Part shown: piece after piece, positions 1 through 34,578 of the stretch
How the letters are laid out: each line of letters opens with the position of its first letter
Position numbering within the stretch: position 1 is the stretch's first letter
Source: a virus
Virus genome (UHGV): UHGV-0107442
Strand: one strand, 5' to 3'
Length of the DNA: 34,578 bases
Notes under the pieces: generated by a model
What the model was told of the DNA's origin: nothing
The model's database searches: none
The model's input: only the letters and a program-made list of their open reading frames with translations
Made by a program: the position numbers and the translations under genes

Positions 1-10
1 TTAGCAAGGT

Positions 11-28
11 TGTGTACATTTGTACACA
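11..28. promoter_or_regulatory. Perfect palindrome TGTGTACA-TT-TGTACACA just upstream of the TetR-family gene; candidate autoregulatory operator
   Basis: Read directly: 8-2-8 inverted repeat (9-2-9 if 10..29 is included) ending about 20 bp before the ATG at 50. TetR-family repressors commonly bind such palindromes at their own promoter. Confidence 0.35.
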
Positions 29-49
29 ATTGCAGACAGAGGAAATGAC

Positions 50-586
50 ATGCGTCGCGCTAACGATCCGCAACGGCGAGAAAAAATTATCCAGGCCACG
101 CTGGAGGCGGTGAAACTTTACGGAATACATGCTGTTACGCACCGCAAAATTGCTACCCTTGCCGGGGTACCGTTGGGATCGATGACCTACTATTTTTCAG
201 GAATTGATGAGTTGTTGCTGGAGGCGTTCAGCAGTTTTACTGAGATTATGTCCCGGCAATATCAGGCATTTTTTAGCGATGTTAGTGATGCTCAAGGCGC
301 ATGCCAGGCTATCACCGATATGATCTACAGCTCACAGGTTGCAACGCCGGATAACATGGAGCTGATGTACCAGCTCTACGCGCTGGCTAGCCGAAAACCG
401 CTATTAAAAACGGTAATGCAAAACTGGATGCAGCGCAGTCAGCAAACGCTCGAACAATGGTTTGAACCCGGAACCGCCCGCGCGCTTGATGCGTTTATTG
501 AGGGGATGACGCTGCATTTTGTCACCGACCGTAAGCCGCTATCGCGCGAGGAGATTTTGAGGATGGTTGAGAGGGTTGCAGGGTAG
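50..586 (+). CDS. TetR-family transcriptional regulator, host gene flanking the prophage (possibly RcdA/YbjK-like; not verified)
   Basis: ORF 20..586 in the track begins with TTG; first ATG at 50 is preceded by GAGGA (39..43). 178 aa with an N-terminal HTH-like segment ([22 protein letters not shown]) typical of TetR regulators. GC content matches the host-like side. Confidence 0.8.
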
Positions 587-690
587 TAGATAAATTTTAG
601 ATAACAAAAAACCCATTTATGTAAACGGGTTAATGAAAACAATAAGTTAGAGTAAAAACAATAAGTTGGGTTGGTGGTCAGTGGTGGTTA
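587..690. other. Probable prophage-host junction (attL region) between the TetR gene and phage int
   Basis: Non-coding gap between convergent gene ends. Contains two 13-bp direct repeats AAAACAATAAGTT (636..648 and 655..667), which could be integrase arm-type sites. Exact core not determinable without the empty-site sequence. Confidence 0.4.
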
Positions 691-1743
691 TTACGGGGTA
701 ATGCCAACCGCTGCCGCCACTTTGTCGCCACTTGGCAGCGTTGCCAGAGGATTGAAACGGAGCGCCGTTTCCAGATGATCTGGTGCCAGATGTGCGTAAC
801 GCATAGTCATTTTTATATCGTGGTGTCCGAGAATTTTTTGTAAGGCGAGAATGTTTCCACCCGACATCATGAAGTGCGCCGCAAATGTATGGCGCAGAAC
901 GTGTGTGAGTTGACCGCGAGGGAGCACGATAGACGTTTTTTCCATCACGGATAAAAATTGAAAATAGCAGTCTGTAAAGAAATTGAACCCATCAAGCGCC
1001 ATGATCTCTTCGTAAAGCTCTTTACTGATAGGGATGCTTCTGTTTTTCTTCCCCTTCGTTCTGACAAAGGTAATTCGGTATTTGGTCACCTGTGAGCGGG
1101 TAAGATTTACGGCTTCACGCCAGCGTGCGCCTGTGCTTAAGCATATCTTAACTACCAGTGCCAGAATCGGGTCCTGACGTTTACAATCAGCCAGCAATTC
1201 AACAATCTGCTCATGGGTAAGCCATGCCATCTCTTTTTCTGCGATGGTGAATTTTCGCATGTTCTCCAGTGGGTTCGGATACGACCATTCGCCCAGGCGG
1301 GATAGTTCGCTAAAAACACTACTAAGATAGCTTTGCTCCAGGTTAATAGTGACCGGGCTTGCTCCTTTTTTCCATTTCTCGCTGAAGTAGATCTCACCCG
1401 TCAGGCGTTTATCTCGATAGTGGGCAAACATTTTAGATGTGAGATCGGTTGCAAGGGGATTGCCCAGAGCGTCAACCATCAACAGCAATTTGTCATAGAC
1501 ATGCTGCCCAGCGGTTAGAGCTTTACCATGTAGTTTGAACCATAGCTCAACTACGTCTTTCAGTGTTCGACGATCCACTGATTCACCCAGCCAGGGCTTT
1601 GCTTCGGTTTCTTCCATCGTGTGGCGCTCAAAAGCCAGAGCTTCGCCTTTGGTGGCGAATTGTTTACGCACACGACGCCCACTACGTCCGGCGGGGTAAC
1701 ATTCGCAAAGCCATTTCCCTGTGGTGAGTTTTCGTACTGCCAT
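691..1743 (-). CDS. int: Phage tyrosine integrase (P2/186 Int family)
   Basis: ORF 691..1899 (-) in the track; first ATG at 1743 is preceded by GGAGGG at 8-nt spacing on the minus strand. C-terminal catalytic region contains HVLRHTFA and MTMRYAHL (R-H-R-Y type). 350 aa versus about 337 aa for P2 Int. Confidence 0.9.
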   Translation of the reverse strand: MAVRKLTTGKWLCECYPAGRSGRRVRKQFATKGEALAFERHTMEETEAKPWLGESVDRRTLKDVVELWFKLHGKALTAGQHVYDKLLLMVDALGNPLATDLTSKMFAHYRDKRLTGEIYFSEKWKKGASPVTINLEQSYLSSVFSELSRLGEWSYPNPLENMRKFTIAEKEMAWLTHEQIVELLADCKRQDPILALVVKICLSTGARWREAVNLTRSQVTKYRITFVRTKGKKNRSIPISKELYEEIMALDGFNFFTDCYFQFLSVMEKTSIVLPRGQLTHVLRHTFAAHFMMSGGNILALQKILGHHDIKMTMRYAHLAPDHLETALRFNPLATLPSGDKVAAAVGITP

Positions 1744-1931
1744 AAAAAATGCCCTCCAGTAGAGAGCATTTTTACTGTATGTATAACCAGTGTCAATGTA
1801 TGAAATCCTACGACCATACATCTCACTGAAGCCATAATGAAGTTGGCTATTCTTTTTGCTATGTGAGCATGTAACTTTTGCGGTTAACCTGCGGCTCATT
1901 TTTATTTTAGACGCAGATATAAAAGCAAAAG

Positions 1932-2123
1932 TTATCGTGAGTTTTTAGTACAGATTTTTTTGGATTTACTAATAGTTCCATCATTGCAAACGAATTTGCC
2001 ATCTGAGGTACAGTGAGAAACACCTCCCTTTTTCCCTGAGCAGGGATAATTTCTAGCATAGGTAGTTAGTGGGTTTAATAACAAAGAACATGACAAAACC
2101 ACAAAAAATACCTTACCAAGCAT
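1932..2123 (-). CDS. Small secreted cysteine-rich protein (63 aa) between cI and int; candidate lysogen-expressed moron
   Basis: ATG at 2123 (-) with a strong GGGAGGAA SD 5 nt upstream. Hydrophobic N-terminus [23 protein letters not shown], then a mature part with 5 Cys and many Lys/Gly. AT-rich relative to the flanks; 15 bp downstream of the cI stop on the same strand. Confidence 0.5.
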
Positions 2124-2138
2124 AGTTTCCTCCCGGTA

Positions 2139-2708
2139 CTATTTAACATACTTGACTGTTAAACTTATAATTTTACCAATTATTTCAATGTCTTCTATCT
2201 TGCATTCGAAGGCTCTGTTTCCACCCTCGACGAAGATTCTTCCACCGGGTAAACGAGTAATGTCACGGATCGTTATTTCGCCATCAATACTTATTACCCA
2301 TTTACCATCACGTATATCATCAAATTCTTTATCACAAATAAATTCAGAATTGTTATCTGTGATGACAAAAGGTTTTTTTAACGTAGAGGGTAGAAATTCC
2401 TTATCAAAAATATAAAAACCGTCTTTCTGCAATGCTCCATCAGACAATAAATATTTTTCTACTTCTATAGTATTTGTATTTGCTGATGCTTGCTTTGAAC
2501 CATGCCCTGTTGTTAGCCAATTAAGCGAGGTGCCCGTTTCAAGGGCGCACTGGATTACCCAATCTGCTGGAAAAATATCACGCATATAGCGCGTTGCCAT
2601 GGTGCTCTTAGAAACACCTAAATGATCACAGAGAGCCTGACGGGTACCGAACCCATATGCTTCAACTAAACGTTCTATGGCTTTCTTACCGCCGCTATTG
2701 AAATCCAC
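2139..2708 (-). CDS. cI: Phage 186-type CI immunity repressor
   Basis: ORF 2139..2795 (-) in the track, but 2795 is GTG and the stretch 2709..2795 holds a sigma70-like promoter. GTG at 2708 (V30, SD GGAGGA upstream) gives 189 aa, close to 186 CI (192 aa). Similarity to 186 CI as remembered: EAYGF...HTH...CALETG...NWLTTG. Start uncertain between 2708 and 2795. Confidence 0.75.
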   Translation of the reverse strand: MDFNSGGKKAIERLVEAYGFGTRQALCDHLGVSKSTMATRYMRDIFPADWVIQCALETGTSLNWLTTGHGSKQASANTNTIEVEKYLLSDGALQKDGFYIFDKEFLPSTLKKPFVITDNNSEFICDKEFDDIRDGKWVISIDGEITIRDITRLPGGRIFVEGGNRAFECKIEDIEIIGKIISLTVKYVK

Positions 2709-2735
2709 AAGTCCTCCAAAGAAATCCAAAATTCG

Positions 2736-2764
2736 TTGACAGATTCCAAAAGCGATCTTAAAGT
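2736..2764 (+). promoter_or_regulatory. Candidate rightward lytic promoter (pR-like) in the cI-apl switch region
   Basis: TTGACA (2736..2741), 17-bp spacer, TAAAGT (2759..2764), reading toward apl (ATG 2854). The lysogenic promoter and CI operators should lie in 2709..2853 but were not resolved. Confidence 0.4.
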
Positions 2765-2853
2765 TGAACCAGAAGTGTTCTTTTGGAGCCTTCACTACTA
2801 ATCACGACAAACAACGGCTCGCCACAAGCCATATCTAGAAGGAATGTTGCCTT

Positions 2854-3057
2854 ATGACACCTAACATTTCAATTACTCTGAATACACCACATGTCACAAT
2901 CGAACGTTATAGCGAACTGACTGGCCTTTCTATTGATACGATTAACGACATGTTGGCTGATGGCCGACTACCTCGTCATCGTCTTCGTAAAGACAAAAAA
3001 CGTGAAAAGGTAATGATTAACCTGGCTGCTCTGACTGTTGATGCTTTGTCTGCTTAA
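2854..3057 (+). CDS. apl: Apl/Cox-like small DNA-binding protein (excisionase / lysogenic-promoter repressor)
   Basis: 67-aa ORF, first gene rightward of the switch, divergent from cI; position and size match 186 apl / P2 cox. ATG 2854 with AAGGA 10 nt upstream. Confidence 0.65.
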
Positions 3058-3067
3058 TAGACGTCTA

Positions 3068-3105
3068 TTTTCGCAATAAGACGCTGAGTTCGATTTTGCG
3101 ATAAG
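3068..3105. promoter_or_regulatory. Repeat pair between apl and cII (TTTTCGCAATAAG / TTTTGCGATAAG; inverted core TCGCAA...TTGCGA); candidate CII-type activator site for an establishment promoter
   Basis: Read directly. Direct near-repeats about 26 bp apart with an embedded inverted hexamer pair (3071..3076 and 3096..3101). In 186 the CII-dependent promoter pE lies in this relative position. Speculative. Confidence 0.25.
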
Positions 3106-3121
3106 TTCGGAGTTGAAAACC

Positions 3122-3631
3122 ATGTTTGATTACCAAGTTTCCAAACATCCACATTTTGATGAAGCCTGTCGTGCATTTGCATTGCGCCACAACTTGGTGC
3201 AACTGGCAGAACGTGCAGGTATGAATGTGCAGATTCTGCGGAACAAGCTGAATCCAGCTCAACCTCATTTATTAACCGCACCAGAAATTTGGTTGCTTAC
3301 TGATCTGACAGAAGACTCAACACTGGTAGATGGTTTTCTGGCACAGATTCACTGCCTGCCATGTGTGCCGATTAATGAGGTGGCAAAAGAGAAACTGCCA
3401 CATTACGTCATGAGTGCAACCGCAGAGATCGGGCGTGTTGCTGCAGGTGCGGTATCTGGCGATGTAAAAACCAGTGCAGGTCGTCGTGATGCCATCAGCA
3501 GCATTAACTCTGTAACACGACTGATGGCGCTGGCTGCTGTTTCATTGCAGGCCCGTTTACAGGCTAACCCTGCGATGGCGAGTGCGGTTGATACCGTAAC
3601 TGGCCTCGGTGCTTCATTCGGTTTGCTGTGA
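3122..3631 (+). CDS. cII: Phage 186-type CII lysogeny-establishment activator
   Basis: ORF 3113..3631 begins with TTG; ATG at 3122 gives 169 aa, the same length as 186 CII. Strong remembered similarity ([19 protein letters not shown]...NKLNP...[25 protein letters not shown]...). Confidence 0.85.
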
Positions 3632-3638
3632 GGTGCTT

Positions 3639-3935
3639 ATGCTGTCGAAAGAACCATCATTTGCATCGCTGCTGGTAAAACAAAGCCCGGCAATGCACTA
3701 CGGTCACGGCTGGATCACGGGTGAGGATGGAAAACGCTGGCATCCATGTCATTCACAAGATGAATTGCTGTCTGAATTGACCACGAGGAAACGGAGAAAG
3801 TCCAAATGTATGCGGCAGAAAGTGAAATGGTTTATCAGTTTCGTTACAGAGGGGAGAGTTATTCAGTACCTGAAGATGATTTGCTCTGTTGCTATCCGTC
3901 ATTGTCGGGCGATGGCAGTTACTTTTTCACGTTAA
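3639..3935 (+). CDS. Small early protein, possibly Fil-like (98 aa)
   Basis: ATG 3639, 8 nt after the cII stop, with GAGG upstream. N-terminus MLSKEPSFASLLVKQSPAMHYGHGWITGEDGKRWHPCHSQ is basic and Cys/His-containing. Its 3' end overlaps the next ORF by 130 nt in another frame, so the extent is uncertain. Confidence 0.45.
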   Translation: MLSKEPSFASLLVKQSPAMHYGHGWITGEDGKRWHPCHSQDELLSELTTRKRRKSKCMRQKVKWFISFVTEGRVIQYLKMICSVAIRHCRAMAVTFSR

Positions 3936-4030
3936 AGGATGGGACGTTTTTACGGGGAGAGCAGGTTAAAGAGACGATACGAAAAAATGTATCTCCTCTT
4001 GAGCGTTACCGTAAGAACAAAGAACGATAG
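3806..4030 (+). CDS. Hypothetical early protein (74 aa), overlapping the previous ORF out of frame
   Basis: ATG 3806 with GGAG at 9-nt spacing; no recognisable motif. Confidence 0.45.
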   Translation: MYAAESEMVYQFRYRGESYSVPEDDLLCCYPSLSGDGSYFFTLKDGTFLRGEQVKETIRKNVSPLERYRKNKER

Positions 4031-4052
4031 CTGCGTTTGGGGGATATGAAGT

Positions 4053-4394
4053 ATGGCAATTAATGGCGCTGCAGCAACTGTTCCATTAAGCCCCGGTGAA
4101 CGCCTGAATGGACTTAATCACATTGCGGAGTTAAGGGCGAAAGTTTTTGGCCTGAATATTGAGTCAGAGCTTGAGCGGTTTATTAAAGATATGCGTGATC
4201 CACGGGATATCAATAATGAACAAAATAAACGGGCACTGGCTGCCATATTCTTTATGGCAAAAATTCCAGCTGAACGTCATAGCATCAGCATTAATGAGCT
4301 GACCACTGACGAAAAGCGGGAGCTGATTAAAGCAATGAATCATTTTCGTGCAGTGGTGAGCTTATTTCCCAGACGGCTAACCATGCCGAATTAA
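4053..4394 (+). CDS. Hypothetical early protein (113 aa)
   Basis: ATG 4053 with a G-rich SD; sits in the early rightward operon between cII and the replication genes. Confidence 0.6.
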   Translation: MAINGAAATVPLSPGERLNGLNHIAELRAKVFGLNIESELERFIKDMRDPRDINNEQNKRALAAIFFMAKIPAERHSISINELTTDEKRELIKAMNHFRAVVSLFPRRLTMPN

Positions 4395-4461
4395 CCAACT
4401 AATGAAATTAATGGCGTAAACCCGCCGGGCATCCCTTTATCTAAATTCAGGAGAATTGGTT

Positions 4462-4695
4462 ATGCGTAATATTGATACCCTCACGACTAAAACCGGACCG
4501 GATGACGCAGGGCTTAATATTTTACTGACAGAGGCTCGTCTGGAAGAACGCCGGGCAAGGGCTGAAGCAATGGCAGCTCGCCTTGATCGCCTGGCGTGTC
4601 ATATCACATCCCGCCAGTTAAACCACGTCGAAGCGGCAGAACTGCTGCGTGTGACTGCTGAAGCAATCCAGAACGAAGCGCAGGAGATCCACTGA
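4462..4695 (+). CDS. Hypothetical early protein (77 aa), predicted helical
   Basis: ORF 4456..4695 begins with TTG; ATG at 4462 follows CAGGAG at 8-nt spacing. Its stop overlaps the next start (ATGA). Confidence 0.6.
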   Translation: MRNIDTLTTKTGPDDAGLNILLTEARLEERRARAEAMAARLDRLACHITSRQLNHVEAAELLRVTAEAIQNEAQEIH

Positions 4696-4922
4696 TGGCT
4701 GATGCAATGGATCTCGTCCAGCAGCGCGTTGAAGAAGAACGCCAACGTCATATCCGTGCTGCCCGTGCCAAAACGCCGGGCGTGTCCCGCGTGCTTTGCG
4801 TTGAGTGTGAAGCGCCAATTCCGCCAGCACGCCGTCGTGCCATTCCGGGTGTGCAGCTTTGCATTACCTGTCAGGAAATCGCAGAGCTGAAAGGCAAACA
4901 TTACAACGGAGGTGCTGTATGA
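4695..4922 (+). CDS. TraR/DksA-family C4 zinc-finger protein
   Basis: 75 aa with CVECE...(17 aa)...CITC, the two CxxC pairs typical of phage/plasmid TraR-like proteins. Translationally coupled to neighbours (ATGA overlaps at both ends). Confidence 0.7.
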   Translation: MADAMDLVQQRVEEERQRHIRAARAKTPGVSRVLCVECEAPIPPARRRAIPGVQLCITCQEIAELKGKHYNGGAV

Positions 4923-5776
4923 GCACCATCCTGAAATGGGCGGGAAATAAAACCGCCATAATGTCCGAACTGAAAAAGCATCTTCCTGCTGGCCCGCGAC
5001 TGGTTGAACCTTTCGCGGGTTCCTGTGCAGTGATGATGGAGACGGATTACCCCAGCTATCTTGTTGCGGATATTAATCCTGATTTAATCAACCTCTATAA
5101 AAAGGTTGCTGCTGATTGTGAGGCGTTTATATCTCGTGCCAGAGCTTTATTTGAGGAAGCAAACAGGGAGGTGGCTTATTACAACATAAGGCAGGAGTTT
5201 AATTACTCCACTGAAATTACTGATTTCATGAAAGCGGTATATTTTCTGTATCTCAATCGTCATGGTTACCGTGGGTTATGTCGCTATAACAAGAGCGGGT
5301 ATTTCAACATTCCCTACGGTAATTATAAAAATCCGTATTTCCCTGAAAAAGAAATTCGCGCATTTGCAGAGAAAGCCCAGCGGGCAACGTTTATCTGCGC
5401 CAGCTTTGATGAAACGCTGGCGATGTTGAAGGCGGGGGATGTGGTGTATTGCGATCCGCCGTATGACGGTACGTTTTCCGGCTATCACACTGATGGTTTC
5501 ACTGAAGATGACCAGTATCACCTGGCATCCGTTCTTGAACATCGGTCATCAGAAGGACATCCGGTCATTGTTTCTAACAGTGACACATCCCTGATCCGTT
5601 CGCTGTATCGCAATTTTACTCACCACTACATCAAGGCAAAACGCAGCATCGGTGTGGCAGCTGGTGATAGTAAATCTGCAACAGAAATCATTGCTGTTTC
5701 CGGGGCGCGCTGCTGGGTGGGATTTGATCCTTCGCGTGGCGTAGATAGTTCTGCTGTGTACGAGGTGCGTGTATGA
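4919..5776 (+). CDS. Dam-type DNA adenine methyltransferase (GATC-class N6-MTase), orphan
   Basis: ORF 4859..5776 begins with TTG; ATG at 4919 follows GGAGG at 8-nt spacing. Has the DPPY catalytic motif (VYCDPPY) and an N-terminal AdoMet region (ILKWAGNK...EPFAGSCAV). No adjacent restriction endonuclease gene. Confidence 0.85.
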
Positions 5777-8166
5777 GTCATGACGATATGAGCAACTCTA
5801 GCGGCTTTAACGAGGCCGCTGCATCATTTTCATGGAACGGCCCGAAAAAGGCCATTAACCCTTATCTGGACCCGGCGGAATTTGCGCCGGAGTCTGCACT
5901 TTCAAACCTGATCACTCTGTATGCTGCCGATAACGAGCAGGAACAACTGCGCCGCGAGGCACTGAGTGAGCAGGTCTGGGAGCGTTATTTCTTTAATGAA
6001 TCCCGTGATCCTGTCCAGCGCGAAATGGAGCAGGATAAGCTCATTAGCCGGGCAAAGCTGGCGCATGAGCAGCAGCGTTTTAATCCAGACATGGTCATTC
6101 TGGCTGACGTCAACGCCCAGCCTTCCCATATCAGCAAGCCGCTGATGCAACGTATTGAATACTTCAGCAGTCTGGGCAGGCCAAAGGCTTATTCCCGCTA
6201 TTTGCGTGAGACGATTAAGCCATGTCTGGAAAGACTGGAGCATGTACGCGACAGTCAGCTATCCACTTCTTTTCGCTTTATGGCAAGCCATGAAGGGCTG
6301 GACGGCCTGCTGATCCTGCCTGAAATGAGTCAGGATCAGGTAAAACGCCTGTCCACCCTGGTAGCAGCGCATATGAGCATGTGTCTTGAGGTCGCTTGTG
6401 GTGATTTGTATGCCACCGATGACGTTAAGCCAGAAGAAATCCGCAAGACATGGGAAAAGGTGGCGGCGGAAACCCTGCGACTGGATGTCATACCGCCTGC
6501 GTTTGAGCAACTCCGCAGGAAAAGAAACCGCCGTAAACCCGTGCCCTATGAACTTATTCCGGGTTCGCTGGCGCGTATGTTGTGCGCCGACTGGTGGTAT
6601 CGGAAATTATGGAAGATGCGTAGCGAATGGCGGGAAGAGCAGTTGCGTGCTGTTTGCCTGGTCAGCAAAAAAGCATCTCCCTATGTCAGCTATGAAGCCG
6701 TGATGCATAAACGTGAGCAGCGCCGTAAGTCGCTGGAGTTTTTCCGTTCTCATGAACTGGTGAACGAAGACGGCGACACGCTGGATATGGAAGACGTGGT
6801 AAACGCCAGCAGCAGCAACCCTGCGCATCGCCGCAATGAGATGATGGCCTGTGTTAAAGGTCTGGAGCTTATCGCGGAAATGCGCGGTGACTGCGCCGTT
6901 TTCTACACCATCACCTGTCCGTCACGTTTCCATTCCACGCTAAATAACGGCAGGCCAAACCCGACCTGGACCAACGCGACAGTAAGACAAAGCAGCGATT
7001 ATCTGGTCGGCATGTTTGCTGCATTTCGTAAGGCTATGCACAAAGCCGGGTTGCGCTGGTATGGCGTGCGGGTGGCTGAGCCGCATCATGACGGCACAGT
7101 TCACTGGCACCTGTTGTGTTTCATGCGCAAAAAAGACCGCCGCGCCATTACTGCATTGTTGCGTAAGTTTGCCATCCGTGAAGACCGCGAGGAGCTGGGC
7201 AATAACACGGGGCCACGCTTTAAGTCTGAGCTGATAAACCCGCGCAAAGGAACGCCGACAAGCTACATTGCGAAATATATCAGTAAGAATATTGACGGGC
7301 GTGGTCTGGCTGGCGAGATCAGTAAGGAAACGGGTAAATCCCTGCGTGATAACGCTGAATACGTTAATGCCTGGGCGTCTCTGCATCGTGTTCAGCAATT
7401 CCGCTTCTTTGGCATTCCGGGGCGTCAGGCTTACCGTGAACTGCGATTGCTGGCTGGTCAGGCGGCAAGGCAACAGGGGGACAAAAAAGCAGGTGCGCCG
7501 GTACTGGATAACCCGCGCCTTGATGCAATCCTGGCTGCTGCTGATGCTGGTTGTTTTGCCACTTACATCATGAAGCAGGGCGGCGTACTGGTTCCCCGCA
7601 AATATCACCTCATCAGAACTGCTTATGAAATTAACGAAGAGCCGACCGCCTATGGCGATCACGGCATTCGTATTTATGGCATCTGGTCACCCATTGCAGA
7701 GGGCAAGATCTGCACTCATGCAGTGAAGTGGAAAATGGTTCGTAAAGCCGTTGACGTTCAGGAGGCGGTAGCCGACCAGGGCGCTTGCGCCCCTTGGACT
7801 CGTGGCAATAACTGTCCCCCTGTTGAAAATATGAACAAATCAGGGGGGGATTTACCCGATATTAAAACCATGGATGAGAAGGAGCTGCAGGAATATCTCC
7901 ACAACATGGGCCAGAAGGAACGGCGGGAGCTGACAGCCAGGTTGAGACTGGTAAAACCGAAGCGAAAAAAAGCATACATACAGAGTATTTCGGAGCAGCA
8001 GCGCCTGCAGCTTGAGGCAGAACTGACTGCCAGAGGGTTTGAGGGTAGTGTATCTGAGATTGATTTGCTTCTGCGTGGCGGCAGCATTCCATCCGGTGCC
8101 GGTTTACGTATTTTTTACCGTAAACAGAGGCTGCAGGAAGATGACAAATGGCGTCGATGGTACTAA
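5773..8166 (+). CDS. A: Rolling-circle replication initiation protein (P2 gpA family)
   Basis: 797 aa; size and position match P2 A (761 aa). Contains the region [13 protein letters not shown] (HUH-like) and downstream YIAKYISK with candidate catalytic tyrosines. Start overlaps the Dam stop. Confidence 0.9.
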
Positions 8167-8235
8167 GGATGCTGTTTAACATTTCGTGCTTTATTGACTG
8201 GAGTCAGTACATCCAATTGACTGACAAAAAAGAGT

Positions 8236-8278
8236 TTTACATTTTTTCTTTCCTACTATACTGTTTGTAAAAACAGTG
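8236..8278 (+). promoter_or_regulatory. SOS-regulated promoter: -35 TTTACA / -10 TATACT overlapping a LexA box
   Basis: TACTGTTTGTAAAAACAGTG (8259..8278) matches the LexA consensus TACTGT-N8-ACAGTA in the CTGT-N8-ACAG core. -35 at 8236..8241 and -10 at 8257..8262 (15-bp spacer, suboptimal). Lies 47 bp upstream of the ATG at 8325. Confidence 0.55.
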
Positions 8279-8324
8279 GGTATATGTACAGTATTTGTGT
8301 ATCCGTGTAATGATAGGAGGGAAG

Positions 8325-8513
8325 ATGCAGGACTATCTTTTGGAGTCATTGAAGCTCCAGCGTATTGATTTTTTTATCAAGCTTGTAGCGGCTAGTGAGT
8401 GCAGCGACGAAGAAAAGCGGCTGGCTATCCAGTGGGTGTCCGAACTGACAGATGAGTTGATGGCGAAAATTCGCAGCCATGAATACAGCCGATCAATGGA
8501 CGTTACCAGTTAA
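8325..8513 (+). CDS. Small SOS-box-controlled protein (62 aa); candidate Tum-like antirepressor module
   Basis: ATG 8325 follows AGGAGGG. Function inferred only from context: 186 places its LexA-controlled antirepressor tum in the equivalent position. Confidence 0.45.
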   Translation: MQDYLLESLKLQRIDFFIKLVAASECSDEEKRLAIQWVSELTDELMAKIRSHEYSRSMDVTS

Positions 8514-8525
8514 AGGGAAATCTGT

Positions 8526-8747
8526 ATGCGCATTGAAATAATGATCGATAAAGAGCAGAAGATTAGCCAGGCCACACTGGAAGCCCTTGAATCCGAGCTC
8601 TACCGTAATTTGCGCCCTCTGTATCCCAAAACAGCAATTCGTATCCGTAAGGGCAGCGCCAATGGTGTTGAACTGAGCGGGTTAAAACTGGATGAAGACA
8701 AAAAGCGAGTAATGGAAATAATGCAGCAGGTTACATTAAAACGTTGA
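8526..8747 (+). CDS. DinI-family protein
   Basis: 73 aa; the MRIEIMI start and overall pattern resemble E. coli DinI (MRIEVTI...). SD AGGGAA upstream; downstream of the LexA box. Confidence 0.8.
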   Translation: MRIEIMIDKEQKISQATLEALESELYRNLRPLYPKTAIRIRKGSANGVELSGLKLDEDKKRVMEIMQQVTLKR

Positions 8748-8908
8748 TCCCGATAGGATCCTATCAGAGGGAACAAGGTTGAACAACGAGTGAAGCGAGG
8801 CGTTAGGTATGGCGGTCATGATCTTCAATGGCCGCCAGCTTTGTACTGTTTGCTCAACCAGCGGGTGCAACATACTTTTCTAACTCGAATATAAGATAAG
8901 ATTTTTTA

Positions 8909-8937
8909 TTTACAACACTTGGCTTGTTCCTTAGTAT
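8909..8937 (+). promoter_or_regulatory. Candidate sigma70 promoter for the ATPase-HNH operon
   Basis: TTTACA (8909..8914), 17-bp spacer, TAGTAT (8932..8937), in AT-rich DNA about 45 bp upstream of the ATG at 8983. Confidence 0.4.
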
Positions 8938-8982
8938 CTAGCTAATCCTGAATGTGGGTTAGTGGAAATTACAAGGAAATAT

Positions 8983-10164
8983 ATGAAACTGACTGAGCTA
9001 ACTATAAACGGTATCGGGGGGATAAAGTCCCTGTACGTAAAATTTAGGCCTGACATGAATATTATATGTGGGCCTAACGGAGTTGGAAAATCCACACTCT
9101 TGCTTGCTGCCTCCTTTCCTTTTCTTCATGGATACACTAATAGAATAAAACGCAATGTCACTTCTGAAACAGGAAGTGTTAGTCTAATAATAGAAGATAA
9201 TTCTGTTAACTTTAATTCAGTATTAGATGTTAACGTTCATTTGCCTACAGAAACAATTCACAACTTTAATAATAACGGATTTGATAAGAGGAAACTAATA
9301 AAATTTGAAATATTACGTAACTTTGATTATAAACATCTTGAGGCGTTGAATGCAGATAAATCACTATCCGATGATGCTGTTTCGCAACAGATTAATTTAG
9401 GTGTCAATTTACATGATATCAAGGATTGGTTTGCTAAGAGGGATTTGTTTGAAAAAGTAGATAATGGTTACGGTCCTAATACGATAAAAAATATACATCT
9501 TGCAAGGGAGTGTATATCAATTTTAAACCCTCAGTTTTCTTACAATCGCGTCGATCCTAAATCTTACGATATTTTTGTAAATACCCCGACCGGGGTAATA
9601 TGGTATGAATATCTGTCCTCGGGATTCAAATCATGTATGAGTCTCCTTCTCGGTATTATTAAAGAGATCGAGCTTCGTTATCCGGAGAAAGATATTTACG
9701 CCCAAGAATTTGATGGAGTGATTCTTATCGATGAAATTGAGCTTCATTTGCATCCTGAGTGGCAGGCAAGAATCACTGAAGCCCTTACGACAACATTTCC
9801 ATCAGCACAATTTATTGTCACAACTCACAGCCCACATGTAGTACAGAATGCAAAACCACATCAGATCATTGCGTTAGTACCAGATAATGATGGCACAGTG
9901 AGAGTAAAAGAACTTCCTGAAAATGGCTTGGGTTATTCTGCCTGGACAGTTGAAGAGGTTTTGTTAGATGTAATGGGGATGGAAAGCACTCTCAGTAGAA
10001 AACTACAAGAACTACTTGATAATTTCGAACGTTTTGTTGATGAAGAAAATTTCGACAAGGCGAAAGAAATTTATGATTATTTGGATATGGCATTGCATCA
10101 AAACAGTATTCTTCGTAAATCTCTTAAAATAAGCCTGATGTCAATTCGAGAGAGAGAAGAGTAA
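8983..10164 (+). CDS. ABC/SMC-like P-loop ATPase, Septu PtuA-like
   Basis: ORF 8962..10164 begins with GTG; ATG at 8983 follows AGGAA. Walker A GPNGVGKST, Walker B VILIDEIELHLHP, then TTHSP. 393 aa; the stop abuts the start of the HNH gene. About 33% GC versus about 52% in the phage backbone. Confidence 0.8.
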   Translation: MKLTELTINGIGGIKSLYVKFRPDMNIICGPNGVGKSTLLLAASFPFLHGYTNRIKRNVTSETGSVSLIIEDNSVNFNSVLDVNVHLPTETIHNFNNNGFDKRKLIKFEILRNFDYKHLEALNADKSLSDDAVSQQINLGVNLHDIKDWFAKRDLFEKVDNGYGPNTIKNIHLARECISILNPQFSYNRVDPKSYDIFVNTPTGVIWYEYLSSGFKSCMSLLLGIIKEIELRYPEKDIYAQEFDGVILIDEIELHLHPEWQARITEALTTTFPSAQFIVTTHSPHVVQNAKPHQIIALVPDNDGTVRVKELPENGLGYSAWTVEEVLLDVMGMESTLSRKLQELLDNFERFVDEENFDKAKEIYDYLDMALHQNSILRKSLKISLMSIREREE

Positions 10165-10165
10165 A

Positions 10166-10912
10166 ATGATTAAGCTTGAACGGAACTTTATTCCTGATTT
10201 TTTTACTCGTGTTGATCTTCTATCTTTAACTCAGGAGTTTAAAGATAATGGAACATCTGTTTGGCATCATCCGGAAGTAAAATCGGCATGTCTAAAATTA
10301 AGTAATGGCAAATGTGCATTTTGTGAGGTCAAGCTTGAAGAGGCTAGCACCTATAATGAAATTGAGCATTTTAAGGATAAAAAAAATTTCCCTGATGATG
10401 TTATTAGATGGGAAAATCTCCTTCCTTCATGCCGTCACTGTAATGGTTCAAAACAACGCCATAATGTTGTACTCAATCCTATAATAAATCCATGCAACGA
10501 TTTACCGTCAGAACACCTTTATATGATAGGGTATCGTATTAAAGGTAAAACTGATTTAGGTAAAACAACAGTGGATGTTTTAAACTTTAATCACAGGGAG
10601 CACAAGTTTATACCGCGTTGTAAAGCAGGGGAACTTATAGATAGCAGTATTGATGACGCAATAGAAAAACTTAATTGGTTTAATGAGAATCCAAGTACTA
10701 GACGTAAAAACATTCTTATGAATCTAGTCGAGGCAATATTAGGTGAGTGTCAGAAAACATCTCCCTTTTCTGCAGTATCAGCAACAATGCTTCATCGTTC
10801 AGTCGAATATTCTTATCTGAAAGAAACCATGCAGATGCAAGGATTATGGTCAGATTATATGCAGGAACTTCATGATGAATCTTTGAGCCTGACGTTACCG
10901 TCAATTCGCTAG
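10166..10912 (+). CDS. HNH endonuclease, Septu PtuB-like
   Basis: 248 aa with CAFCE...EIEHFKDKKNFPDDVIRWENLLPSCRHCNGSK (CxxC...H...N...CxxC HNH core). ATG 10166 is 1 nt after the ATPase stop. Confidence 0.8.
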   Translation: MIKLERNFIPDFFTRVDLLSLTQEFKDNGTSVWHHPEVKSACLKLSNGKCAFCEVKLEEASTYNEIEHFKDKKNFPDDVIRWENLLPSCRHCNGSKQRHNVVLNPIINPCNDLPSEHLYMIGYRIKGKTDLGKTTVDVLNFNHREHKFIPRCKAGELIDSSIDDAIEKLNWFNENPSTRRKNILMNLVEAILGECQKTSPFSAVSATMLHRSVEYSYLKETMQMQGLWSDYMQELHDESLSLTLPSIR

Positions 10913-10938
10913 TTAATACAGTTTTGCCCATAAAAGCT

Positions 10939-10974
10939 AAACGTTCAGATATTCTTGGCTGAACGTTTGATTTT
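10939..10974 (+). terminator. Rho-independent terminator after the HNH gene
   Basis: Stem AAACGTTCAG (10939..10948), 10-nt loop, CTGAACGTTT (10959..10968), followed by GATTTTAT. Confidence 0.6.
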
Positions 10975-11257
10975 ATGAAGACGATAAGCAGATTGGGCCC
11001 GAGTGAGTATCTCGGGAAAATAAACCATTTACATACTATGTTTAACGTTCAAAGCACACCTCAAGCTTTCTTAGTTCTTCTGCTTCGATATATAAACGGT
11101 CATTTGGTTACGAACATTCACTTCTCCCCTAAGTGCATGGCTATGCTGCATGAGATCGCATGACCGTTTGAGGAGCGTTGTAACGCAGGCGTGCCAGTTG
11201 TGACGGACTTTTTCGTATGTTATGCACCTGCATGAAAACCATTGCACAAAGCGGGCA

Positions 11258-11284
11258 GGCGTGGCGGGGATACGAGCGCGCGCT
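11258..11284. other. cos-like sequence (P2/186-type cohesive-end site)
   Basis: GGCGTGGCGGGGA at 11258..11270 matches the first 13 nt of the 186 cohesive end (GGCGTGGCGGGGAAAGCAT as remembered) and 12 of 13 of P2. The following GCGCGCT also resembles sequence next to P2 cos. The last 6 nt of the 19-mer differ, so this is not certain. Confidence 0.45.
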
Positions 11285-11378
11285 AACTCATAAATCCTAG
11301 ATTATTAGTGGATTTATCTCATTGAAATGTGCACTATTCCCAGCATTGAGTTGTACCAGATGTCTTTATGGAGGGACT

Positions 11379-13145
11379 GTGGCTTTTGTAACTGATATTC
11401 GGCTTGAAGATAATGCTATTGCTGCACCTGCGACAGCACAGGTTATGGCTCAGAGGCTAGGATCTGTATTACGTAAGAGATATGAAGAATTCATCCATAA
11501 AAGAGAGTGTGCACCAGGCCAAGCAGACTATGATGTAAAAATGGCTAGCAGGGCTTTAGCTGCATTCACTATGTATCAGTTAGGATGTGTGGATGATAAG
11601 TATGCAGGGGAGTCTGTATGTGATAGTAGTGAAGATGGTGGTATAGATGGAATAGCAATCAACCATAACGAAAAAATCGTTGTTGTTGTTCAATCAAAAT
11701 TTCACCAATCGGGAAACGGCACTTGGACAAGAGCCGATTTTATGTGTTTTAAGGATGCTTGTGAGAAGCTACAAAGTGAAAGATACGAATTATTTGATTC
11801 CATATTGCAAAATAAAAGCGGGGAAATAAGTGCGGCTTTAAGTAGTTTTGAATACAAGTTCATCTTTGCGATGGCGCATACAGGTAAAAAAGGTGCTGCA
11901 GAGGAAATATTAAATGATATGCGGGAATGGCAATATCAATTAAACGCTGCAGCTTTTACACCTGAGGATGAGCCTAAAGAGAACTGGGGATTTCAGGTTC
12001 ATTTAATATCCTCTGAAGATATGATGCATTGGTTACAGAATGGCTCTCGAAATCAAATTGATCTTAACAGGGTTGAAATTGAGCGTTTTGGATTTTTGAA
12101 TGAACCATATCAAGCTTTTTACGGGGCTATTAGTGGTGATCAAGTTGCAGAATGGTGGGAAGAGCATGGTGCTCGATTATTTACAAAAAACATAAGGAAT
12201 ATGCTTGGTAAAACAGAAGTGAATGAGGAAATAAAAAAGACAGCTATAGATAATCCTGATATGTTTTGGTTTTATAATAATGGGATTACTGTACTGGTTA
12301 AGGAGGTTGTTCCTCATAGACGAAACGCAGCTCCTAATATAGAGAGAGGGATTTTTGATTTTCGTGATGTAAGTGTCATTAATGGTGCACAAACAGTCAG
12401 TAGTATTGGCGCATGTAAAGATGCGCTTGGTGAAAACATATATAGACTCAAAGTGCCAGCCAGATTCATTGTTATAGATGATGATACTGATAATTTAACT
12501 GCAAATGCGATTACAAAAGCTAACAATTTCCAAAATAGAGTATTGGGAAGAGATTTTGCGTCGCAGCAGGCAGATCAACATAGATTGGCAAGGGAGTTAG
12601 TGCTTGAAGGATATCAATATCAGTTACTAAGAACAGATGAAGATCATTCACAGACAAATACGAAAGTCATTGACTTGGATGAGGCGCTCAATGCACTCGC
12701 ATGTTTAAGTAAAAATAATACGGTTGTATCGACACTAAAATCAAATCGCGGTAGGTTTTTTGAAAATTTTGAAGGCTCTCTATATAAAACTATTTTCAAT
12801 CCAAGATTAAGTGGTTTAAAACTTATCAATACTGTTCTACATTTTAGAGTTATAGATAAGTTGATCGGTAAAACATTACTATCAGTAGATAAAACTACCC
12901 ATAGTCGCAAGCATTTAATTATTACGCATGGTAATAGATACTATGCGTCTGTGCTATTGAGCAACGTTTCTGGGATACATAATAGCTCAGAAATTCTTGT
13001 TCCAGATGAAAAAAATCTTTCAGAAGAATTAAGTGCATTAATTCAACGTGCTGAAGAGTACATTGAAGATAATTACCCGAATGCCTATCCGGCAAGATTT
13101 TTTGCAAATCCAACGAAAATACAAGAGTTATACGATAATGTTTAA
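11379..13145 (+). CDS. AIPR-family (abortive-infection phage-resistance) protein with an N-terminal PD-(D/E)xK-like nuclease motif
   Basis: ORF 11322..13145 begins with TTG. Start uncertain: GTG 11379 (GGAGGG 3 nt upstream) or ATG 11445. N-terminal DSSEDGGIDGIAI...VVVVQSKF resembles Mrr/restriction-endonuclease-like D...QxK. Central WFYNNGITVLV...VINGAQT matches the AIPR hallmark as remembered. AT-rich. Confidence 0.7.
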   Translation: MAFVTDIRLEDNAIAAPATAQVMAQRLGSVLRKRYEEFIHKRECAPGQADYDVKMASRALAAFTMYQLGCVDDKYAGESVCDSSEDGGIDGIAINHNEKIVVVVQSKFHQSGNGTWTRADFMCFKDACEKLQSERYELFDSILQNKSGEISAALSSFEYKFIFAMAHTGKKGAAEEILNDMREWQYQLNAAAFTPEDEPKENWGFQVHLISSEDMMHWLQNGSRNQIDLNRVEIERFGFLNEPYQAFYGAISGDQVAEWWEEHGARLFTKNIRNMLGKTEVNEEIKKTAIDNPDMFWFYNNGITVLVKEVVPHRRNAAPNIERGIFDFRDVSVINGAQTVSSIGACKDALGENIYRLKVPARFIVIDDDTDNLTANAITKANNFQNRVLGRDFASQQADQHRLARELVLEGYQYQLLRTDEDHSQTNTKVIDLDEALNALACLSKNNTVVSTLKSNRGRFFENFEGSLYKTIFNPRLSGLKLINTVLHFRVIDKLIGKTLLSVDKTTHSRKHLIITHGNRYYASVLLSNVSGIHNSSEILVPDEKNLSEELSALIQRAEEYIEDNYPNAYPARFFANPTKIQELYDNV

Positions 13146-13149
13146 ACTA

Positions 13150-13173
13150 AAGGGAGGTTGCCTCCCTTTTTTT
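13150..13173. terminator. Bidirectional terminator between the convergent AIPR and portal genes
   Basis: AAGGGAGG-TTG-CCTCCCTT hairpin (13150..13168) running into a T-run through 13173, with an A-rich stretch on the other side. It fills almost all of the 30-bp gap between the two stops. Confidence 0.65.
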
Positions 13174-13175
13174 AA

Positions 13176-14201
13176 TTAGAAATGGTATTCTTGGAATTCA
13201 ATAACACCTTCTTTTATGAAATTGTTTATTTCTTGTAATCTTTTTTGCAATGGCAATAATTCATTACGTACAAATACTTTACTCGCCTTCTCTACATCTC
13301 CAAAGCCCCCAACATTATTAGGCATTATCCCCATCATTTGCGGTGGCACACGATGCGCCGCCATCATGTCATCCCGGCTCACGTTCTTGATGTTTAGAAA
13401 CTCATCCTTCGCCGCCACTTCTGACAACGGGATAATCTGAAGTCCGTCCTTTTTCCCGTTAGGCGAGTACATAAACAGGTTGCGGAAGTTACCTGGTCCT
13501 TTGGCGCTTTTCATCGCATTGCGGAGGTTGTTCACATCCTCCTGGTTTTGCGCGGCATCGGTCATGTACATGATGAAGCCTGCATGACTGCCGTTAATGT
13601 AATACTTTCGGCGGAACAGCGTGGCGGACTCGTTGAGCAGGGCTGACGGAATGGCAGAAAGGTAACCTGGCAGGCCGTAGATCTCCTGGTTGATGTCCGG
13701 TTCCATCAGATGAAAGATGCTTCCTTTCGTGAACTGATATGGCTGCGTGGTCATACCGTATTGCACAAACCAGTAGGTATCCAGGTCTAACCCGCGTCGG
13801 GTGTATTTTGCCAGGGCAGGTTCAAGGGCGATAACTTCACCGAAGCGGTTAGTGCGTTTCTCCAGGTAGGCGTTACCAAAAACCAGATAGTCCTGCACAA
13901 AACGTGAAAAAGCCTGCTGGCTGAGCAGCGGGTGAGGGATATAGGTGCTGGACAGAATGTTGCACTTTACTGCAATCGGGGAGCTGTGATGTACGGCAGC
14001 GCGGAAGGTTCGCGCCAGCCCGTCGAAACTCACTGGTGGCTCATACCAGCGGTCCATCTGTACGCATTCCACATAGTCCAGTAATTCGCGGCGGTCCAGA
14101 ACAGGAACGGGATCACCGAAGCTGAATGCTTCGGCTGAAGTTTGGTTTTTATGCTGGATCTGGTTCGTCGCCGCAGCGCGGTTTTTCTTACTCTTTCCCA
14201 T
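13176..14201 (-). CDS. Q: Portal protein (P2 gpQ family)
   Basis: 341 aa from ATG 14201 (-); the track's 14204 start is TTG. Size and position match P2 Q; the start overlaps the P stop (ATGA). Confidence 0.9.
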   Translation of the reverse strand: MGKSKKNRAAATNQIQHKNQTSAEAFSFGDPVPVLDRRELLDYVECVQMDRWYEPPVSFDGLARTFRAAVHHSSPIAVKCNILSSTYIPHPLLSQQAFSRFVQDYLVFGNAYLEKRTNRFGEVIALEPALAKYTRRGLDLDTYWFVQYGMTTQPYQFTKGSIFHLMEPDINQEIYGLPGYLSAIPSALLNESATLFRRKYYINGSHAGFIMYMTDAAQNQEDVNNLRNAMKSAKGPGNFRNLFMYSPNGKKDGLQIIPLSEVAAKDEFLNIKNVSRDDMMAAHRVPPQMMGIMPNNVGGFGDVEKASKVFVRNELLPLQKRLQEINNFIKEGVIEFQEYHF

Positions 14202-15967
14202 CAAAAAATCTCCACAATATTGCTGGTATTGGCGGACTCGCCCTGCAGCGGTTCGTTAAACAGTGCGTGCATTGTTGCCCAGGCCAGATCGGCATGGCTG
14301 GCTTCTTCGCTGCGGCTGGCTTCATAGGTTGGGCGGTTGCCGCTGGCGGTGGTGGCGCGACGGATTGCCATAAATGACTGCGCTATGTCGGTGTGTCCGG
14401 CGTCAAACTCCAGACGACGGTGACTGATAATGTCGTAGGCCTTGAGTACCAGGGCGTTTTTAACGTTGGGGTTGTAGACAAACTCCCGGACGGCTGGAAA
14501 AAACGCTTTCACGTTCTCGTAAACCCCGTGGCCGACACCTGTCGAGTCGATGCCGATGTAGGTCACGTTGTACTGTTCGGTCAGTTTTTTGATGGCGTCA
14601 GCCTGGGCGCGAAAGTCCATTCCGCGCCACTGGTGACGCTCAAGAATGCGGAACTTGCCGCCCGGTACGGTTGGCGGAGCCACCACCACGCATCCGGCGC
14701 TGTCGCCATTCTGCGTACCTTTCGCCGGGTCATAACCGATCCATACTTCGCGCCAGCCAAACGGGCGCAGGGCCAGTGCATGAAAGTCAGTCCAGACTTC
14801 CCAGCTGTCTACCATGCACGCCTGCAGCTCGCTGAGCGGGAACACGGACGCGAGATCGTCCACAAACTCGCACATCAGCAGGTTCTGGTATTCGTCCGGG
14901 CTGTACTCCATGCGCAACTGGTCAAGGTCGAACAGGTTACAGCCGCCGCGCACCGCATCTTCCACGGTGACTATCTGGCGGTATTGCCCGTCTGCGCACA
15001 GCAGGCCGGGGGCCAGATTGCTGTGGGACAGGTCGATGTCCACCTTATCGGCTTTGTTGCGCCCACGGTTGAACAGCGCACCGGACCAGAACGGATAAGC
15101 ACTGTGGGTCAGGCTGGATGGTGTGGAAAAATAGGTCTGCCGCCATTTCTTGTGAATAGCCATACCGGAAGCCACTTTGCGTAGCTCCTGAAATTTCGGT
15201 ATCCAGAAATATTCATCCAGATACAGGTTGCCGTGATAACTCTGAGCCGTGCGGGCATTGGTGCCGAGGAAGTAAAGCGTGGCCCCGTTAGGAAGCACCA
15301 TCGGATCGCCTTTCAGTTCCACATCCACTTCTTTGGCGAAGTCGATGATGTACTGCTTAAAGACGTGGGCCTGTGCCTTACTGGCGGAAAGAAAAATCTG
15401 GTTACGTCCGGTAAGCAGGGCGTCAATCAGGGCTTCACGGGCAAAGTAAAAGGTCGCGCCGATCTGGCGTGACTTCAGCAGGTTGCGGATGCGGTTGGTT
15501 TTTCCGACTTCCCACCAGTGGCGCTGGTAGTTGAACATGGAGGAATGGAAGATTTCTTCCAGCTTCTCAATCTGTTCATCGGTGAAGACATTCTTTTCCG
15601 GCTGACGGCGCGGGCCTTTGTTGCGGTTGGCGACGTTAGGGTTTAAGTCAGCTTCGTTGCCGCCATTGTTAAACTTGCCGATCCGCGCGTGGCGCTCCGA
15701 CTGGCGCGCCAGCAGGTCAATCTCTTTGAAATCTTTCCCTTCTTTGTGCTCCTTCATGATGAGCTGGCAGTAGCGTGCGGCGGTGGTGAGCTGCATCTGA
15801 TCCAGCGGCCCATAGTCACCCCACTTGTCGCGTTTTTTCCAGCTGTGAACGGTTGCAACTTTCTCGCCCAGCATTTCAGCAATGCGGGCTACGCGGTATC
15901 CCTGAAAGTACAGCAGCATGGCCTGCCGACGGGGATCGAGATCTGCGGGTGTCAGTGTGGTGTTCAT
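14201..15967 (-). CDS. P: Terminase large (ATPase) subunit (P2 gpP family)
   Basis: 588 aa; the P-then-Q leftward operon is characteristic of P2-like phages. ATG at 15967 (-). Confidence 0.9.
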   Translation of the reverse strand: MNTTLTPADLDPRRQAMLLYFQGYRVARIAEMLGEKVATVHSWKKRDKWGDYGPLDQMQLTTAARYCQLIMKEHKEGKDFKEIDLLARQSERHARIGKFNNGGNEADLNPNVANRNKGPRRQPEKNVFTDEQIEKLEEIFHSSMFNYQRHWWEVGKTNRIRNLLKSRQIGATFYFAREALIDALLTGRNQIFLSASKAQAHVFKQYIIDFAKEVDVELKGDPMVLPNGATLYFLGTNARTAQSYHGNLYLDEYFWIPKFQELRKVASGMAIHKKWRQTYFSTPSSLTHSAYPFWSGALFNRGRNKADKVDIDLSHSNLAPGLLCADGQYRQIVTVEDAVRGGCNLFDLDQLRMEYSPDEYQNLLMCEFVDDLASVFPLSELQACMVDSWEVWTDFHALALRPFGWREVWIGYDPAKGTQNGDSAGCVVVAPPTVPGGKFRILERHQWRGMDFRAQADAIKKLTEQYNVTYIGIDSTGVGHGVYENVKAFFPAVREFVYNPNVKNALVLKAYDIISHRRLEFDAGHTDIAQSFMAIRRATTASGNRPTYEASRSEEASHADLAWATMHALFNEPLQGESANTSNIVEIF

Positions 15968-16013
15968 GGCACAAACCTACAACCTTGAATGAAGGCTTTC
16001 CCCGCCTGCGGTT

Positions 16014-16031
16014 TGTGTGGTTGTCGGTACA
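16014..16031. promoter_or_regulatory. TGT-N12-ACA element between divergent P and O; candidate Ogr/Delta-type late-activator site
   Basis: TGT (16014..16016), 12 nt, ACA (16029..16031). P2-family late promoters carry this dyad upstream of the -35 region. It is the only such site in the 142-bp P-O intergenic region. Confidence 0.45.
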
Positions 16032-16109
16032 AATACCGCGCATTGTTTCACTGCCCCCATCACCGCAACCATAAGGCTCCAGTAAGTTTTTTCTAACGGA
16101 GCACGGCTC

Positions 16110-16943
16110 ATGACAGTGAAAGCAAAGCGTTTTCGCATCGGGGTGGAAGGTGCCACCACCGACGGACGCGAAATCCAGCGTGAATGGCTGGAACAGATGG
16201 CAGCCAGCTACAACCCGACGGTGTACACCGCGCTGATTAACCTTGAGCACATCAAGTCTTATCTGCCGGACAGCACCTTTAACCGCTACGGCAAGGTGAC
16301 GGCGCTGTTTGCTGAAGAAATCACGGAAGGTCCGCTGGCAGGCAAGATGGCGCTGTATGCCGACGTTGAGCCAACGGAGTCCCTGGTGGAGCTGGTGAAA
16401 AAAGGCCAGAAATTATTCACCTCTATGGAAGTCAGCCCGAAGTTCGCTGATACGGGCAAAGCCTACCTGGTCGGCCTGGCTGCCACTGATGACCCTGCCA
16501 GTCTGGGCACTGAAATGCTGACATTCAGCGCCAGTGCAGCCCATAACCCGCTGGCAAACCGCAAGCAGAATCCTGCCAATCTCTTTACCGCTGCAGAGGA
16601 AACGGTGATCGAACTGGAAGAAATCCAGGATGACAAACCGTCCCTGTTTGCCCGTGTCACGGCGCTGTTCACCAAAAAAGAGCAGTCCGATGACGCCCGG
16701 TTCTCTGATGTGCATAAGGCCGTGGAGCTGGTCGCCACTGAGCAGCAGAACCTGAGCGCACGCACCGAAAAATCCCTGTCTGAGCAGGAAGAACGTCTGT
16801 CTGAGCTGGAGACTGCTCTGCAGGCACAGCAGACCGCCTTTAACGAACTGGTGAATAAGCTGAGTCATGAAGACAGCCGCCAGGACTACCGCCAGCGTGC
16901 AACAGGCGGTAACGCCCCCGCTGACACTCTGACCAATTGCTGA
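16110..16943 (+). CDS. O: Capsid scaffolding protein (P2 gpO family)
   Basis: 277 aa, first gene of the rightward head operon; Glu/Gln-rich predicted coiled-coil C-terminal half. Confidence 0.85.
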   Translation: MTVKAKRFRIGVEGATTDGREIQREWLEQMAASYNPTVYTALINLEHIKSYLPDSTFNRYGKVTALFAEEITEGPLAGKMALYADVEPTESLVELVKKGQKLFTSMEVSPKFADTGKAYLVGLAATDDPASLGTEMLTFSASAAHNPLANRKQNPANLFTAAEETVIELEEIQDDKPSLFARVTALFTKKEQSDDARFSDVHKAVELVATEQQNLSARTEKSLSEQEERLSELETALQAQQTAFNELVNKLSHEDSRQDYRQRATGGNAPADTLTNC

Positions 16944-16959
16944 TGGAGCACAAAACCTG

Positions 16960-18018
16960 ATGAAGAAGAATACCCGCTTTGCTTTTAACGCTTACCTGCA
17001 GCAGCTGGCGCGTCTGAACGGTGTGGCAGTTGAAGAACTGTCCAGCAAGTTCACCGTGGAGCCGTCTGTGCAGCAGACGCTGGAAGACCAGATCCAGCAA
17101 TCCGCCGCTTTCCTGACGCTGATTAACGTCACGCCAGTGACCGAGCAGTCCGGTCAGCTGCTGGGGCTGGGTGTTGGCAGCACCATTGCCGGAACCACTG
17201 ATACCACCGCAAAAGAGCGTGAGCCTGTCGATCCGACGCTGATGGTCGATGTGGAATACAAATGCGAGCAGACCAACTTTGACACGGTGCTGACCTACGC
17301 GAAGCTGGACCTGTGGGCGAAGTTTCAGGATTTCCAGGTGCGTATTCGTGACGCGATCGTGAAACGTCAGGCACTGGACCGCATCATGATCGGCTTTAAC
17401 GGCGTGAAGCGTGCGAAAACCTCAAACCGTAGCGAAAACCCGCTGCTGCAGGATGTGAATAAAGGCTGGCTGCAGAAAATCCGTGAGGATGCACCGGATC
17501 ACGTCATGGGCAGCACCACCACGGGCGGTGAAACCACACCGGGTGCGGTGAAAGTCGGGAAAGGTGGCGAATATGCCAACCTGGACGCCGTGGTGATGGA
17601 TGCCGTCAATGAGCTTATCGACGTGGTCTACCAGGACGATGACGATCTGGTGGTGATTTGCGGTCGTGAACTGTTGTCTGACAAGTATTTCCCACTGGTC
17701 AACAAAGAGCAGGAAAACAGTGAAAAACTGGCTGCCGATATGATCATCAGTCAGAAACGCATGGGTGGCCTGCAGGCCGTGCGTGCGCCGTTCTTCCCGC
17801 CGAATGCACTGCTGATCACCCGTCTGGATAACCTGTCCATCTACTGGCAGGAAGACACCCGCCGCCGTTCAGTTATCGACAACCCGAAACGTGACCGGAT
17901 TGAAAACTTTGAATCCGTTAATGAAGCCTATGTGGTTGAGGACTACCGCTGCGCCGCACTGGTGGAAAACATCCAGATTGGTGATTTCAGCGCCGCCGCA
18001 GCCGAAACCGGAGCGTAA
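16960..18018 (+). CDS. N: Major capsid protein (P2 gpN family)
   Basis: 352 aa; strong remembered similarity to P2 N (...RFKFNAYL...KFTVEPSV...VKRQ.LD.IM.GFNGVKRA...DNSE.LAAD.IISQKR...). Confidence 0.9.
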   Translation: MKKNTRFAFNAYLQQLARLNGVAVEELSSKFTVEPSVQQTLEDQIQQSAAFLTLINVTPVTEQSGQLLGLGVGSTIAGTTDTTAKEREPVDPTLMVDVEYKCEQTNFDTVLTYAKLDLWAKFQDFQVRIRDAIVKRQALDRIMIGFNGVKRAKTSNRSENPLLQDVNKGWLQKIREDAPDHVMGSTTTGGETTPGAVKVGKGGEYANLDAVVMDAVNELIDVVYQDDDDLVVICGRELLSDKYFPLVNKEQENSEKLAADMIISQKRMGGLQAVRAPFFPPNALLITRLDNLSIYWQEDTRRRSVIDNPKRDRIENFESVNEAYVVEDYRCAALVENIQIGDFSAAAAETGA

Positions 18019-18021
18019 TCC

Positions 18022-18672
18022 ATGAGCCTGAGTCCCGCACGGCAGCATCGCCTGCGCGTTCAGGCTGAACAGGCCGCCCGCGAGGGCGGCAGTGTTCGCC
18101 ACGCATCGGGCTATGACCTGATGCTGCTGCAACTGGCGGAAGACCGCCGCCGTCTCAAGGGCGTTCAGTCCACGGTCAAAAAAGCGGAAATCAAGGTGGA
18201 GCTGCTGCCGAAGTACGCCGCCTGGGCAGAGGGTGTCCTGGCTGCCGGAGGCGCTCAACAGGATGACGTGCTGATGTACGTGATGCTGTGGCGCATTGAT
18301 GCCGGAGATTATGCCGGGGCGCTGGAGATCGGGCGTCATGCCCTGCGTCATGGCTGGGTGATGCCGCTGGGTAACCGCAACGTGCAGACCGTGCTGGCAG
18401 AGGAAATGGCAGACGCCGCGCAGAGCGCAATGCTTGCCGCCACCGGCTTTGATACCGATCTGTTGTTGCAGACGCTGGAGCTGACAGACGGTCTGGATAT
18501 GCCGGACCAGTCACGGGCGCGTCTGCATAAAGCGATTGGCGCTGTCCTGAGTGAAAGCAATCCGGCTTCCGCCCTTAATCATCTCAACCATGCGTTACAG
18601 CTTGATCCCCGCTGTGGCGTGAAAAAAGACAAACAGCAGCTGGAGCGCAGACTGCGCAATGACAGCCGCTGA
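18022..18672 (+). CDS. M: Terminase small / endonuclease subunit (P2 gpM family)
   Basis: 216 aa; position after N, 3 nt after its stop. Confidence 0.85.
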   Translation: MSLSPARQHRLRVQAEQAAREGGSVRHASGYDLMLLQLAEDRRRLKGVQSTVKKAEIKVELLPKYAAWAEGVLAAGGAQQDDVLMYVMLWRIDAGDYAGALEIGRHALRHGWVMPLGNRNVQTVLAEEMADAAQSAMLAATGFDTDLLLQTLELTDGLDMPDQSRARLHKAIGAVLSESNPASALNHLNHALQLDPRCGVKKDKQQLERRLRNDSR

Positions 18673-18767
18673 CAGAACGTGCCCCCGCGCACGGGCGGCA
18701 CGGGGTGGCGAAAGGCACTGCCACATCAAAACCCCGTCCACCGCCCTCTATTTCAGGAGAAAGCAGC

Positions 18768-19232
18768 ATGAAGTTTGTTGCGCCAGAACAGGCACCGGAA
18801 CAGGCGGAAATCATCAGAAATACGCCGTTCTGGCCTGATGTGGACCTGTCGGAGTTTCGCAGTGTCATGCGCACTGACGGCACGGTGACGCAGCCGCGTT
18901 TAAAGCAGGTTGCGCTGTCGGCAATTTCGGAGGTCAACGCAGAGCTGTATGAGTTTCGCAGACGTCAGCAGATGCTGGGGTATGTGTCGCTGGCTGAGGT
19001 TCCGGCGGAACAGCTGGACGGCAAAAGTGAGCGCATTCAGCACTATTTCAACGCGGTTTACTGCTGGGCACGCGCCATGCTCAACGAACGATACCAGGAC
19101 TATGACGCCACGGCATCCGGTGTGAAGCGAGGCGAGGAACTGGCGGAATCCAGCGGTGATTTGTGGCGTGACGCCCGCTGGGCCATCAGTCGGGTGCAGG
19201 ATGCGCCGCACTGCACAGTGGAGCTTATCTGA
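18768..19232 (+). CDS. L: Head completion / stabilisation protein (P2 gpL family)
   Basis: ORF 18705..19232 begins with GTG; ATG at 18768 follows CAGGAG. 154 aa; the stop overlaps the X start. Confidence 0.8.
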   Translation: MKFVAPEQAPEQAEIIRNTPFWPDVDLSEFRSVMRTDGTVTQPRLKQVALSAISEVNAELYEFRRRQQMLGYVSLAEVPAEQLDGKSERIQHYFNAVYCWARAMLNERYQDYDATASGVKRGEELAESSGDLWRDARWAISRVQDAPHCTVELI

Positions 19233-19435
19233 TGAAAGTGCGTGCGCATCAGTATGACACGGTGGACGCGCTTTGCTGGCGTCATTACGGGCGCACGCAG
19301 GGTGTCACGGAGCAGGTACTGAAGGCAAATCCGGGGCTTGCCGAATATGGCCCCTTTTTACCTCACGGGCTGCAGGTGGAGCTGCCGGACATTCCGACCA
19401 CCACCACCGTGCAGACCGTCCAGCTATGGGACTGA
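19232..19435 (+). CDS. X: Tail protein X (P2 gpX family)
   Basis: 67 aa, the same size and position as P2 X. Confidence 0.75.
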   Translation: MKVRAHQYDTVDALCWRHYGRTQGVTEQVLKANPGLAEYGPFLPHGLQVELPDIPTTTTVQTVQLWD

Positions 19436-19438
19436 ATT

Positions 19439-19654
19439 ATGACGCTTGAGCGAATCAGCGCCTTTATCACGTACTGCATCGCCGTTGTGCTGGCCTGGCT
19501 GGGCGATTTGTCCATCAAGGATGCCTCAACGCTGGGCGGCCTGATGATTGGTGTGCTGATGCTGGCTATCAACTGGTACTACAAGCACAAAGCCTACCAG
19601 CTTCTGCGCGACGGGCAGATCTCGCGGGAGGACTATGAATCCATCAATCGTTAA
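19439..19654 (+). CDS. Holin, probably a two-TMD pinholin
   Basis: 71 aa with two hydrophobic segments (ISAFITYCIAVVLAWLG and LGGLMIGVLMLAINWYY) and a charged C-terminus, directly upstream of and overlapping the endolysin gene. Confidence 0.7.
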   Translation: MTLERISAFITYCIAVVLAWLGDLSIKDASTLGGLMIGVLMLAINWYYKHKAYQLLRDGQISREDYESINR

Positions 19655-20147
19655 ACGCTGCCTTGTCGGGGCCGTGCTGGCTATTGCTGCCACGCTGCCG
19701 GGGTTTCAGCAGCTTCACACCTCCGTGGAGGGGCTGAAACTGATTGCCGATTACGAAGGCTGTCGTCTGCAGCCGTATCAGTGCAGCGCGGGCGTCTGGA
19801 CCGACGGCATTGGTAACACGTCAGGCGTCATTCCCGGCAAAACCATTACGGAACGACAGGCAGCAGAAGGACTGATTTCCAACGTGCTGCGTGTGGAGCG
19901 GGCGCTGGAAAGGTGTGTGAAACAACAGCCGCCGCAGAAGGTATATGACGCTGCGGTGTCGTTTGCCTTCAACGTGGGAACGGGCAATGCCTGCAGTTCC
20001 ACGCTGGTGAAATTACTCAATCAGCGGCGCTGGGCGGATGCGTGCCGACAGTTGCCGCGCTGGGTTTATGTAAAAGGTGTGTTTAATCAGGGGCTGGATA
20101 ACCGCCGTGCGCGGGAGATGGCCTGGTGTTTACAGGGAGCAAACTGA
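19635..20147 (+). CDS. SAR endolysin (T4-lysozyme-like, glycoside hydrolase family 24) with an N-terminal signal-anchor segment
   Basis: ATG 19635 follows GGGAGGA. N-terminal hydrophobic stretch CLVGAVLAIAATLPG, then EGLKLIADYEGCRLQPYQCSAGVWTDGIGNT (E...D...T catalytic arrangement). Confidence 0.85.
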   Translation: MNPSIVKRCLVGAVLAIAATLPGFQQLHTSVEGLKLIADYEGCRLQPYQCSAGVWTDGIGNTSGVIPGKTITERQAAEGLISNVLRVERALERCVKQQPPQKVYDAAVSFAFNVGTGNACSSTLVKLLNQRRWADACRQLPRWVYVKGVFNQGLDNRRAREMAWCLQGAN

Positions 20148-20148
20148 A

Positions 20149-20526
20149 ATGAAAAAGAAATTAATCAGCGGGCTGTTTCTGATGTTATGGATGGCGCTGT
20201 TAATCGCCGCAATGGTGTATCCGCAGGGGATTTTTCCGGTACTGGCAGCGTCCGGCGTTTGGGTAGCCTGTTTGCTGACATGGGCGGTAATTCCGGTAGC
20301 ACTGGCTGCGTTAATTAAGAATGGCCCGCTCTGGCAGGAGTTGAGGGCATCTTTGCTGAAGACAATTACCCGAAAAGAAAACGTATTTATCAGCTGGGTG
20401 ATGCGATTGCTGATTGTCGTAAGTCTCGCCTGGACGGAGTGGGCTATTACCCTGGTCTTTTATCTACTGACCGTTATTGCCTTCTGGATCACCCGTAATC
20501 AGATGGCGCAACAGGTAGCAGCATGA
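20149..20526 (+). CDS. LysA-like membrane protein (lysis accessory)
   Basis: ORF 20077..20526 in the track; ATG at 20149 follows AGGGAG, 1 nt after the endolysin stop. 125 aa, almost entirely hydrophobic helices. Confidence 0.65.
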   Translation: MKKKLISGLFLMLWMALLIAAMVYPQGIFPVLAASGVWVACLLTWAVIPVALAALIKNGPLWQELRASLLKTITRKENVFISWVMRLLIVVSLAWTEWAITLVFYLLTVIAFWITRNQMAQQVAA

Positions 20527-20951
20527 ACCGGTTGCTGCTGGGTGTGCTGGCGTTATTACTGACGGCGCTGGGCTGGCAGACGTGGCGGCTGGCTGATGCC
20601 AGCCAGACCATCAGCACGCAGGCAGACGAGCTGCAGAGCAAAAGCCAGGCGCTGGCAAAGAGCAACAACCAGCTTATCAGCCTGTCCATTCTGACTGAAA
20701 CTAACAACCGGGAGCAGGCGCGGCTCTATGCCGAAGCAGAACAGACCAGTGCACTGCTGAGACAACGACAACGCCGGATTGAGGAACTGAAACGTGAGAA
20801 CGAGGATTTACGCCGCTGGGCTGATACTCCTTTGCCTGCTGACATTATCCGGCTGCGGGAACGTCCGGCACTCACCGGAGGTGCAGCTTACCGTCAGTGG
20901 TTGTCCGCGAGTGACGCCGTGTCAGCTGGATCAGGCAGCGCCACACAATAA
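20523..20951 (+). CDS. LysB / Rz-like inner-membrane spanin
   Basis: 142 aa with an N-terminal TMD (LLLGVLALLLTALGW) and a coiled-coil-like, charged periplasmic domain. Confidence 0.7.
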   Translation: MNRLLLGVLALLLTALGWQTWRLADASQTISTQADELQSKSQALAKSNNQLISLSILTETNNREQARLYAEAEQTSALLRQRQRRIEELKRENEDLRRWADTPLPADIIRLRERPALTGGAAYRQWLSASDAVSAGSGSATQ

Positions 20952-21084
20952 CGGTGATCTGAACGCATTGCTGGATGAAACGGAGGCCGCCTGGGCGGTC
21001 TGTGCAGACAAAGTGGACATGATTATTGCGTGTCAGGAGCGAAACAGTGAACAAACCACAATCCCTGCGCCACGCCCTCAATAA
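20794..21084 (+). CDS. LysC / Rz1-like outer-membrane lipoprotein spanin, embedded out of frame in lysB
   Basis: GTG 20794 follows GAGGA at 8-nt spacing. Signal peptide with lipobox (LLTLSGC) and a Pro-rich mature part. The embedded arrangement matches P2 lysB/lysC. Confidence 0.65.
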   Translation: MRTRIYAAGLILLCLLTLSGCGNVRHSPEVQLTVSGCPRVTPCQLDQAAPHNNGDLNALLDETEAAWAVCADKVDMIIACQERNSEQTTIPAPRPQ

Positions 21085-21478
21085 AGCAGTGCCTTATGTC
21101 CGTAATAACCCGGACAAACTGCATCTGTTTGTGGATAACGGTTCGCTGGTTGCCACCGGGGCCAGCTCCATGTCATGGGAGTACCGCTACACCCTTAACG
21201 TGGTGATTGAAGATTTCAGCGGCGACCAGAATCTGCTGATGGCCCCGGTTTTGCTGTGGCTGCGGGATAACCAGTCTGATGCCATCAATAACCCGACGTT
21301 ACGGGAAAAGCTATTCACCTTTGAAGTGGATATTCTGCGCAACGATGTCTGTGATATCAGCCTGAACCTGCAGCTGACGGAGCGTGTGCTGGTCAGCACT
21401 GACGGAAGTGTGTCGAGCGTTGAAGCGATAACGGAACCCGATGAACCTGAAGAAATGTGGACGGTGAAACGTGGCTGA
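21047..21478 (+). CDS. R: Tail completion protein (P2 gpR family)
   Basis: ORF 21026..21478 begins with TTG; GTG at 21047 follows AGGAG at 7-nt spacing. Remembered similarity to P2 R (...LKTNPD.L.IFVDNGS...YTLNV...). Confidence 0.8.
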   Translation: MNKPQSLRHALNKAVPYVRNNPDKLHLFVDNGSLVATGASSMSWEYRYTLNVVIEDFSGDQNLLMAPVLLWLRDNQSDAINNPTLREKLFTFEVDILRNDVCDISLNLQLTERVLVSTDGSVSSVEAITEPDEPEEMWTVKRG

Positions 21479-21917
21479 ACTGCAGAAAGTAGACGACTGG
21501 CTGAGTGCCTTGCTGGCGAATCTGGAGCCAGTCGCAAGAAGCCGCATGATGCGTCAGCTGGCGCAGGAACTGCGCCGGACACAGCAACAGAACATCAGGA
21601 TGCAGCGCAATCCAGATGGCAGCAGTTATGAGCCGCGCAGAGTAACAGCACGCAGCAAAAAGGGGCGCATCAAACGTCAGATGTTTACAAAGCTGCGCAC
21701 CACAAAATACCTGAAAACTGCCGCCAGCGCCGACTCTGCCAGCGTGCAGTTTGAAGGCAAGGTGCAGCGCATTGCCCGCGTTCACCATTACGGCCTGCGA
21801 GATCGCGTCAGTCGTAAGGGACCGGAGGTGCGTTACGCAGAGCGTCGCCTTCTGGGTGTAAATGATGATGTTGAGGCAATGACCCGCGACATGATTCTGC
21901 AATGGCTGGCGGGGTGA
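21471..21917 (+). CDS. S: Tail completion protein (P2 gpS family)
   Basis: 148 aa; start overlaps the R stop. Begins with GTG. Confidence 0.8.
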   Translation: MAELQKVDDWLSALLANLEPVARSRMMRQLAQELRRTQQQNIRMQRNPDGSSYEPRRVTARSKKGRIKRQMFTKLRTTKYLKTAASADSASVQFEGKVQRIARVHHYGLRDRVSRKGPEVRYAERRLLGVNDDVEAMTRDMILQWLAG

Positions 21918-21921
21918 TCTT

Positions 21922-21939
21922 TGTATCAGCACTGATACA
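21922..21939 (+). promoter_or_regulatory. TGT-N12-ACA late-promoter activator site upstream of V
   Basis: Perfect dyad TGTATCAG-CA-CTGATACA in the 68-bp S-V intergenic gap. Confidence 0.5.
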
Positions 21940-21985
21940 AGTTGCAGCACTGCCGCCTTTCTTCCCCTGATGGCAACCTTTCCCT

Positions 21986-22564
21986 ATGAACGCACAATTA
22001 ACCGAAATCATGCGCCTTATCACCAACCTGATCCGCACAGGGGTAGTCACCGAAGTGGACAGGGAAAACTGGCTTTGCCGGGTGAAAACGGGCGAGCTTG
22101 AAACCAACTGGATCAGCTGGCTGACGCTGCGTGCCGGGAATGCCCGTACATGGTGGCGACCATCGGAAGGTGAGCAGGTGGTGCTGCTGAGTCTGGGCGG
22201 CAATCTGGAAACCGCCTTTGCGCTGCCCGCTGTCTATTCGAATCAGTTCGCACCACCGTCGACGTCGGCGGACGCCTGCGTGACAGAACATCCTGACGGT
22301 GGCTGGTTTGAATACGAACCCGCCACCGGGCGCTGGTATGTCAGGGGCATCAAATCAATGGTCATTGAGGCTGCTGACAACATCACCATGAAAACCAGTG
22401 AGTTTGTACTGGAGGCTGACCGCACGCGCATTAACAGCGAAGTGATGATCAATGGTGGCGTTACCCAGGGCGGCGGAGCGATGAGTTCTAACGGGATCGT
22501 GGTTGATGCGCATCAGCATACTGGCGTCCTGAAAGGCGGCGATACAACCGGAGGCCCGGTATGA
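21986..22564 (+). CDS. V: Baseplate spike / assembly protein (P2 gpV family)
   Basis: 192 aa; remembered similarity to P2 V (...W..WL..RAG...TWW.PS.GEQV...GG.L..AF.LP..YS...). Glycine-rich C-terminus. Confidence 0.85.
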   Translation: MNAQLTEIMRLITNLIRTGVVTEVDRENWLCRVKTGELETNWISWLTLRAGNARTWWRPSEGEQVVLLSLGGNLETAFALPAVYSNQFAPPSTSADACVTEHPDGGWFEYEPATGRWYVRGIKSMVIEAADNITMKTSEFVLEADRTRINSEVMINGGVTQGGGAMSSNGIVVDAHQHTGVLKGGDTTGGPV

Positions 22565-22920
22565 CGCTTTATAGCGGGATGAACAATACCAGCGGCAAAG
22601 TCATTACTGATATTGATCATCTGCGCCAGTCGGTGCGGGACATTCTGCTGACACCGCAGGGTAGCCGTATTGCCCGCCGGGAATATGGTTCCCTGCTGTC
22701 GGCACTGATAGATCAGCCACAAAATCCGGCATTACGCCTGCAGGTCATGTCGGCAGTGTATGTGGCGCTGAGTCGCTGGGAGCCACGGTTGACGCTGGAT
22801 TCCATCACCATCAACAGCAATTTTGACGGTTCAATGGTGGTGGAGCTGACCGGGCGGCGGAATAACGGTGTGCCTGTGTCCCTTTCCGTATCAACAGGAG
22901 CAGAGAATGGCAGTGATTGA
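22561..22920 (+). CDS. W: Baseplate protein (P2 gpW family)
   Basis: 119 aa; overlaps the V stop. Confidence 0.85.
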   Translation: MTLYSGMNNTSGKVITDIDHLRQSVRDILLTPQGSRIARREYGSLLSALIDQPQNPALRLQVMSAVYVALSRWEPRLTLDSITINSNFDGSMVVELTGRRNNGVPVSLSVSTGAENGSD

Positions 22921-23815
22921 CCTTTCGCAGTTGCCTGCACCGCAGATTGTGGATGTGCCGGACTTTGAGACGCTGCTTGCCGAACGCAAGGCAGAATTTG
23001 TGGCGCTTCATCCGAAAGATGAGCAGGAAGCAGTGATCCGCACGCTGGAACTGGAATCTGAACCCGCCACTAAATTGTTGCAGGAGAACGCTTACCGTGA
23101 GTTGCTTCTGCGCCAGCGCATTAACGAAGCCGCGCAGGCGGTGATGGTGGCTTACGCGATGGGCGGCGATCTTGACCAGCTCGCTGCCAACTACAACGTG
23201 ACACGCCTGACGGTGACGCCTGCTGATAATGATGCTGTGCCGCCCGTTGCAGCTGTGATGGAAAGCGATGAAGCGTTGCGCCTGCGTGTGCCTGCAGCCT
23301 TTGAAGGGCTTTCTGTTGCGGGGCCAACTGCAGCTTATGAATTTCATGCCCGAAGCGCCGACGGTCGGGTGGCGGATGCCAGTGCAACCAGCCCGGCACC
23401 TGCAGAGGTGGTGCTGACTGTCCTTAGCCGCGAAGGCGATGGAACTGCAGAAAAAGACCTGCTGGACGTGGTGGAAAAAGCTCTGAACAGTGAGAACGTC
23501 CGCCCGGTGGCTGACCGTCTTACGGTTCGCAGCGCAGAAATCATCCCGTATCGCGTGGAAGCCACCATTTTTCTCTATCCTGGACCGGAAGCAGAGCCGG
23601 TAATGGCAGCGGCAAAAGCCAGCCTGCAGAAGTACATCGCCAGTCAGACGCGTCTTGGTCGGGATATTCGCCGTAGCGCCATCTTTGCCGCCCTGCATGT
23701 TGAGGGGGTGCAGCGTGTGGAGCTGGCTTCTCCTCTGGCGGATGTGGTCCTGAACAAAACACAGGCGGCATCATGTACGCAGTGGAGCGTAACCAACGGA
23801 GGAACGGATGAATAG
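22907..23815 (+). CDS. J: Baseplate assembly protein (P2 gpJ family)
   Basis: ORF 22868..23815 in the track; ATG at 22907 follows CAGGAG. 302 aa, the same as P2 J. Confidence 0.85.
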   Translation: MAVIDLSQLPAPQIVDVPDFETLLAERKAEFVALHPKDEQEAVIRTLELESEPATKLLQENAYRELLLRQRINEAAQAVMVAYAMGGDLDQLAANYNVTRLTVTPADNDAVPPVAAVMESDEALRLRVPAAFEGLSVAGPTAAYEFHARSADGRVADASATSPAPAEVVLTVLSREGDGTAEKDLLDVVEKALNSENVRPVADRLTVRSAEIIPYRVEATIFLYPGPEAEPVMAAAKASLQKYIASQTRLGRDIRRSAIFAALHVEGVQRVELASPLADVVLNKTQAASCTQWSVTNGGTDE

Positions 23816-24413
23816 TCTGCTGCCACCGGGTTCAACACCACTGGAGCGCCGACTGGCGCAAACCTGCAGCGGGATTTCTGATCTGCAGGTGCCGCTTCGT
23901 GACTTGTGGAATCCGGCAACCTGTCCGGTCAGTTTCCTGCCTTATCTCGCCTGGGCGTTCTCTGTGGATCGCTGGGACGAGGGCTGGACAGAAAGCGTCA
24001 AGCGCCAGGTGGTGAAGGATGCTTTTTATATTCATCAGCATAAAGGGACCACCAGTGCCGTGCGGCGGGTGGTGGAGCCGTTCGGATTCCTGATCCGCAT
24101 TATTGAGTGGTGGCAGACCGGAGAAACACCGGGCACGTTTCGCCTGGATATCGGCGTGCAGGACCAGGGCATCACTGAAGATACCTATCTGGAACTTGAG
24201 CGACTGATAAGCGATGCCAAACCATGTAGCCGCCACATGATCGGCATGTCCATCAATCTGCAGACCAGCGGCCCGCATTGGGTGGGAGCCGCCAGCTATC
24301 TTGGCGAAGAAATCACGATCTATCCGTATATCAACGAAACGATTATTTCCGGTGGCACCGCGCATGAAGGCGGGGCGGTCCATGTTATTGACACAATGAG
24401 AGTGAATCCATGA
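23808..24413 (+). CDS. I: Baseplate / tail protein (P2 gpI family)
   Basis: 201 aa; overlaps both neighbours. Confidence 0.85.
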   Translation: MNSLLPPGSTPLERRLAQTCSGISDLQVPLRDLWNPATCPVSFLPYLAWAFSVDRWDEGWTESVKRQVVKDAFYIHQHKGTTSAVRRVVEPFGFLIRIIEWWQTGETPGTFRLDIGVQDQGITEDTYLELERLISDAKPCSRHMIGMSINLQTSGPHWVGAASYLGEEITIYPYINETIISGGTAHEGGAVHVIDTMRVNP

Positions 24414-25801
24414 GCACAAAATTTTATACCCTGCTGACGGATATTGGCGCGGCGAAACTTGCCAGCGCCGCCGCGCTCGGTGTGCCGCTAAAAATTACCC
24501 ATATGGCGGTGGGCGATGGCGGTGGAGTATTGCCAACGCCGGACGCAAAGCAGACGGCACTGGTAAATGAGAAACGCCGGGCTGCGCTGAATATGCTTTA
24601 TATCGACCCGCAGAACAGCAGCCAGATTATTGCCGAACAGGTGATCCCTGAAAACGAGGGCGGTTGGTGGATACGTGAAGTGGGCTTGTTTGATGAGTCC
24701 GGGGCATTGATTGCCGTGGGCAACTGCCCGGAAAGCTATAAGCCGCAACTGGCTGAAGGTAGCGGGCGCACTCAGACCGTGCGCATGGTGCTGATTACCA
24801 GCAGCACGGACAATATCACCCTGAAAATCGACCCTGCTGTAGTGCTGGCAACCCGCAAGTATGTGGATGACAAGGCACTGGAGCTGAAGGTGTACGCGGA
24901 TGATCAGATGGCAAAACATCTTGCCGCACCGGACCCGCATTCACAGTACGCGCCAAAAGCCAGCCCGACATTTACCGGAACCCCCAAAGCGCCAACGCCA
25001 GCGGCGGGGAATAATACCACGCAGGTTGCGACCACTGCGTTTGTACAGGCGGCACTGACGGCCCTTATTAATGGTGCGCCAGCCACGCTGGACACGCTGA
25101 AAGAAATAGCCGCAGCCATTAACAATGATCCGAATTTCAGTACCACCATTAACAATGCGCTGGCACTAAAAGCACCGTTGTCGAGTCCGGCACTCACCGG
25201 AACGCCAACAGCCCCCACGGCGGCGCAGTCGATCAACAATACACAGATTGCCACTACGGCTTTTGTGAAATCGGCGATTGCAGGAATGGTGGGTTCTGCA
25301 CCTGCTGCACTGGATACACTGAACGAACTGGCGGCGGCACTGGGGAATGATCCGAACTTTGCCACGACAATGCTTAATGCGCTGGCAGGTAAACAACCGC
25401 TGGACAATACGCTTACCAATTTGAGTGGAAAGGATGTAGCTGGTCTTCTCACATACCTTGGTTTGGGAGAAGCCAGATATGTCATTCAGCGAGGAGCTAA
25501 TGTCAATGGTGCATGGATACGCTGGTCAGATGGTGCAATAGAAGTATTTGGAACTGGTGGTTCCAATGATAATGGGCTGGCTAAAGTCGTTTATCCAATT
25601 GCACTACCTAAGCTTTCACGTTTTATCAGCATAGCGGAAAGAATAAGAACAGATTACGAGGCCACACCTAATAACGTTCACGTTTCAATGATCGTGGATG
25701 ACCAGGTCAGTAATACAGGTTTTTATGTCCGCTGCCAGATGTACGACGGAAGACCATCAACAAGTGCTTTTTCCTGGAGAGTTTATTGTGCGCCTGTTTA
25801 A
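24410..25801 (+). CDS. H: Tail fibre protein (P2 gpH-like constant N-terminal region plus variable C-terminus in the current orientation)
   Basis: 463 aa. Two tandem copies of a roughly 70-aa repeat (...TGTPKAPTPAAGNNTTQVATTAFVQAAL...DTLKEIAAAINNDPNF... and ...TGTPTAPTAAQSINNTQIATTAFVKSAI...DTLNELAAALGNDPNF...). The inversion crossover site lies inside the gene at 25458..25478 (encodes GLGEAR). Confidence 0.85.
   Translation: MSTKFYTLLTDIGAAKLASAAALGVPLKITHMAVGDGGGVLPTPDAKQTALVNEKRRAALNMLYIDPQNSSQIIAEQVIPENEGGWWIREVGLFDESGALIAVGNCPESYKPQLAEGSGRTQTVRMVLITSSTDNITLKIDPAVVLATRKYVDDKALELKVYADDQMAKHLAAPDPHSQYAPKASPTFTGTPKAPTPAAGNNTTQVATTAFVQAALTALINGAPATLDTLKEIAAAINNDPNFSTTINNALALKAPLSSPALTGTPTAPTAAQSINNTQIATTAFVKSAIAGMVGSAPAALDTLNELAAALGNDPNFATTMLNALAGKQPLDNTLTNLSGKDVAGLLTYLGLGEARYVIQRGANVNGAWIRWSDGAIEVFGTGGSNDNGLAKVVYPIALPKLSRFISIAERIRTDYEATPNNVHVSMIVDDQVSNTGFYVRCQMYDGRPSTSAFSWRVYCAPV
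25458..25478 (+). repeat. Left inversion crossover site, inside H
   Basis: Identical to the reverse complement of 26894..26914. Confidence 0.7.
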
Positions 25802-25985
25802 TCCTGTTACTTTGACTGAAGTAATCCCCGGTCTTCATGACGTGACCGGGGCTGTGGAATTACCAGAAGATAACTGGTTTTTTACTGCATCTGAAATCCC
25901 TGAAGGAATGGAAATATCTGTTAACGAGAAGGGCGAACCCATTCTGATTGAGATTAAACCATATCAGGTGGAACTGGCCAGATAA
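25788..25985 (+). CDS. Small ORF after the active fibre C-terminus; putative tail-fibre assembly/chaperone protein (65 aa)
   Basis: GTG 25788 follows GGAGA at 7-nt spacing and overlaps the H stop. Function assigned by position (equivalent to U of Mu-type invertible segments); no motif recognised. Confidence 0.4.
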   Translation: MRLFNPVTLTEVIPGLHDVTGAVELPEDNWFFTASEIPEGMEISVNEKGEPILIEIKPYQVELAR

Positions 25986-26220
25986 CCCCCGGCGCGGTGC
26001 TGGTATCTGCTTCCATCACCGCGTCGATATTACCAACATCATATTCAGTCATTTCCGGTTCCGGTGGTGCTATAAACTCTCCGTCAGAATAGAACCAACC
26101 GACGCCTGCATCTATATGATCAATATTTATAATTTCGCAGTTAGAGAATAAATCACCCTCTCCATCCCAGATAATAATATTTTTCACCACGCCATGTTCA
26201 ATCAGAGCAAAATTACTCAT
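25954..26220 (-). CDS. Small ORF of the alternative cassette; putative tail-fibre assembly/chaperone protein (88 aa)
   Basis: ATG at 26220 (-) overlaps the stop of the alternative fibre C-terminus (ATGA). Convergent with the ORF at 25788..25985, as expected for an invertible segment. Confidence 0.5.
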   Translation of the reverse strand: MSNFALIEHGVVKNIIIWDGEGDLFSNCEIINIDHIDAGVGWFYSDGEFIAPPEPEMTEYDVGNIDAVMEADTSTAPGVIWPVPPDMV

Positions 26221-26954
26221 CAGGCATACTCCTCAACAATAACTATTCCCGGGGCACCGTCACCTCCCGATTGAGCCTCACTTCCAGCAGGTGCGCAGGC
26301 TCCGCCTCCGCCAGAACCAAAGCCCTCAGCTTTACCACCACCACGTCCGCTGAATGATGAAGAACTTGCACCACCTATACCGCCTGAACCTAATGGTGTA
26401 TCCCCCCCGTTACCCCCTGCTACAGCTTTAACAGAGATAACCATTGCTCCTGGTGTTTTTGCACTACAGCGAAATGCTCTTAGTACAGTACCGGACGATG
26501 TCGGACTGGCACCCCGTGAAATACCCTGAATATATGATGTGTTTGCAGATGCTCCCCCCGCGCCACCGCCTGTACCACCAGGTGCAGTTATCATGGAACC
26601 GAAATAAGTTGTGCCACCTTCACTACCTGAATTTCTTCCGGCTCCCCCCCCTTTACCTGCAGCACCGATAATAACGTTGACTTCGAAATCATTATCAACC
26701 TCGAAAAATGCTTCAATAAATGCGCCGCTCAATCCAGCTCCGGCTGTTGCCTGCTGATTTTCTGTTGTTTCAGGAACCCCACCGCCGCCGCCACCGCCAC
26801 CAGAGGCAATGACCCTTATCTTTTTTGTCCCTGGTGTTGGGATATATTTTCCAGAGCTTTTAAAAATATTCGTGTTTAACAAACGACCAGAGAATCTGGC
26901 TTCTCCCAAACCAACGTTTAAGAAAATGCAGAGGTAACAGCTAACTGGCATCAT
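26220..26954 (-). CDS. Alternative, glycine-rich tail-fibre C-terminal cassette (silent in this orientation)
   Basis: The minus-strand ORF encodes VGLGEARF at the crossover site (26894..26914), in frame with the same GLGEAR encoded in H. Inversion would fuse about 230 aa of Gly-rich sequence (runs such as GGGGGGGG, GGTGGGAGG) to the H constant part. The first 14 codons before the crossover are probably not part of any real protein. Confidence 0.65.
   Translation of the reverse strand: MMPVSCYLCIFLNVGLGEARFSGRLLNTNIFKSSGKYIPTPGTKKIRVIASGGGGGGGGVPETTENQQATAGAGLSGAFIEAFFEVDNDFEVNVIIGAAGKGGGAGRNSGSEGGTTYFGSMITAPGGTGGGAGGASANTSYIQGISRGASPTSSGTVLRAFRCSAKTPGAMVISVKAVAGGNGGDTPLGSGGIGGASSSSFSGRGGGKAEGFGSGGGGACAPAGSEAQSGGDGAPGIVIVEEYA
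26901..26926. repeat. Right inversion crossover site (gix/hix/cix-like)
   Basis: TTCTCCCAAACC-AA-CGTTTAAGAAAA: two 12-bp half-sites around a 2-bp core, resembling remembered hix/gix sites (for example TTCTTGAAAACC-AA-GGTTTTTGATAA). Confidence 0.6.
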
Positions 26955-26981
26955 CTCCGGTTTTTATTCAGGGGGATGATC

Positions 26982-27548
26982 ATGCTTATTGGCTATGTAC
27001 GCGTGTCAACAAATGACCAGAACACCGATTTGCAACGTAATGCACTGAATTGCGCGGGATGTGAGCAGATTTTTGAGGACAAAATCAGTGGCACTAAGTC
27101 CGACAGACCGGGGCTGAAAAAACTACTCAGGACACTATCGGCAGGAGACACGCTGGTTGTCTGGAAGCTGGACAGGTTGGGGCGCAGTATGCGGCATCTT
27201 GTTACGCTGATAGAAGAGTTGCGCCAGCGTGGTGTGAATTTCGGAAGCCTGACTGACAGTATTGATACCAGTACCCCAATGGGCCGTTTCTTTTTTCATG
27301 TCATGGGTGCCCTGGCTGAAATGGAACGCGAACTGATAGTTGAACGTACCAGGGCAGGGCTGGCTGCAGCTCGTGCCAAAGGCAGAGTAGGTGGACGCCG
27401 TCCTAAGTTGACCACCGAACAGTGGGCACAGATTGGGCGTTTACTCGAGGCCGGAGAATCAAGACAGCGTATTGCACTGATTTTTGATGTAGGCGTTTCT
27501 ACCATTTATAGAAAATTTCCGGCAAATAAGATCAATGAATCCCCCTGA
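26982..27548 (+). CDS. Serine recombinase, DNA invertase (Hin/Gin/Cin/Pin family)
   Basis: MLIGYVRVSTNDQNTDLQ... with the catalytic-serine motif (VRVSTNDQ) and a C-terminal HTH. ATG 26982 follows AGGGGG; an alternative ATG at 26976 is in frame. Confidence 0.85.
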   Translation: MLIGYVRVSTNDQNTDLQRNALNCAGCEQIFEDKISGTKSDRPGLKKLLRTLSAGDTLVVWKLDRLGRSMRHLVTLIEELRQRGVNFGSLTDSIDTSTPMGRFFFHVMGALAEMERELIVERTRAGLAAARAKGRVGGRRPKLTTEQWAQIGRLLEAGESRQRIALIFDVGVSTIYRKFPANKINESP

Positions 27549-27596
27549 ATCAGCATTATGTTGATTATCCCTGCAAGCAGACAAATACCGTTATTT

Positions 27597-27614
27597 TGTG
27601 TGAATAACGACACA
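27597..27614 (+). promoter_or_regulatory. TGT-N12-ACA late-promoter activator site upstream of the sheath gene
   Basis: TGT (27597..27599), GTGAATAACGAC, ACA (27612..27614), 77 bp upstream of the ATG at 27691. Confidence 0.5.
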
Positions 27615-27690
27615 ACTGCGCTTAGCTGTTTGTCAGGCACAATCACTTCAACATAGGGCGAAGCCTAATCCAATCAGGAGGTTCGCCACT

Positions 27691-28863
27691 ATGGCTCAGG
27701 ATTACCACCACGGGGTGCGCGTTGTTGAAGTCAACGAAGGCACCCGATCTATTACCACGGTGAGCACCGCCATCGTGGGTATGGTCTGCACGGGCGATGA
27801 TGCCGATGCAAAAATGTTTCCTCTTAATAAACCCGTGCTGATCACTGATGTGCTGACTGCCAGCGGTAAAGCGGGTGAGTCAGGTACTCTGGCCCGTTCG
27901 CTGGATGCCATCGCTGACCAGGCAAAACCCGTGACCATTGTTGTGCGTGTGCCGCAGGGTGAAACGGAAGACGAAACCACGACCAATATCATCGGCGCAG
28001 TGACTGCTGAAGGTAAAAAAACAGGTATGAAAGCCCTGTTATCTGCCCAGTCACAGCTCGGCGTTAAACCGCGCATTCTCGGCGTGCCAGGCCACGACAC
28101 CAAGGCGGTAGCTACTGAGTTGCTGAGCGTGGCGCAAAGCCTGCGTGGATTTGCTTACCTGTCAGCGTATGGCTGCAAGACAGTGCAGGAGGCGATCACT
28201 TACCGCGAAAACTTCAGCCAGCGCGAAGGGATGCTGATCTGGCCTGACTTTACTGGCTGGGACACGGTGCTGAATGCCGAAGCAACGGCATATGCCACCG
28301 CCCGTGCGCTTGGTCTGCGCGCCAAAATTGACGAGCAGACCGGATGGCACAAAAGCCTGTCCAACGTGGGCGTGAACGGTGTCACCGGAATTTCTGCAGA
28401 TGTGTTCTGGGATCTGCAGGACCCGGCAACCGATGCAGGTCTGCTGAACCAGAACGACGTCACCACGCTTGTGCGTAAAGACGGTTTCCGCTTCTGGGGT
28501 TCCCGCTGCCTGAGTGATGACCCGCTCTTTGCCTTCGAAAACTACACCCGCACGGCGCAGGTGCTGATGGACACGATGGCAGAAGCACACATGTGGGCGG
28601 TGGATAAACCGCTTAACCCGTCGCTGGCCCGCGACATTATCGAAGGTATCCGCGCCAAAATGCGCAGCCTGGTCAGTCAGGGCTATCTCATTGGTGGTGA
28701 TTGCTGGCTGGATGAGTCGGTGAACGACAAAGACACGCTGAAAGCCGGAAAACTCACCATCGACTACGACTACACGCCAGTGCCGCCACTTGAAAACCTG
28801 ATGCTGCGTCAGCGCATCACCGATCAGTACCTGGTGAATTTCGCCAGCCAGGTCAGCGCGTAA
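27691..28863 (+). CDS. FI: Contractile tail sheath protein (P2 gpFI family)
   Basis: 390 aa (P2 FI is 396 aa); ATG follows CAGGAGG. Confidence 0.9.
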
Positions 28864-28872
28864 GGGGACAAC

Positions 28873-29388
28873 ATGGCTTTACCACGCAAATTAAAACACC
28901 TGAACCTGTTTAACGACGGGAACAACTGGCAGGGGATCGTTGAGTCGCTGACGCTGCCGAAATTTACCCGCAAATATGAGAAGTATCGCGGCGGCGGAAT
29001 GCCGGGTGCGGTGGATGTGGATCTGGGGCTTGATGACAGTGCGCTGGACACAGAATTTTCCATTGGTGGTACTGAATTGCTGCTGTTTAAACAGATGGGT
29101 AAAGCCACGGTGGATGGCATCCAGCTGCGCTTTACCGGCTCTATTCAGCGTGACGATACCGGGGAAGTGCAGGCCGTGGAGCTTGTCGTGCGTGGACGTC
29201 ACAAAGAAGTGGATTCCGGCGAGTGGAAGACGGGCGAAAGCAACACCACCAAAGTGACCAGTACCAACAGCTACGCGAAGCTGACCATCAATGGTGAGGT
29301 GCTCTATGAAGTGGACCTTATCAACATGGTGGAAATTGTGGACGGTGTGGACCTGATGGAAGCGCACCGCAACGCCCTCGGCCTCTGA
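28873..29388 (+). CDS. FII: Tail tube protein (P2 gpFII family)
   Basis: 171 aa (P2 FII is 172 aa), directly after the sheath gene. Confidence 0.9.
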   Translation: MALPRKLKHLNLFNDGNNWQGIVESLTLPKFTRKYEKYRGGGMPGAVDVDLGLDDSALDTEFSIGGTELLLFKQMGKATVDGIQLRFTGSIQRDDTGEVQAVELVVRGRHKEVDSGEWKTGESNTTKVTSTNSYAKLTINGEVLYEVDLINMVEIVDGVDLMEAHRNALGL

Positions 29389-29442
29389 TATATCTGAACG
29401 GCGCGGGATACCGCGCCAGAACCCAATTGACAGGACAGCAAA

Positions 29443-29745
29443 ATGAGCGATAAGCAGACTGAAAAGACCATTCAACTGGATACCCCCATCAAGCGCGGTA
29501 AAACAGAAATCACCGAAATTGTGCTGCGTAAACCGCAGTCCGGTGCGCTGCGCGGTACACGCCTGCAGGCCATTATGGATATGGATGTAAACGCGATGAT
29601 GACCGTGATCCCCCGCATCTCCAGTCCGGCACTGACTGCACAGGAAATTGCAGAGATGGACCCGGCAGATCTCACTGCCATGTCGGTTGAGGTTGTCACT
29701 TTTTTGTTGAAGAAGTCGGTGCTTGCCGTTTTACCGACAGCCTGA
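29443..29745 (+). CDS. E: Tail assembly chaperone E (P2 gpE family)
   Basis: 100 aa. Contains the slippery heptamer T_TTT_TTG at 29700..29706, 13 codons before its stop. Confidence 0.85.
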   Translation: MSDKQTEKTIQLDTPIKRGKTEITEIVLRKPQSGALRGTRLQAIMDMDVNAMMTVIPRISSPALTAQEIAEMDPADLTAMSVEVVTFLLKKSVLAVLPTA

Positions 29746-29879
29746 CGGTTGACGATCTGGTGGCAGATATCGCCACCATTTTTCACTGGCCGCCATCCGT
29801 TACTGACGTTATGCCGCTGACCGAAGTGCTGGAATGGCGGTATAAAGCGATTCAGAGAAGCGGGGCCAACGATGAGTGA
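29443..29879 (+). CDS. E+E' fusion produced by programmed -1 ribosomal frameshift
   Basis: After a -1 slip at 29700..29706 the new frame is open from 29706 to TGA at 29877..29879. It encodes VEEVGACRFTDSLTVDDLVADIATIFHWPPSVTDVMPLTEVLEWRYKAIQRSGANDE and ends just inside the start of T, as in P2 E/E'. Confidence 0.65.
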
Positions 29880-32800
29880 TAACAACCTGCGTCTGCAGGT
29901 CATTCTTAATGCGGTTGACAAGCTCACCCGCCCATTTCGATCTGCGCAGGCCAGTTCAAGAGAACTGGCTGCTGCTGTCAAAAAATCCCGCGATGCAATA
30001 AAGCAGCTTGATCAGGCCGGGAGCAGTCTGGACAGCTTCCGAAAGCTGCAGGCAGAAAATCAGAAATTAGGCGACAGGCTGAACTATGCCCGCCAGCGTG
30101 CAAATTTGCTCAGTCAGGAACTGGGAGCGATGGGGCCGCCTTCGCAACGTCAGGTTGTTGCTCTGGGCCGTCAACGGCTGGCTGTTCAGCGTCTGGAAGA
30201 ACGCCAGAAAAAGCTGCAGCAGCAGACGGCGCTTGTGCGTGCTGAACTGTACCGGGCGGGAATTTCTGCGAAAGACGATGCGGGAGCAACTGCCCGTTTA
30301 GCCCGTGAAACATCACGTTATAACCAGGAACTTTCGAAACAGGAGGCGCGGCTGAAGCGATTGGGGGAAGCTCAGCGTAGGATGAATGCAGCGCGTGCCA
30401 GTTATGCCCGTTCGCTGGAGGTGCGTGATCGTATTGCAGGTGCCGGAGCCACCACCACGGCTGCAGGGCTGGCAATGGGTGCGCCAGTGATGGCGGCAGT
30501 AAAAAGCTATACCAGCATGGAAGATGCCATGAAAGGTGTGGCAAAGCAGGTCAATGGTCTGCGTGACGATAATGGCAACCGCACTGCACGTTTTTATGAA
30601 ATGCAGGATGCCATCAAGGCTGCCAGCGAACAGTTGCCGATGGAAAACGGTGCGGTGGACTTCGCTGCACTGGTTGAAGGTGGTGCGCGCATGAACGTCG
30701 CAAACCCTGACGACAGCTGGGAAGATCAGAAACGTGACCTGCTGGCCTTCGCCAGTACGGCAGCAAAGGCGGCAACAGCCTTTGAGCTGCCAGCGGATGA
30801 ACTGTCAGAAAGTCTGGGGAAAATCGCCCAGCTCTACAAAATCCCCACCCGCAATATTGAACAGCTCGGTGATGCGCTGAACTATCTGGATGATAACGCC
30901 ATGTCGAAAGGGGCAGACATCATTGATGTGATGCAACGTCTGGGCGGTGTGGCTGACCGTCTGGATTATCGTAAAGCGGCGGCGCTGGGTTCCACCTTCC
31001 TGACACTGGGCGCTGCGCCAGAGGTTGCAGCCAGTGCAGCAAACGCGATGGTGCGTGAATTGTCCATTGCCACCATGCAAAGCAAGAGTTTCTTTGAAGG
31101 GATGAATCTGCTGAAACTCAATCCTGAAGTGATTGAAAAGCAGATGACGAAGGATGCGATGGGAACCATCCAGCGCGTGCTGGAGAAGGTAAACGCGCTG
31201 CCGCAGGACAAGCGCCTGTCTGCCATGACTATGTTGTTTGGTAAAGAGTTTGGCGATGACGCGGCGAAACTGGCAAACAACCTGCCGGAACTGCAGCGTC
31301 AGTTAAAACTGACAGCGGGCAATGATGCGCTTGGCTCCATGCAGAAAGAATCCGACATTAACAAGGATTCACTTTCTGCGCAGTGGTTGCTGGTCAAAAC
31401 CGGAGCGCAGAACACCTTCAGCAGCCTGGGCGAAACGCTGCGCCAGCCGCTGATGGATATTCTGTACACGGTGAAAAGCGTCACGGGGGCGTTGCGTCGC
31501 TGGGTGGAAGCTAACCCGGAACTGACAGGCACACTGATGAAAGCATCGGCTGTTGTGGCTGCGGTTACCGTCGGCCTCGGCACCTTAGCGGTGGCGCTGG
31601 CTGCAGTGCTGGGGCCGCTGGCAGTGATCCGTCTGGGATTCTCTGTGTTGGGTATCAAAACGTTATCTTCCGTTACGGCAGCAGTAACTCGAACCAGCAG
31701 CGCGTTGTCCTGGCTGGCTGGCGCACCACTGGCACTGCTGCGACGCGGGCTTGCTTCATCGGGCAACGCCGCAGGTTTACTTACTGCGCCGTTGTCGTCT
31801 TTGCGCCGCACGGCATCACTGACGGGAAATGTCCTGAAAACTGTAGCAGGTGCGCCGGTTGCACTTTTGCAGTCTGGATTATCCGGTTTACGTGCTGTTG
31901 CTGTGATGTTTATGAATCCTCTGGCGGTACTGCGCGGTGGACTGGCCGCCGCAGGCACGGTGCTGCGAGTACTGGCATCTGGTCCACTGGCGATGCTGCG
32001 CGTTGCCCTGTATGCCATATCTGGTCTGTTAGGTGCTCTGCTCAGTCCGATAGGTCTTGTGGTTACTGCACTGGCGGGCGTGGCGCTGGTTGTCTGGAAA
32101 TACTGGCAACCCATCACCGCATTTCTCGGTGGCGTGGTGGAAGGATTCAAAGCGGCGGCAGGTCCCATCAGTGCAGCGTTCGAACCGCTTAAGCCCGTGT
32201 TCCAGTGGATTGGCGACAAAGTGCAGGCGCTGTGGGGCTGGTTTACTGATCTGCTGACGCCCGTTAAGTCGACCTCTGCCGAACTGCAGAGCGCAGCGGC
32301 AATGGGGCGGCGATTCGGGGAGGCACTGGCGGAAGGGCTGAATATGGTCATGCATCCGCTGGACTCCCTGAAATCCGGCGTTTCCTGGTTGCTGGAGAAG
32401 CTCGGCATTGTCAGTAAAGAGGCCGCAAAGGCAAAACTGCTGGAAAGCGTGACGCGTCAGCAACCTGCGACGGTGAATGCAGACGGTAAAGTGATGATTC
32501 CATCGGGTGGTTTTCCGTCATGGGGATATGGCTTTGCGGGGATGTATGACAGCGGCGGCTATATCCCGCGCGGGCAGTTTGGCATCGTCGGTGAAAACGG
32601 GCCGGAAATTGTTAACGGCCCGGCAAACGTGACCAGCCGGAGAAATACAGCTGCACTGGCTGCCGTTGTCGCCGGAATGATGGGCGTTGCTGCCGCGCCA
32701 GCAGAGCTTCCACCGTTGCACCCCTTGGCACTTCCCGCGAAAGGTGGAGAAGCAATTGTGAGTCGCGCAGCCACTGTGCCGCTCGTTCAACGGATTGAGG

Positions 32801-32949
32801 CACCGACGCAGATCATCATTCAGACGCAGCCAGGACAAAGTGCGCAGGATATTGCGCGGGAGGTGGCACGCCAGCTTGATGAACGTGAACGCAGGCTGAA
32901 GGCAAAAGCCAGGAGTAACTACAGCGATCAGGGGGGATACGACGCATGA
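29872..32949 (+). CDS. T: Tail tape measure protein (P2 gpT family)
   Basis: 1025 aa; coiled-coil N-terminal region and Ala/Gly/Leu-rich hydrophobic repeats in the C-terminal half. Confidence 0.9.
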   Translation: MSDNNLRLQVILNAVDKLTRPFRSAQASSRELAAAVKKSRDAIKQLDQAGSSLDSFRKLQAENQKLGDRLNYARQRANLLSQELGAMGPPSQRQVVALGRQRLAVQRLEERQKKLQQQTALVRAELYRAGISAKDDAGATARLARETSRYNQELSKQEARLKRLGEAQRRMNAARASYARSLEVRDRIAGAGATTTAAGLAMGAPVMAAVKSYTSMEDAMKGVAKQVNGLRDDNGNRTARFYEMQDAIKAASEQLPMENGAVDFAALVEGGARMNVANPDDSWEDQKRDLLAFASTAAKAATAFELPADELSESLGKIAQLYKIPTRNIEQLGDALNYLDDNAMSKGADIIDVMQRLGGVADRLDYRKAAALGSTFLTLGAAPEVAASAANAMVRELSIATMQSKSFFEGMNLLKLNPEVIEKQMTKDAMGTIQRVLEKVNALPQDKRLSAMTMLFGKEFGDDAAKLANNLPELQRQLKLTAGNDALGSMQKESDINKDSLSAQWLLVKTGAQNTFSSLGETLRQPLMDILYTVKSVTGALRRWVEANPELTGTLMKASAVVAAVTVGLGTLAVALAAVLGPLAVIRLGFSVLGIKTLSSVTAAVTRTSSALSWLAGAPLALLRRGLASSGNAAGLLTAPLSSLRRTASLTGNVLKTVAGAPVALLQSGLSGLRAVAVMFMNPLAVLRGGLAAAGTVLRVLASGPLAMLRVALYAISGLLGALLSPIGLVVTALAGVALVVWKYWQPITAFLGGVVEGFKAAAGPISAAFEPLKPVFQWIGDKVQALWGWFTDLLTPVKSTSAELQSAAAMGRRFGEALAEGLNMVMHPLDSLKSGVSWLLEKLGIVSKEAAKAKLLESVTRQQPATVNADGKVMIPSGGFPSWGYGFAGMYDSGGYIPRGQFGIVGENGPEIVNGPANVTSRRNTAALAAVVAGMMGVAAAPAELPPLHPLALPAKGGEAIVSRAATVPLVQRIEAPTQIIIQTQPGQSAQDIAREVARQLDERERRLKAKARSNYSDQGGYDA

Positions 32950-33431
32950 TGATGGTGCTGGGATTGTACGTGTTTATGCTGCGCACCGTTCCGTATCAGG
33001 AACTGCAGTATCAACGCAGCTGGCGACATGCGGCAAACAGTCGGGTAAACCGACGTCCGTCCACGCAGTTTCTGGGACCGGAAAACGACATGCTGACGCT
33101 TTCCGGTGTTCTTATGCCGGAAATAACAGGCGGCAGGCTGTCGTTGCTGGCACTGGAGCAGATGGCAGAACAGGGGAAAGCATGGCCCCTGATTGAAGGC
33201 AGCGGCACGATTTACGGCATGTATGTGATTGAGGGACTGAATCAGACTAAAACGGAGTTTTTCCGCGACGGTATGCCGCGCCGGATTGAGTTCACCCTGT
33301 CGCTCAAACGAGTGGATGAATCCCTGTCCGATATGTTCGGTGATCTCAGTGCGCAACTGAATAATCTGCAGGACACGGCAACGTCTGCCTTAAGCGATAT
33401 CAGTAAAACGGTGGGAGGGCTGCTGTCGTGA
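32946..33431 (+). CDS. U: Tail protein (P2 gpU family)
   Basis: 161 aa; overlaps the T stop and the D start. Confidence 0.85.
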   Translation: MMMVLGLYVFMLRTVPYQELQYQRSWRHAANSRVNRRPSTQFLGPENDMLTLSGVLMPEITGGRLSLLALEQMAEQGKAWPLIEGSGTIYGMYVIEGLNQTKTEFFRDGMPRRIEFTLSLKRVDESLSDMFGDLSAQLNNLQDTATSALSDISKTVGGLLS

Positions 33432-34528
33432 ATTTCAGCTCTGAACTGCTTAACAAAGGCAACAAAACTCCCGCATTCAGCATCAGTATTGAGGGCAGGG
33501 ATATCACCACTGTGCTGGATAACCGCCTGATGAGTTTGACGCTGACGGATAACCGGGGCTTTGAAGCGGACCAGCTTGATCTGGAGCTGGATGACGCTGA
33601 CGGAAAAATCGTGCTGCCGCGCCGTGGTGCGGTTATTACGCTGGCGCTGGGCTGGAAGGGGCAGCCGCTTTTCCCGAAAGGGGCATTCACAGTGGACGAG
33701 ATTGAACACACTGGCGCACCGGACCGCCTGACTATCCGGGCGCGAAGTGCTGATTTTCGGGAAACGCTGAATACCCGCCGTGAAAAATCGTGGCACAAGA
33801 CCACCGTCGGGGAAGTGGTGAAGGAAATAGCCGCGCGGCACAAGCTGAAGATGGCACTGGGTAAAGACCTGTCGGATAAGCCCGTGGAGCATATAGACCA
33901 GACTAATGAGAGTGACGGCAGTTTTCTGATGCGGCTGGCGCGACAGTACGGTGCCATCGCGTCGGTGAAAAATGGCAATCTGTTATTCATCCGGCAGGGG
34001 CAGGGCAAAAGCGCCACTGGTAAACCTCTGCCAGTGATCACTATCACACGCAAGGACGGCGACAGTCACCGATTTACCCTGGCAGATCGCGGAGCCTACA
34101 CGGGCGTAATTGCCAGCTGGTTGCATACCCGCGAACCTGCGAAGAAAGAAAGCACCACGGTGAAGCGTAAGCGCAGAACTAAGAAGCAGAAGAAAGAGCC
34201 GGAAGCGAAGCAGGGCGATTACCTGGTGGGTACGGATGAAAACGTGCTGGTACTTAATCGCACTTATGCCAACCGGAGCAACGCTGAACGGGCAGCGAAA
34301 ATGCAGTGGGAACGCCTGCAACGCGGCGTTGCGTCATTCTCGCTACAACTGGCGGAAGGGCGGGCAGATCTTTACACGGAAATGCCAGTGAAAGTTAGTG
34401 GCTTTAAACAACCGATAGATGATGCGGAATGGACCATTACGACTCTGACTCATACCGTCAGCCCGGATAATGGTTTTACGACCAGTCTGGAGCTTGAAGT
34501 GAGGATTGATGATTTCGAAATGGAATGA
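33428..34528 (+). CDS. D: Tail protein D (P2 gpD family)
   Basis: 366 aa, GTG start overlapping the U stop (GTGA); last recognisable gene in the window. Confidence 0.85.
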   Translation: MNFSSELLNKGNKTPAFSISIEGRDITTVLDNRLMSLTLTDNRGFEADQLDLELDDADGKIVLPRRGAVITLALGWKGQPLFPKGAFTVDEIEHTGAPDRLTIRARSADFRETLNTRREKSWHKTTVGEVVKEIAARHKLKMALGKDLSDKPVEHIDQTNESDGSFLMRLARQYGAIASVKNGNLLFIRQGQGKSATGKPLPVITITRKDGDSHRFTLADRGAYTGVIASWLHTREPAKKESTTVKRKRRTKKQKKEPEAKQGDYLVGTDENVLVLNRTYANRSNAERAAKMQWERLQRGVASFSLQLAEGRADLYTEMPVKVSGFKQPIDDAEWTITTLTHTVSPDNGFTTSLELEVRIDDFEME

Positions 34529-34578
34529 TTCTTCGCAATGGAGAACTTTTAAGTTTGCAAAATGGAATAATGCGGTAT

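Follow-up and report, generated by a model that had tools for sequence, protein, structure and literature searches.

The window, by which we mean the whole stretch of DNA analyzed here (34,578 nucleotides of the virus genome UHGV-0107442), begins with the host gene rcdA and continues into a prophage whose left end carries three genes on the minus strand: the integrase gene int, a small gene of the ydcA family, and the repressor gene cI (Table 1). As the initial annotation had it, the small gene lies between cI and int and in the same orientation as both. The opposite strand holds an apl/cox-like gene, cII, fil, and replication genes. Judged by gene content, the control region is 186-like (CI/Apl/CII/Fil) rather than P2-like, and the prophage is classed as a 186-like member of the P2 family integrated beside rcdA. 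For cI, the coordinates follow RefSeq, which starts the gene at a GTG (2708); the longest ORF would extend to a start at 2795. The AT-rich patch mentioned in the initial annotation was recovered as well, with a GC content of 0.354 in the ORF and 0.367 in the spacer between int and the ORF; the C-terminal half of cI is at 0.326, and the window overall at 0.509. Scanning the window from end to end with Rfam and tRNA models gave no match, so a hidden RNA gene in the spacer is not indicated.

Table 1. Features at the left end of the prophage, in window coordinates.
Feature	Position	Strand	Description
rcdA (ybjK)	50-586		Host gene at the window start
Terminator-like hairpin	610..631	minus	9 pairs and a T run; follows int and faces rcdA
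int, tyrosine integrase	691..1743	minus	Pfam Int_N 4.9e-32, Phage_integrase 7.3e-22; last gene of the presumed lysogenic operon
int-ydcA spacer, 188 nt	1744..1931	minus	No minus-strand terminator-like site
ydcA-family gene	1932..2123	minus	ATG start, 63 codons plus TAA stop; product identical to RefSeq WP_000900883.1
Mature 40-aa domain (predicted)	1935..2054	minus	Cys 28, 38, 46, 58 invariant; K32, K55, K/R56 conserved; beta-hairpin core
Signal peptide (predicted), residues 1-23	2055..2123	minus	n-region MLGK, 12-residue h-region, c-region NPLTTYA; from hydropathy and alignment
Shine-Dalgarno GGGAGG	2129..2134	minus	5 nt before the ATG; read from the sequence
cI repressor, 186/HP1 type	2139..2708	minus	Pfam Phage_CI_repr 3.3e-31, Phage_CI_C 2.6e-29
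cI / apl-like intergenic control region	2709..2853	.	Convergent pR and pL expected as in 186

The 63-aa ORF has exactly the position, length, and strand first assigned to it. Its length is insufficient as coding evidence, because 134 of 2000 shuffles (6.7%) of the 396 nt from 1744 to 2139 contained an ATG ORF as long or longer; this frequency, together with the AT-richness of the region, would favor an ORF arisen by chance or the decaying remains of a gene in the spacer. Coding status is established by family HMM matches, prevalence, and an excess of synonymous changes. The product matched the NCBIfam model NF007463 at 115.8 bits (E = 5.3e-34) over profile positions 1–58 of 58, above the curated cutoff of 93 bits, and it matched phrog_6000 at 1.9e-34. 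Its close homologues are tagged PF27300 in precomputed annotation, while a Pfam-A search of the protein itself returned no real match, since PF27300 is newer than the release used. RefSeq labels WP_000900883.1 "YdcA family protein" in some records and "hypothetical protein" in others. Comparison with the copy at another locus (L169, in a BL21-derived strain) disclosed differences at 12 of 192 nt (93.8% identity), of which 11 are synonymous and one is a conservative non-synonymous change (R24K), whereas cI of the same two loci differs by 41 synonymous and 28 non-synonymous changes. By this comparison, the 63-codon frame is under strong purifying selection.

The conservation of the reading frame in relatives, a point raised initially, was confirmed: the frame is intact in all of the approximately 160 viral loci and in 79 of the 80 genomic loci examined, and start, Shine-Dalgarno sequence (SD), and frame are conserved across hundreds of genomes. 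The ORF DNA was found in 696 of 5426 complete E. coli genomes, more than 500 viral contigs in IMG/VR encode a relative of the protein, and the family counts 449 representatives at 50% clustering (E ≤ 1e-3). BL21-derived strains (NEBExpress Iq) and E. coli HS are among the carriers of near-identical copies. Megablast of 1745–2140 against 50,697 phage records gave no match, and within that collection the element is thus known only as a prophage. The conservation data effectively refute the non-gene reading, to which we attach next to no probability; the ORF is a genuine protein-coding gene, and its identity as a prophage-borne member of the YdcA family is close to certain. The gene is no orphan, being named in RefSeq and a paralogue of the chromosomal E. 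coli ydcA.

Hydropathy analysis of the protein revealed a strongly hydrophobic segment at residues 5–16 (9-residue Kyte-Doolittle mean up to 2.7), followed by a remainder rich in Lys, Ser, Gly, and Cys (net charge +7, pI 9.7, four Cys). Both the signal-like N-terminal segment and the Cys/Lys/Gly-rich mature part described in the initial annotation were therefore found. To these observations we added family alignments, with 36 homologues and then with 150 representatives. The N-terminal 20–25 residues diverge freely across the family and always form a Sec-type leader with an AxA-like end, while Ala23, immediately before a conserved N-x-P-C-S-G motif, is nearly invariant (at least 90%). We infer from this pattern that signal peptidase I (SPase I) cleaves after Ala23 (TYA23, the predicted site). 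Given leaders of such varied sequence ahead of a constant Ala23 and mature motif, export with SPase I cleavage is very probable, and the predicted mature peptide would have 40 residues, a mass of 4.3 kDa, and a pI of 9.7.

The mature part of the family is a near-fixed core of approximately 35 residues, N-x-P-C-S-G-x-K-G-G-[VI]-S-H-C-x(3-5)-[KR]-F-[VI]-C-N-D-G-[ST]-x-S-x-S-K-[KR]-x-C. Within it, P27, C28, S29, K32, G33, G34, C38, F44, C46, G49, S52, S54, K55, and C58 are invariant in the 36 sequences, and the same 14 positions are at least 90% conserved in the 150 representatives. An AlphaFold2 model built with the family alignment reached a pLDDT of 85–92 over residues 31–60 and placed strands at 35–38 and 44–46 as a beta-hairpin. 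The core is cationic across the family, with net charges that average +3.1 and reach −1 at the lowest. The initial description of a small exported cysteine-rich protein is in agreement with the predicted Sec/SPase I leader and the four invariant Cys.

The possible lipobox VLSC proposed for this protein did not hold up. The string is present at residues 9–12 and matches a permissive lipobox pattern, from which one could suppose that Cys12 is lipidated and the protein anchored in the membrane, but it sits in the middle of the h-region and is not conserved. We took as a lipobox the pattern [LVI][ASTVI][GAS]C at the end of the h-region with a Cys conserved in orthologues; here Cys12 lies inside the hydrophobic core, and homologues show LLIC, ILVC, FVCA, or no Cys at this position. 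The classical lipobox consensus does not allow Ile or Val at −1, and most homologues either have residues of this kind ahead of the Cys or have no Cys here. The leaders of the HP2, Moraxella, Acinetobacter, and K-12 proteins lack any Cys, and a cut at this point would leave an h-region of 7 residues and a mature start, CSLLLNPL, that is still hydrophobic. Considering also the conserved Ala23 ahead of the mature motif, we rejected the protein as an SPase II substrate and regard a lipoprotein as extremely improbable.

The gap of 15 nt between the cI stop codon (2139–2141) and the ATG contains the GGGAGG sequence, the strong SD of the initial annotation. Of four diverged copies, two have exactly this gap sequence and two depart from it at a single base. 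Between 2139 and 691, no minus-strand terminator-like site was found outside the cI coding sequence. A hairpin at 1878–1894 was considered as a terminator for the ORF and rejected, as it is a plus-strand feature using G-T pairs whose arms are unpaired in the minus-strand RNA. The record of phage 186 annotates cI-int-orf69 as a lysogenic operon with the promoters pL (maintenance) and pE (establishment) and a predicted terminator beyond int, in a place analogous to the hairpin at 610..631; by this analogy, the hairpin is a candidate for the end of the lysogenic operon. In the control region, the only promoter-like site found is on the plus strand (2736–2764); a consensus promoter scan of the window did not locate pL, whose presence is deduced from the 186 layout. 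On account of the SD-bearing gap after cI, the lack of a terminator-like site before int, the lysogenic operons of 186 and K139, and the overlap of the cI stop with the ATG in HP2 (both described below for the latter two phages), the ydcA-like gene is probably co-transcribed with cI and int in lysogens. A weak promoter-like site in the spacer (1796–1768; TTGACA, 17 nt, AAAAAT) might give int a promoter of its own, with the ydcA-like gene unaffected.

To evaluate the interval between cI and int as a site for cargo, the content of the same interval in related elements was compared. Approximately 500 further E. coli genomes carry the same int 5′ end at the same rcdA site, and there the similarity to the window stops about 60–80 nt upstream of int (about 1803–1821); the breakpoint was taken from megablast of window positions 1400–2500, in which the int-only relatives end at query positions 402–422. 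In place of the ydcA-like gene, sister prophages hold a 558-aa PD-Lambda-1 protein (1e-119), a PDC-M11A/B pair with a third gene, or a 314-aa unknown protein. Isolated phages do likewise, vB_EcoM-813R9 with a PD-Lambda-1-type gene and the Klebsiella phage 4LV2017 with a 350-aa unknown protein. Phage 186 has no gene between cI and int, and in P2 the C-int interval is empty, in accordance with the statement in the initial annotation that P2 has no gene here. A cI-int defense hotspot was described by Rousset et al. in 2022 for K139-like Vibrionaceae phages (PMC9122126). From the variable content collected here, E. coli 186-like prophages evidently have an equivalent cI-int cargo hotspot. The likeness to the defense hotspots of P2-like prophages consists in variable content between conserved phage genes; in contrast, the ydcA-like gene is far smaller than typical defense systems, and PADLOC models compared with it gave 0 families at E ≤ 0.01. 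The window prophage also encodes Septu (PtuA/PtuB) and an AbiU/AIPR-like gene, located between DinI-like and portal genes.

The order cI, ydcA-like gene, int recurs in prophages of three Yersinia species and in the Haemophilus phages HP2 and S2, in both cases with strongly diverged cI and int. The homologue in HP2/S2 is an unannotated 60-aa ORF of the YdcA family (NC_003315.1, 2486..2668, minus strand) that immediately follows cI, so closely that its ATG overlaps the stop codon of the repressor gene, and is upstream of int. This arrangement differs from the window in two respects: a secreted orf1(S), which has a tRNA_anti-like OB-fold match, stands between the homologue and int, and the host belongs to the naturally competent Pasteurellaceae. 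Several P2-type lineages of temperate phages, among them those of the naturally competent Haemophilus, thus have a free-standing copy right behind the repressor gene; Moraxella and Acinetobacter phages carry their copy elsewhere in the genome. Across 30 diverse viral loci, a repressor is directly upstream in seven (CI-type in five, S24/HTH in two). Elsewhere the gene occupies typical moron positions between tail genes, and in phages of the Acinetobacter/Moraxella type it is paired with a DUF4236 gene. Family members are also found beside genes of T6SS type and within clusters of tail genes, so that the genomic context is heterogeneous.

In the Peduoviridae phage K139 of Vibrio cholerae, the interval between cI and int encodes Glo, a small periplasmic protein exported through Sec and the closest precedent for such a protein in this slot. 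The K139 GenBank record annotates Glo as a phage-exclusion protein and presents cI-orf2-glo-int as the block of a lysogenic operon. Unlike the window protein, Glo has 137 aa, is helical-looking, and is not cysteine-rich; homology between the two was rejected (BLASTP E = 0.16, 23% identity over 30 residues), and the parallel, which is an analogy, is one of position and compartment only. Given the variable cargo of the slot and the Glo precedent, "candidate lysogenic-conversion or exclusion gene" was a fair label for the ORF.

Domain architectures of longer family members offered some clues to a ligand. In these proteins, the YdcA domain is positioned right after the signal peptide and before an Endonuclease_NS, SNase, or PLD-type domain. 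PF27300 combined with PF01223 in 17 of the top 120 matches of a search over 5.8 billion proteins, and at one viral locus (L107) the ydcA-like gene follows a gene for a secreted SNase at a distance of 27 nt. The cationic core, with K32, K55, and K/R56 conserved, is a further hint at the ligand. The PLD-type domain family includes the periplasmic endonuclease Nuc. Fusion to three unrelated nuclease folds suggests that the ligand may be DNA or that the partners share an envelope address; the nuclease fusions, a minority of the family, could mean envelope anchoring instead of DNA binding. Phage DNA on its way into the cell normally travels shielded inside the tail tube, and a free periplasmic DNA binder may never meet it. 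DNA as the ligand is a doubtful proposition.

These considerations can be assembled into a working mechanism. The lysogenic promoter would drive the gene along with cI and int, and lysogens would therefore make the product continuously. The 63-aa precursor would be exported through Sec and cut by signal peptidase I after Ala23, which would release a cationic 40-aa peptide into the periplasm. There, the Dsb system may oxidize the four Cys to form up to two disulfides around the small beta-hairpin. Action in the envelope would be non-enzymatic, possibly through binding of a polyanionic or outer-membrane-proximal target, a step we propose with low confidence; candidate targets are DNA crossing the periplasm or an outer-membrane complex. 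The outcome for the lysogen could be exclusion of incoming phage or of foreign DNA. On balance, we lean towards YdcA-family periplasmic cargo that is made by the lysogen and acts in the envelope as the best overall explanation. The exclusion or defense role, which draws on the occupied slot, the Glo precedent, and the nuclease fusions, is a tentative part of it and has clearly less than an even chance. More speculatively, the PF27300/YdcA domain could be a small periplasmic module for binding nucleic acid or for docking on the DNA-transport machines of the outer membrane, by which lysogens would intercept or exclude incoming phage, transforming, or conjugative DNA; we consider this general form quite unlikely.

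A different benefit is conceivable from comparison with E. coli K-12 YdcA (b1419), which is 57% identical to the window protein. The two share an architecture in which a Sec leader is followed by PCSGxKGG[VI]SHC...GKFVCNDG[ST]xSxSKKxC, so that the whole mature motif is common to both, and they fall into different sub-models of one family (NF007462–NF007464 / PRK10040; PF27300), NF007462 for K-12 YdcA and NF007463 for the window protein. K-12 ydcA is chromosomal, between rydC and hokB, while the window copy is prophage cargo. Deletion of ydcA in E. coli W resulted in sensitivity to 300 mM 3-hydroxypropionate, and the same authors cite YdcI-dependent induction of ydcA at pH 5 (PMC7642389). What the literature ties to the chromosomal paralogue is thus tolerance of acid or 3-hydroxypropionate and not phage resistance, which counts against the exclusion reading. 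With the family widespread on chromosomes of alpha-, beta-, and gamma-proteobacteria, the prophage gene could supply an extra dose of a periplasmic protectant against envelope or acid stress, as a host-fitness factor like the chromosomal YdcA. However, the YdcA phenotype comes from one study and has no mechanism, and the places where prophages keep their copies are otherwise taken by anti-phage systems. At least three P2-type lineages carry the gene, as do Moraxella and Acinetobacter phages, and such carriage suggests that it is the phage that benefits. We consider the host-fitness role rather unlikely, although it is one of the two main rivals of the preferred reading. The same cationic (net +7), disulfide-rich 40-mer with four Cys has a superficially defensin-like appearance, which could be taken for a secreted antimicrobial or bacteriocin-like peptide directed against competitors. 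No outer-membrane exporter, immunity gene, or processing gene was seen nearby, the family domain occurs fused to periplasmic or secreted enzymes and also as repeats, and the charge of the family as a whole is modest; such a peptide is very unlikely here.

Comparison with proteins of known structure raised the outer membrane as a possible place of action. When the family profile was compared with PDB sequences, the sole match above noise was Dis2 (7muc_AN; E = 2.4e-4), the Legionella pneumophila protein Lpg0823 of the Dot/Icm type IVB machine, and the match became weak (E = 0.079) with the domain only, without the leader. The top PDB match in Foldseek was the same chain, though not significant; hhalign of the family with Dis2 gave a probability of 79%, and a Dis2-like protein, a close relative of Dis2, carries a precomputed PF27300 match. 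Dis2 is an outer-membrane-proximal, two-lobed Dot/Icm subunit pinned by five disulfides (PMC8486379), and each lobe contains the motif C-x-K-x-GG-[IV]-x-x-C...G-x-[LV]-V-C-N-[DN]-G-x-x-S. As is predicted for YdcA, it is a periplasmic, disulfide-pinned small protein; it differs from YdcA in its two lobes, its ten cysteines, and its role as a stoichiometric subunit of a secretion machine (PMC8486379). Homology of YdcA and Dis2, with a shared fold, is probable but short of proven. By extension, the peptide could dock on an outer-membrane complex in the way that Dis2 does on the Dot/Icm cap, that is, bind a secretin, porin, receptor, or secretion machine and mask or alter it, for example as a receptor block. 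T6SS proteins like VasL, ImpA, or gp25 are fusion partners or neighbors of some family members. Docking of this kind, the other main rival, is unlikely on present evidence.

The gene itself is common, already annotated, and part of a named family. Searching the literature for the protein accessions retrieved no paper on the prophage copy and no published phenotype. The repressor-ydcA-integrase order in three P2-type lineages appears to be new (no paper was found), as do the unannotated HP2/S2 gene, the nuclease fusions, and the probable link to Dis2. Since the lysogenic cargo slot of this gene is one where other prophages carry validated anti-phage systems, the idea of phage exclusion is cheaply testable, and the recurrence of the gene order in E. 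coli, Yersinia, and Haemophilus phages helps to make the family tractable. If exclusion is true, few of the protective factors known from prophages would be as small as this 40-residue peptide; otherwise, the product would be one more small periplasmic protein. If the DNA-binding or docking idea is true, it would define a new class of enzyme-free exclusion factor and provide a functional assignment for both YdcA and Legionella Dis2.

Two other affiliations of the family were evaluated and set aside. The name "Conjugal transfer protein" given in UniRef was treated as an unverified automatic label, as relatives occur on just 58 of 72,556 plasmids, mostly of Acinetobacter and Rhizobium and of mixed mobility classes. 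Kinship with DUF3761, considered for its motif (C-x-DG-T-x-S-x-S ... C-S-x-HGGV), was dropped after no Pfam match appeared at E ≤ 1–10. In several Enterobacterales, a long form of 132–136 aa is found beside T5orf172/MUG113-domain proteins and genes of the gp25/VasL/ImpA type.

Comparison of the space between the repressor and integrase genes (the cI-int slot) across related loci revealed that this slot is a variable cargo site in 186-like prophages. Where the window carries its ydcA-like gene, other loci encode PD-Lambda-1, PDC-M11A/B together with a DUF3644-like gene, or unknown proteins (L006, L007, L008, L173, and L174). An equivalent cI-int hotspot has already been described in the K139-like phages of Vibrionaceae (PMC9122126). 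Elsewhere in the window's prophage, a DinI-like gene and the portal gene flank both a Septu system (PtuA, 1e-151; PtuB, 2e-95) and an AbiU/AIPR-like gene (6e-25).

Cargo in the cI-int slot of other loci, and genes elsewhere in the window
Feature	Locus	Position	Strand	Remark
cI-int slot cargo	L006	2923-5127		sister E. coli prophage at rcdA
cI-int slot cargo	L007	2928-4604		sister E. coli prophage at rcdA
cI-int slot cargo	L008	2936-3880		sister E. coli prophage at rcdA
cI-int slot cargo	L173	3576-5252		
cI-int slot cargo	L174	3567-4616		
Septu system + AbiU/AIPR-like gene	window	8983-10912 and 11379-13145	+ (both)	database matches

The order cI, ydcA-like gene, int recurs in prophages of Yersinia alsatica (L182), Y. 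aldovae (L183), and Y. nurmii (L205), whose integrases are nearer to that of Haemophilus phage HP2 than to that of the window; the arrangement therefore crosses P2-type lineages. Judged from sequence comparison, the immunity region is mosaic, because near-identical ydcA-like genes are accompanied by cI alleles that are ~15% apart in DNA. The longest open reading frame of the window cI starts at a GTG at 2795 (2139-2795, 218 aa). RefSeq places the start at the GTG at 2708, giving a protein of 189 aa that lines up with HP2 cI at the N-terminus.

A DUF4236 gene directly follows the ydcA-like gene in Acinetobacter/Moraxella-type phages, and the two form a conserved pair. Among the 30 diverse viral loci compared, 8 show this pairing (L111, L112, L115, L127, L129, L150, L153, and L159), with the DUF4236 gene on the opposite strand in L112; it was also noted at L005 (3417-3934).

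Enterobacterales chromosomes encode a long form of 132-136 aa, in which the YdcA domain precedes a basic, low-complexity tail (L208, L215, L217, L225, L229, L233, L249, L250, and L253); the next gene encodes a 414-aa protein. Pfam searches of the neighbours matched T5orf172/MUG113 in nine downstream genes, gp25-like in six upstream genes, and VasL/ImpA_N in three, totals that agree in number with the listed loci, the locus-by-locus placing being inferred from lengths. The YdcA domain also occurs as an N-terminal fusion to nuclease domains of the SNase, Endonuclease_NS, and PLD types (P0095, P0161, P0164, P0176, and P0218-P0222, among others), and L107 (2084-2758) has a gene for this domain lying 27 nt downstream of one for a secreted SNase.

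Databases disagree on what to call the window protein, WP_000900883.1: it appears in RefSeq under two names, 'hypothetical protein' and 'YdcA family protein', and no support was found for the UniRef name, 'Conjugal transfer protein'.

Elsewhere in the window, a 'recombinase family protein' gene (~27403-27969) adjoins tail-fibre and tail-fibre-assembly genes, the latter in opposite orientations; together, the recombinase and tail-fibre-assembly genes resemble a Gin/Cin-type switch that changes host range by inversion.

Follow-up and report, generated by a model that had tools for sequence, protein, structure and literature searches.

The gene at positions 4919-5776 of this prophage very probably encodes an active orphan Dam methyltransferase, most likely methylating GATC, that would be expressed from the early lytic promoter pR together with the replication initiator gpA, stay silent in the lysogen and keep the GATC sites of the phage methylated. 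Its family, its intact motifs and GATC-reading residues, its orphan status, its coupling to neighboring genes, its operon position by synteny and its wide conservation are direct observations of this study. Its GATC specificity, the timing of its expression and its biological benefit are what we infer.

The window, which is the whole 34,578-nucleotide stretch of DNA that was analyzed, is a Felsduovirus prophage (Fels-2/186-like, Peduoviridae) that is almost complete and integrated next to E. coli rcdA. The left 690 bp match rcdA at 100% identity, indicating that the host is E. coli. The prophage begins with the integrase, a 186-type CI repressor, a candidate pR, an apl-like ORF, cII, DUF5347, DUF2732, TraR, Dam and gpA. 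After gpA come DinI and a defence hotspot, followed by portal, terminase, head, lysis and tail genes.

The dam-like gene is joined to both neighbors

The gene and its immediate surroundings comprise the following features.

4919..5776, + strand: dam-like gene for a Dam-family (D12, alpha-class) N6-adenine DNA methyltransferase of 285 aa, stop codon included in the coordinates
4908..4914, + strand: Shine-Dalgarno sequence GGAGGTG for dam, 4 nt 5' of the ATG and within the end of the TraR-like gene, by reading of the sequence
4695..4922, + strand: TraR/DksA C4 zinc-finger gene upstream of dam (PF01258, 4.4e-11; phrog_54, 1.8e-30)
5773..8166, + strand: gpA, rolling-circle replication initiator of the P2/186 type, downstream of dam (PF05840, 3e-127; phrog_91, 1e-286)

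Read from the sequence, the 285-codon ORF runs uninterrupted from the ATG at 4919 to the TGA at 5774-5776. The longest mechanical ORF over this region opens at a TTG at 4859. We take ATG 4919 as the true start, since the GGAGGTG lies 4 nt before it and homologues are annotated at the same 858-bp length. The start codon (4919-4921) shares bases with the TGA of the TraR/DksA gene (4920-4922), and at the other end the gpA ATG (5773-5775), preceded by GAGGTG at 5762-5767, overlaps the dam stop. Nearly all of 36 relatives, which span more than 20 Enterobacterales species, have ATGA/GTGA junctions at both ends of dam. An earlier note, made from the letters of the sequence, had placed the gene between a TraR-like gene and the replication initiator and had called it translationally coupled. 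The PF01258 and PF05840 matches bear out the first of these claims, and the overlapping start and stop codons on both sides of dam, kept in relatives, provide the layout expected from the second.

The predicted product is a Dam-family enzyme

The same note had read the gene as a DPPY-motif, Dam-like N6-adenine methylase, and this reading was upheld. The motif lies at residues 179-182, and the product matches PF02086 at 5e-77 (259.5 bits against a cut-off of 22) over residues 7-244, covering the entire profile. The best NCBIfam model is TIGR00571, the Dam subfamily, at 322.4 bits against a cut-off of 114.85. Judged by these sequence scores, the family match lies far beyond chance. The product scores 289.2 bits against NF008152, the chromosomal Dam equivalog, under the cut-off of 441, which marks phage Dam as a paralogue-like member of the family rather than the host orthologue. 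The low NF008152 score and the position of the locus within a prophage beside rcdA together set the gene apart from the chromosomal Dam orthologues.

A sequence search of solved structures returned chains of E. coli Dam (EcoDam) as best, at 1.4e-73, with DpnM and T4 Dam weaker. The AF2 model of phage Dam, built on an alignment of 32 homologues, has a pLDDT of 76, with a core above 85. This predicted fold superposes on the EcoDam structures 4RTJ and 2G1P at a TM of 0.88; DpnM and T4 Dam are next. Global pairwise alignment gives 47% identity to EcoDam over 269 aligned residues. The two proteins are collinear, with the AdoMet region, the target-recognition hairpin and the catalytic region following one another in the order of the alpha class. 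EcoDam and phage Dam thus share a D12 alpha-class fold, the DPPY motif and the residues of the AdoMet site and of GATC reading, which map as follows.

4934-4936, + strand: K6, the first N-terminal contact, aligned with EcoDam K9
5012..5026, + strand: motif I (AdoMet binding), F32-A-G34-S-C36, from pairwise and multiple alignments; EcoDam has F35-V-G37-A-G39
5258..5329, + strand: target-recognition hairpin region, residues 114-137, holding Y117, R118, L120, R122, P132, N135 and Y136
5453..5464, + strand: catalytic motif IV, D179-P-P-Y182, invariant in 37/37 clade members
5699..5773, + strand: clade-specific C-terminal tail, residues 261-285, from alignments; absent from EcoDam

The third glycine of motif I is replaced by cysteine (C36) across the whole phage clade, and we counted the AdoMet motif as present. 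T4 Dam also lacks the third glycine of this motif. The acidic residue after strand 2 is present as D51, corresponding to EcoDam D54. At the nucleotide level, the GAT CCG codons of the gene's own DPPY motif contain a GATC site.

GATC-reading residues and departures from EcoDam

The seven hairpin residues listed above align, in order, with EcoDam Y119, N120, L122, R124, P134, R137 and Y138. In EcoDam, K9 and Y138 read the first base pair of GATC, L122 and P134 the third and R124 the fourth, while Y119 intercalates and N120 contacts a DNA base (PMC4417163). Phage Dam has the same residue at six of these positions: K6 for K9, Y136 for Y138, L120 for L122, P132 for P134, R122 for R124 and Y117 for Y119. 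K6, Y117, L120, R122, P132 and Y136 are invariant or nearly so among 36 relatives of 55-97% identity, as are the DPPY motif, F32, G34 and D51. DpnM is a GATC-specific enzyme. EcoDam methylates GATC specifically (PMC4417163; bioRxiv 10.1101/2020.06.22.160242), and T4 Dam is GATC-specific as well (PMC12707154). From the sequence, we strongly infer that phage Dam has this specificity too.

Phage Dam differs from EcoDam in having arginine for N120 (R118), asparagine for R137 (N135) and cysteine for G39 (C36), in being 5 residues shorter after DPPY, and in carrying a 25-residue clade-specific tail. The three substitutions and the deletion are fixed in the clade. R137 of EcoDam is a DNA-contact residue. 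These clade-invariant differences, two of them in the target-recognition hairpin region, could point instead to an enzyme of relaxed or different specificity, recognizing for example GATN or nearly non-specific like M.EcoGII or p25 of Serratia phage OS31, and serving broadly against restriction. Non-specific prophage adenine methylases do exist (PMC7556043; PMC12707154). In addition, a 2015 methylome paper left close homologues of one prophage Dam homologue, a possible member of the present clade, without a determined recognition site. However, the base-specific EcoDam contacts K9, L122, R124, P134 and Y138 and the intercalating Y119 are all conserved, the position of N120 varies in T4 Dam too (Ser), the nearest solved relatives are all GATC methylases, and the Dam subfamily is the best NCBIfam model. 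We therefore consider a relaxed or altered specificity quite unlikely and favor GATC.

Published experiments on this Dam clade, GATC methylation included, were not found in the searchable literature, and a search on STM2730 returned nothing relevant. M.EcoMIV of strain EC958 was considered as a member of the clade and set aside; the P2-like prophage located in EC958, at 950-988 kb, has no Dam.

Within the C-terminal tail, W266, G268, D270 and D276 are nearly invariant. Its end codons (E-V-R-V) double as the gpA ribosome-binding site and the ATGA junction, and the presence of these signals explains the conservation of the last dam codons. Residues 264-285 have a pLDDT below 50, and no structure can be deduced for the tail. 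We dropped a likeness to the first strand of RuvC/terminase RNase-H-like domains, a mere impression without support.

Phage Dam is an orphan methyltransferase

The claim that the methylase has no partner endonuclease held when the ORFs of the window were scanned with Pfam and PADLOC, as no restriction endonuclease domain was found among them. The best PADLOC match for the dam product is the orphan-MTase model PDLC03729 (1.5e-111). TraR and gpA are the immediate neighbors of Dam in all 38 of 38 close genomic loci, drawn from more than 20 Enterobacterales species, and no cognate endonuclease adjoins the gene as in type II restriction-modification systems of the DpnII/MboI type. DpnM (M1.DpnII), a D12-class GATC methylase, resembles phage Dam at 1.7e-33 by sequence and a TM of 0.77 for the predicted fold, but differs in having a cognate endonuclease.

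The only nuclease in the window is PtuB, an HNH protein encoded at 10166-10912, and an AIPR/AbiU-like gene lies at 11322-13145. These two genes, 4.4-7.4 kb downstream of dam, raise the question of whether Dam could be half of a restriction-modification or defence system with its nuclease elsewhere in the prophage, the HNH protein being the obvious candidate. Yet PtuB already has its partner, PtuA, with which it forms a complete Septu system at 8962-10912 (PDLC00305, 1.2e-151; PDLC00342, 1.6e-95), adjoined by the AIPR/AbiU-like gene. Septu is not known to depend on methylation. The Septu cassette belongs to a distinct hotspot, AT-rich (GC 36% against 47-53%) and located between gpA and the portal gene. 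The cargo of this hotspot varies among phages with an unchanged Dam: AIPR alone in RE2010, a retron effector in 4LV2017. The Pfam and PADLOC scan of the hotspot and of the remaining uncertain ORFs gave only Septu, AIPR/AbiU-like, DinI, lysozyme, tail-fibre invertase and structural genes. A restriction-modification reading of Dam was accordingly rejected, the scans having given no partner nuclease, and a partner elsewhere in the prophage is extremely unlikely. We retain the orphan reading.

Dam occupies the position of 186 orf84 in a predicted early lytic operon

By homology to phage 186, the regulatory elements that bear on dam expression are the following.

2139..2795, - strand: 186-type CI repressor (PF07022, 3e-31; PF16452, 3e-29; homology to the 186 map)
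2736..2764, + strand: candidate early lytic promoter pR, TTGACA-17-TAAAGT, 10/12 matches in a promoter scan
5799..5821, + strand: GC-rich hairpin and U-tract just inside gpA, from a terminator scan and the 186 annotation

The assignment of dam to the early operon, also made in the earlier note, agrees with the annotated 186 map. The order of genes from CI to gpA is that of 186, and together with the ATGA overlaps it places dam in the early-operon slot of the 186/Fels-2 phages. The true start of CI is probably near 2708. The candidate pR lies just past this probable start, about 90 nt 5' of the apl-like ORF, and is placed relative to cI and apl like the annotated 186 pR. According to the phage 186 record, the pR early operon is CI-repressed, and the slot genes between the DksA-like gene and A (orf82-orf84) are non-essential. 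The last of them is translationally coupled to A; reaching the end of orf84 in translation appears necessary for translation of the A protein, and tM1, a terminator just within A, takes effect when A is untranslated. Phage Dam holds the position of orf84 and shares with this gene the same slot and the coupling to the initiator. The 186 slot differs in content, consisting of exonuclease-like, DUF5405 and PAPS-reductase-like genes with no methylase, and some relatives carry both Dam and a PAPS-reductase-like gene there.

The hairpin at 5799..5821 is a possible counterpart of 186 tM1. Its predicted stability of -13 to -20 kcal/mol is kept in relatives with different codons, and this conservation is its one line of support, as the fold does not differ significantly from shuffled sequences (z = -0.65). 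The 186-like layout and the hairpin together support true translational coupling and lytic-phase expression of dam. A promoter-like site at 5349-5322 on the - strand, within dam, was discarded as chance level, with 6 such sites found against 7.9 expected. An Rfam scan of the whole window for non-coding RNAs gave no match.

By analogy with 186, CI should hold pR in check in the lysogen and so leave dam unexpressed, and dam is probably made only in lytic growth. This bears on the further suggestion of the earlier note that the enzyme may alter host methylation. In its strongest form, dam would be a lysogenic-conversion gene, whose product, expressed from the prophage, reprograms host expression epigenetically. 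The Dam-like methylase PamA of a S. aureus prophage does so, and Dam made in excess can modify sites that usually stay under-methylated (bioRxiv 10.1101/2020.06.22.160242). But dam sits in a CI-repressed early lytic operon, a promoter scan showed no promoter of its own above background, and the host Dam already methylates GATC. Altered methylation in a lysogen is thus unlikely, and a conversion gene is very improbable. With dam repressed and host Dam present, a lysogen and a cured strain would probably show no difference in methylation. The reading of phage Dam as a lytic-phase enzyme is the one we carry forward.

A proposed role in keeping replicating phage DNA methylated

Upon induction or infection, transcription from pR would lead to Dam being made together with gpA. 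For multicopy DNA, the cell's own Dam is limiting, and phage-encoded Dams have been seen as anti-restriction functions (bioRxiv 10.1101/2020.06.22.160242). If host Dam is limiting in this way, the phage enzyme would keep the GATC sites of the fast-replicating phage genomes fully methylated. Once packaged, such genomes would be protected in the next host from restriction that is GATC-specific and methylation-sensitive, and replication intermediates would not stay hemimethylated, a state recognized by MutH and SeqA, for long. The consequences of hemimethylation through these two proteins are established E. coli biology.

Many phages carry Dam homologues (PMC12707154; PMC7556043). Reviews list phage Dams in P1, the T-even phages, VT-2 and HP1 and describe their role as poorly understood save for packaging in P1 (PMC7556043; PMC12707154). 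In the present window, GATC is neither enriched nor avoided, with 120 sites against 115 +/- 10.5 expected from dinucleotide shuffles, and its Markov ratio of 0.74 is unremarkable beside those of other palindromes. At this chance frequency, the window bears no signature of selection by GATC restriction. The GATC count and the dispensability of the slot in 186 argue against a strong selective footprint, and any benefit of a second Dam copy in Dam-positive E. coli is putative.

A phage Dam may also carry a cost. Over-produced Dam triggers abortive infection by retron-Sen2 by methylating its msDNA (bioRxiv 10.1101/2020.06.22.160242), which suggests that phages with dam may be sensed through it. 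When the methylomes of E. coli, Klebsiella and Salmonella are studied, a further GATC methylase that is normally silent is to be expected on these prophages.

A GATC site recurs at a fixed position in the candidate pR promoter

The candidate pR contains a GATC at 2754-2757, that is, at -17..-14. Of 100 Dam-carrying loci, 80 have a GATC at exactly this offset, although their spacers diverge strongly and their immunity types are unrelated. None of 69 Dam-less 186-like loci has one there, and 11 of these have a GATC one nucleotide closer. This pattern raises the alternative that phage Dam acts on its own switch, a methylation-sensitive GATC in the pR promoter/operator closing a feedback loop with the Dam encoded behind it. 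Consistent with this, Dam methylation, with an unknown target, favors the excision of SopE-phi (PMC7380047). In such a circuit, Dam would set the methylation of pR on new and packaged genomes, tuning early transcription or repressor binding and thereby the choice between lysis and lysogeny or the response to induction. SopE-phi is a Fels-2-like phage.

The contrast shrinks, however, when loci are grouped by promoter type: the pR GATC is present in 5 of 15 Dam-plus and 0 of 18 Dam-minus types (Fisher p = 0.013), and in 6 of 15 and 4 of 18 when the GATC one nucleotide closer is also counted. Counting a GATC anywhere in the promoter makes the contrast non-significant. The comparison is confounded, because the Dam-plus and Dam-minus sets are different clades. 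The site also overlaps inverted repeats that probably serve as repressor operators, a function that could account for its conservation independently of Dam, and three Dam-plus immunity types do not have it. Action of phage Dam on its own switch is doubtful, and the epigenetic circuit that it would form is rather improbable. If such a circuit did exist, phage Dam would not be simply a redundant copy of host Dam, and R118, N135, the short loop after DPPY and the conserved disordered tail could serve a specialized role at the switch. The conserved early-promoter GATC in this way offers a hypothesis for why phages of Dam-positive hosts retain a Dam of their own. Maintenance of methylation on replicating phage DNA remains our preferred reading.

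Distribution and relation to known systems

The gene is already annotated, and the finding itself is already known. E. coli records among the matches listed have a 'DNA adenine methylase' with a TraR/DksA regulator on one side and a replication endonuclease on the other. Of 5,426 complete E. coli genomes, 1,239 carry dam at this location with a nucleotide identity of 90% or more. The same gene is also found in dozens of phage records, at 95-97% identity in Salmonella phage RE-2010 and many Klebsiella and E. coli phages, and several E. coli chromosomes match it at 100%. At the protein level, 6,668 proteins match phage Dam at E <=1e-20, relatives are present in 1,122 phage records, and the nearest protein cluster at 90% identity comprises 4,038 sequences. 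The gene is among the commonest prophage accessory genes of the Enterobacterales, and its annotation is correct.

The closest known systems are Salmonella RE-2010 (gp10), Klebsiella phages 4LV2017 and ST437-OXA245phi4.2, and prophage 2 of Kp52145, which have the same 858-bp gene in the slot between TraR/DksA and gpA. The K. pneumoniae Kp52145 paper tabulates the same prophage with a trio of 228-, 858- and 2415-bp genes (PMC7826664). These Fels-2-type elements differ in the immunity region and in the defence cargo downstream of gpA, while dam itself is essentially the same. For the retron-Ec67 prophage, a 34-kb, 186-related element of E. coli, a Dam methylase ORF is cited as reported in 1990 (PMC7826664).

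Among more distant systems, EcoDam is encoded at the chromosomal dam locus, whereas phage Dam comes from a phage operon that is predicted to be lytic. T4 Dam and P1 Dmt/Dam are also phage-encoded orphan m6A methylases, both acting on GATC, and T4 Dam shares the fold of phage Dam, although its identity to phage Dam is about 22% by tblastn. P1 Dmt, a large protein, has two domains; packaging in P1 is from pac, but P2/186-like phages rely on cos. Because of this difference in packaging, the defined role of P1 Dam in packaging at the pac site (PMC12707154) is not directly transferable to phage Dam.

A GATC site in the candidate early promoter

The candidate early lytic promoter, named pR after the CI-repressed promoter of phage 186, carries a GATC shared by most relatives with a Dam gene.

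2736-2764, candidate early promoter pR
2754-2757, GATC within pR, at −17 to −14

Of 100 relatives that carry Dam, 80 keep this GATC at the same offset, although their spacers are otherwise divergent. None of the 69 Dam-less 186-like loci has a GATC at this offset, and the annotated pR of phage 186 likewise lacks one there.

The Dam C-terminus and the start of gpA

The Dam methylase ends in a tail specific to its clade, and a hairpin follows within the start of gpA, the rolling-circle replication initiator gene.

5699-5773, plus strand, clade-specific Dam C-terminal tail (residues 261-285)
5799-5821, GC-rich hairpin with U-tract, 27-49 nt into gpA

Trp266, Gly268, Asp270 and Asp276 of the tail are almost invariant. 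The Dam of E. coli has no such C-terminal extension. The predicted structure gives the tail a pLDDT below 50. The final Dam codons also serve as the gpA ribosome-binding site and the ATGA junction. The hairpin is retained in relatives whose local peptide differs (SGFNEAA, GGSNEAA and GGASDAA), and its position approximates that of the phage 186 terminator tM1, which terminates if A is untranslated.

Certain E. coli proteins of 456-496 aa (P0008, P0009 and P0088) consist of this Dam (94-99% identity) fused to a phage gpD domain (PF05954). These fusions probably arose from internal prophage deletions that joined the early and late regions.

Gene content around Dam in relatives

Several relatives carry additional genes alongside Dam, in the same slot downstream of the TraR-like gene and upstream of gpA (loci L003, L006, L008, L013, L015, L019-L021 and L029). 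Three kinds are of DNA-modification type:

L008, L021: second DPPY methylase
L015, L019: C5-cytosine-methylase-like ORF with a PCQ motif
L013, L020, L021: PAPS-reductase/PP-loop ORF resembling 186 orf84
Two further kinds of gene also occur there:

L003, L006, L015: small ASCH/DUF3850-like ORF
L006, L029: DnaQ-like exonuclease

Other regions of the prophage

8526-8747, DinI-like gene (PF06183, 1e-17), just downstream of gpA
8962-10912 and 11322-13145, defence hotspot between gpA/DinI and the portal gene
24410-27548, tail-fibre region
26220-26954, minus strand, glycine-rich ORF in opposite orientation
26976-27548, Hin/Cin-type serine invertase (PF00239, 1e-52)

The location of the DinI-like gene corresponds to that of the tum/DinI-like SOS operon in phage 186. 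The AT-rich hotspot (GC ~36%) encodes a complete Septu pair, PtuA (PDLC00305, 1.2e-151) and the HNH protein PtuB (PDLC00342, 1.6e-95), together with an AIPR/AbiU-like gene (PF10592, 7e-35). At the equivalent position, the related Salmonella phage RE2010 has AIPR alone, and Klebsiella phage 4LV2017 carries a retron St85 effector as cargo. In the tail-fibre region, the oppositely oriented glycine-rich ORF followed by a serine invertase suggests an invertible host-range segment.

The left flank (1-690) is E. coli rcdA, of the TetR family, at 100% identity. The integrase gene begins at 691, adjoining rcdA, and the prophage is therefore inserted beside this gene. The right end of the window falls within or just past gene D, short of ogr and the right attachment site.

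Follow-up and report, generated by a model that had tools for sequence, protein, structure and literature searches.

In phage 186, the SOS operon consists of the promoter p95 followed by tum and orf97 (Lamont 1989, Brumby 1996, and Shearwin 1998, as cited in passages of PMC3121763). The annotation of this phage (NC_001317) places a TTCACA hexamer 18 bp from the -10 hexamer TACTGT of p95, with a LexA box starting at the -10. Tum is described in the same passages as an antirepressor that binds CI and blocks operator binding (Shearwin 1998, cited in PMC3121763). In Fels-2 and PSP3, tum is divided by a stop codon, and the upstream gene of PSP3 is the antirepressor (PMC3121763); the two genes appear in the GenBank record of PSP3 as tumA ("UV induction of prophage") and tumB. 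For DuoHS, a prophage of E. coli HS, mitomycin C-induced lysis and the formation of virion foci are lost when tum (ECHS_RS04495) is deleted in frame, and likewise in a lexA(Ind-) background (PMC12055606, PMC11195241). Gifsy-1, Gifsy-2, and Fels-1 carry LexA-controlled operons of dinI and an antirepressor (GfoA, GftA, and FsoA), and these antirepressors can act in trans on the repressors of other prophages (PMC3121763). Outside the phages, the double SOS boxes of colicin genes are bound by two LexA dimers, with tight and late derepression (PMC2994835).

We analyzed a 34,578-nt stretch of viral DNA (UHGV-0107442), here called the window. Just after the replication gene A (5773-8166; Pfam Phage_GPA, E 3e-127), it carries a promoter with a LexA box, a 62-aa ORF (8325-8513), and a 73-aa DinI-family ORF (8526-8747). 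The two ORFs are adjacent and co-oriented, with a gap of 12 nt and a Shine-Dalgarno sequence each, and the order of gene A, the module, the variable region, and the portal gene is common to 186, PSP3, Fels-2, and HS. A preliminary description, made from the sequence alone, had read this region as an SOS-induction module composed of a LexA-box promoter, a small gene, and a dinI-like gene, located at the position equivalent to that of 186 tum and with the antirepressor-like and DinI-like parts in separate ORFs. The anatomy of the locus, the homologies of its genes, and the conservation of its operator bear this reading out: the p95-tum operon of 186 also lies directly after gene A, and the two parts indeed occupy two ORFs in the window. 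We are highly confident that positions 8236 to 8747 are the characterized DNA-damage switch of a P2/186-family prophage, in which LexA represses the promoter of a gene for a 62-aa antirepressor and of a DinI-like gene. We are as confident that the prophage is a Fels-2/DuoHS-like member of this family (Peduoviridae), integrated beside rcdA in E. coli. Since the module was matched in 1181 of the 5426 complete E. coli genomes and the mechanism has been shown in a relative, this switch is known biology and not new; the mechanism is established for 186, and the genetics are confirmed in a relative with a 90%-identical protein. The window stops before ogr and thus shows the prophage only in part. 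A reverse-strand ORF of 342 aa (13176-14204) sits at the portal-gene position of relatives, a placement made by position. An Rfam search of the window returned no match.

The putative target of the antirepressor is a 186-type CI immunity repressor of 189 aa with a GTG start, encoded on the minus strand at 2139-2708. It contains the Pfam domains Phage_CI_repr and Phage_CI_C, is 33% identical to 186 CI and 87% identical to DuoHS CI, and matches PDB entry 2fjr with E 1.9e-32. Peptidase_S24 scored 16 bits in CI, below its cut-off of 23.3, and no stretch of the protein passes alone. Apl/Cox-like and CII genes are present in the prophage as well, and the CI/Apl/CII switch, gene A, and the long late-region ORFs are all uninterrupted.

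The promoter of the module has the -35 hexamer TTTACA (8236-8241, plus strand) and, after a 17-bp spacer, the -10 hexamer TACTGT (8259-8264, plus strand), the same hexamer that serves as the annotated -10 in 186 p95. Five aligned Fels-2-like relatives retain TTTACA (GTTTACA in E. coli S1). An alternative -10, TATACT at 8257-8262, would leave a spacer of 15 bp. A generic sigma-70 promoter scan did not call the tum-type promoter at 8236-8264, because TACTGT shares just three of its six bases with TATAAT. In place of that scan, the assignment relies on the annotated layout of 186 p95. As a -10 hexamer, TACTGT is poor.

The weak -10 bears on whether the module could be a relic, with a defective prophage or a nonfunctional promoter and operator that would give no SOS response despite the conserved sequence. 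A 20-bp deletion in the dinI-like gene and the partial view of the prophage in the window would fit such decay, yet functional 186 p95 uses the same weak -10. The operator, the ribosome binding site, and the 62-aa ORF are intact, the 62-aa protein is identical to its counterpart in phage SEN8, and the switch genes, gene A, and the late region are unbroken. We therefore regard a relic as very unlikely and favor a working switch, for which LexA occupancy of the operator and SOS-dependent transcription are predicted from sequence. That the prophage is probably SOS inducible, as had been proposed, is supported by its close relative DuoHS, which needs both tum and a cleavable LexA for induction. 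The tests put forward in the preliminary description, of LexA control and of deletion of the small ORF, have in effect already been done on that prophage (PMC12055606, PMC11195241).

The 62-aa ORF, our tumA-like antirepressor candidate, lies on the plus strand. It is a real ORF with an AGGAGG upstream (8315-8320, plus strand, conserved in relatives), and it begins with the ATG at 8325 rather than at 8326. The protein belongs to phrog_698 (E 1.5e-36), matches no Pfam family, and had no solved structure in its family that we could find. An AlphaFold2 model predicts a helical hairpin, with helices at residues 2-23 and 28-61 and a pLDDT of 86.9. Pairwise BLASTP of the protein against 186 Tum gave no alignment, and tblastn with either the 62-aa ORF or the Tum N terminus did not link the two families. 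Only when distant representatives were combined into a profile did the link emerge. When a 23-sequence family profile was compared by hhalign, residues 2-52 aligned with residues 2-52 of 186 Tum (probability 94.6%, E 6.8e-8), pointing to homology with the N-terminal ~52 residues of Tum, at ~18-19% identity over the antirepressor part. Because pairwise BLASTP is negative, this homology rests on one profile comparison and on synteny. The corresponding comparison with PSP3 TumA was weak (E 0.0024, probability 12%, 29 columns), with a consistent register around a conserved Cys. Among closer relatives, the protein is 90% identical to DuoHS Tum (ECHS_RS04495) and 87% identical to its Fels-2 counterpart. 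One observation counts against the explanation that it is an antirepressor of CI: TumA-like proteins are 87-98% identical across phages whose CI C-terminal domains share only ~30%. RefSeq and almost every phage record list the gene product as "hypothetical protein", and one Klebsiella set lists it as a levan regulatory domain protein; tum or tumA could be used as the name of the gene.

The second ORF, a dinI-like (tumB-like) gene of 73 aa (8526-8747, plus strand), had been assigned to the DinI family, and this is correct. It matches Pfam DinI (PF06183) with E 1.3e-17 and 64.3 bits (cut-off 24.2) over profile positions 2-55 of 63, and phrog_189 with E 4.8e-24. The protein shares 36% identity with residues 71-139 of 186 Tum and 84% with the DinI-like protein of HS over 69 aa. 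Alignment with a Leclercia locus showed that 20 bp are missing between 8731 and 8732, a deletion that is also found in L021. The C terminus consequently reads ...QQVTLKR* in place of the ...QQVWEDDSWLH* or ...QQVREDYRWLH* of relatives, and the conserved acidic/aromatic tail (WEDDSW in phage homologs) is absent. In E. coli DinI, the C-terminal helix with its acidic/aromatic tail is regarded as the part that contacts RecA. Loss of the tail may weaken DinI-like function in the window copy. The break in homology at 8731 could be mistaken for the left boundary of a variable hotspot; the Leclercia locus rules this out, as it places the 20-bp deletion inside dinI.

This truncated gene nevertheless persists in several genomes, which speaks against the DinI-like protein being the inducer. 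In such a scheme the LexA operon would be real, the DinI-like protein or both proteins would induce the prophage, and the 62-aa ORF would be an unrelated accessory gene. Tum of 186 is a single polypeptide that includes the DinI-like half, and the 62-aa ORF lacks both a Pfam family and pairwise similarity to Tum, which is how such a division of labor might be defended. The profile match of the 62-aa family to the Tum N terminus is significant, however. ESSI-2 and YenM_324 have the small ORF and its LexA box, and their annotation shows no dinI gene in the interval from gene A to the portal gene. Moreover, deletion of the 62-aa ORF alone, in frame, abolishes induction of DuoHS. The locus tag and the deletion primers, which match the boundaries of the ORF, identify ECHS_RS04495 as the 62-aa ORF that precedes the DinI-like gene. 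A DinI-like inducer is thus highly improbable, marginally more so than a relic, and the 62-aa protein is the preferred candidate for the inducer.

Control of this protein by LexA is predicted from LexA (SOS) box 1, TACTGTTTGTAAAAACAGTG (8259-8278, strandless), which overlaps the -10 and the predicted transcription start. A near-consensus box overlapping the -10 had been noted before, and both points hold: CTGT-N8-ACAG is present at 8261-8276 inside TACTGTTTGTAAAAACAGTG, and TACTGT serves both as the -10 and as the left half-site of the box. Taken alone, the bare CTGT-N8-ACAG motif is weak evidence, with 2 matches in the window against 0.63 expected and at least two matches in 16 of 100 shuffles. 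The extended form TACTGT-N8-ACAGT has its only exact match in the window at box 1 and, with one mismatch allowed, 3 matches against 0.31 expected. The position weight matrix (PWM) that we used was trained on a set of E. coli LexA boxes, and its scores are indicative only; box 1 scored 21.5 bits, compared with a training-site median of 19.7, and 0.5% of shuffled windows reach 21.5 bits anywhere. We rejected the other CTGT-N8-ACAG, at 8619-8634 within the dinI ORF, as a chance match (6.8 bits, unfit flanks, disrupted in Fels-2). Box 1 is kept in position upstream of the small ORF in 10 of 10 Peduoviridae loci from six named genera, with varying flanks and spacer. The recurrence of the bare motif in shuffles and the chance-like second copy might suggest that box 1, too, is a palindrome that arose by chance in AT-rich intergenic sequence, but there is next to no likelihood of this given the score of the full 20-mer and the block to DuoHS induction by lexA(Ind-), and conservation of its position among varying neighboring bases effectively refutes it.

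The operator appears to be more complex than a single site. LexA box 2 (8274-8293, strandless; core GTGGGTATATGTACAG at 8276-8291) overlaps box 1, and the two cores, 8261-8276 and 8276-8291, share one base pair, G8276, which is the layout of the double overlapping SOS boxes of colicin genes. Box 2 scored 14.0 bits, inside the range of the training sites, although 21.5% of shuffled windows reach 14 bits somewhere. Within the Fels-2-like group, neither the ACAG of box 2 nor the TAT in its spacer varies, and the double box is found in HS and Fels-2 as well. In our comparison of related loci, box 2 was absent from 186 and PSP3, each of which has one LexA box. Over 40-42 nt, the operator, TATACTGT..A..CAGTGG.TATATGTACAGTATTT, is ~88-90% identical to those of colicin N and klebicin, in which the two boxes likewise overlap by one base, and in both settings it governs a function lethal to the expressing cell (PMC2994835). 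This near-identity suggests, at the level of sequence, a shared or exchanged regulatory cassette. The colicin promoters differ in that TTGACA lies further upstream, so that the boxes appear downstream of the -10; colicin box 1 ends in CCAG and the phage box in ACAG, and the downstream genes are unrelated to those of the phage. We found no description of a double SOS operator for any P2-family phage in the literature searched. The preliminary description overlooked box 2, as well as the 3' truncation of the dinI-like gene, a LexA box in the integrase promoter, and the defense genes downstream.

The box in the integrase promoter, TACTGTATGTATAACCAGTG (1773-1792, strandless), has the highest PWM score in the window, 23.8 bits, which no shuffle reached. 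The promoter, on the minus strand, consists of TTGACA (1796-1791), a 17-bp spacer, and AAAAAT (1773-1768); the LexA box is within the spacer, and int starts ~25 nt downstream of the box, at 1743. Its half-sites are retained in E. coli HS, 813R9, KP12, and ESSI2_ev129, the last of which is 70% identical overall and carries the canonical CTGT-N8-ACAG. The integrase is probably under SOS control through this site. Downstream of the dinI-like gene, a GC-rich 10-bp hairpin followed by GCUUUGUACUGUUUGCU (8810-8837, plus strand), found by a terminator scan, probably ends transcription of the SOS operon and would be the counterpart of t95a in 186; the RNA fold of 8740-8860 has an energy of -47.8 kcal/mol (z = -3.95). 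Beyond it are Septu and AbiU-like defense genes. A third, weaker LexA-like site is located at 8844-8863, between the terminator and the Septu genes; the only PtuA-relative loci found were at least 95% identical, too close to show its conservation.

Together, these sites raise the possibility that the SOS wiring of Fels-2/DuoHS-like prophages is more elaborate than that of 186, with a colicin-type double operator, a conserved LexA box in a dedicated int promoter of the subgroup with the rcdA-site integrase, and the 8844-8863 site. We hold this view tentatively and put it slightly short of an even chance. If it is right, induction under the double operator would be an all-or-none SOS response, tightly repressed and released late, and the int-promoter box would place the supply of integrase for excision under direct LexA control as well. 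The literature searched describes none of the three: the double operator at the tum promoter, the int-promoter box, or the 8844-8863 site.

These data suggest the following sequence of events. In the lysogen, LexA would occupy the operator over the -10 and transcription start of the p95-like promoter and keep the operon silent; the operator probably consists of two overlapping boxes that would hold two LexA dimers in the colicin manner, occupancy of both being proposed by likeness. Upon DNA damage, RecA-stimulated self-cleavage of LexA would derepress the promoter, and the 62-aa helical-hairpin protein (TumA), a putative free-standing homolog of the N-terminal half of 186 Tum, would then be made. 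TumA would bind the 186-type CI noncovalently and prevent its binding to the operator; for this phage, we infer direct binding. With CI inactivated, the early lytic promoter would fire and the prophage would be induced. The DinI-like protein (TumB) would not be the inducer; by analogy with DinI and with truncated Tum, it may modulate RecA/SOS activity. Exposure to DNA-damaging agents and antibiotics should then induce prophages with this module by way of LexA and a small antirepressor rather than by cleavage of their repressor, and the module helps to predict the mobilization of the Septu and AbiU-like defense cargo. The double SOS box and the LexA-boxed int promoter refine this picture modestly and could account for the tightness and the late timing of the commitment of these prophages to induction.

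Among the known systems, Gifsy-1, Gifsy-2, and Fels-1 resemble the window in having a small LexA-repressed antirepressor cotranscribed with a DinI homolog. Their gene order is reversed, with dinI first, and their antirepressors and lambdoid repressors belong to unrelated families. PSP3 shares the split tumA/tumB arrangement, the LexA box, and the position, and its TumB is closely similar to the DinI-like protein of the window; the relationship of its TumA to the 62-aa protein, in contrast, can hardly be detected, and its LexA box is single. The likeness to 186 extends from the placement after gene A and the -10 TACTGT inside a LexA box to homology with the N terminus of Tum (by profile) and with its DinI-like part, the 186-type CI/Apl/CII switch, and a terminator-like hairpin followed by cargo genes. 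Unlike the two ORFs of the window, Tum of 186 is a single 146-aa fusion protein with internal starts, the operator of 186 has one LexA box rather than two, and the cargo is orf97 rather than Septu and an AbiU-like gene. In Fels-2 (STM2728/STM2726.1), the module is orthologous, with Tum 87% identical and the same double SOS box, whereas CI is heteroimmune, with a C-terminal domain ~30% identical, and int abuts cI. DuoHS likewise has an orthologous module, in which Tum is 90%, CI 87%, and the DinI-like protein 84% identical, together with the double SOS box and integration adjacent to rcdA. The window copy differs from both in the 20-bp deletion of its dinI-like gene and in the Septu and AbiU-like cargo at the hotspot.

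The window is a prophage of the P2/186 family with an SOS operon directly 3′ of its replication gene A (5773-8166, + strand). Upstream of gene A lie a host TetR-type gene (20-586, +), in the position held by rcdA beside DuoHS, the P2-like prophage of E. coli HS, and then genes for an integrase (691-1743, -), a 186-type CI repressor (2139-2708, -), an Apl/Cox-like protein (2854-3057, +) and CII (3113-3631, +), followed by an ORF that matches, by position only, the DNA adenine methylase of HS and Fels-2 (4859-5776, +). Between cI and int is a 63-amino-acid ORF (1932-2123, -) with a hydrophobic N terminus and several cysteines, possibly a moron encoding a small secreted protein or a lipoprotein. 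A Pfam search with this ORF returned no match; E. coli HS has an ORF of equal length, annotated as hypothetical, at the matching position.

A preliminary description had reported a LexA-box promoter ahead of a small ORF and a dinI-like gene, and these elements were confirmed. TTTACA (8236-8241) is followed, after a 17-bp spacer, by TACTGT (8259-8264), which is also the left half of a LexA box, TACTGTTTGTAAAAACAGTG (box 1, 8259-8278). This layout equals that annotated for p95, the LexA-repressed tum promoter of phage 186: TTCACA, 18 bp, and TACTGT, with the LexA site beginning at -10. The promoter at 8236-8264 escaped a generic sigma-70 scan, because TACTGT agrees with TATAAT at only three of six positions. 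Taken by itself, the bare CTGT-N8-ACAG pattern does not make a convincing case for a LexA box, with two matches in the window against 0.63 expected. The second exact match, within the dinI-like coding sequence (8619-8634), fits LexA boxes poorly overall (6.8 bits) and is not intact in Fels-2; we judged it a coincidence. The longer TACTGT-N8-ACAGT matches exactly in the window only at box 1. On a position weight matrix of 28 E. coli LexA boxes, box 1 scores 21.5 bits (training-site median, 19.7), a value attained anywhere in just 0.5% of shuffled windows; these scores are indicative only. The strongest argument against chance is positional: in each of the 10 loci compared, TACTGT-N8-ACAGT(G/A) stands at a constant position ahead of the small ORF, with variable spacer and flanks. 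These loci (the window, 186, PSP3, Fels-2, SopEPhi, ESSI-2, Klebsiella ST437-OXA245phi4.1, E. coli 500465-1, an E. coli S1 prophage and Yersinia YenM_324) cover six named Peduoviridae genera.

Whereas 186 and PSP3 have a single LexA box here, the operator in the window is double. Box 2 (core, 8276-8291) has G8276 in common with box 1 and scores 14 bits, a value within the range spanned by the training sites of the matrix. The Fels-2-like group retains G(G/T)TAT(A/T)T(G/A)TACAGT right after box 1. A short-query BLAST search of plasmids with 8250-8300 matched 1,405 records, the best being small Col-type plasmids with 88 to 90% identity across 40 to 42 nucleotides. In the two records inspected, the match lies just upstream of a colicin N or klebicin-type bacteriocin gene, and in the alignment these operators and the window both show TATACTGT...CAGTGGTTATATGTACAGTATTT. 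Double boxes of colicin promoters are bound by two LexA dimers (PMC2994835). By inference, induction in the Fels-2-like prophages would be very tightly repressed and come late in the SOS response.

The first gene of the operon is the 62-amino-acid ORF at 8325-8513. The preliminary description had this ORF right, but the start that it implied was one base off the ATG at 8325, which has AGGAGG ahead of it. Nearly all records label the ORF hypothetical, no Pfam family was found for it, and it belongs to phrog_698, of "unknown function." A pairwise BLASTP comparison with 186 Tum gave no match. An exhaustive HMMER search gathered a family of 58 representatives, mostly of 50 to 75 amino acids, with the motif LQRI-x-L-x2-RLVA-x3-C-x3-(D/E)K-x-LA-x-W-x2-EL. 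In a profile of 23 of them, ORF residues 2 to 52 pair with residues 2 to 52 of 186 Tum (hhalign 94.6%, E 6.8e-8), which identifies the ORF as a homologue of the Tum N terminus. The profile also aligns in that register with PSP3 TumA, though weakly so (E 0.0024). In the AlphaFold2 prediction (pLDDT 86.9), two helices (2-23 and 28-61) form a hairpin whose turn holds the conserved cysteine. Cronobacter phage ESSI-2 (1463-1660) and Yersinia phage YenM_324 (1433-1650) also have a Tum-N-like ORF with a LexA box, left unannotated in their records, and their gene A-to-portal interval is without an annotated dinI-like gene.

Twelve bases after the small ORF begins a 73-amino-acid ORF (8526-8747) that is assigned to the DinI family by Pfam (PF06183, E 1.3e-17) and also falls in phrog_189. 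It is 36% identical to residues 71 to 139 of 186 Tum. Its relatives end in ...QQVWEDDSWLH, or in ...QQVREDYRWLH in a Leclercia locus that shares the downstream cargo of the window. Here, 20 bp are missing between 8731 and 8732, so that the protein ends in ...QQVTLKR; for the same reason, BLAST alignments with cargo-less relatives end at 8731-8732. One IMG/VR contig has the deletion, and four complete E. coli genomes (99.8 to 99.9% identical in the region) probably carry the truncated allele as well. E. coli DinI contacts RecA through an acidic C-terminal helix, and the copy in the window may therefore be impaired.

The expected target of a Tum-like protein, CI, carries both 186 CI domains, N- and C-terminal. 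Over its full length it shares 33% identity with 186 CI, and it matches the crystal structure of that protein (2fjr); its match to Peptidase_S24 is only subthreshold. Repressors of the 186 type are inactivated by an antirepressor and not by RecA-mediated cleavage (Shearwin et al. 1998, as summarized in PMC3121763). Among the window, HS, Fels-2 and SopEPhi, the TumA-like proteins are 87 to 98% identical and the CI N-terminal domains 67 to 81%, while the CI C-terminal domains fall to about 30% between immunity types; the corresponding identities to 186 are about 18% in the antirepressor and about 40% in the CI N-terminal domain. In these five phages only, there is a hint that the antirepressor diverges in step with the N-terminal domain of CI. 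The antirepressor may recognize the DNA-binding domain of CI and could be active across heteroimmune relatives, as shown for the Gifsy antirepressors (PMC3121763).

The top LexA-box match of the window lies elsewhere. TACTGTATGTATAACCAGTG (1773-1792, 23.8 bits, reached by no shuffle) sits on the minus strand within the 17 bp that separate TTGACA from AAAAAT in a promoter-like site (1768-1796), about 25 nucleotides upstream of the integrase start. Its half-sites are conserved in DuoHS, 813R9, KP12 and ESSI2_ev129; the last is just 70% identical overall, yet has a canonical CTGT-N8-ACAG upstream of int. In Fels-2, SopEPhi and 186, int abuts cI, which leaves no comparable intergenic space where such a promoter could lie. 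The arrangement in the window suggests direct SOS control of the integrase in its int cassette.

Downstream of the dinI-like gene, the RNA folds strongly (-47.8 kcal/mol, z = -3.95), and a 10-bp GC hairpin (8810-8837) with a U-rich tail is probably a terminator and resembles t95a of 186. A third LexA-like site, TACTGTTTGCTCAACCAGCG (8844-8863, 15.7 bits), overlaps this tail about 120 nucleotides upstream of the ptuA start and stays clear of a promoter-like site at 8909-8937. The only related loci found carry the identical sequence, but its conservation is uninformative because those loci are at least 95% identical overall, and the site could be due to chance. Beyond it are predicted genes for the Septu ATPase PtuA (8983-10164; PADLOC E 1e-151) and HNH nuclease PtuB (10166-10912; PADLOC E 2e-95), and for a 607-amino-acid AbiU/AIPR-like abortive-infection protein (11322-13145; Pfam AIPR E 7e-35, PADLOC AbiU E 7e-25), which lies between Septu and a reverse-strand ORF in the portal position. 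By these matches, Septu and the AbiU-like gene are defense cargo in a variable slot, pre-portal in relatives, the latter being a second defense gene in the hotspot that holds Septu.

Split tum genes have a history. In the GenBank record of PSP3, the two genes are called tumA ("UV induction of prophage") and tumB. Lemire et al. (PMC3121763) describe the tum of Fels-2 and PSP3 as interrupted by a stop codon, with the upstream gene of PSP3 as the antirepressor; their sources are Bunny, Liu and Roth 2002 and G. Christie (personal communication). The experiments proposed in the preliminary description to challenge its reading of the operon as an SOS-induction module have already been run on a close relative, and they favor that reading: in DuoHS, in-frame deletion of tum or lexA(Ind-) abolishes mitomycin C-induced lysis and virion formation (PMC12055606, PMC11195241). 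The published deletion primers join ATAGGAGGAAAG-ATG to TGA-GGTGACTTTTATGCGCATTG, the exact ends of ECHS_RS04495, a 62-amino-acid "hypothetical protein" immediately 5′ of the DinI-like gene in HS. DuoHS shares with the window the rcdA-adjacent site and the operator, and the two are 90% identical in Tum, 87% in CI and 84% in the DinI-like protein. The module, from the gene A 3′ end to the dinI-like gene, is matched in 1,181 of 5,426 complete E. coli genomes, four of which have the exact version of the window. The element in the window is one more example of a system that has been described before and validated by genetics; the only features that might be new are the double operator and the integrase promoter with its LexA box, both predicted from the sequence.

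Follow-up and report, generated by a model that had tools for sequence, protein, structure and literature searches.

The AT-rich stretch of a predicted 186/P2-like prophage is the described cos-adjacent gpA-gpQ hotspot

Described hotspots and the backbone of the window

P2-like phages carry an anti-phage hotspot between gpA and gpQ, adjacent to cos, which was defined by Rousset et al. (2022, Cell Host Microbe; PMC9122126), who cite Odegrip et al. 2006 for an earlier account of the variable "tin/old" region of P2. Cargo lies downstream of gene A and upstream of cos both in P2 (tin/old) and in the SOS operon of phage 186 (p95-tum-orf97). In 186, the cargo follows a DinI-like gene, and ahead of the cargo gene lie a promoter under LexA control and a partial terminator. 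From cos to Q, both P2 and 186 are free of genes, with gaps of 167 and 176 bp that hold a terminator only.

The window analyzed here, the whole 34,578 nucleotides of UHGV virus genome UHGV-0107442, is by its predicted gene content a 186/P2-like prophage. Replication gene A (Phage_GPA; Pfam E = 3e-127) lies at 5773 to 8166, and other backbone genes identified include those for CI, CII, integrase, invertase, and terminase (14201 to 15967; Pfam). Downstream of gene A, a pattern search returned a CTG-N10-CAG site on the plus strand at 8261 to 8276 (CTGTTTGTAAAAACAG), a putative LexA box that lies upstream of a small open reading frame (ORF) and a DinI-like gene and corresponds to that of the 186 p95/tum SOS operon. 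The small ORF (8325 to 8513, plus strand, 62 amino acids) is a conserved part of the backbone that belongs to phrog_698 (PHROGs E = 2.5e-36); all relatives have it annotated as a hypothetical gene of 189 nt. The DinI-like gene (8526 to 8747, plus strand; Pfam DinI E = 1.3e-17) ends the left-hand backbone. The right flank begins with the portal protein gene Q, encoded on the minus strand at 13176 to 14204 (Pfam Phage_portal; portal annotation in all relatives).

The AT-rich stretch between these flanks is the described gpA-gpQ cos-adjacent anti-phage hotspot, and as such is ordinary and already known. It shares the position of that hotspot, from gene A (plus the DinI-like gene) to portal gene Q and adjoining cos, as well as its variable content between related prophages and its capacity for more than one system per locus, and nothing essential differs. 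The proteins WP_001154444, WP_053887526, WP_021542068, WP_053887525, and WP_053887527 appear together on contig NZ_QRXQ01000009 in Table S5A of Rousset et al. (PMC9122126); these accessions annotate PtuA, PtuB, and DinI in sequence L005 and AIPR in sequence L006. As in 186, the cargo follows the DinI-like gene, and the LexA-box-like site and a hairpin occupy places corresponding to the 186 promoter and partial terminator, but the cargo proteins of 186 and P2 are unrelated to those of the window. We consider it highly probable that the stretch represents the known cos-proximal gene A-Q hotspot of a 186/P2-like prophage, with two exchangeable defence loci that flank cos and are swapped as arms. 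The right-arm locus (8807 to 11132) is a Septu system and the left-arm locus (about 11285 to 13230) an AIPR/AbiU-like gene.

Composition of the AT-rich stretch

An earlier note on this DNA, made by eye, had described a sharp GC drop at 8.9 to 13.1 kb with codon usage to match, and calculation bears out both. In sliding windows, GC falls from 0.51 to 0.55 in gene A to 0.33 to 0.44 at ~8.9 to 13.2 kb and returns to 0.50 to 0.60 in the late genes. The interval singled out in that note, 8748 to 13175, has 37.4% GC, against 52.8% in gene A and 55.0% from 13176 to the end; the interval delimited by homology, 8807 to 13230, has 37.0%, and all other parts of the window together have 52.9% (z = -21.2). 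The difference is also significant between 500-bp windows inside (n = 8) and outside (n = 59) the island (Mann-Whitney p = 5e-6). In a scan of the whole sequence, the 4,428-bp stretch of lowest GC begins at 8871, and compositional change points fall at ~8865 on the left and, by maximum likelihood, at 13340 on the right, where low GC continues for ~50 nt within the portal ORF. At 11133 to 11284, the drop is broken by a block of 152 bp with 55.9% GC, and the modules on its two sides have 36.3% GC each. AAA, AAT, and ATT together make up 12 to 15% of cargo codons and 5 to 7% of codons in backbone genes. Similarly, GC3 is 0.30 in PtuA, 0.27 in PtuB, and 0.26 in AIPR, compared with 0.57 to 0.70 in the backbone. 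With backbone genes as the reference, the codon adaptation index is 0.46 to 0.49 for cargo and 0.65 to 0.82 for the backbone.

The same note had read the low GC as support for recent acquisition, a reading that it does not bear by itself. Low GC alone is no proof of recency, because the cargo of both loci has 32 to 43% GC throughout nine related prophages, irrespective of gene content, and because AIPR orthologues are AT-rich in all hosts examined (hosts of 50 to 63% GC), including a Pseudomonas orthologue at 42% GC between flanks of 58 to 64%. These observations also favor the possibility, which we nonetheless think unlikely, that the low GC results mainly from selection or mutational bias in place (e.g., H-NS silencing or control of the expression of toxic defence genes) and is not a mark of foreign or recent DNA. 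Further in its favor, the last ~20 codons of the backbone portal gene are AT-rich where cargo adjoins. In the window, the AT-rich 3′ end of Q comprises its last ~18 codons (13176 to 13230, minus strand), and it is not until 13194 to 13231 that prophages with other cargo become homologous again. The last 60 nt of Q have 25% GC in the window and 20 to 42% in the nine related prophages (20 to 33% in eight of them), compared with 53 to 55% in P2 and 186, which have no cargo beside Q; the AT-rich end changes together with the adjoining cargo. However, a bias acting in place is compatible with horizontal transfer, which is evident separately from near-identical modules on diverged backbones and from AIPR orthologues in lambdoid prophages and in chromosomal islands of other genera. 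We favor the explanation that the cargo would come from a mobile pool of AT-rich defence genes and would be AT-rich because it was drawn from that pool.

Gene content of the two modules

The Septu defence system (PtuA/PtuB) reportedly goes back to Doron et al. in 2018, and structures 8EE4 and 8EE7 are said to represent it. Septu homologues confer phage resistance and form a PtuA6:PtuB2 complex whose nuclease activity is regulated; published targets are supercoiled DNA, which is nicked, and tRNA-Tyr (PMC12819146, PMC13096335). Module 1 (8807 to 11132), which occupies the place of P2 tin/old, resembles Septu in that two genes form an operon, the first for an ABC-type ATPase whose Walker A, Walker B, and H-loop are intact and the second for an HNH nuclease. 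PtuA (8983 to 10164, plus strand, 393 amino acids) matches the PADLOC PtuA model PDLC00305 over positions 1 to 391 of 392 (E = 1.2e-151), Pfam AAA_21/AAA_15, and the solved PtuA 8ee4 (E = 9e-23), the last over its C-terminal half only (residues 203 to 373). It contains the Walker A motif GPNGVGKS at residue 30, a signature-like LSSGFKS at 211, Walker B LIDEIE at 248, and the H-loop TTHSP at 280, and the start that gives 393 residues agrees with the RefSeq annotation WP_053887526. PtuB (10166 to 10912, plus strand, 248 amino acids), which starts 1 nt past the ptuA stop, matches PADLOC PtuB PDLC00342 over its full length (E = 1.6e-95) and Pfam HNH weakly, and carries the Cys/His motifs CAFCE at 50, EIEHF at 65, and SCRHCN at 88.

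Candidate expression signals accompany the operon on the plus strand. A terminator scan found a hairpin at the start of the module (8810 to 8837; -20 kcal/mol, z = -3.1), which may act as a terminator and may correspond to t95a, the partial terminator of 186. A consensus scan suggests a weak candidate promoter, TTTACA-17-TAGTAT, upstream of ptuA (8909 to 8937), in a region where promoter-like sites are no more numerous than in shuffles. Downstream of ptuB, a strong hairpin that leads into a T-rich tract (10938 to 10969; -18.3 kcal/mol, z = -5.6) is a candidate terminator for the module.

The only PtuA and PtuB models in NCBIfam are those of retron Ec78, and both match in part, as do solved retron PtuA structures; the pair could thus be read as the effectors of a type I-A retron (Ec78/Eco7-like). 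We find this exceedingly improbable, since the scores fall far below the model cut-offs (148.8 bits against 500 for PtuA, 54 against 150 for PtuB), PtuA has 393 residues instead of the ~550 of retron PtuA, and the top PADLOC models are those of Septu PtuA and PtuB, matched at full length. Moreover, the ORF list for 8100 to 13400 holds no reverse transcriptase in or beside module 1, and no retron noncoding RNA was found, with zero Rfam matches at E ≤ 0.1. From its sequence, module 1 is a stand-alone Septu system with a predicted role in defence. By homology to characterized Septu systems, the PtuA ATPase oligomer would hold the PtuB nuclease and free it on phage infection, an action that would end in a block to phage growth.

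Module 2 (about 11285 to 13230) lies between cos and portal gene Q, where P2 and 186 have no gene, and consists of one AIPR/AbiU-like gene on the plus strand (11379 to 13145, 588 amino acids), with a GTG start and GGAGGG 5 nt upstream. Residues 287 to 582 of its 607-amino-acid ORF match Pfam AIPR (PF10592) at 121.5 bits, against a gathering cut-off of 25, and the PADLOC AbiU model PDLC02357 is matched over profile positions 45 to 512 of 537 (E = 7.4e-25), a distant relationship. The N terminus is a predicted PD-(D/E)xK nuclease, with invariant D82, DGGID at 86 to 90, and Q105-x-K107, and structure prediction gives it a restriction-endonuclease-like, FokI-like fold; the AIPR domain follows, with invariant NNG (300 to 302), NGAQT (335 to 339), and RDFASQ (391 to 396). 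AbiU of Lactococcus lactis (AbiUi) is likewise a single protein of ~590 residues with an AIPR domain above the Pfam threshold and a reported FokI-like N-terminal domain (PMC13064643), but the window gene has no AbiUii-like or HEPN partner. Delayed phage transcription and weak protection are described for lactococcal AbiU only (PMC13064643), and a P4-borne AIPR, 33% identical, was tested by Rousset et al. and is absent from their validated systems (PMC9122126). The predicted product joins a PD-(D/E)xK nuclease to a ParB/DndB-like domain, and this one protein would by itself provide defence, either by abortive infection or in a restriction-like manner. Assignment to the MZA system was rejected, since the NCBIfam MzaE score is 58.3 bits where the model requires 1050 and the Mza partner genes (MzaABCD) are lacking. 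AIPR and Q are convergent, and in the gap between them the terminator scan found a hairpin, AAAGGGAGG-TTG-CCTCCCTTT (13149 to 13169), that can form on either strand (z = -2.9 and -3.4); since T7 follows on the plus strand, it is likely the AIPR terminator, and possibly that of the Q/P operon too.

Both modules might instead serve the phage, for example as a nuclease and ATPase associated with packaging or replication beside cos. They directly adjoin cos and the terminase/portal operon, some hotspot cargo is nondefensive (e.g., partition systems and toxins; Rousset et al., PMC9122126), and the AIPR homologue is without validated defence. We nevertheless regard such a role as very improbable, as the modules are dispensable (related prophages have unrelated genes or nothing there, and P2 and 186 lack both) and the Septu and AbiU families are defined by anti-phage phenotypes.

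cos, module borders, and exchange of arms

The GC-rich block that interrupts the AT-rich stretch is a conserved cos block, present at 80 to 85% identity in 97 records of P2-like phages (Klebsiella, Yersinia, Escherichia, and Salmonella) and in 9/9 related E. coli loci. Within it, on the plus strand at 11258 to 11276, lies cos, a P2/186-type 19-nt cohesive end (GGCGTGGCGGGGATACGAG) that is the sole match in the window to GGCGWGGCGGGGA; it aligns with the annotated P2 cosL (GGCGAGGCGGGGAAAGCAC) and 186 cos (GGCGTGGCGGGGAAAGCAT), with the flanks GCGGGC...GCGCGC in common. Cargo begins ~9 nt to the right of cos and ~125 nt to its left. Since the modules flank cos, they form the extreme right and left ends of the packaged linear genome. 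The AT-rich stretch is therefore two loci parted by the cos block, not one island.

The earlier note, in which this block was overlooked, had placed the precise boundaries of a single hotspot at the stops of the DinI-like gene (8747) and the portal gene (13176). Homology moves both: the left border falls at 8806/8807 by blastn breakpoints and the right at ~13194 to 13231, inside the AT-rich 3′ end of Q rather than at its stop codon. Homology to other backbones stops at 8731, inside the 3′ end of the DinI-like gene, and a conserved 33-bp block follows at 8774 to 8806. In the empty-site prophage L013 of E. coli S1, this block (L013 3694 to 3726) is 8 bp from the cos block (11133 to 11284 = L013 3734 to 3885); module 1 was therefore inserted directly after it. 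No recombinase ORF was found within 8748 to 13175 (ORF list, PADLOC and Pfam profiles), and a repeat search at the module borders found no direct or inverted repeats save one imperfect arm pair. That pair, I2 (8804 to 8830 and 13061 to 13087), we take for chance. An integrase-mobilized genomic island was rejected, as the region has neither its own recombinase nor flanking direct repeats.

Among 5,426 E. coli genomes, 1,258 match some part of 8100 to 13400, and only 3 share the cargo, with both modules together and 100% identical. PtuAB occurs in 4 of the 5,426 (100% identity) and AIPR in 12 (at least 99.5% identity), PtuAB with two different neighbours and AIPR with at least four (PtuAB, ComF, DarTG, and DUF2971); Table S5A of Rousset et al. 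adds a fifth AIPR pairing, with KAP_NTPase (PMC9122126). The fetched relatives carry ComF, DarTG, DUF2971, KAP/P-loop NTPase, DprA, retron St85, DUF4145, or almost nothing at these loci. Both modules thus assort independently among E. coli prophages, in agreement with the earlier proposal of foreign cargo in a hotspot, independent of the backbone. Recent transfer, too, holds on other grounds than composition, since the modules are 99.5 to 100% identical on backbones that are 85 to 93% identical (differing by 7 to 15%).

Equal GC and orientation of the modules, and their joint occurrence in three genomes, would fit a single island acquired once between the DinI-like and portal stops. This is very improbable, given the other partners known for each module and the lack of flanking repeats and an integrase, and it is refuted by the cos block, by the homology borders, and by a switch of parent at cos: as far as 11284 the window has exactly the sequence of EC50, and from 11248 on exactly that of strain 98206, so that it changes parent inside 11248 to 11284. 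Pairs that share the right arm (n = 3) diverge 18 to 27 nt after cos position 1, and those that share the left arm (n = 6) diverge 11 to 14 nt before it; all mapped parental switches lie within ~40 bp centered on the 19-nt cos. Under the two-locus reading, cargo would move between P2-like phages by a swap of whole genome arms, and the junctions would arise through either cohesive-end joining or short-homology recombination.

Rousset et al. take gpA-gpQ as one locus, whereas here two loci flank cos; the right border inside Q and the parental switches within ~40 bp of cos are added here. The cos-centered junctions are a modest refinement of a known hotspot, and together with the two-locus split and the border inside Q they bear on the speculation in that paper that cohesive ends drive the exchange (PMC9122126).

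Composition and borders of the cargo region

The 500-bp GC profile of the window falls from 0.51 to 0.55 over gene A to 0.33 to 0.44 at ~8.9 to 13.2 kb and returns to 0.50 to 0.60 over the late genes. The interval 8748-13175, singled out by an earlier note as a cargo island with a sharp GC drop, has a GC content of 37.4%, compared with 52.8% for gene A and 55.0% from 13176 to the end; when the whole sequence was scanned, the 4428-bp window of lowest GC began at 8871. With borders defined by homology (8807-13230), the island has 37.0% GC versus 52.9% elsewhere in the window (z = -21.2), and GC is lower in the 8 500-bp windows that it contains than in the other 59 (Mann-Whitney p = 5e-6). The drop is real. 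The AT-rich stretch comprises three genes, all on the plus strand, and the codon usage described by the same note, rich in AAA, AAT, and ATT, is also borne out. GC3 is 0.30, 0.27, and 0.26 in the cargo genes and 0.57 to 0.70 in a backbone set of gene A, Q, P, O, N, M, sheath, and tape measure; the three codons make up 12 to 15% of cargo codons and 5 to 7% of backbone codons; and adaptation to backbone codon usage is 0.46 to 0.49 for the cargo versus 0.65 to 0.82. A second low-GC patch, at 1932-2795 on the minus strand (37.4% over 1900-2800), holds the CI repressor gene (2139-2795; Phage_CI_repr and Phage_CI_C) and a 63-amino-acid (aa) ORF (NCBIfam PRK10040-like). Related prophages differ in this int-CI immunity region, with 91.5% or no homology in the loci L014 (from E. 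coli EC50) and L015.

Low GC is a constant trait of both cargo loci: across the nine related E. coli prophages, cargo GC is without exception 32 to 43%. It is constant in the AIPR family too, whose gene has 36.7% GC in a lambdoid prophage of Klebsiella, 37.3% in an island of Pectobacterium, and 42.3% in Pseudomonas protegens, where the flanks have 58 to 64%. Because the cargo families are AT-rich whatever the host, dating of the transfer by GC amelioration was rejected.

Many prophages that lack both modules still match a short piece of the island ending near window position 11284. A total of 97 records of P2-like phages, from Klebsiella, Yersinia, Escherichia, and Salmonella, contain this block (11133-11284), which has 55.9% GC. 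At 11258-11276 it carries GGCGTGGCGGGGATACGAG, which can be aligned to the cohesive ends annotated in P2 (GGCGAGGCGGGGAAAGCAC) and 186 (GGCGTGGCGGGGAAAGCAT), the flanks GCGGGC and GCGCGC being common to all three. When the window was searched with the 19-mer of P2 cos, allowing up to 3 mismatches, there was no match, as the two cos sequences differ at 5 positions; the site was located by eye and then by the shorter core GGCGWGGCGGGGA. Since a conserved cos lies inside the stretch, the "island" spans the ends of the packaged chromosome, and what had been taken for one hotspot with two boundaries is instead two loci, one to each side of cos. PtuAB is the last element of the right arm, where P2 has tin/old and 186 has orf97, and AIPR is the first element of the left arm, the equivalent interval of which is only 167 to 176 bp in P2 and 186 and contains a terminator alone. 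A 62-aa ATG ORF at 10975-11163, with no PADLOC, Pfam, or PHROG match and running into the conserved cos block, was taken as probably noncoding.

Module borders were mapped with blastn against the nine related prophages. Homology of the left backbone stops at 8731, still inside the dinI-like gene at its 3′ end, and is followed by a conserved 33-bp block at 8774-8806. In the near-empty site of E. coli S1, 8 bp separate this block from the cos block, which places module 1 at 8807-11132. Rightward of cos, sequences remain conserved for 8 to 14 nt past the 19-mer, and homology returns only at 13194-13231, within the portal ORF (stop at 13176). The borders called precise in the earlier note, at the dinI-like stop (8747) and the portal stop (13176), are close but not exact, homology giving 8806/8807 and 13194-13231. 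Maximum-likelihood compositional change points, which fall at 8865 and 13340, agree broadly with this.

The protein encoded by the last ~20 portal codons is conserved (E-I-N-x-W/F-...-V-I-x-F-x-x-Y), while the DNA of the last ~18 (13176-13230, minus strand) is 25% GC in the window and varies with the adjacent cargo. Portal 3′-end DNA has 20 to 42% GC in the nine related prophages (20 to 33% in eight), in contrast to 53 to 55% for the homologous portal tail of P2 and 186, which lack cargo between cos and Q. Given this composition and its change with cargo, the 3′ end of Q travels with the cargo, and cos-Q cassettes seem to carry their own copy of it. No recombinase flanks either module, and neither repeats, att-like sites, nor inverted repeats were found at the module borders except for one imperfect arm pair, I2 (8804-8830 and 13061-13087), which was taken for chance; the remaining repeats are short chance matches in AT-rich DNA.

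Predicted defense genes and candidate expression signals

The right-arm module encodes PtuA (8983-10164, plus strand) and PtuB (10166-10912, plus strand), which match the PADLOC Septu models over their full length (1.2e-151 and 1.6e-95). PtuA, homologous to the solved Septu PtuA 8EE4, has Walker A (GPNGVGKS), signature-like (LSSGFKS), Walker B (LIDEIE), and H-loop (TTHSP) motifs, and Cys/His HNH motifs are present in PtuB. A longer PtuA start, GTG at 8962, was rejected, as ATG at 8983 has a Shine-Dalgarno sequence and agrees with the RefSeq annotation. PtuAB could also be read as part of a type I-A retron. There is, however, no reverse transcriptase ORF alongside PtuAB, an Rfam search of 8000-13500 at E ≤ 0.1 gave no match and thus no retron noncoding RNA or riboswitch, and NCBIfam retron-Ec78 scores were far below threshold. 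These results reject the retron reading, and PtuAB is therefore a stand-alone Septu system. In Septu homologues, the PtuB HNH nuclease is held by PtuA oligomers and its activity is released on infection, the reported substrates being supercoiled DNA and tRNA-Tyr (PMC12819146, PMC13096335). By analogy, PtuA oligomers would hold PtuB here until infection frees the nuclease. Gene identities, intact catalytic motifs, operon structure, and locus architecture are all directly observed.

The left-arm module carries a single AIPR gene (11379-13145, plus strand; 588 aa), which matches Pfam at 121.5 bits (cutoff, 25), PHROG 1841 at 7e-173, and PADLOC AbiU at 7e-25; AbiU1 and AIPR form one family (PMC3506569). 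A longer start, TTG at 11322, was rejected in favor of GTG at 11379, which has a Shine-Dalgarno sequence and agrees with RefSeq. An alignment of 38 full-length orthologues (52 to 87% identity) from Enterobacterales, Aeromonas, Vibrio, Pseudomonas, Shewanella, and cyanobacteria has invariant residues at D82, DGGID 86-90, and Q105-x-K107 in the N-terminal part and at NNG 300-302, NGAQT 335-339, and RDFASQ 391-396 further along. AIPR had no match by sequence among solved structures, and its fold is therefore predicted. The predicted FokI-like result independently reproduces that reported for lactococcal AbiU, which is FokI-like according to a 2026 review (PMC13064643). AIPR may thus act as a single-protein, nuclease-based defense like AbiU, whose effect is to delay phage transcription, and its predicted ParB/DndB-like domain might conceivably serve as a nucleotide- or DNA-sensing regulator. 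A P4-satellite AIPR with 33% identity was cloned by Rousset et al. and is listed under additionally tested, not validated, systems.

Full-length AIPR orthologues (58 to 81% identity) occur in unlike contexts. One follows the replication genes of a lambdoid prophage in Klebsiella pneumoniae (JAYFJR010000039), one lies in a chromosomal island of Pectobacterium carotovorum (CP088019) beside RES-domain, PDDEXK_4, and Hcp genes, with a conserved 305-aa ORF of no assigned function on its 3′ side, and one is flanked by housekeeping genes in Pseudomonas protegens (PIZE01000014). The gene behaves as a free-standing one-gene cassette.

Three hairpins are read as probable terminators: one after the conserved 33-bp block (8810-8837), one after ptuB (10938-10969), and one between the convergent AIPR and Q genes (13149-13169), with a T7 tract on the plus strand. 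Upstream of a 62-aa ORF and the dinI-like gene, a canonical CTG-N10-CAG LexA-box-like site (8261-8276) overlaps a TATACT -10-like hexamer and corresponds to the LexA-controlled p95/tum operon of 186. This site suggests an SOS-inducible prophage, and SOS read-through into PtuAB is possible. A promoter scan returned 19 sites versus 18.2 expected in shuffles, with no convincing promoter, including for the AIPR gene.

Exchange of cargo around the cohesive ends

Among 5426 complete E. coli genomes, 4 carry module 1 (100% identity in each), 12 carry module 2 (≥99.5% identity in each), and 3 carry both. In related prophages, the same sites hold differing cargo, and each module has more than one partner. 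PtuAB is paired with AIPR or, in EC50, with a dsDNA-nuclease-domain gene and a hypothetical gene, and AIPR is paired with PtuAB, ComF and a hypothetical gene, DarTG, or DUF2971. Other relatives carry a P-loop/KAP NTPase, DprA, retron St85, another AIPR, or DUF4145. The two modules were thus acquired independently of each other and, as the earlier note proposed, of the backbone. Identity between adjoining backbones is only 85 to 93%, against near-identity of the modules, and it is this disparity, not the GC content, that shows the transfer to be recent.

Anchored on cos, EC50 has 0 mismatches to the window in the 400 nt to the left and its first mismatch at 11285, whereas strain 98206, with which the window has AIPR in common, has 33 mismatches in the 125 nt to the left (the nearest at 11247) and 0 in the 1900 nt to the right. 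The parental switch therefore lies within 11248-11284, 37 bp that hold the 19-nt cohesive end. In all pairs from the ten loci compared, which are not a population sample, those sharing a right arm (n = 3) diverge 18 to 27 nt after cos position 1, and those sharing a left arm (n = 6) diverge 11 to 14 nt before it. In plasmid pFR77, which bears the cloned sequence of a P4-like satellite of E. coli E1167 (Rousset et al. 2022, Table S2B), cargo consisting of a different AIPR gene, 33% identical, begins a few nucleotides past the cos 19-mer (junction at the slash, …GGCGAGGCGGGGAAAGCAC TGCGCG / TTAGAC…); satellites thus put cargo on the same side of cos, and at the same distance, as module 2.

These cos-centered junctions fit the speculation of Rousset et al. 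(2022) that cohesive ends are a recombination substrate, and recombination in a short identical core is equally compatible with them. If cohesive ends are the substrate, the right arm of one P2-like phage would be joined to the left arm of another via shared 19-nt cohesive ends during coinfection, coinduction, or concatemer formation, with a second crossover elsewhere in the backbone. Cassettes between cos and Q, carrying their own AT-rich last ~20 portal codons, would then circulate among P2-like phages only. We propose tentatively, and with somewhat more doubt than confidence, that two hotspots lie at the ends of the packaged chromosome, that new sets of defense cargo arise mainly by cohesive-end arm joining, and that cos-Q cassettes are confined to P2-like phages. 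If this is true, the cos speculation of Rousset et al. becomes a testable mechanism, with switch points at about -14 to +27 around cos as its signature.

Prophage context and relation to known hotspots

The backbone belongs to a prophage of the P2 family whose early region resembles that of 186, and it has recognizable integrase, CI, CII, gene A (Pfam Phage_GPA, 3e-127), DinI-like, portal Q, terminase P, capsid, tail, and tail-fiber genes; in close relatives the prophage lies between rcdA and ybjL. A likely invertible tail-fiber segment at 24410-27548, in which GC falls to 43 to 45%, resembles the Mu G and P1 C host-range switches. It contains a tail-fiber gene (24410-25801, plus strand), an alternative fiber C-terminal ORF (26220-26954, minus strand) with a small ORF beside it (25954-26220, minus strand), and an invertase gene (26976-27548; Resolvase/HTH_7, Pfam 1e-52). 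Two related prophages are decayed: in EC50 (NZ_CP056073) a deletion fuses terminase to the tape-measure gene, and in E423 (NZ_CM173464) a truncated portal gene is fused beside tail genes and an IS5 fragment lies between DarTG and cos. Their defense cargo is intact, and cargo therefore outlives the phage.

The region is the hotspot that Rousset et al. (2022) described in P2-like phages between gpA and gpQ, next to cos. Table S5A of that study lists WP_001154444, WP_053887526, WP_021542068, WP_053887525, and WP_053887527 on contig NZ_QRXQ01000009, and in the relatives examined these accessions annotate small ORF, PtuA, AIPR, PtuB, and DinI-like proteins. Since the same protein set is in a published catalogue, the finding is already known and ordinary. 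The refinements are modest and testable: two loci on either side of cos, a right border within Q, and cos-centered junctions. The clustering of junctions within ~40 bp of the cohesive-end site, with cargo on both sides, goes slightly beyond the literature. For annotation, the region is best labeled in the order Septu, cos, and AIPR/AbiU-like gene, with borders set by homology and not by stop codons. For the most part, our results confirm the textbook-level picture in which P2-like prophages bear AT-rich, rapidly exchanged antiphage cargo beside cos.

Follow-up and report, generated by a model that had tools for sequence, protein, structure and literature searches.

The stretch of DNA analysed here (34,578 nucleotides, hereafter the window) contains, between a dinI-like gene and a Septu defence operon, an element of about 67 nt that is read on the sense strand and consists of two adjacent hairpins, which we call H1 and H2. 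To judge from comparative sequence analysis, this is a widely conserved and apparently undescribed structure that closes the tum/dinI operon, inducible by DNA damage, of 186-like P2 phages. We give a probability of roughly 0.6 to the explanation favoured here as a whole, which blends structure and homology with a mechanism acting in RNA; the structural and homology part taken separately is highly probable, while the specific RNA mechanism, argued by analogy, is tentative and falls somewhat short of even odds. Neither the 186 record nor the PSP3 record annotates the element, and we found no description of it in the literature on the box sequence, on the 186 SOS operon or on the P2 tin-old ('TO') region, an older description from work on 186 or P2 being possible. 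A transcriptome paper on Salmonella BTP5 reports high tum expression and annotates no RNA in the corresponding 3' region.

Its gene content marks the window as a P2-family prophage, integrated and of the 186/PSP3 type. The genes are arranged in the order integrase, gene A (5773-8166), LexA box, tumA-like ORF, DinI/TumB-like ORF, Septu, cos-like sequence, AIPR/AbiU-like gene and portal gene Q, the last being encoded on the opposite strand (table 1). The homologous gene pair is annotated as TumA/TumB in the PSP3 record, and the module also matches tum of 186, whose record (NC_001317) lists a p95 promoter, a LexA site, tum, a partial terminator t95a, orf97 and a 'p95 transcript terminator' t95b. 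By this comparison, the LexA-box-like site and the promoter region upstream of tumA are where the SOS (p95-type) operon closed by H1-H2 is predicted to begin. Another CTGT-N8-ACAG match, located at 8619-8634 inside the dinI coding sequence, is probably due to chance (two such matches in the window versus 0.6 expected). The Septu system comprises a full-length PtuA ATPase followed by a full-length PtuB HNH nuclease, as identified with PADLOC; this cargo is low in GC, with the GC content dropping at its leader.

Table 1. Positions of the features discussed in the text and the evidence on which each assignment is based.
Feature	Position	Strand	Basis
LexA-box-like site, CTGT-N8-ACAG	8261..8276	+	pattern match; p95/LexA annotation of 186 at the equivalent place
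tumA-like ORF, 62 aa, phrog_698	8325..8513	+	TumA/TumB annotation of PSP3
DinI-like/TumB-like gene	8526..8747	+	Pfam DinI, 1.3e-17; 3' end altered by a 20-nt deletion
Hairpin H1	8740..8780	+	folding; covariation; covariance-model match of 60.6 bits, E ~5e-12
Palindrome	8752..8765	+	apical stem of H1 (GAUAG/CUAUC) plus loop (GAUC)
Conserved box GGTTGAACAACGAGnnnnGCGAGGCGTTAG (3' end of H1, H2 and AG tail)	8777..8806	+	0 matches expected by chance
Hairpin H2	8782..8804	+	compensatory changes in L159, L147 and L143; 93% pairwise identity
GC-rich hairpin, probable intrinsic terminator of the SOS operon	8810..8837	+	fold; terminator scan; position equal to that of 186 t95b
Interrupted U-rich tail GCUUUGUACUGUUUGC	8838..8853	+	sequence; terminator scan
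Sigma-70-like promoter match, TTTACA-17-TAGTAT	8909..8937	+	consensus match only; located before ptuA in the AT-rich cargo leader
Septu pair (PtuA 8983-10164, PtuB 10166-10912)	8983..10912	+	PADLOC, PtuA 1.1e-151 and PtuB 1.6e-95

The region had been flagged in a first-pass annotation for a perfect palindrome just after the dinI-like stop, and both parts of that description are correct: GATAGGATCCTATC is palindromic over all of its 14 bp and begins 5 nt past the TGA. Taken alone, the palindrome is not significant, because the number found in the window equals the chance expectation (two perfect 14-bp palindromes, at 3056 and 8752, versus 2.3 in first-order Markov simulations, 91% of which produce at least one). 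It is, however, the tip of the longer hairpin H1, whose lower stem in the window is formed by AACGTTGATCCC pairing with GGGAACAAGGTT, with two mismatches and an AGA bulge. This longer hairpin, the 30-nt box and the truncation of the dinI-like gene at its 3' end had not been part of the earlier annotation. The other perfect 14-mer, AATAGACGTCTATT at 3056-3069, comes directly behind the stop of a small apl/cox-like ORF, with TTTTCG next to it, and might represent a small terminator or a further hairpin adjacent to a stop codon.

The evidence for H1 comes from an alignment of 104 distinct copies, in which RNAalifold and an explicit counting of pairs yield two hairpins. H1 is built of 17 pairs, 14 of which show changes on both sides, and 94% of the cells are paired, compared to only 25-47% when the partner columns are slid as a control; no shuffle reached the observed covariation. 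At its base AAC-G-YY pairs with RR-G-GTT, and TT/AA switches to CC/GG, so the bases adjacent to the stop codon pair with the box and H1 spans from the stop codon to the first four bases of the box. Among the cells departing from Watson-Crick pairing, G-U (165) far exceeds A-C (13), which indicates that the folding strand is the sense strand of tum/dinI; an excess of this kind would also fit folded single-stranded DNA, where G-T pairs occur. A terminator on the minus strand serving a convergent cargo was considered as well and is ruled out by the same 165:13 asymmetry. Of the 104 distinct copies examined, 90 have a recognizable upstream ORF, and in 71 of these the stop codon is separated from H1 by just 0-4 nt, whatever the upstream gene is, be it dinI/tumB, tumA alone, orf97, orf37 or yet others.

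The window carries a short and imperfect version of H1 (-15 kcal/mol, z = -0.9), and the covariance model accordingly gives this copy 60 bits versus 75-95 for typical copies. The 3' end of the dinI-like gene (8726-8747) has, on sequence comparison with loci L118 and L178, suffered a deletion of 20 nt, the resulting frameshift having replaced the eight C-terminal amino acids WEDDSWLH of the DinI-like protein with TLKR. The ancestral stop codon, TAA at 8737-8739, abuts the base of H1, and the TGA now in use (8745-8747) lies inside the 5' strand of the hairpin; a mechanism depending on stop-codon proximity may therefore work differently in the window. The intergenic region 8735-8985 is shared in identical form by only four E. 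coli genomes, and four likewise cover most of 8300-9100, a stretch over which E. coli EC50 (NZ_CP056073) is identical to the window.

H2 is separated from H1 by a single unpaired base, G8781. Its stem is composed of AAC/GUU, a 2x2 internal loop, a C-G pair, a tandem G-A/A-G, a G-C pair and finally U-G (or C-G) closing a GAA triloop; the 3' strand contains GAGG, and the tail ends with GTTAG at 8806. That H2 is invariant among the 104 aligned copies is a consequence of the search pattern, so the unbiased set is the smaller one anchored on gpA. Outside the pattern, H2 is supported by changes from G-C to A-U (L159), from C-G to U-A (L147) and from A-C to C-G (L143), and in the first copies of PSP3-type phages UC stands in place of GA, so that Watson-Crick pairs (CTCGC...GCGAG) replace the tandem G-A. 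An alternative three-way fold, with AACGYY pairing to GGCGUU, has the lowest energy in 186; 77 of the 104 copies are compatible with it, and in the remaining 27 it is broken. Having only 69% of P3 paired and no double changes in P1, it is less well supported and was retained only as a conformer that may be specific to some lineages. Positions 8777-8791, which make up the 5' half of the box, are also 80% complementary to 8845-8859, enclosing the terminator hairpin; L178 has the same pairing, which in a transcript reading through the terminator would be in competition with H1 and H2. No match to Rfam 15 reaches the gathering score anywhere in the window, and a permissive scan of 8500-9000 (E up to 10) returns only the small nucleolar RNA snoR27 at E = 9. 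A small RNA with a conserved antisense target was dismissed, as a scan of 23 loci for 8-mer complements gave self-hits and scattered chance matches only.

The box of about 30 nt recurs in many Peduoviridae, including PSP3, Cartapus, SEN8 and phages of Yersinia and Klebsiella, and a scan with the exact pattern detects it in at least 120 IMG/VR contigs; within the window, a search for further copies of the box or the palindrome found none. All loci read share a common design, namely a stop codon, a hairpin of variable sequence and then the box GGTTGAACAACGAGnnnnGCGAGGCGTTAG. When the covariance model built from the 104 copies was run on 57 loci retrieved from species-representative genomes only by gpA similarity, the element was found in 27 of them, spread across Enterobacterales (Escherichia, Citrobacter, Enterobacter, the Klebsiella group, Pantoea, the Erwinia group, Tatumella, Serratia and Leclercia being among the carriers). 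Every gpA-anchored copy is on the gpA strand, 0.3-1.6 kb (330-1600 nt) after the gene. The presence of the element tracks that of tumA/dinI, with gpA-anchored loci devoid of tumA/dinI also devoid of the element, and P2 itself does not have it. Mean pairwise identity, calculated over 17 loci, is 93% for H2 with its flanking bases, 70% for H1, 80% for dinI overall and 63% for dinI third positions, which means that the H2 sequence is constrained more tightly than the coding region; H1 changes roughly as fast as synonymous sites do, yet its pairs are maintained. PSP3-type phages have two copies about 405 nt apart, flanking orf37 (2546-2627 and 2950-3032 in L002, that is, PSP3), and the same arrangement occurs in L037, L042, L060, L066, L086 and L099.

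The element lies in 186 between orf97 and the annotated t95b and is thus transcribed there as the 3' end of the SOS mRNA, the experimental anchor for its transcription being the GenBank annotation of t95a and t95b in 186 only. The end of the 186 SOS operon (p95-tum-orf97-t95b) resembles that of the window in that a LexA-controlled tum/dinI module is placed downstream of gene A and in that the hairpin plus box, GGTTGAACAACGAGccccGCGAGGCGTTAG in 186, is followed a few nucleotides later by an intrinsic terminator. It differs in that the 186 element comes after orf97, with a separate t95a after tum, whereas the element of the window directly follows a split-off dinI, and the terminator hairpins of the two are unrelated in sequence.

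The candidate terminator of the window had been recognized earlier as a GGCGG...CCGCC pair ahead of a T-containing stretch, and it is indeed there, GGCGG occupying 8811-8815 and CCGCC 8832-8836, with GCTTTGTACTGTTTGC following. The complete stem is TGGCGGTCAT/ATGGCCGCCA (8810-8819 and 8828-8837), which amounts to 10 bp, six of them G-C, enclosing an 8-nt loop; it hence has the GC-rich stem of at least 5 bp and the short loop of an intrinsic terminator. With -18.2 kcal/mol and z = -3.8 (none of 200 shuffles being as stable) it is the strongest local structure, and it is flagged by a consensus terminator scan, which returns two sites in 1.2 kb versus 0.8 expected. The U tract GCUUUGUACUGUUUGC passes the scan threshold (5 T in 8) but is interrupted, unlike the UUUUUUU of 186 t95b. 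The hairpin begins 3 nt past GTTAG and t95b 22 nt past the same box. The Leclercia locus L178, which has the same Septu cargo, keeps the stem, three C-to-U changes giving three G-U pairs, and L001 and L052 have an analogous hairpin-CTTTAT. The hairpin together with the GCTTTGT after it is also shared by L118, which then diverges into a different cargo, so the hairpin belongs to the backbone of the sublineage rather than to the cargo. The proposal that a weak terminator separates the SOS module from the cargo therefore gains support from position, matching that of 186 t95b, and from anatomy, and the hairpin at 8810-8837 is most likely the terminator of the SOS operon.

Sequence similarity among the phages stops right after GTTAG. 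Over 143 copies there are at least 55 unrelated downstream contexts, as opposed to 23 upstream ones. The gpA-gpQ interval is known as a defence hotspot of P2 phages from a study comprising 18,150 such loci (Rousset et al. 2022, PMC9122126); no boundary element is described in the searchable text of that paper, which left the mechanism of exchange open. By sequence comparison, the element is the left edge of this hotspot, occupied by Septu in the window. Where the site is empty, GTTAG is followed by about 7 nt and then by the cos-proximal sequence GTGCATGTCTATGCCGCATGA; downstream of the element, such phages have two strong terminators, then cos and the convergent late genes. The window resumes the cos-proximal sequence at ~11128, which makes the Septu cargo an insert of ~2.3 kb starting after 8806. 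The element thus marks the start of the hypervariable gpA-gpQ hotspot to the nucleotide, and it may serve as a precise landmark for cargo limits in prophage annotation and as a candidate recombination anchor sequence. For the window itself, the implication is that the palindrome is not an operator, that the second hairpin is likely the SOS-operon terminator and that the Septu cargo begins after 8806. A sequence resembling cos, AAGCGGGCAGGCGTGGCGGGGATACGAG (cf. the right end of P2), is found at ~11245-11272, within 11128-11275, with repeated TGCATGA motifs ahead of it; from the position of this sequence the Septu genes lie to the left of cos. Two cargo blocks then flank the packaging site, Septu on its left and on its right, before Q, the AIPR/AbiU-like gene of 607 aa (11322-13145). 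An ORF of 50 codons or more begins no more than 9 nt after GTTAG in 35 of the 104 copies, and the GAGG of H2 there has the spacing from the start codon that suits a Shine-Dalgarno sequence. A 24-codon ORF at 8809-8883 in the window was discarded as a gene, its frame not being conserved in L118 because of indels.

As to function, the Tum antirepressor governs the induction of 186-type prophages, so that producing it leakily or in excess is costly, and a structure joined to the stop codon at the end of the SOS operon is a plausible, hitherto unrecognized layer of post-transcriptional control. In the mechanism that we tentatively propose, H1-H2, in which the LexA-controlled operon (tumA and the truncated dinI/tumB) ends, would act in the mRNA. 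H1, set against the stop codon, might hinder terminating ribosomes or block 3' exonucleases and might in this way set the output of the antirepressor operon, and H2 may hide the Shine-Dalgarno sequence of the next ORF in those phages, approximately one-third, in which an ORF immediately follows GTTAG. The hairpin at 8810-8837 with its U-rich tail would stop SOS-driven transcription from entering the Septu cargo, which has a promoter-like site of its own. As a side effect, the gpA-gpQ defence hotspot would have its left homology anchor in this conserved island.

An analogy for H1 is provided by the REP hairpins of E. coli, which are likewise stable extragenic or intercistronic hairpins located less than 16 nt after a stop codon. 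As summarized in PMC12306157, which cites Newbury et al. [quoted passage not shown] The position that defines the translational subclass of REPs, a hairpin within 15 nt of the stop, is taken by the 71 of 90 copies mentioned above, with their distances of 0-4 nt. The likeness is drawn from sequence features, and there are clear differences: H1-H2 belongs to another sequence family, has a second, invariant hairpin in H2 and occurs as one copy per prophage, whereas REPs number hundreds per genome. Many dispersed copies, typical of REPs, were not seen; the window has a single copy, and the significant gpA-anchored copies are all just downstream of gpA. A different parallel is offered by sib, the retroregulator of lambda, a hairpin for RNase III that lies downstream of int. 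Like sib, H1 is a long hairpin near the 3' end of a regulatory transcript of a temperate phage and could control the stability of the upstream message; unlike sib, to which it has no sequence relation, it has only ~17-18 pairs, with mismatches. Processing by RNase III, as in lambda sib, would be an equally open variant of the proposed mechanism.

Several alternatives to an element acting at the end of the SOS mRNA deserve consideration. One is that the palindrome is a protein-binding site, as had been suggested, with a dimeric protein recognizing it in duplex DNA, or that palindrome and hairpin are functionless chance features. The palindrome is indeed perfect and contains a BamHI site, and its abundance in the window is that expected by chance. 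We nevertheless regard this explanation as scarcely credible. Checking the related prophages, as the first-pass annotation had advised, shows that the structure is conserved and the palindromic sequence is not: already the closest relative, L178, has GATAAGAGCCTATC in its place, and in about 100 copies the position is taken by unrelated yet still pairing sequences. The palindrome occupies the homologous apex of a covarying hairpin that the covariance model retrieves in the window at the score given above. What is conserved is pairing that is strand-asymmetric, with G-U, and not sequence, and this points to a folded single strand instead of a duplex operator. A single strand of DNA might also be the folding molecule. 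P2-type rolling-circle replication displaces one strand, with the origin in gene A, and H1-H2 might form on this strand downstream as an ssi-like signal for priming or helicase loading in complementary-strand synthesis. The combination of a hairpin with an invariant tail is reminiscent of single-strand initiation signals of the G4 and phiX types; the strand-specific fold, the common orientation of all copies with gpA and their placement 0.3-1.6 kb downstream would fit, too. However, the element is missing from P2 and from roughly half of the loci with a closely related gpA (identity up to 88%), which means that replication driven by gpA does not need it; its presence follows tumA/dinI and not gpA, and the two copies flanking one small gene in PSP3-type phages also speak against this role. 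We therefore consider a replication signal improbable.

We assign an equally low likelihood to the element being a DNA recombination signal or cassette boundary by which gpA-gpQ cargo is swapped, in a manner reminiscent of the attC sites of integrons. The attC core has the form GTTRRRY, which is fitted by both GTTAGGT and GTTAGAC, and, like attC, the element follows the stop codon of a gene, has a sharp cassette-like boundary, contains imperfect inverted repeats and ends in a GTTRRRY-like GTTAGG. The conservation ending exactly at GTTAG, the great number of unrelated right-hand contexts, the different genes abutting the left edge with their stop codons at a fixed distance and the succession copy-orf37-copy in PSP3-type phages all agree with this idea. 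Yet the terminal AAC pairs with the proximal GGTT, as shown by the TT/AA to CC/GG covariation, and there is no end-to-end R''/R' pairing (RYYYAAC with GTTRRRY) involving GTTAG, the bases outside AAC and GTT not being complementary; the GGCGTT alternative lacks double changes, and 27 of 104 copies break it. It is the sense (top) strand that pairs better, no dedicated recombinase is associated (IntI is lacking, only the prophage integrase having been considered), and instead of arrays there is one copy per locus, the pairs of PSP3-type phages being the single exception. The G-U strand bias and the spacing of Shine-Dalgarno sequence and ATG fit RNA better, and a functional island beside a hotspot would passively give the same sharp boundary. 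Among explanations that also invoke RNA, H1-H2 might be a cis antiterminator like the put RNAs of HK022, which are two adjacent stem-loops separated by a single base and acting in cis in the phage transcript, so that polymerase initiating at the SOS promoter would read through terminators into the cargo. The two stem-loops with one unpaired base between them, one hairpin being highly conserved, and the position just upstream of terminators and cargo speak for it. Still, it is very unlikely, since the annotated end of the p95 transcript in 186 is t95b, 22 nt past the element, read-through would be harmful in empty-site phages with the two strong terminators, cos and convergent late genes that follow, and there is neither a match in Rfam nor sequence similarity to put. 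Somewhat less remote, and still unlikely, is a role of H1-H2 as the left gate of the P2 hotspot, either as a cargo-exchange signal or as an SOS-coupled RNA switch or processed small RNA, with H2 as the active part; as a switch, it would link prophage induction to the expression or silencing of the neighbouring defence cargo. An element closing the tum/dinI operon and acting in its mRNA is thus the reading that we prefer.

The sequences to the right of the element include some further noteworthy arrangements. A conserved downstream ORF of 86 aa corresponds to phrog_2100, a family of unknown function. In L011, L012, L020, L050 and L076, a perfect LexA box, ACTGTATGCATATACAGT, is located immediately right of the element and ahead of an ORF of the phrog_2100 type, which looks like a second SOS-controlled unit beside the first. 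In L017, L048 and L136, an ORF starting with MGFPSPAQDYVE, which we take to resemble a UmuD-type N-terminus, directly follows GTTAG.

Follow-up and report, generated by a model that had tools for sequence, protein, structure and literature searches.

Within the window analysed here, the whole stretch of 34,578 nucleotides of UHGV virus genome UHGV-0107442, two adjacent plus-strand genes encode an ABC-family ATPase (PtuA) and an HNH nuclease (PtuB). The surrounding prophage is P2/186-like. The genes and the elements around them are as follows.

8810–8837, plus strand: terminator-like hairpin after the DinI/Tum-like gene, with a 10-bp stem of which 6 pairs are GC
8909–8937, plus strand: promoter-like sequence TTTACA-17-TAGTAT upstream of ptuA, 9/12 match to consensus
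8983–10164, plus strand: ptuA, 393 aa; open reading frame 8962/8983–10164, ATG at 8983
10166–10912, plus strand: ptuB, 248 aa; open reading frame from the ATG at 10166
10938–10976, plus strand: terminator-like hairpin with a U-run after ptuB; 11-bp stem at 10938–10969, followed by UUUUAU
11132–11290, plus strand: cos region, with the cohesive-end sequence at 11258–11276; right limit of the slot that holds ptuA and ptuB

The two genes share orientation and form one operon, in which the ptuA stop codon TAA (10162–10164) is followed by a single base and then by the ATG of ptuB, exactly as the initial annotation had described for the 393-aa and 248-aa reading frames. The ptuA start at 8983 is preceded by AAGGA at 8973–8977 and supported by the conservation of M1 and K2 among homologues. 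The pairing of a ~390-aa with a ~248-aa protein, separated by 0–2 nt, is kept in unrelated contexts, including an ICE-like region of Yersinia, the Francisella hyp operon, the Raoultella chromosome and other prophages. Compared with copies of 87–96% identity, dN/dS is 0.07–0.13 overall (0.09–0.11 for ptuA and 0.07–0.13 for ptuB); both genes are intact and under purifying selection. As had also been noted, the operon is AT-rich within a prophage of higher GC, with 35.9% GC for 8909–10974 vs 52.9% for the window once the cargo region 8750–13175 is left out.

Consensus scans for promoters and terminators are uninformative in this DNA, because their counts equal those in shuffled sequence. The operon had been credited with a promoter of its own; a candidate does exist at 8909–8937 and may serve this role, but with 9 of 12 matching positions it is no better than chance, 19 promoter-like sites having been found in the window against 17.5 expected. 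A terminator-like structure is present downstream of ptuB, as claimed: the 11-bp hairpin at 10938–10969 (MFE −19.5 kcal/mol, z = −3.74) runs into UUUUAU; the consensus scan missed it because its loop is too long for the scan rules. A LexA-like site with one mismatch is located at 8846–8861, between the upstream terminator and the promoter-like site of ptuA. It was taken as a chance occurrence, with 19 such sites in the window vs 12.6 expected.

The operon lies between gpA (5773–8166) and the portal gene (13176–14204, minus strand), in the region defined as the gpA-gpQ defence hotspot of P2-like phages (PMC9122126). Of 5426 complete E. coli genomes, 1181 contain the upstream flank and only 4 contain the operon, which bears out the suggestion of a cargo hotspot between the replication genes and the portal gene. 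Other E. coli P2-like prophages are homologous up to about position 8731, and the hairpin at 8810–8837, which matches t95a of phage 186 in position, forms the left border of the slot. Across 8750–13250, the cos region is the only segment that 41 P2-like phages have kept; it can be aligned to the ends of 186 and P2, and the cos junction motif occurs in one copy in each P2-like locus examined. When the cargo region was compared with phage records by megablast, the operon and the AIPR gene that follows remained unmatched, and the 155-bp cos region was the only segment found. Since cos splits the hotspot, ptuA and ptuB, downstream of the LexA-boxed Tum/DinI-like operon, occupy the slot held by orf97 in phage 186, and a second slot, from cos to the portal gene, carries a separate AIPR/AbiU-like gene. 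The hotspot is composed of two slots that flank cos and assort independently.

PtuA carries all motifs expected of its family: GPNGVGKST (Walker A, K36), LSSGFKS (ABC signature), ILIDEIELHLHP (Walker B, D250/E251) and TTHSPH (H-loop, H282), the two Walker motifs being those first reported for this gene. All 30 homologues compared have K36, D250/E251 and H282. Motifs of this kind, the Walker A lysine, the Walker B Asp-Glu and the H-loop, are needed for defence in tested Septu (PMC13096335). Against the PADLOC PtuA model PDLC00305 the protein scores E = 1.1e-151, with residues 1–390 aligned to positions 1–391 of 392, and in Pfam both AAA_21 (1e-18) and AAA_15 (2.5e-18) exceed the Pfam cut-offs. 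A sequence search of the PDB retrieved E. coli Septu PtuA 8ee4 (E = 9e-23) together with retron Ec78/Ec83 PtuA chains; a weak match to AriA was recorded at 1e-7. In the AlphaFold (AF2) model, with pLDDT 88.5, three C-terminal helices are present (predicted helices 339–392), and the best 50 PDB matches are all PtuA chains, headed by 8eea_D (E = 5e-23), although identity to solved PtuA chains in the structural alignments is only ~20%. The shortness of the ATPase had been considered a possible sign of a distinct system, a view which finds no support: the PtuA models of PADLOC have anything from 289 to 726 positions, the one that fits best has 392 and fits end to end, and PtuA proteins of ~390 aa make up a large subfamily distributed from Enterobacteriaceae to Francisella and Flavobacteria, so that a length of 393 aa is normal. 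Among phages, tblastn disclosed only distant PtuA homologues of 35% identity or less, for example in Burkholderia phage KS9.

PtuB is composed of an HNH (beta-beta-alpha-Me) nuclease and a helical C-terminal domain (predicted helices 144–240). The HNH residues attributed to it are in place (C50xxC53, H68, N84 and C89xxC92-N93), and 30 homologues share H68, N84, N93 and K96 without exception. It matches the PADLOC PtuB model PDLC00342 at E = 1.6e-95 over 1–245 of 247 positions, and its Pfam HNH match is below threshold. A single-sequence phmmer search of the PDB with PtuB gave no match, and a profile built from 30 sequences recovered retron I-A PtuB (1.8e-16) and the Septu PtuB chain 8ee7_C (7e-8). 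The AF2 model has a pLDDT of 94, and its first 8 PDB matches are all PtuB; chains of retron Ec78 PtuB are the best among them and 8eea_G is also matched. Identity to PtuB chains of known structure, as read from these structural alignments, is 14–20%.

The assignment to Septu put forward earlier is thus upheld by profiles and by predicted structures, the two comparisons it had called for. The top PADLOC matches of both proteins are full-length matches to PtuA and PtuB models, and, retron I-A models excepted, the best 25 for each protein are all PtuA or PtuB. Structure searches gave significant matches to no other proteins than PtuA and PtuB, whose whole chains align with TM-scores of 0.5–0.7. 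The sequence features that characterize type I Septu are found here: a full-length PtuA with its ATPase motifs and a PtuB with catalytic His and Asn, encoded in one operon. NCBIfam PtuA and PtuB matches stay under their equivalog cut-offs; these models were built for the retron Ec78 type. We consider it very probable that the two genes form a Septu of the stand-alone kind (type I), and that the P2/186-like E. coli prophage carries them as accessory cargo in the variable slot that separates the SOS-controlled Tum/DinI-like operon from cos.

System #105 in Table S5B of Rousset et al. 2022 (PMC9122126) consists of the same two proteins, each at 100% identity, and is entered there with 30 occurrences at the gpA-gpQ hotspot of P2 under the label “Septu (Doron et al., 2018)”. 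Because of this identity the gene pair is not new: it has been catalogued as Septu at the same hotspot since 2022. The row of #105 bears no “yes” flag, while a nearby row does. In the same table, the same PtuA representative is printed under #46 and again under #64, which includes RVT_1. We treated this duplication as an artefact of choosing representatives; among complete E. coli genomes, none has this ptuA with other partners.

By analogy with studied systems, PtuA would oligomerise, and its C-terminal helices would hold the helical C-terminal domain of PtuB, a grip that might hold the HNH nuclease in an inactive state as long as the cell is uninfected and replete with ATP. When a competing phage infects, the complex would be released or activated, and PtuB would cut nucleic acid, which would stop phage multiplication and bring growth arrest to the infected cell. 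[quoted passage not shown] It draws as well on Septu EcB88, which cleaves tRNA-Tyr upon infection and whose Walker and HNH mutants do not defend (PMC13096335). The substrates published for Septu, DNA in one case and tRNA-Tyr in the other, are in conflict.

Given identities of only ~20% (PtuA) and 14–20% (PtuB) to solved chains, stoichiometry, trigger and substrate may differ in the present system. A reading that combines two separate departures from the scheme above, a short-PtuA clade that works differently and expression coupled to SOS and induction, is in our judgement rather unlikely. As regards the first part, a PtuA with ~20% identity to solved or tested proteins and ~70 residues fewer could have another stoichiometry, trigger or substrate. 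As regards the second, the position after the LexA-boxed Tum/DinI-like operon, with a promoter at ~8238–8276, and after the t95a-like terminator could couple expression to SOS and prophage induction, by read-through across the 8810–8837 hairpin, in which case PtuAB would protect the lytic cycle of the phage itself and not the lysogen.

Far less probable is a single three-gene system composed of PtuA, PtuB and the downstream AIPR protein. The three genes are indeed adjacent, co-oriented and AT-rich, and 4 E. coli genomes, as well as one row of Table S5A of Rousset et al., have all three together. Nevertheless, cos and about 410 bp including the terminator-like hairpin separate ptuA and ptuB from the AIPR gene, and the components assort independently: PtuAB of 96% identity are found without cargo in the second slot, with a SEFIR/TIR protein or with DUF4145, WP_053887526/5 are paired with a PIN_12 protein instead of AIPR, the AIPR protein WP_021542068 accompanies a KAP NTPase elsewhere, and PtuAB occurs alone in non-phage contexts. 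On the grounds of the intervening cos and this assortment, the three-gene system was rejected.

About equally improbable is a reading in which the operon plays no part in defence against phages, being either a silent remnant or chiefly a selfish addiction module. The chance-level promoter call and the rarity of the operon in complete genomes would agree with this, but the reading frames are intact, the catalytic residues invariant and the dN/dS values low, and translational coupling of ptuA and ptuB is conserved across genera.

A still poorer candidate is an orphaned effector module of a type I-A retron (Retron-Eco7/Ec78-like) which lost, or became separated from, its RT and ncRNA. Significant matches do come from the retron I-A models for the ATPase and the HNH protein, as well as from the PtuA and PtuB models that NCBIfam has for retron Ec78, and the best structural matches of PtuB are chains of that retron. 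Stand-alone models, however, score far above the retron I-A ones, with 504 vs 159 bits for PtuA and 317 vs 46.5 bits for PtuB, and the retron I-A effector models reach only E = 4.5e-47 and 1e-12, against the PADLOC values reported above. PtuA of the retron type has ~550 aa and bears an N-terminal extension and a helical flap, which bind RT and msDNA (PMC12819146), in contrast to the 393 aa found here. The signature position is F215, where retron PtuA has Q361 and stand-alone Septu a leucine. No RT is annotated in the identical prophage, the slot in the window holds ptuA and ptuB alone, and homologous cassettes in other genomes are likewise without an RT neighbour. Rfam gave no match to a retron msr-msd or any other RNA in the whole window, and a tRNA scan of the window found none.

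Equally hard to credit is another ABC-ATPase and nuclease system with a superficial likeness to Septu (PARIS AriAB, Gabija/OLD-like or AbiL/RloB-like), which the generic Pfam matches of both proteins and the weak AriA match could suggest, since the partner protein is an HNH and not a TOPRIM/DUF4435 or RloB protein and the best PADLOC and significant structural matches are those to PtuA and PtuB described above.

For the stand-alone Septu, the import of these results beyond annotation is small. The proteins to which RefSeq gives the generic labels “AAA family ATPase” and “HNH endonuclease family protein” in four E. coli genomes are Septu, carried by a P2/186-like prophage, and the locus illustrates what has been published on P2-like phages, namely that the region close to cos serves as a reservoir of defence systems. 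A modest addition is the division of the hotspot into two independently assorting slots, one on each side of cos. The subfamily also offers a cheap candidate for comparing triggers and substrates among Septu systems.

In its position the operon resembles old/tin of P2 and orf97 of 186, which are located in the same slot, from gene A/tum to cos, and exclude other phages, although their proteins are unrelated to PtuA and PtuB. The effectors of Retron-Eco7 (Ec78) and Ec83 are a homologous ATPase and HNH pair and provide the best profile and fold matches for PtuB; they differ in requiring RT, ncRNA and msDNA, which the extra elements of their larger PtuA bind. Septu EcB88 (PMC13096335) is a stand-alone E. 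coli PtuAB that needs its Walker and HNH motifs and acts in an abortive-infection-like manner. Its motif numbering (K43/D316 and H75/N91, compared with K36/D250 and H68/N84 here) differs and thus places it in a different subfamily, and cleavage of tRNA-Tyr is a feature reported for EcB88. From the stand-alone E. coli Septu of PDB entries 8EE4, 8EE7, 8EEA and 8SUX the system departs in PtuA size, 393 vs 465 aa at ~20% identity. The ~70 residues absent here belong to the stretch that follows the Walker A lobe and precedes the signature motif, where residues 56–202 align to residues 59–271 of the E. coli chain. The 6:2 stoichiometry and inhibition by ATP are features of that E. coli system. Shared by the two are the two-gene operon of an ABC ATPase and an HNH nuclease, a hydrophobic residue at the signature Q position (Leu there, F215 here), and the C-terminal helices of PtuA together with the helical C-terminal domain of PtuB.

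The ATPase and HNH nuclease genes of this prophage constitute an intact, selected and canonical stand-alone Septu system, located in a known prophage hotspot. Its features are as follows.

8909-8937, + strand: weak promoter-like TTTACA-17-TAGTAT (9/12 consensus match)
8983-10164, + strand: ptuA, ORF of 393 aa
10166-10912, + strand: ptuB, ORF of 248 aa
10938-10969, + strand: terminator-like hairpin after ptuB, 11-bp stem followed by UUUUAU (-19.5 kcal/mol, z = -3.7)

ORF calls returned both reading frames as placed in the initial annotation; the ptuA TAA (10162-10164) is followed by a single base and the ptuB ATG. An in-frame GTG at 8962 would extend PtuA to 400 aa, and the ATG at 8983 is preferred because AAGGA lies five bases upstream and M1/K2 are kept in homologues. 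The AT-rich character proposed for the operon was borne out, with 35.9% GC over 8909-10974 against 52.9% for the window outside the cargo region 8750-13175. The operon also has its own terminator-like hairpin, in line with the terminator that had been suggested; a consensus terminator scan made no call there, since the loop exceeds the length that the scan rules allow. Concerning an own promoter, the site is present, but since such sites are equally common in shuffled sequence (19 found in the window, 17.5 expected) it is regarded as an inferred promoter only. About 160 bp of cargo-slot DNA (10975-11131) separate the ptuB terminator from the conserved region downstream; their sole content is a 62-aa ORF (10975-11163) with no Pfam match, possibly left over from earlier cargo.

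Assignment to Septu, suggested from the gene architecture, is supported by full-length top matches in PADLOC. PtuA matches PDLC00305 (E=1.1e-151, residues 1-390 on profile positions 1-391 of 392) and PtuB matches PDLC00342 (E=1.6e-95, 1-245 of 247), while nearly all runner-up matches are further PtuA or PtuB models. Pfam searches gave AAA_21 and AAA_15 above threshold for PtuA, and an HNH match below threshold. In the PDB, the PtuA sequence matches E. coli Septu PtuA (8ee4, E=9e-23) and retron Ec78/Ec83 PtuA chains; PtuB as a single sequence found no match there, and its 30-sequence profile detected retron I-A PtuB (1.8e-16) and Septu PtuB (8ee7_C, 7e-8). The proposed structural comparison gave the same family: confident AlphaFold2 models (pLDDT 88.5 for PtuA, 94 for PtuB) retrieved PtuA chains as the top fifty PDB matches, the best being the E. 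coli Septu complex 8eea_D (E=5e-23), and PtuB chains as the top eight Foldseek matches, with no other significant match for PtuB.

The P-loop and HNH motifs noticed initially are invariant among homologues. In 30 PtuA sequences these comprise Walker A (G30-K36), the signature LSSGF (211-215), Walker B D250/E251 and the H-loop H282, and in the 30-sequence PtuB alignment K49, C50, E54, H68, N84, C92, N93 and K96. Against copies at 87-96% nucleotide identity, dN/dS of both genes is 0.07-0.13, thus indicating purifying selection. The pair is already catalogued with identical sequence. System #105 in Table S5B of Rousset et al. 2022 ('AAA_21/AAA_15/SMC_N | HNH_5', 30 occurrences) is labelled 'Septu (Doron et al., 2018)', and its two printed sequences agree exactly with the translated ORFs of the window, so the gene pair was already known as Septu (PMC9122126). 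Table S5A of that work lists WP_053887526 and WP_053887525 together with WP_021542068 and WP_053887527 (PMC9122126).

The short ATPase had been taken as a possible hint of a distinct system, and this reading is not supported, as the 392-position PtuA model fits end to end. The PtuA models of PADLOC are 289 to 726 positions long. The homologue search gave more than 2,700 relatives, and nearly all of the best 120 measure 386-396 aa; these occur in Enterobacteriaceae, Pasteurellaceae, Francisella, Shewanella, Flavobacteria and metagenomes. Compared with the solved 465-aa PtuA, about 70 residues are absent from the stretch that links the Walker A lobe to the signature motif: query 2-55 matches chain 2-58, and query 203-373 matches chain 272-442. 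Pairs of ~390 and ~248 aa, with a 0-2 nt gap, recur in settings unrelated to one another (a Yersinia MobA/TraD/shufflon region, the interior of the Francisella hyp operon and the Raoultella chromosome), and therefore behave as a self-sufficient mobile two-gene cassette. Among the homologues there is also a 435-aa metagenomic protein (P0022) that shares 91% identity with PtuA across 77% of its length and has a phage-portal Pfam match. This points to a P2-like element in which ptuA became linked to the portal gene, either by a deletion or by a gene-call fusion.

Identity as a retron effector is very unlikely. The retron I-A effector models in PADLOC match much more weakly (4.5e-47 and 1e-12), an Rfam scan of the whole window found no RNA family, and no reverse transcriptase is annotated in the identical prophage of E. 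coli OkiPb01711. Retron-type PtuA is ~550 aa long and binds RT and msDNA through an N-terminal extension and a helical flap, and the ABC signature position is Gln361 in Ec78 PtuA and Leu in stand-alone Septu (PMC12819146). The matching residue here, Phe215, is invariant in the clade and fits the stand-alone type, unlike that of Ec78.

Of 5426 complete E. coli genomes, 4 contain the operon at 100% identity. Detailed examination of one of these, OkiPb01711, places it in a 186/P2-like prophage next to rcdA, in the order integrase, CI, CII, Fil, Dam, replication endonuclease, 62-aa ORF, DinI-like, PtuA, PtuB, AIPR, portal, terminase. The upstream flank (62-aa ORF and DinI-like gene) is present in 1181 of the 5426, with homology ending at about 8731; the operon is therefore cargo between replication genes and portal, as initially proposed. 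A further GC dip (34.6%, 2001-2500) surrounds the CI repressor / YdcA-family gene near the integrase end.

Features on both sides of the operon are the following.

8238-8837: SOS-type operon, resembling p95-tum of phage 186
8261-8276: perfect LexA box CTGTTTGTAAAAACAG, overlapping promoter-like TTTACA...TATACT upstream of the 62-aa ORF
~8325-8513: 62-aa ORF (RefSeq start)
8526-8747: DinI/Tum-like gene
8810-8837: hairpin immediately before the ptuAB promoter region
11132-11290: cos region (cohesive end 11258-11276), between ptuB and the AIPR gene
11379-13145, + strand: AIPR gene (PF10592 7e-35; PADLOC AbiU 6e-25; weak MzaE-like match; RefSeq 'AIPR family protein' WP_021542068)

Within 8750-13250, conservation in other P2-like phages is limited to the 11132-11290 stretch (41 records, 82-93% identity), identified as cos by alignment to the 186 and P2 ends. 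The junction reads AAAGCGGGCA/GGCGTGGCGGGGATACGAG; the right end of 186 is ...AAAGTGGGCA and its left end GGCGTGGCGGGGAAAGCAT, and both GGCGTGGCGGGGATACGAG and the junction AAAGCGGGCA/GGCG match the 186 ends. Ahead of the cohesive end, GCATG(A) motifs recur and a GC hairpin resembles a terminator. Each P2-like locus examined has one cos motif, always after ptuB.

The position of cos between ptuB and the AIPR gene thus divides the gpA-portal hotspot into two slots. The first, from the Tum/DinI-like gene to cos, holds PtuAB here and orf97 in 186; the second, from cos to the portal gene, holds the AIPR gene, a second AT-rich defence candidate by its sequence (36.8% GC, strong terminator at 13149-13169). 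The slots assort independently. Beside 96%-identical PtuAB the second slot is empty or holds a SEFIR/TIR protein or DUF4145, and in other phages it carries a SEFIR protein, an ATPase plus RloB, or an Abi protein. Table S5A lists the window's PtuAB with a PIN_12 protein, and the same AIPR with a KAP NTPase (PMC9122126).

A separate segment, 25329-27548, is a candidate for inversion.

25446-25478 and 26894-26926: 33-nt inverted repeats of the tail-fibre segment
26220-26954, - strand: alternative fibre C-terminus in opposite orientation (Gly_rich_2)
26976-27548: serine invertase (Resolvase 1e-52 and HTH_7)

GC skew is negative at 26001-27000. By these features it is probably an invertible tail-fibre segment, resembling Gin/Cin-type host-range switching.

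With regard to known systems, the overlap of LexA box and promoter is as at p95 of 186, and hairpin 8810-8837 has the position of its partial terminator t95a. Given both, SOS-driven read-through into ptuAB across this hairpin is possible, and Septu expression might be SOS-responsive. In characterised systems, two PtuA C-terminal extensions together clamp the helical C-terminal domain of PtuB; stand-alone PtuAB assembles into a hexameric, inflammasome-like complex whose DNA nicking drops with rising ATP and which is reportedly sensitised by phage tail fibre (PMC12819146). In Septu EcB88, a stand-alone E. coli system that cleaves tRNA-Tyr upon infection, Walker and HNH motifs are both required and growth of infected cells is slowed (PMC13096335). 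The corresponding elements are present here (PtuA helices 339-392, PtuB helices 144-240, all catalytic residues). Our best estimate, by homology, is that an ATP-gated PtuA scaffold would hold the PtuB nuclease and release or activate it on infection, and that PtuB, acting on DNA or tRNA, would arrest the infected cell.

Follow-up and report, generated by a model that had tools for sequence, protein, structure and literature searches.

A probable cos packaging site between two defence cassettes in a Fels-2-type P2-like prophage of Escherichia coli

Positions 11134-11283 of the window, our term for the whole 34,578-nt stretch of UHGV virus genome UHGV-0107442 that was analysed, very probably constitute the functional cos packaging site of an E. 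coli prophage, a P2-like member of the Peduoviridae belonging to the Fels-2 type. This assignment draws on sequence identity, the pattern of conservation, gene order, the relationship of the terminase, and the independent assortment of the cargo genes on either side. By homology with P2 and 186, a terminase composed of gpM and gpP would assemble on a region of TGCAT repeats left of the cut and, following the annotated P2 and 186 ends, would introduce staggered nicks at 11257/11258 on the top strand (before 11258) and at 11276/11277 on the bottom strand (after 11276). The resulting virion DNA would carry 19-nt 5' overhangs, GGCGTGGCGGGGATACGAG, which would anneal after injection and be ligated, re-forming cos. 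A cut at 11258-11276 would make an AIPR gene the first gene at the left end of the linear virion genome and a Septu operon the last one at its right end. The elements of the site are listed below.

11134-11283, no strand assigned: whole cos island, in which 124 bp precede the nick and 7 bp follow the 19-mer (conservation profile)
11188-11209, plus strand: degraded remnant of a mid-island GC hairpin (fold energy and variant table)
11229-11283, no strand assigned: 55-bp core, comprising TGCATGAAAACC, 9 bp, AAGCGGGCA, the 19-mer, and CGCGCGC (matches the P2/P4 55-bp core)
11258-11276, plus strand: putative 19-nt cohesive end GGCGTGGCGGGGATACGAG (Fels-2-type variant of the P2/186 cos)
11277-11283, plus strand: CGCGCGC block abutting the cohesive end, the final conserved bases before the right-hand cargo

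Read in the window, positions 11258-11270 (plus strand) are GGCGTGGCGGGGA, followed by TACGAG and, at 11277-11284, by CGCGCGCT. The first element agrees with the start of the cohesive end at 13/13 positions in 186 and at 12/13 in P2, and the GCGCGC behind it is invariant and equally spaced in the window, Fels-2, SopEphi, MLG42, 186, P2, and P4. The cos-like match at 11258-11270 with its trailing GCGCGC, first noticed in the initial annotation, is therefore borne out in both identity and spacing. The 19-mer and the CGCGCGC block together form a 26-mer, GGCGTGGCGGGGATACGAGCGCGCGC, with one occurrence in the window. When up to three mismatches were allowed, the 19-mer matched a single site, compared with 0.02 expected from shuffled sequence; the exact 13-mer was likewise unique, and the 19-mer of 186, again at up to three mismatches, detected no second site anywhere in the window. 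Because the window extends from the integrase gene (691-1899, minus strand) and a CI-type repressor through genes A, Q, P, O, N, and M and the tail genes to gene D, these searches covered the entire P2-like gene set, and the prophage contained no better cos candidate, although a superior 19-nt match elsewhere in it had been specifically sought.

The similarity extends beyond the cohesive end. A core of about 55 bp around the cut, common to P2 and P4, was described by Ziermann and Calendar in 1990, as quoted in PMC5694545, and the P2/P4 alignment leads us to equate 11229-11283 with that published core. The window core is identical to that of Fels-2 at 52/55 positions, to those of 186 and P4 at 43/55, and to that of P2 at 40/55, and its invariant columns include TGCAT, AAAACC, AAG.GGGC, GGCG.GGCGGGGA, and GCGCGC. 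Alignment with the P2 and 186 cos regions, which had been proposed as a check on the site, thus revealed the same architecture with 40-43 of the 55 core positions identical. The site accordingly has a 19-nt end of the GGCG(A/T)GGCGGGGA... type characteristic of the family, set in a core of about 55 bp that is common to its relatives and to the satellite P4.

Conservation among related prophages delimited a compact island. In an alignment of 119 unique sequences anchored on the 19-mer, it was limited to 11134-11283 and dropped to background on both sides, on the right immediately after 11283. TGCAT/GCATG repeats lie at 11134, 11147, 11158, 11222, and 11229; the 124-bp left arm holds four TGCAT/ATGCA words where 0.26 would be expected from the window's own frequency, an approximately 15-fold enrichment. 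The layout consists of three distal TGCAT(G) repeats, a variable middle, a proximal ATGCA..TGCAT-AAAACC, 9 bp, AAGCGGGC, the 19-mer, and GCGCGC, and in the alignment it is common to the window, P2, 186, and P4. The cos sites of these three phages are experimentally defined, and the P2 and 186 ends are 19-nt 5' cohesive ends. The best-conserved parts of the island, namely the 19-mer with GCGCGC and the TGCAT repeats, are exactly those common to the P2, 186, and P4 sites, and the repeat arm is presumed to be the region that the terminase recognizes.

The genes on which the remainder of the argument rests, with the hairpin between two of them, are the following.

5773-8166, plus strand: replication gene A, left boundary of the hotspot (Pfam Phage_GPA, E = 3e-127)
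8983-10164, plus strand: PtuA, Septu ATPase, first left-cargo gene (PADLOC E = 1e-151; Pfam AAA_21/AAA_15; RefSeq start codon)
10166-10912, plus strand: PtuB, HNH nuclease partner in Septu, second left-cargo gene (PADLOC E = 2e-95)
11379-13145, plus strand: AIPR/AbiU-like abortive-infection gene, right cargo (Pfam AIPR E = 7e-35; PADLOC AbiU E = 7e-25)
13150-13173, no strand assigned: hairpin AAGGGAGG-TTG-CCTCCCTT with a trailing T-run, in the gap that separates AIPR from the convergent portal gene (sequence reading)
13176-14201, minus strand: portal gene, P2 gpQ homologue, first backbone gene right of cos (Pfam Phage_portal; RefSeq coordinates)
14201-15967, minus strand: large terminase subunit, gpP homologue, presumptive cos-cleaving enzyme (Pfam Terminase_6N, Terminase_6C, Terminase_5)
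18022-18672, plus strand: small terminase subunit, gpM homologue, expected to recognize cos (Pfam Phage_term_smal)

The packaging proteins of the prophage belong to the same lineage as its cos sequence. Identity to the Fels-2 protein, with that to the P2 and 186 proteins in parentheses, is 97.6% (63%) for the large subunit, 94.5% (approximately 49%) for the small subunit, and 89% (61-64%) for the portal protein. All three genes retain their full length, so the element that carries the site also carries intact cognate gpM and gpP. This relationship bears on the end of the 19-mer, where TACGAG replaces the AAGCAT of 186, with 4/6 bases unlike. The initial annotation had pointed to the divergence of these six bases, and the divergence itself is real; what changes is its interpretation, since the comparison indicates a lineage-specific variant accompanying the Fels-2-type terminase rather than decay. 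The six bases would then differ from those of P2 and 186 because this lineage pairs a distinct cos variant with a terminase of its own.

The most serious alternative is that the island is cos by descent but that this copy is weakened or dead; changes in the arm that the terminase presumably recognizes, together with the loss of a mid-island hairpin, would then block efficient packaging and leave the prophage an immobile carrier of defence genes. Against the consensus of the 118 other unique islands, the window differs at 23/150 positions, and seven of the 23 deviations fall in columns conserved at 97% or more, all of them at 11164-11242 in the left arm. The closest IMG/VR island among the matches listed is 87% identical, and none of the phage records exceeds approximately 85% identity to the window island. 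A GC hairpin in the middle of the island, with the family consensus GCCCGCCAG-NNN-CTGGCGGGC followed by TTTT and terminator-like in form, is also lost: its predicted fold amounts to -2.1 kcal/mol in the window (z = +1.2), compared with -11.0 in Fels-2 and -7.8 in SopEphi. Moreover, E. coli EC50, which shares the island, has a truncated large-terminase pseudogene (L169 10916-11097). On the other hand, all five TGCAT/GCATG repeats are intact in the window copy, 36/36 bases at 11248-11283 agree with the family consensus, and no truncation affects the portal or terminase genes, which share 89-98% identity with their Fels-2 counterparts. P2 packages normally without an equivalent of the hairpin, and imperfect stems occur in other family members. 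Finally, an identical island is found in E. coli of differing hosts and continents with two different right-hand cargoes; segments 99.9-100% identical that contain the exact island came from isolates of chicken (USA), bird, cow, and duck, with genomes of 4.7-5.7 Mb. This distribution may hint at recent horizontal spread. On balance, we consider a dead or weakened copy unlikely, and a functional cos remains the preferred reading.

The hairpin was also weighed as an essential element of cos and rejected in that role, because it is absent in P2 and its stem varies across the family without compensating changes. An AT-rich hairpin lies just 3' of the PtuB stop codon, at 10939-10976 (AAACGTTCAG, 10 nt, CTGAACGTTT, then GATTTTAT), and is probably the Septu cassette's own terminator; the possession of such a terminator could explain why the loss of the cos-island hairpin is tolerated. 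A scan of 10800-11500 predicted no terminators, nor did it predict a sigma-70-like promoter in the stretch from cos to the start of AIPR. The loop limit of the scan was 8, and the 10-nt loop is presumably why the hairpin at 10939-10976 went unreported. Between cos and the AIPR start codon we also noted an 8-bp inverted repeat (ATAAATCC, 12 nt, GGATTTAT; 11290-11317), which is present in other AIPR-carrying prophages (L170, L171). The hairpin at 13150-13173, beyond the AIPR gene, has the appearance of a two-way terminator.

Alternatively, the island might be kept for a role other than packaging, for example to terminate or regulate transcription of the flanking operons or to encode a small RNA or a short protein, with its likeness to cos incidental. 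The consensus island does contain a terminator-like hairpin with a T-run, some records annotate short "hypothetical protein" genes across the island, and ORFs of 23-62 aa overlap it in the window. However, these short ORFs lie on both strands and none spans the island, an Rfam search of the region matched no family, and the hairpin is the least conserved component and is missing from the window copy. The strongest conservation coincides instead with the elements common to the defined cos sites of P2, 186, and P4, and the genome record of the related phage SEN8 was opened at the 19-mer. A non-packaging role is therefore highly improbable. That a GC-rich 13-mer matches the P2/186 cohesive end by chance, a reading for which only the 4 of the last 6 bases differing from 186 speak, is refuted, with 0.02 sites expected at up to three mismatches, a correct map position and architecture, and hundreds of related phages carrying the sequence, and its probability is negligible.

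The probable cos site lies in the expected order on the map, with gene A (5773-8166), cos (11258-11276), and Q (13176-14201, minus strand) in succession and the conserved arm on the gene-A side, an order unchanged in 110 related loci. A small DinI-like gene lies between gene A and PtuA. PtuA and PtuB match their PADLOC profiles over 8-397 of 400 aa and 1-245 of 248 aa, respectively, and are adjacent on the same strand, 1 bp apart, in the arrangement of a type I Septu system; RefSeq lists PtuB as "HNH endonuclease family protein." The ATPase-HNH operon of the initial annotation is therefore a predicted Septu pair, and it does lie between gene A and cos, where P2 has old and tin. The AIPR gene was also correctly placed between cos and the portal stop codon, which is at 13176; RefSeq likewise starts it at a GTG at 11379, and 121 bp separate it from the inferred left terminus.

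Cargo on both sides of cos, which the initial annotation had singled out, was likewise confirmed (Septu on the left, AIPR on the right), except that this arrangement is not unusual. The distance from cos to Q exceeded 500 bp in 97/110 loci of this cos type, with a median of 1681 bp and a maximum of 3538 bp, and the other 13/110 had the empty spacing of approximately 165-195 bp found in P2 and 186. Among the 66 loci measurable on both sides, both slots were filled in 32, the right only in 27, the left only in 4, and neither in 3, which makes two-sided cargo the commonest state in the Fels-2-type cos lineage. Genes between cos and portal also occur in Fels-2, SopEphi, SEN8, and Cartapus. Both the cos site and the cargo on its two sides are thus already known features of a common, annotated phage lineage.

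Rousset et al. (2022, PMC9122126) describe a defence hotspot next to the cos of P2-like phages that extends from gene A to gene Q; Odegrip 2006 is also cited for this region, and it is named "moron position 1" in PMC3573123. The interval from cosL to Q is presented in PMC5694545, citing Dodd and Egan 1996 and Nakayama 1999, as a known site for the pick-up of foreign genes. Hotspots of this kind have been reported to house Septu as well as AIPR-domain systems. The passages of these papers that deal with the hotspot treat gene A to gene Q as a single one, and a division by cos into two independently assorting slots is not quantified in them. Our locus has the properties of such a hotspot, with unrelated gene content between the conserved flanking backbone genes of similar prophages and, judged by profile matches, cargo that includes recognized anti-phage systems (PtuA, PtuB, AbiU/AIPR).

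Comparison with the closest relatives revealed that the two sides change independently. E. coli EC50 matches the window at 2998/3000 positions to the left, including 124/124 in the arm, and becomes unrelated (32/124) from 27 bp past the nick, where its right-hand cargo is unlike that of the window. E. coli 98206 and E423 display the converse pattern: rightward from the nick they agree at 1880/1880 and 1877/1880 positions, respectively, and in the left arm at 92/124 and 97/124, and their left cargoes, a ComF-family gene in the former and DarT with a macro-domain protein in the latter, differ from that of the window. The same trend was apparent across 137 usable loci. Among pairs with the same far-left flank, the arm was common to 82/85 and the right flank was unrelated in 82/85, and among pairs with the same right flank, the arm was less than 90% identical in 13/24. 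This independent assortment of left and right cargo means that cos splits the hotspot into two slots.

Every breakpoint examined between the window prophage and its relatives falls at the invariant core. It is conceivable, although we regard it as doubtful, that the invariant cos core of 26-36 bp is itself the place of cargo exchange, in which case the cohesive ends of two co-resident phage genomes would anneal and be ligated. That cohesive ends seed exchange is a speculation offered by Rousset et al. (2022, PMC9122126). Breakpoints at the core would be explained equally well by ordinary homologous recombination initiated within the longest run of identity.

Two of the closest relatives are decayed prophages. 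In addition to EC50 with its large-terminase pseudogene, E423 (L170 6492-7160) has a truncated portal gene fused to tail-gene fragments and, next to cos, the remains of an IS5 element. Mobility has therefore been lost in some of the prophages that carry these defence cassettes.

The nearest known systems are those of the Fels-2/SEN8/SopEphi group (Felsduovirus and related Peduoviridae such as Cartapus), which have the same 26-mer, island layout, and map position as the window, and the terminase of Fels-2 is 94-98% identical to that of the window. They also carry cargo on both sides of cos (STM2726 and STM2723.1 in Fels-2, orf12-13 and orf14-15 in SopEphi, SEN8_49 and SEN8_1-2 in SEN8). Unlike them, the window has an island whose left arm is approximately 82-85% identical to theirs, has lost the mid-island hairpin, and carries Septu and AIPR as its cargo. 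With P2 and 186 it has in common the GCGCGC spacing, the TGCAT repeats and the AAAACC...AAGCGGGC element left of the nick, and a portal gene as the first backbone gene on the right. It differs from them in 4 of the last 6 bases of the 19-mer, in a 55-bp core identical at 40-43/55 positions, and in gpM (49%) and gpP (63%); the roughly 170 bp from cos to portal in P2 and 186 are without a gene, whereas the window carries the AIPR gene there. The satellite P4, with its cos and psu-int hotspot, resembles the window in having a TGCAT-repeat arm on the left, a 19-mer with CGCGCGC, and cargo immediately on the right (PMC9122126). Unlike the window, P4 has a P2-type 19-mer and is without structural genes. 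As a gene A-gene Q hotspot, with anti-phage systems next to cos, the window locus differs in nothing essential from its counterparts.

A looser analogy exists with the cos of lambda (cosN with cosB), in which a staggered cut and a one-sided, repeat-containing terminase-binding region likewise serve unit-length packaging. There is no sequence relationship between the two types; lambda has 12-nt rather than 19-nt overhangs, and R-sites and IHF take the place of the TGCAT repeats. The packaging substrate of lambda is concatemeric DNA, and that of P2 is reportedly circular monomers.

The Fels-2-type variant is widespread. An identical 26-mer occupies the corresponding map position in Fels-2, SopEphi, Yersinia phage vB_YpM_MLG42, and Escherichia phage vB_EcoM-813R9; the 19-mer is present in at least 120 IMG/VR contigs, and the 26-mer occurs in genomes of 38 species, for the most part Enterobacterales. 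A 62-bp core was found in 1242/5426 complete E. coli genomes (approximately 23%), E. coli B and BL21(DE3) among them, with a median of one copy per genome. The genome announcement of Salmonella phage SEN8, which forms plaques, identifies the identical 19-mer as cos (PMC5427200). The SEN8 record (KT630647.2) begins at the 19-mer (1-19, "putative cos site"), and its last base corresponds to window position 11257. In Escherichia phage Cartapus, this core carries the annotation "putative cos site, homologous to the cos of P2 phage." Both of these "putative" calls were apparently made by homology, and the literature searched for experimentally mapped virion ends of this variant (run-off, PhageTerm) yielded "putative" annotations only.

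A search for P4-like satellites carrying the variant, with P4 Psu, Delta, Sid, Alpha, and Int as queries, found no clear enterobacterial case among 124 IMG/VR loci and 38 genome loci. The 26-mer and the TGCAT-repeat layout were also observed in betaproteobacteria, on several contigs per genome, in Chitinimonas sp. BJB300 (L131-L134, L151) and Chitinimonas taiwanensis (L137, L154, L162). One BJB300 contig (L134) is a P2-like prophage with cos, approximately 2.6 kb of cargo, and portal, terminase, and capsid genes. One C. taiwanensis contig (L162) has ORFs resembling primase and AlpA on the left of cos; on the right come a 604-aa ATPase, a 381-aa ORF, and then a P4-type integrase (51-62% identity), a gene content that resembles a P4-type satellite. 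The Chitinimonas elements could therefore represent a helper-satellite pair with a common cos outside Enterobacterales. Another BJB300 contig (L131) contains, approximately 200-7050 bp right of cos, a VgrG-like gene of 980 aa that, together with further large ORFs, resembles a type VI secretion effector cluster in sequence, a slot that recalls the Vgr-like gene described between cosL and Q of Ralstonia phage RSY1 (PMC5694545).

Elsewhere in the window, a serine recombinase gene with Resolvase and HTH_7 domains (26976-27548, plus strand) adjoins an ORF on the minus strand (26220-26954) with a glycine-rich, tail-fibre-type domain, and the pair directly follows the tail-fibre genes. These two genes give 26220-27548 the look of an invertible host-range segment of the Gin/Cin type, located at what is the second variable position in P2-like phages; neither gene matched a PADLOC profile. 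At the left edge, outside the integrase, a TetR-family regulator gene (20-586) is probably host flank rather than phage DNA. The window contains no tRNA or tmRNA gene.

With the site at 11258-11276 very probably acting as cos, the ends of the packaged prophage genome can be placed, and the two defence cassettes come to lie at its extreme left (AIPR) and extreme right (Septu). The site also provides a simple rule for annotation: in P2-like prophages of the Fels-2 type, carried by roughly one in four complete E. coli genomes, the sequence GGCGTGGCGGGGATACGAGCGCGCGC identifies cos, and everything between that sequence and the portal gene is cargo. If the joining of cohesive ends between co-resident phages were in fact the route by which cargo is exchanged, terminase cutting itself would drive the shuffling of defence genes.

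Follow-up and report, generated by a model that had tools for sequence, protein, structure and literature searches.

A candidate AbiU-type (AIPR) anti-phage defence gene carried in the cos-proximal hotspot of a P2-like Escherichia coli prophage

An open reading frame lying beside the cos site of a P2-like E. coli prophage, within the 34,578 nt viral sequence UHGV-0107442 (the whole of which is referred to as the window), probably encodes a single-protein anti-phage defence system of the AbiU (AIPR) type, carried as a moron, a cassette that the prophage does not need, in the cos-proximal hotspot of the phage. The gene encodes an intact 588 aa protein with a fixed three-part architecture, the elements of which are listed in Table 1 along with the surrounding features. 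As both the gene and its position have already been catalogued, the finding is real but ordinary; it is small as a discovery, given the existing RefSeq annotation, the named Pfam, PHROG and PADLOC families and a published hotspot listing that includes this exact protein. Its practical value lies in giving the AbiU/AIPR family a compact and intact representative from E. coli, in the form of a natural single-gene cassette fit for cloning, with D82, D86, D90, Q105 and K107 in the predicted nuclease domain, and N335 and Q338 in the AIPR domain, as residues for mutation.

Table 1. Coordinates of the AIPR gene, its encoded domains and the flanking features within the window
Feature	Position	Strand	Description
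Cargo cassette in cos-to-portal slot	~11285..13225	+	Leader, AIPR gene, terminator hairpin and last ~16 portal codons
Conserved cos region of P2-like prophage	11132..11289		Left edge of variable cassette; identified by homology
Shine-Dalgarno GGAGG	11370..11374	+	4 nt upstream of GTG 11379; read from sequence
AIPR/AbiU-family gene	11379..13145	+	588 aa, GTG start; PGAP, Pfam, PADLOC and PHROG matches
PD-(D/E)xK (FokI/MspJI/Mrr-like) nuclease domain	11613..12053	+	~aa 79-225; approximate limits, taken from secondary structure in the model
Putative active site D82-x3-D86-G-G-I-D90 ... Q105-S-K107	11622..11699	+	Conservation in 82 representatives
AIPR domain PF10592	12180..13067	+	aa 268-563; KNIRN, FWFYNNGIT, INGAQT, ANNFQNRVLGRDF, then helical C-terminal part
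Terminator hairpin	13149..13169	+	AIPR and portal genes converge on it; 9-bp stem, TTG loop, T7 tail
Portal gene (gpQ homologue)	13176..14204	-	Right anchor of slot; Pfam Phage_portal

Identity of the gene

The encoded protein is identical to WP_021542068, annotated by PGAP as an 'AIPR family protein' in RefSeq. Membership of this family had been proposed in the original prediction, and was borne out by a profile search: Pfam AIPR (PF10592) is matched across positions 1-305 of the 308 in the profile, scoring 121.5 bits where the cut-off is 25 (E = 7.3e-35), which is far beyond chance, and the same profile is also matched by all 25 of the aligned homologues. The PADLOC AbiU profile (PDLC02357) is matched over nearly its full length (positions 45-512 of 537; E = 7.4e-25, 86 bits) and there is no co-oriented partner gene within the cassette, both of which correspond to the catalogued AbiU type. 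A further match is to PHROG 1841 ('Abi alpha-like', category moron; E = 7e-173). The Pfam and PADLOC profiles and the structural comparison described below thus agree with the proposal of a stand-alone gene having a nuclease-like N terminus. Relatives are numerous, with 4,026 representatives detected at E <= 1e-3 in a family that spans cyanobacteria and Vibrio, and more than 100 of them share the full-length architecture of around 560-590 aa.

MzaE, from the Mza system, was rejected as an alternative identity. It has the AIPR core in common with this protein (PADLOC E = 1.5e-13, NCBIfam E = 5e-16), but the match is limited to aa 248-396, the NCBIfam score of 58 bits falls far short of the equivalog cut-off (1050), and the MzaABCD neighbours are absent, the genomic neighbours here being Septu, cos and the portal gene.

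The longer mechanical open reading frame extends from TTG 11322 to 13145. The start codon, which had been considered ambiguous between TTG 11322, GTG 11379 and ATG 11445, is however settled as GTG 11379 by the homologues, since 24 of the 24 aligned begin with MAFV at this position. The DNA was correctly described as AT-rich, having a GC content of 0.35-0.42 across 11001-13000 compared to 0.54-0.60 in the structural genes. A search against Rfam returned one sub-threshold match, inside the open reading frame, and a search for repeats found nothing meaningful.

The N-terminal nuclease domain

The N-terminal part of the protein has a predicted PD-(D/E)xK nuclease fold and a D...D...D/QxK site that is conserved throughout the family. 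Amongst 82 representatives sharing 24-40% identity, D82, D86, G88 and D90 are invariant, whilst Q105 and K107 are at least 90% conserved; the active-site motif is also found in the AIPR proteins of a P4 satellite and of phage RE-2010. In the predicted structure, D90 falls just before the strand at 91-95, and Q105-x-K107 at the end of the strand at 100-107. The restriction endonuclease-like alpha/beta fold, and the acidic residues and (D/E/Q)xK motif lying on neighbouring strands, are characteristic of this superfamily. FokI is the closest structural neighbour, and next come AspBHI and MspJI, both modification-dependent enzymes, through their nuclease domains.

Gln, rather than Asp or Glu, occupies the third catalytic position; Gln as the middle residue is the Mrr-type variant of the PD-(D/E)xK site. 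The description of the N terminus as 'Mrr/PD-(D/E)xK-like' therefore holds for the fold and the motif, but does not extend to membership of the Pfam Mrr_cat family (PF04471), for which the score of 13.7 bits (E = 0.068) does not reach the cut-off of 21 and which is matched at E <= 1 by only two of the 25 homologues. With this substitution, and the Mrr_cat score being below threshold, nuclease activity of the predicted domain is no more than plausible. An N-terminal HEPN domain, a four-helix domain with an Rx4-6H motif which has been stated to occur in AIPR proteins (PMC3506569), was unsupported by the structural comparison.

The AIPR domain

Within the AIPR domain N271, R273, N300, N301, G302, N335, G336, Q338, N383, Q385 and N386 are invariant across the same 82 representatives. 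Structural comparison of the domain gave no significant neighbours, sequence queries of the PDB, using the protein alone or either of two profiles, found zero relatives, i.e. no solved AIPR/AbiU structure, and literature searches found no biochemical study of AIPR/AbiU proteins.

One candidate relationship is with the ParB-like DUF262 domain, which we take to be the same as COG1479, the NGAQT of the AIPR core standing in place of DGQQR. Makarova et al. (PMC3632139) placed AbiU1/AIPR together with COG1479 among the ParB-superfamily domains that occur fused to a nuclease. When increasingly diverse AIPR alignments were compared with a 41-sequence GmrSD_N alignment, the profile-profile probabilities were below 1% in all three comparisons, although VINGAQT was lined up with VDGQQR in one of them. 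The protein does not, by this comparison, belong with DUF262/GmrSD_N-like members of the ParB/Srx superfamily, which are marked by a DGQQR-type motif with the phosphate-binding Arg, hence the kinship with ParB is kept only as a lead from the literature. A bolder and rather doubtful proposal is that the Asn/Gln-rich core (NxR, NNGIT, NGAQT, NxQN) is an unrecognised or extremely diverged ParB-like sensor, which would switch on an Mrr/FokI-type nuclease; the item sensed could be a ligand or a nucleic acid. If true, this would represent a new sensor-effector logic across a family of thousands.

Comparison with known systems and proposed function

The closest functional parallel is lactococcal AbiU (AbiUi/AbiU1; Dai et al. 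2001, reviewed in PMC13064643), which is likewise a single AIPR-family protein of around 590 aa, and which like this protein has a predicted FokI-like N-terminal domain. The PADLOC profile for AbiU covers the nuclease motif region as well, but at 86 bits the match is at the level of an HMM only. AbiUi by itself gives Lactococcus phage resistance, with phage transcription being delayed and plaquing efficiency falling only 10- to 100-fold (PMC13064643). One of the defence types selected for validation by experiment in a Vibrio host was an AbiU-type system from Vibrio, and the phage protein Surt was confirmed to counteract this system (bioRxiv 10.1101/2024.06.14.598830).

Two other AIPR proteins are found next to cos. 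That of a P4-like satellite in E. coli E1167 (pFR77, WP_032211572) is also a single gene adjoining cos, and shares the architecture and the nuclease and AIPR motifs with 33% identity over 400 aa, but represents a different subfamily and resides on a satellite; pFR77 was cloned and challenged with eight coliphages, and is absent from the seven systems found to be protective (Rousset et al., PMC9122126). In the Salmonella phage RE-2010 (NC_019488, Felsduovirus), gp14 occupies the identical slot in the identical orientation, running from cos through the AIPR gene (+) to the portal gene (-). Whilst gp14 keeps the D...QxK and NNGIT/NGxQT motifs, it is 554 aa long and only 23% identical; it belongs to another AIPR subfamily and was acquired independently.

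We infer that the protein has anti-phage activity. It would be expressed by the lysogen. When a second phage infects, a phage cue might conceivably be sensed by the AIPR domain together with the helical C-terminal part, though for the AIPR domain a role as sensor is pure conjecture. Sensing would license the N-terminal nuclease to cut nucleic acid, and this cutting would block early phage gene expression, for which the delay to transcription caused by lactococcal AbiU offers a parallel. The outcome may be either the death of the cell, as in true abortive infection, or damage to the phage DNA alone.

Alternatively, the protein may be a direct restriction enzyme, either type IV-like or sensing a feature of DNA, rather than an abortive infection protein. 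The AIPR domain and C-terminal part would then read the modification or structure of incoming DNA, which the N-terminal nuclease would cut, leaving the cell to survive. The prominence of AspBHI and MspJI, next to FokI, amongst the best structural neighbours is consistent with such a role, as are the frequency of AIPR genes in restriction-modification operons (PMC2292703; PMC3506569) and the grouping of AbiU1/AIPR with COG1479 (PMC3632139). GmrSD, BrxU, SspE and DndI, which combine a ParB-like DUF262 NTPase with a nuclease, are similarly single-chain, two-module defence nucleases of around 590 aa, and a GmrSD-type type IV enzyme of the same size class is found in the same cos-portal slot and on the same strand in other E. 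coli, such as strain 63-2. However, neither an SRA-like nor any other known modification-reading domain was detected in the AIPR protein, the profile similarity to GmrSD_N is insignificant, and lactococcal AbiU is weak against phages of three different groups, its effect being delayed phage transcription (PMC13064643). We consider direct restriction unlikely on this balance, and favour the AbiU-type assignment.

An exchangeable cassette in the gpA-gpQ hotspot

Both the gene order annotated by PGAP and homology to cos place the gene between cos and the portal gene, as originally proposed. This had been regarded as an unusual position for cargo, which proves not to be the case: the interval between the replication endonuclease gene gpA and the portal gene gpQ, spanning cos, is a validated P2-like defence hotspot described by Rousset et al. 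in 2022 (PMC9122126), and cargo lies between cos and the portal gene in 39 of 60 entries sampled from E. coli P2-like prophages. The AT-rich, variable DNA beside cos in the window conforms to this hotspot, the AIPR gene being at the same cos-adjacent locus as other P2-like cargo, including Old and Tin of P2. WP_021542068 itself, in a five-gene arrangement with WP_053887526 and WP_053887525 (Septu), is listed in supplementary file 6 (Table S5A) of PMC9122126, hence this AIPR protein was catalogued in the hotspot, but was outside the set tested. Other occupants of the slot include a DUF262/GmrSD protein, a pair comprising DprA and a phosphoribosyltransferase, PIN, a KAP NTPase, TIR and SieB; a DprA/PRTase pair has been tied to phage defence by Rousset et al. 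(PMC9122126).

The boundaries of the cassette are evident from comparisons between prophages. On the left, homology to other prophage backbones stops at 11284-11289, and in two backbones (L009 and L006) it resumes only from 13225-13243, so that the 3' end of the portal gene (13179 to ~13225) forms part of the cassette. Relative to strain ARL09/232, the region ~11332-13331 is 99-100% identical, against 87% in the cos flank and 92-93% in the portal flank. The cassette is compact and recombination carries it from one P2-like backbone to another, its two edges falling within cos and within the 3' end of the portal gene.

The adjacent ATPase-HNH pair, on the other side of cos, constitutes a Septu system (PADLOC PtuA E = 1e-151, PtuB E = 2e-95). 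Elsewhere the identical AIPR protein is instead combined with DarTG, with a DUF2971 protein or with a KAP NTPase, upholding the earlier view that the gene is independent of the ATPase-HNH pair: the AIPR cassette exchanges independently of Septu across cos. The window illustrates the stacking of two independent defence modules in P2-like prophages, here Septu and an AbiU-like gene, one on each side of cos. Whereas Rousset et al. treated gpA-gpQ as one hotspot, the two sides of cos act here as separate slots; cos could split the P2 hotspot in two, with cargo exchanged independently on either side, and the right-hand cassettes could use the portal 3' end and its terminator, which they carry, as a recombination handle.

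AIPR genes recur beside cos in P4-like satellites (pFR77) as well as in P2-like phages (this window and RE-2010), which might instead reflect conflict between P2 and P4 elements or another role benefiting the prophage, for instance one acting on the satellite or helper, or on DNA containing cos. The failure of the P4 AIPR protein to protect against eight unrelated coliphages (PMC9122126) would be in keeping with this. Nevertheless, homologues of the same subfamily, with 57-77% identity, lie outside any P2/P4 context, one being alone between housekeeping genes in a Pseudomonas chromosome and another on a Pectobacterium island, and the reach of the family into cyanobacteria and Vibrio is equally at odds with such a role. 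Furthermore, as many unrelated defence genes are hosted by the cos-adjacent slot, it is cassette exchange, rather than function, that accounts for the position. We therefore judge inter-element conflict to be improbable.

Within E. coli the gene is rare, with 12 near-identical copies in 5,426 complete genomes and 21 records in the same set at a coverage of at least 80% of a longer query. Such rarity might indicate an inert or decaying passenger, as might the copy within a degraded prophage in strain E423 and a promoter scan from cos to the start codon that found no recognisable sigma-70-like site. Against this, the reading frame is full length with all of the family-invariant residues kept, the protein is identical across different prophage backbones, and a good Shine-Dalgarno sequence and a terminator are present; a passenger gene is the least probable of the explanations considered.

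The cos site, terminators and portal gene

The presence of a cos-like sequence, predicted initially, was confirmed by homology. At 81-87% identity, the region 11132-11289 is common to around 1,240 E. coli genomes and to P2-like phages of Klebsiella, Salmonella and Yersinia, with the cos core of P2 and P4 aligning to 11253-11288. The local core, GGCGTGGCGGGGATACGAG at 11262-11280, has five mismatches to P2 cosL (GGCGAGGCGGGGAAAGCAC) across 19 positions. When the P2 cohesive end was sought as an exact pattern, allowing up to three mismatches, there was no match; given the five differences from P2 cosL, the local site was recognised by homology.

The earlier placing of a terminator, together with cos, between the AIPR gene and the ATPase-HNH operon agrees with a hairpin past the HNH gene, at ~10938-10968 (-18.3 kcal/mol, z -5.6), that fits a terminator. 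The second hairpin, between the AIPR and portal genes, was matched by the terminator scan and folds on both strands (-14.2 kcal/mol on the + strand and -13.5 kcal/mol on the - strand). The T-run, however, is present on the + strand only, so its earlier description as a bidirectional terminator shared with the portal gene is only partly supported. In P2, the terminator tQ is annotated at the equivalent place, just past the Q stop codon, and the portal protein encoded in the window has 87% aa identity with that of RE-2010.

An AIPR gene with a nuclease-like N-terminus

The original prediction of AIPR membership was borne out by Pfam, which scores the 588 aa product at 121.5 bits against a cut-off of 25. 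PADLOC returned AbiU (E 7.4e-25, profile positions 45-512 of 537) and, over the core only, MzaE (E 1.5e-13; the NCBIfam MzaE model gives 58 bits, its equivalog cut-off being 1050), and the PHROGs match is phrog_1841, 'Abi alpha-like abortive infection mechanism', in the moron category (E 7e-173). Searched exhaustively, a set of 1.84 billion cluster representatives yielded 4,026 relatives at E<=1e-3, of which 425 reached E<=1e-30. Among the matches listed, more than 100, of 550-590 aa, align end to end at 27-41% identity; hence the three-part architecture is old and fixed.

The start codon had been left ambiguous between a TTG, a GTG (11379) and an ATG (11445). Alignment with 24 homologues from Enterobacteriaceae, Aeromonas, Vibrio, Shewanella, Pseudomonas and cyanobacteria (52-87% identity, most being 588-609 aa) resolved this to the GTG, exactly opposite which all 24 begin, with MAFV, MALV or MPIV; a GGAGG also lies 4 nt upstream, and the other two starts can be dropped. 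Between cos and the GTG, a promoter scan revealed no sigma-70-like site; the gene region also lacks any Rfam family or meaningful repeat, the sub-threshold Lacto-phage-1 RNA match inside the ORF most likely being due to chance. The hairpin following the gene, previously described as bidirectional, is a good terminator on the + strand; for the portal operon it stands at the position of tQ, but it has no T-run on the portal strand.

Coordinates of features in the window
Feature	Position	Strand	Details
PtuA	8962-10164	+	PADLOC E 1e-151
PtuB/HNH	10166-10912	+	PADLOC E 2e-95
Septu, type I, complete	8962-10912	+	gpA side of cos
Hairpin after PtuB	~10938-10968		strong, -18.3 kcal/mol, z -5.6
Conserved cos region	11132-11289		
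Mechanical ORF	11322-13145		from TTG
AIPR gene (PGAP)	11379-13145	+	WP_021542068, "AIPR family protein"
Lacto-phage-1 RNA match	12981-13061	+	23.8 bits, gathering score 50, E 0.26
Hairpin	13149-13169		
AT-rich end of portal ORF	13179-13331	-	last ~16-50 codons
Tail-fibre gene	24410-25801		
Glycine-rich ORF	26220-26954	-	
Serine invertase	26976-27548	+	Pfam Resolvase E 1e-52, plus HTH_7

The N-terminal domain shows similarity to FokI (9.3), AspBHI (9.0), MspJI (8.2), AF1548 (7.6), N.BspD6I (7.2), LlaBIII (6.5), HamA (5.9) and Avs4 (5.8); the same FokI similarity is reported for lactococcal AbiUi in a 2026 review (PMC13064643). The motif noted originally sits in the predicted model as expected for the fold, D90 coming ahead of strand 91-95 and Q105-S-K107 at the end of strand 100-107; the putative catalytic triad has Gln at the middle position. 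Across 82 representatives of only 24-40% identity, D82, D86, G88 and D90 never vary and conservation of Q105 and K107 is at least 90%; the motif recurs in the AIPR proteins of P4 satellites and of the Salmonella P2-like phage RE-2010. The nuclease-like N-terminus of the original prediction therefore stands, and its description as PD-(D/E)xK, Mrr/FokI-like, is justified; membership of Pfam Mrr_cat is not, the score of 13.7 bits falling below the cut-off of 21, with two of 25 homologues matching at E<=1.

Strikingly conserved Asn, Gln and Arg motifs mark the AIPR core (N271-x-R273, N300-N301-G302, N335-G336-x-Q338 and N383-x-Q385-N386). According to Makarova et al., AbiU1/AIPR/COG1479 cover a domain of the ParB superfamily that is frequently joined to other nucleases, and the DndB N-terminus is part of this family (PMC3632139; PMC3506569). 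Three profile-profile comparisons of AIPR with GmrSD_N/DUF262 gave probabilities of 0.4-0.6%, one aligning VINGAQT with VDGQQR, leaving the ParB relation unconfirmed; a sequence search found no solved structure of any AIPR protein.

The best-supported reading is of a candidate single-chain AbiU-type defence nuclease, in which the PD-(D/E)xK domain would be the effector and the AIPR and helical part a sensor or regulator, the putative nuclease action resulting in abortive infection or direct restriction. AbiUi alone modestly protects Lactococcus and delays phage transcription (PMC13064643). Ten defence types, one of them a Vibrio AbiU-type system, were picked for experimental validation in an engineered Vibrio strain, and Surt, a phage protein, was validated as acting against that system (bioRxiv 10.1101/2024.06.14.598830). 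The only E. coli AIPR tested, the P4 clone pFR77, is outside the seven systems validated by Rousset et al. (PMC9122126).

The position between cos and the portal gene

An E. coli P2-like prophage makes up the window; across the queried stretch it is 100% identical to one adjoining rcdA/ybjJ in strain GPEC389. The integrase comes first, followed by CI, gpA (replication endonuclease), a small hypothetical gene, DinI, ATPase, HNH protein, cos and the AIPR gene; beyond these, on the strand opposite to the AIPR gene, are portal (gpQ) and terminase. GC content is 35-42% over ~8.5-13.3 kb, compared with 54-60% in the structural genes. As a complete Septu system lies across cos from the AIPR gene, the prophage stacks two independent defence modules around cos.

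The cos-like sequence proposed to the left of the AIPR gene was corroborated: the right end of the conserved region, AAAGCGGGCAGGCGTGGCGGGGATACGAGCGCGCGC, aligns with the P4/P2 cos core AAAGCGGGCGGGCGAGGCGGGGAAAGCACTGCGCG. This region is present in ~1,240 of 5,426 complete E. coli genomes (81-87% identity among the matches listed) and in P2-like phages of Klebsiella, Salmonella and Yersinia. In P2, only the tQ terminator (160-181) separates cosL (1-19) from Q (187-1221).

The gene's location had been thought unusual for cargo, which proved incorrect. The P2 defence hotspot of Rousset et al. is the gpA-gpQ interval, with cos inside (PMC9122126), and part of their supplementary file 6 (Table S5A of the main text) holds at least 12 WP_021542068 entries, including the window's exact arrangement (WP_001154444, WP_053887526, WP_021542068, WP_053887525 and WP_053887527). 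From the 1,274 E. coli matches to a cos-AIPR-portal query, 60 records were taken at even intervals through the ranking: 39 had 0.35-1.9 kb of other annotated genes between cos and portal, two had these directly adjacent, as in P2, 16 had cos more than 2 kb away or elsewhere, two had the cos region only and one was the window's own locus. Other occupants in this sample include DUF262/GmrSD, DprA with a phosphoribosyltransferase, PIN, KAP-type P-loop NTPase, TIGR02391, STAS-like, SieB, TIR, HIRAN, and ParA with RelA/SpoT. In RE-2010 this slot holds, in the same orientation, an AIPR gene of 23% identity, and P4 satellites have one of 33% identity immediately beside their own cos. Hence the cos-portal position is the rule rather than an oddity. 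The gene is thus of a known kind, already catalogued, in a known hotspot; its mechanism is a matter for the whole AIPR/AbiU family rather than for this locus.

In E. coli 63-2 (NZ_CP050040, positions 539-2320 of locus L009) the slot is filled by a 593 aa GmrSD-type protein (GmrSD_N and GmrSD_C), which shares the strand and nearly the length of the AIPR gene but has no detectable sequence similarity to it.

Exchange of the cassette

Relative to strain ARL09/232, ~11332-13331 is 99-100% identical, whereas identity drops to 87% in the cos flank and to 92-93% deeper in the portal gene; in other backbones, homology resumes only from 13225-13243, within the final ~16-22 codons of the portal ORF. The right cassette boundary thus lies within this ORF, the AT-rich end of which travels with the AIPR gene; the portal C-terminus is conserved at the protein level (the RE-2010 portal is 87% identical overall). 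The identical AIPR protein is paired with Septu in the window, DarT plus a macro-domain protein in E423, a DUF2971 protein in ARL09/232 and, in part of the table of Rousset et al. (PMC9122126), a KAP NTPase; hence the two sides of cos exchange independently.

In E. coli E423 (NZ_CM173464, positions 5730-8712 of locus L002) the cassette is intact within a degraded prophage, with a truncated portal, fused or partial tail genes and an upstream IS5 fragment adjoining the DarTG-like pair. Homologues outside phages (57-77% identity) occur in Pseudomonas, where the gene stands alone between housekeeping genes, and in an island of Pectobacterium that carries an integrase. In P. carotovorum CP088019, a 305 aa ORF (positions 9822-10739 of locus L003) lies 55 nt beyond the 77% identical AIPR gene, on the same strand; it has no Pfam match, is absent from the window and the Pseudomonas locus, and may be an optional AIPR partner in some contexts.

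Elsewhere in the window, 24410-27548 has the look of a host-range switch for the tail fibre. The serine invertase and the adjoining glycine-rich ORF, which points the other way and is probably an alternative C-terminus for the fibre, both lie downstream of the tail-fibre gene, in a lower-GC stretch with negative GC skew.
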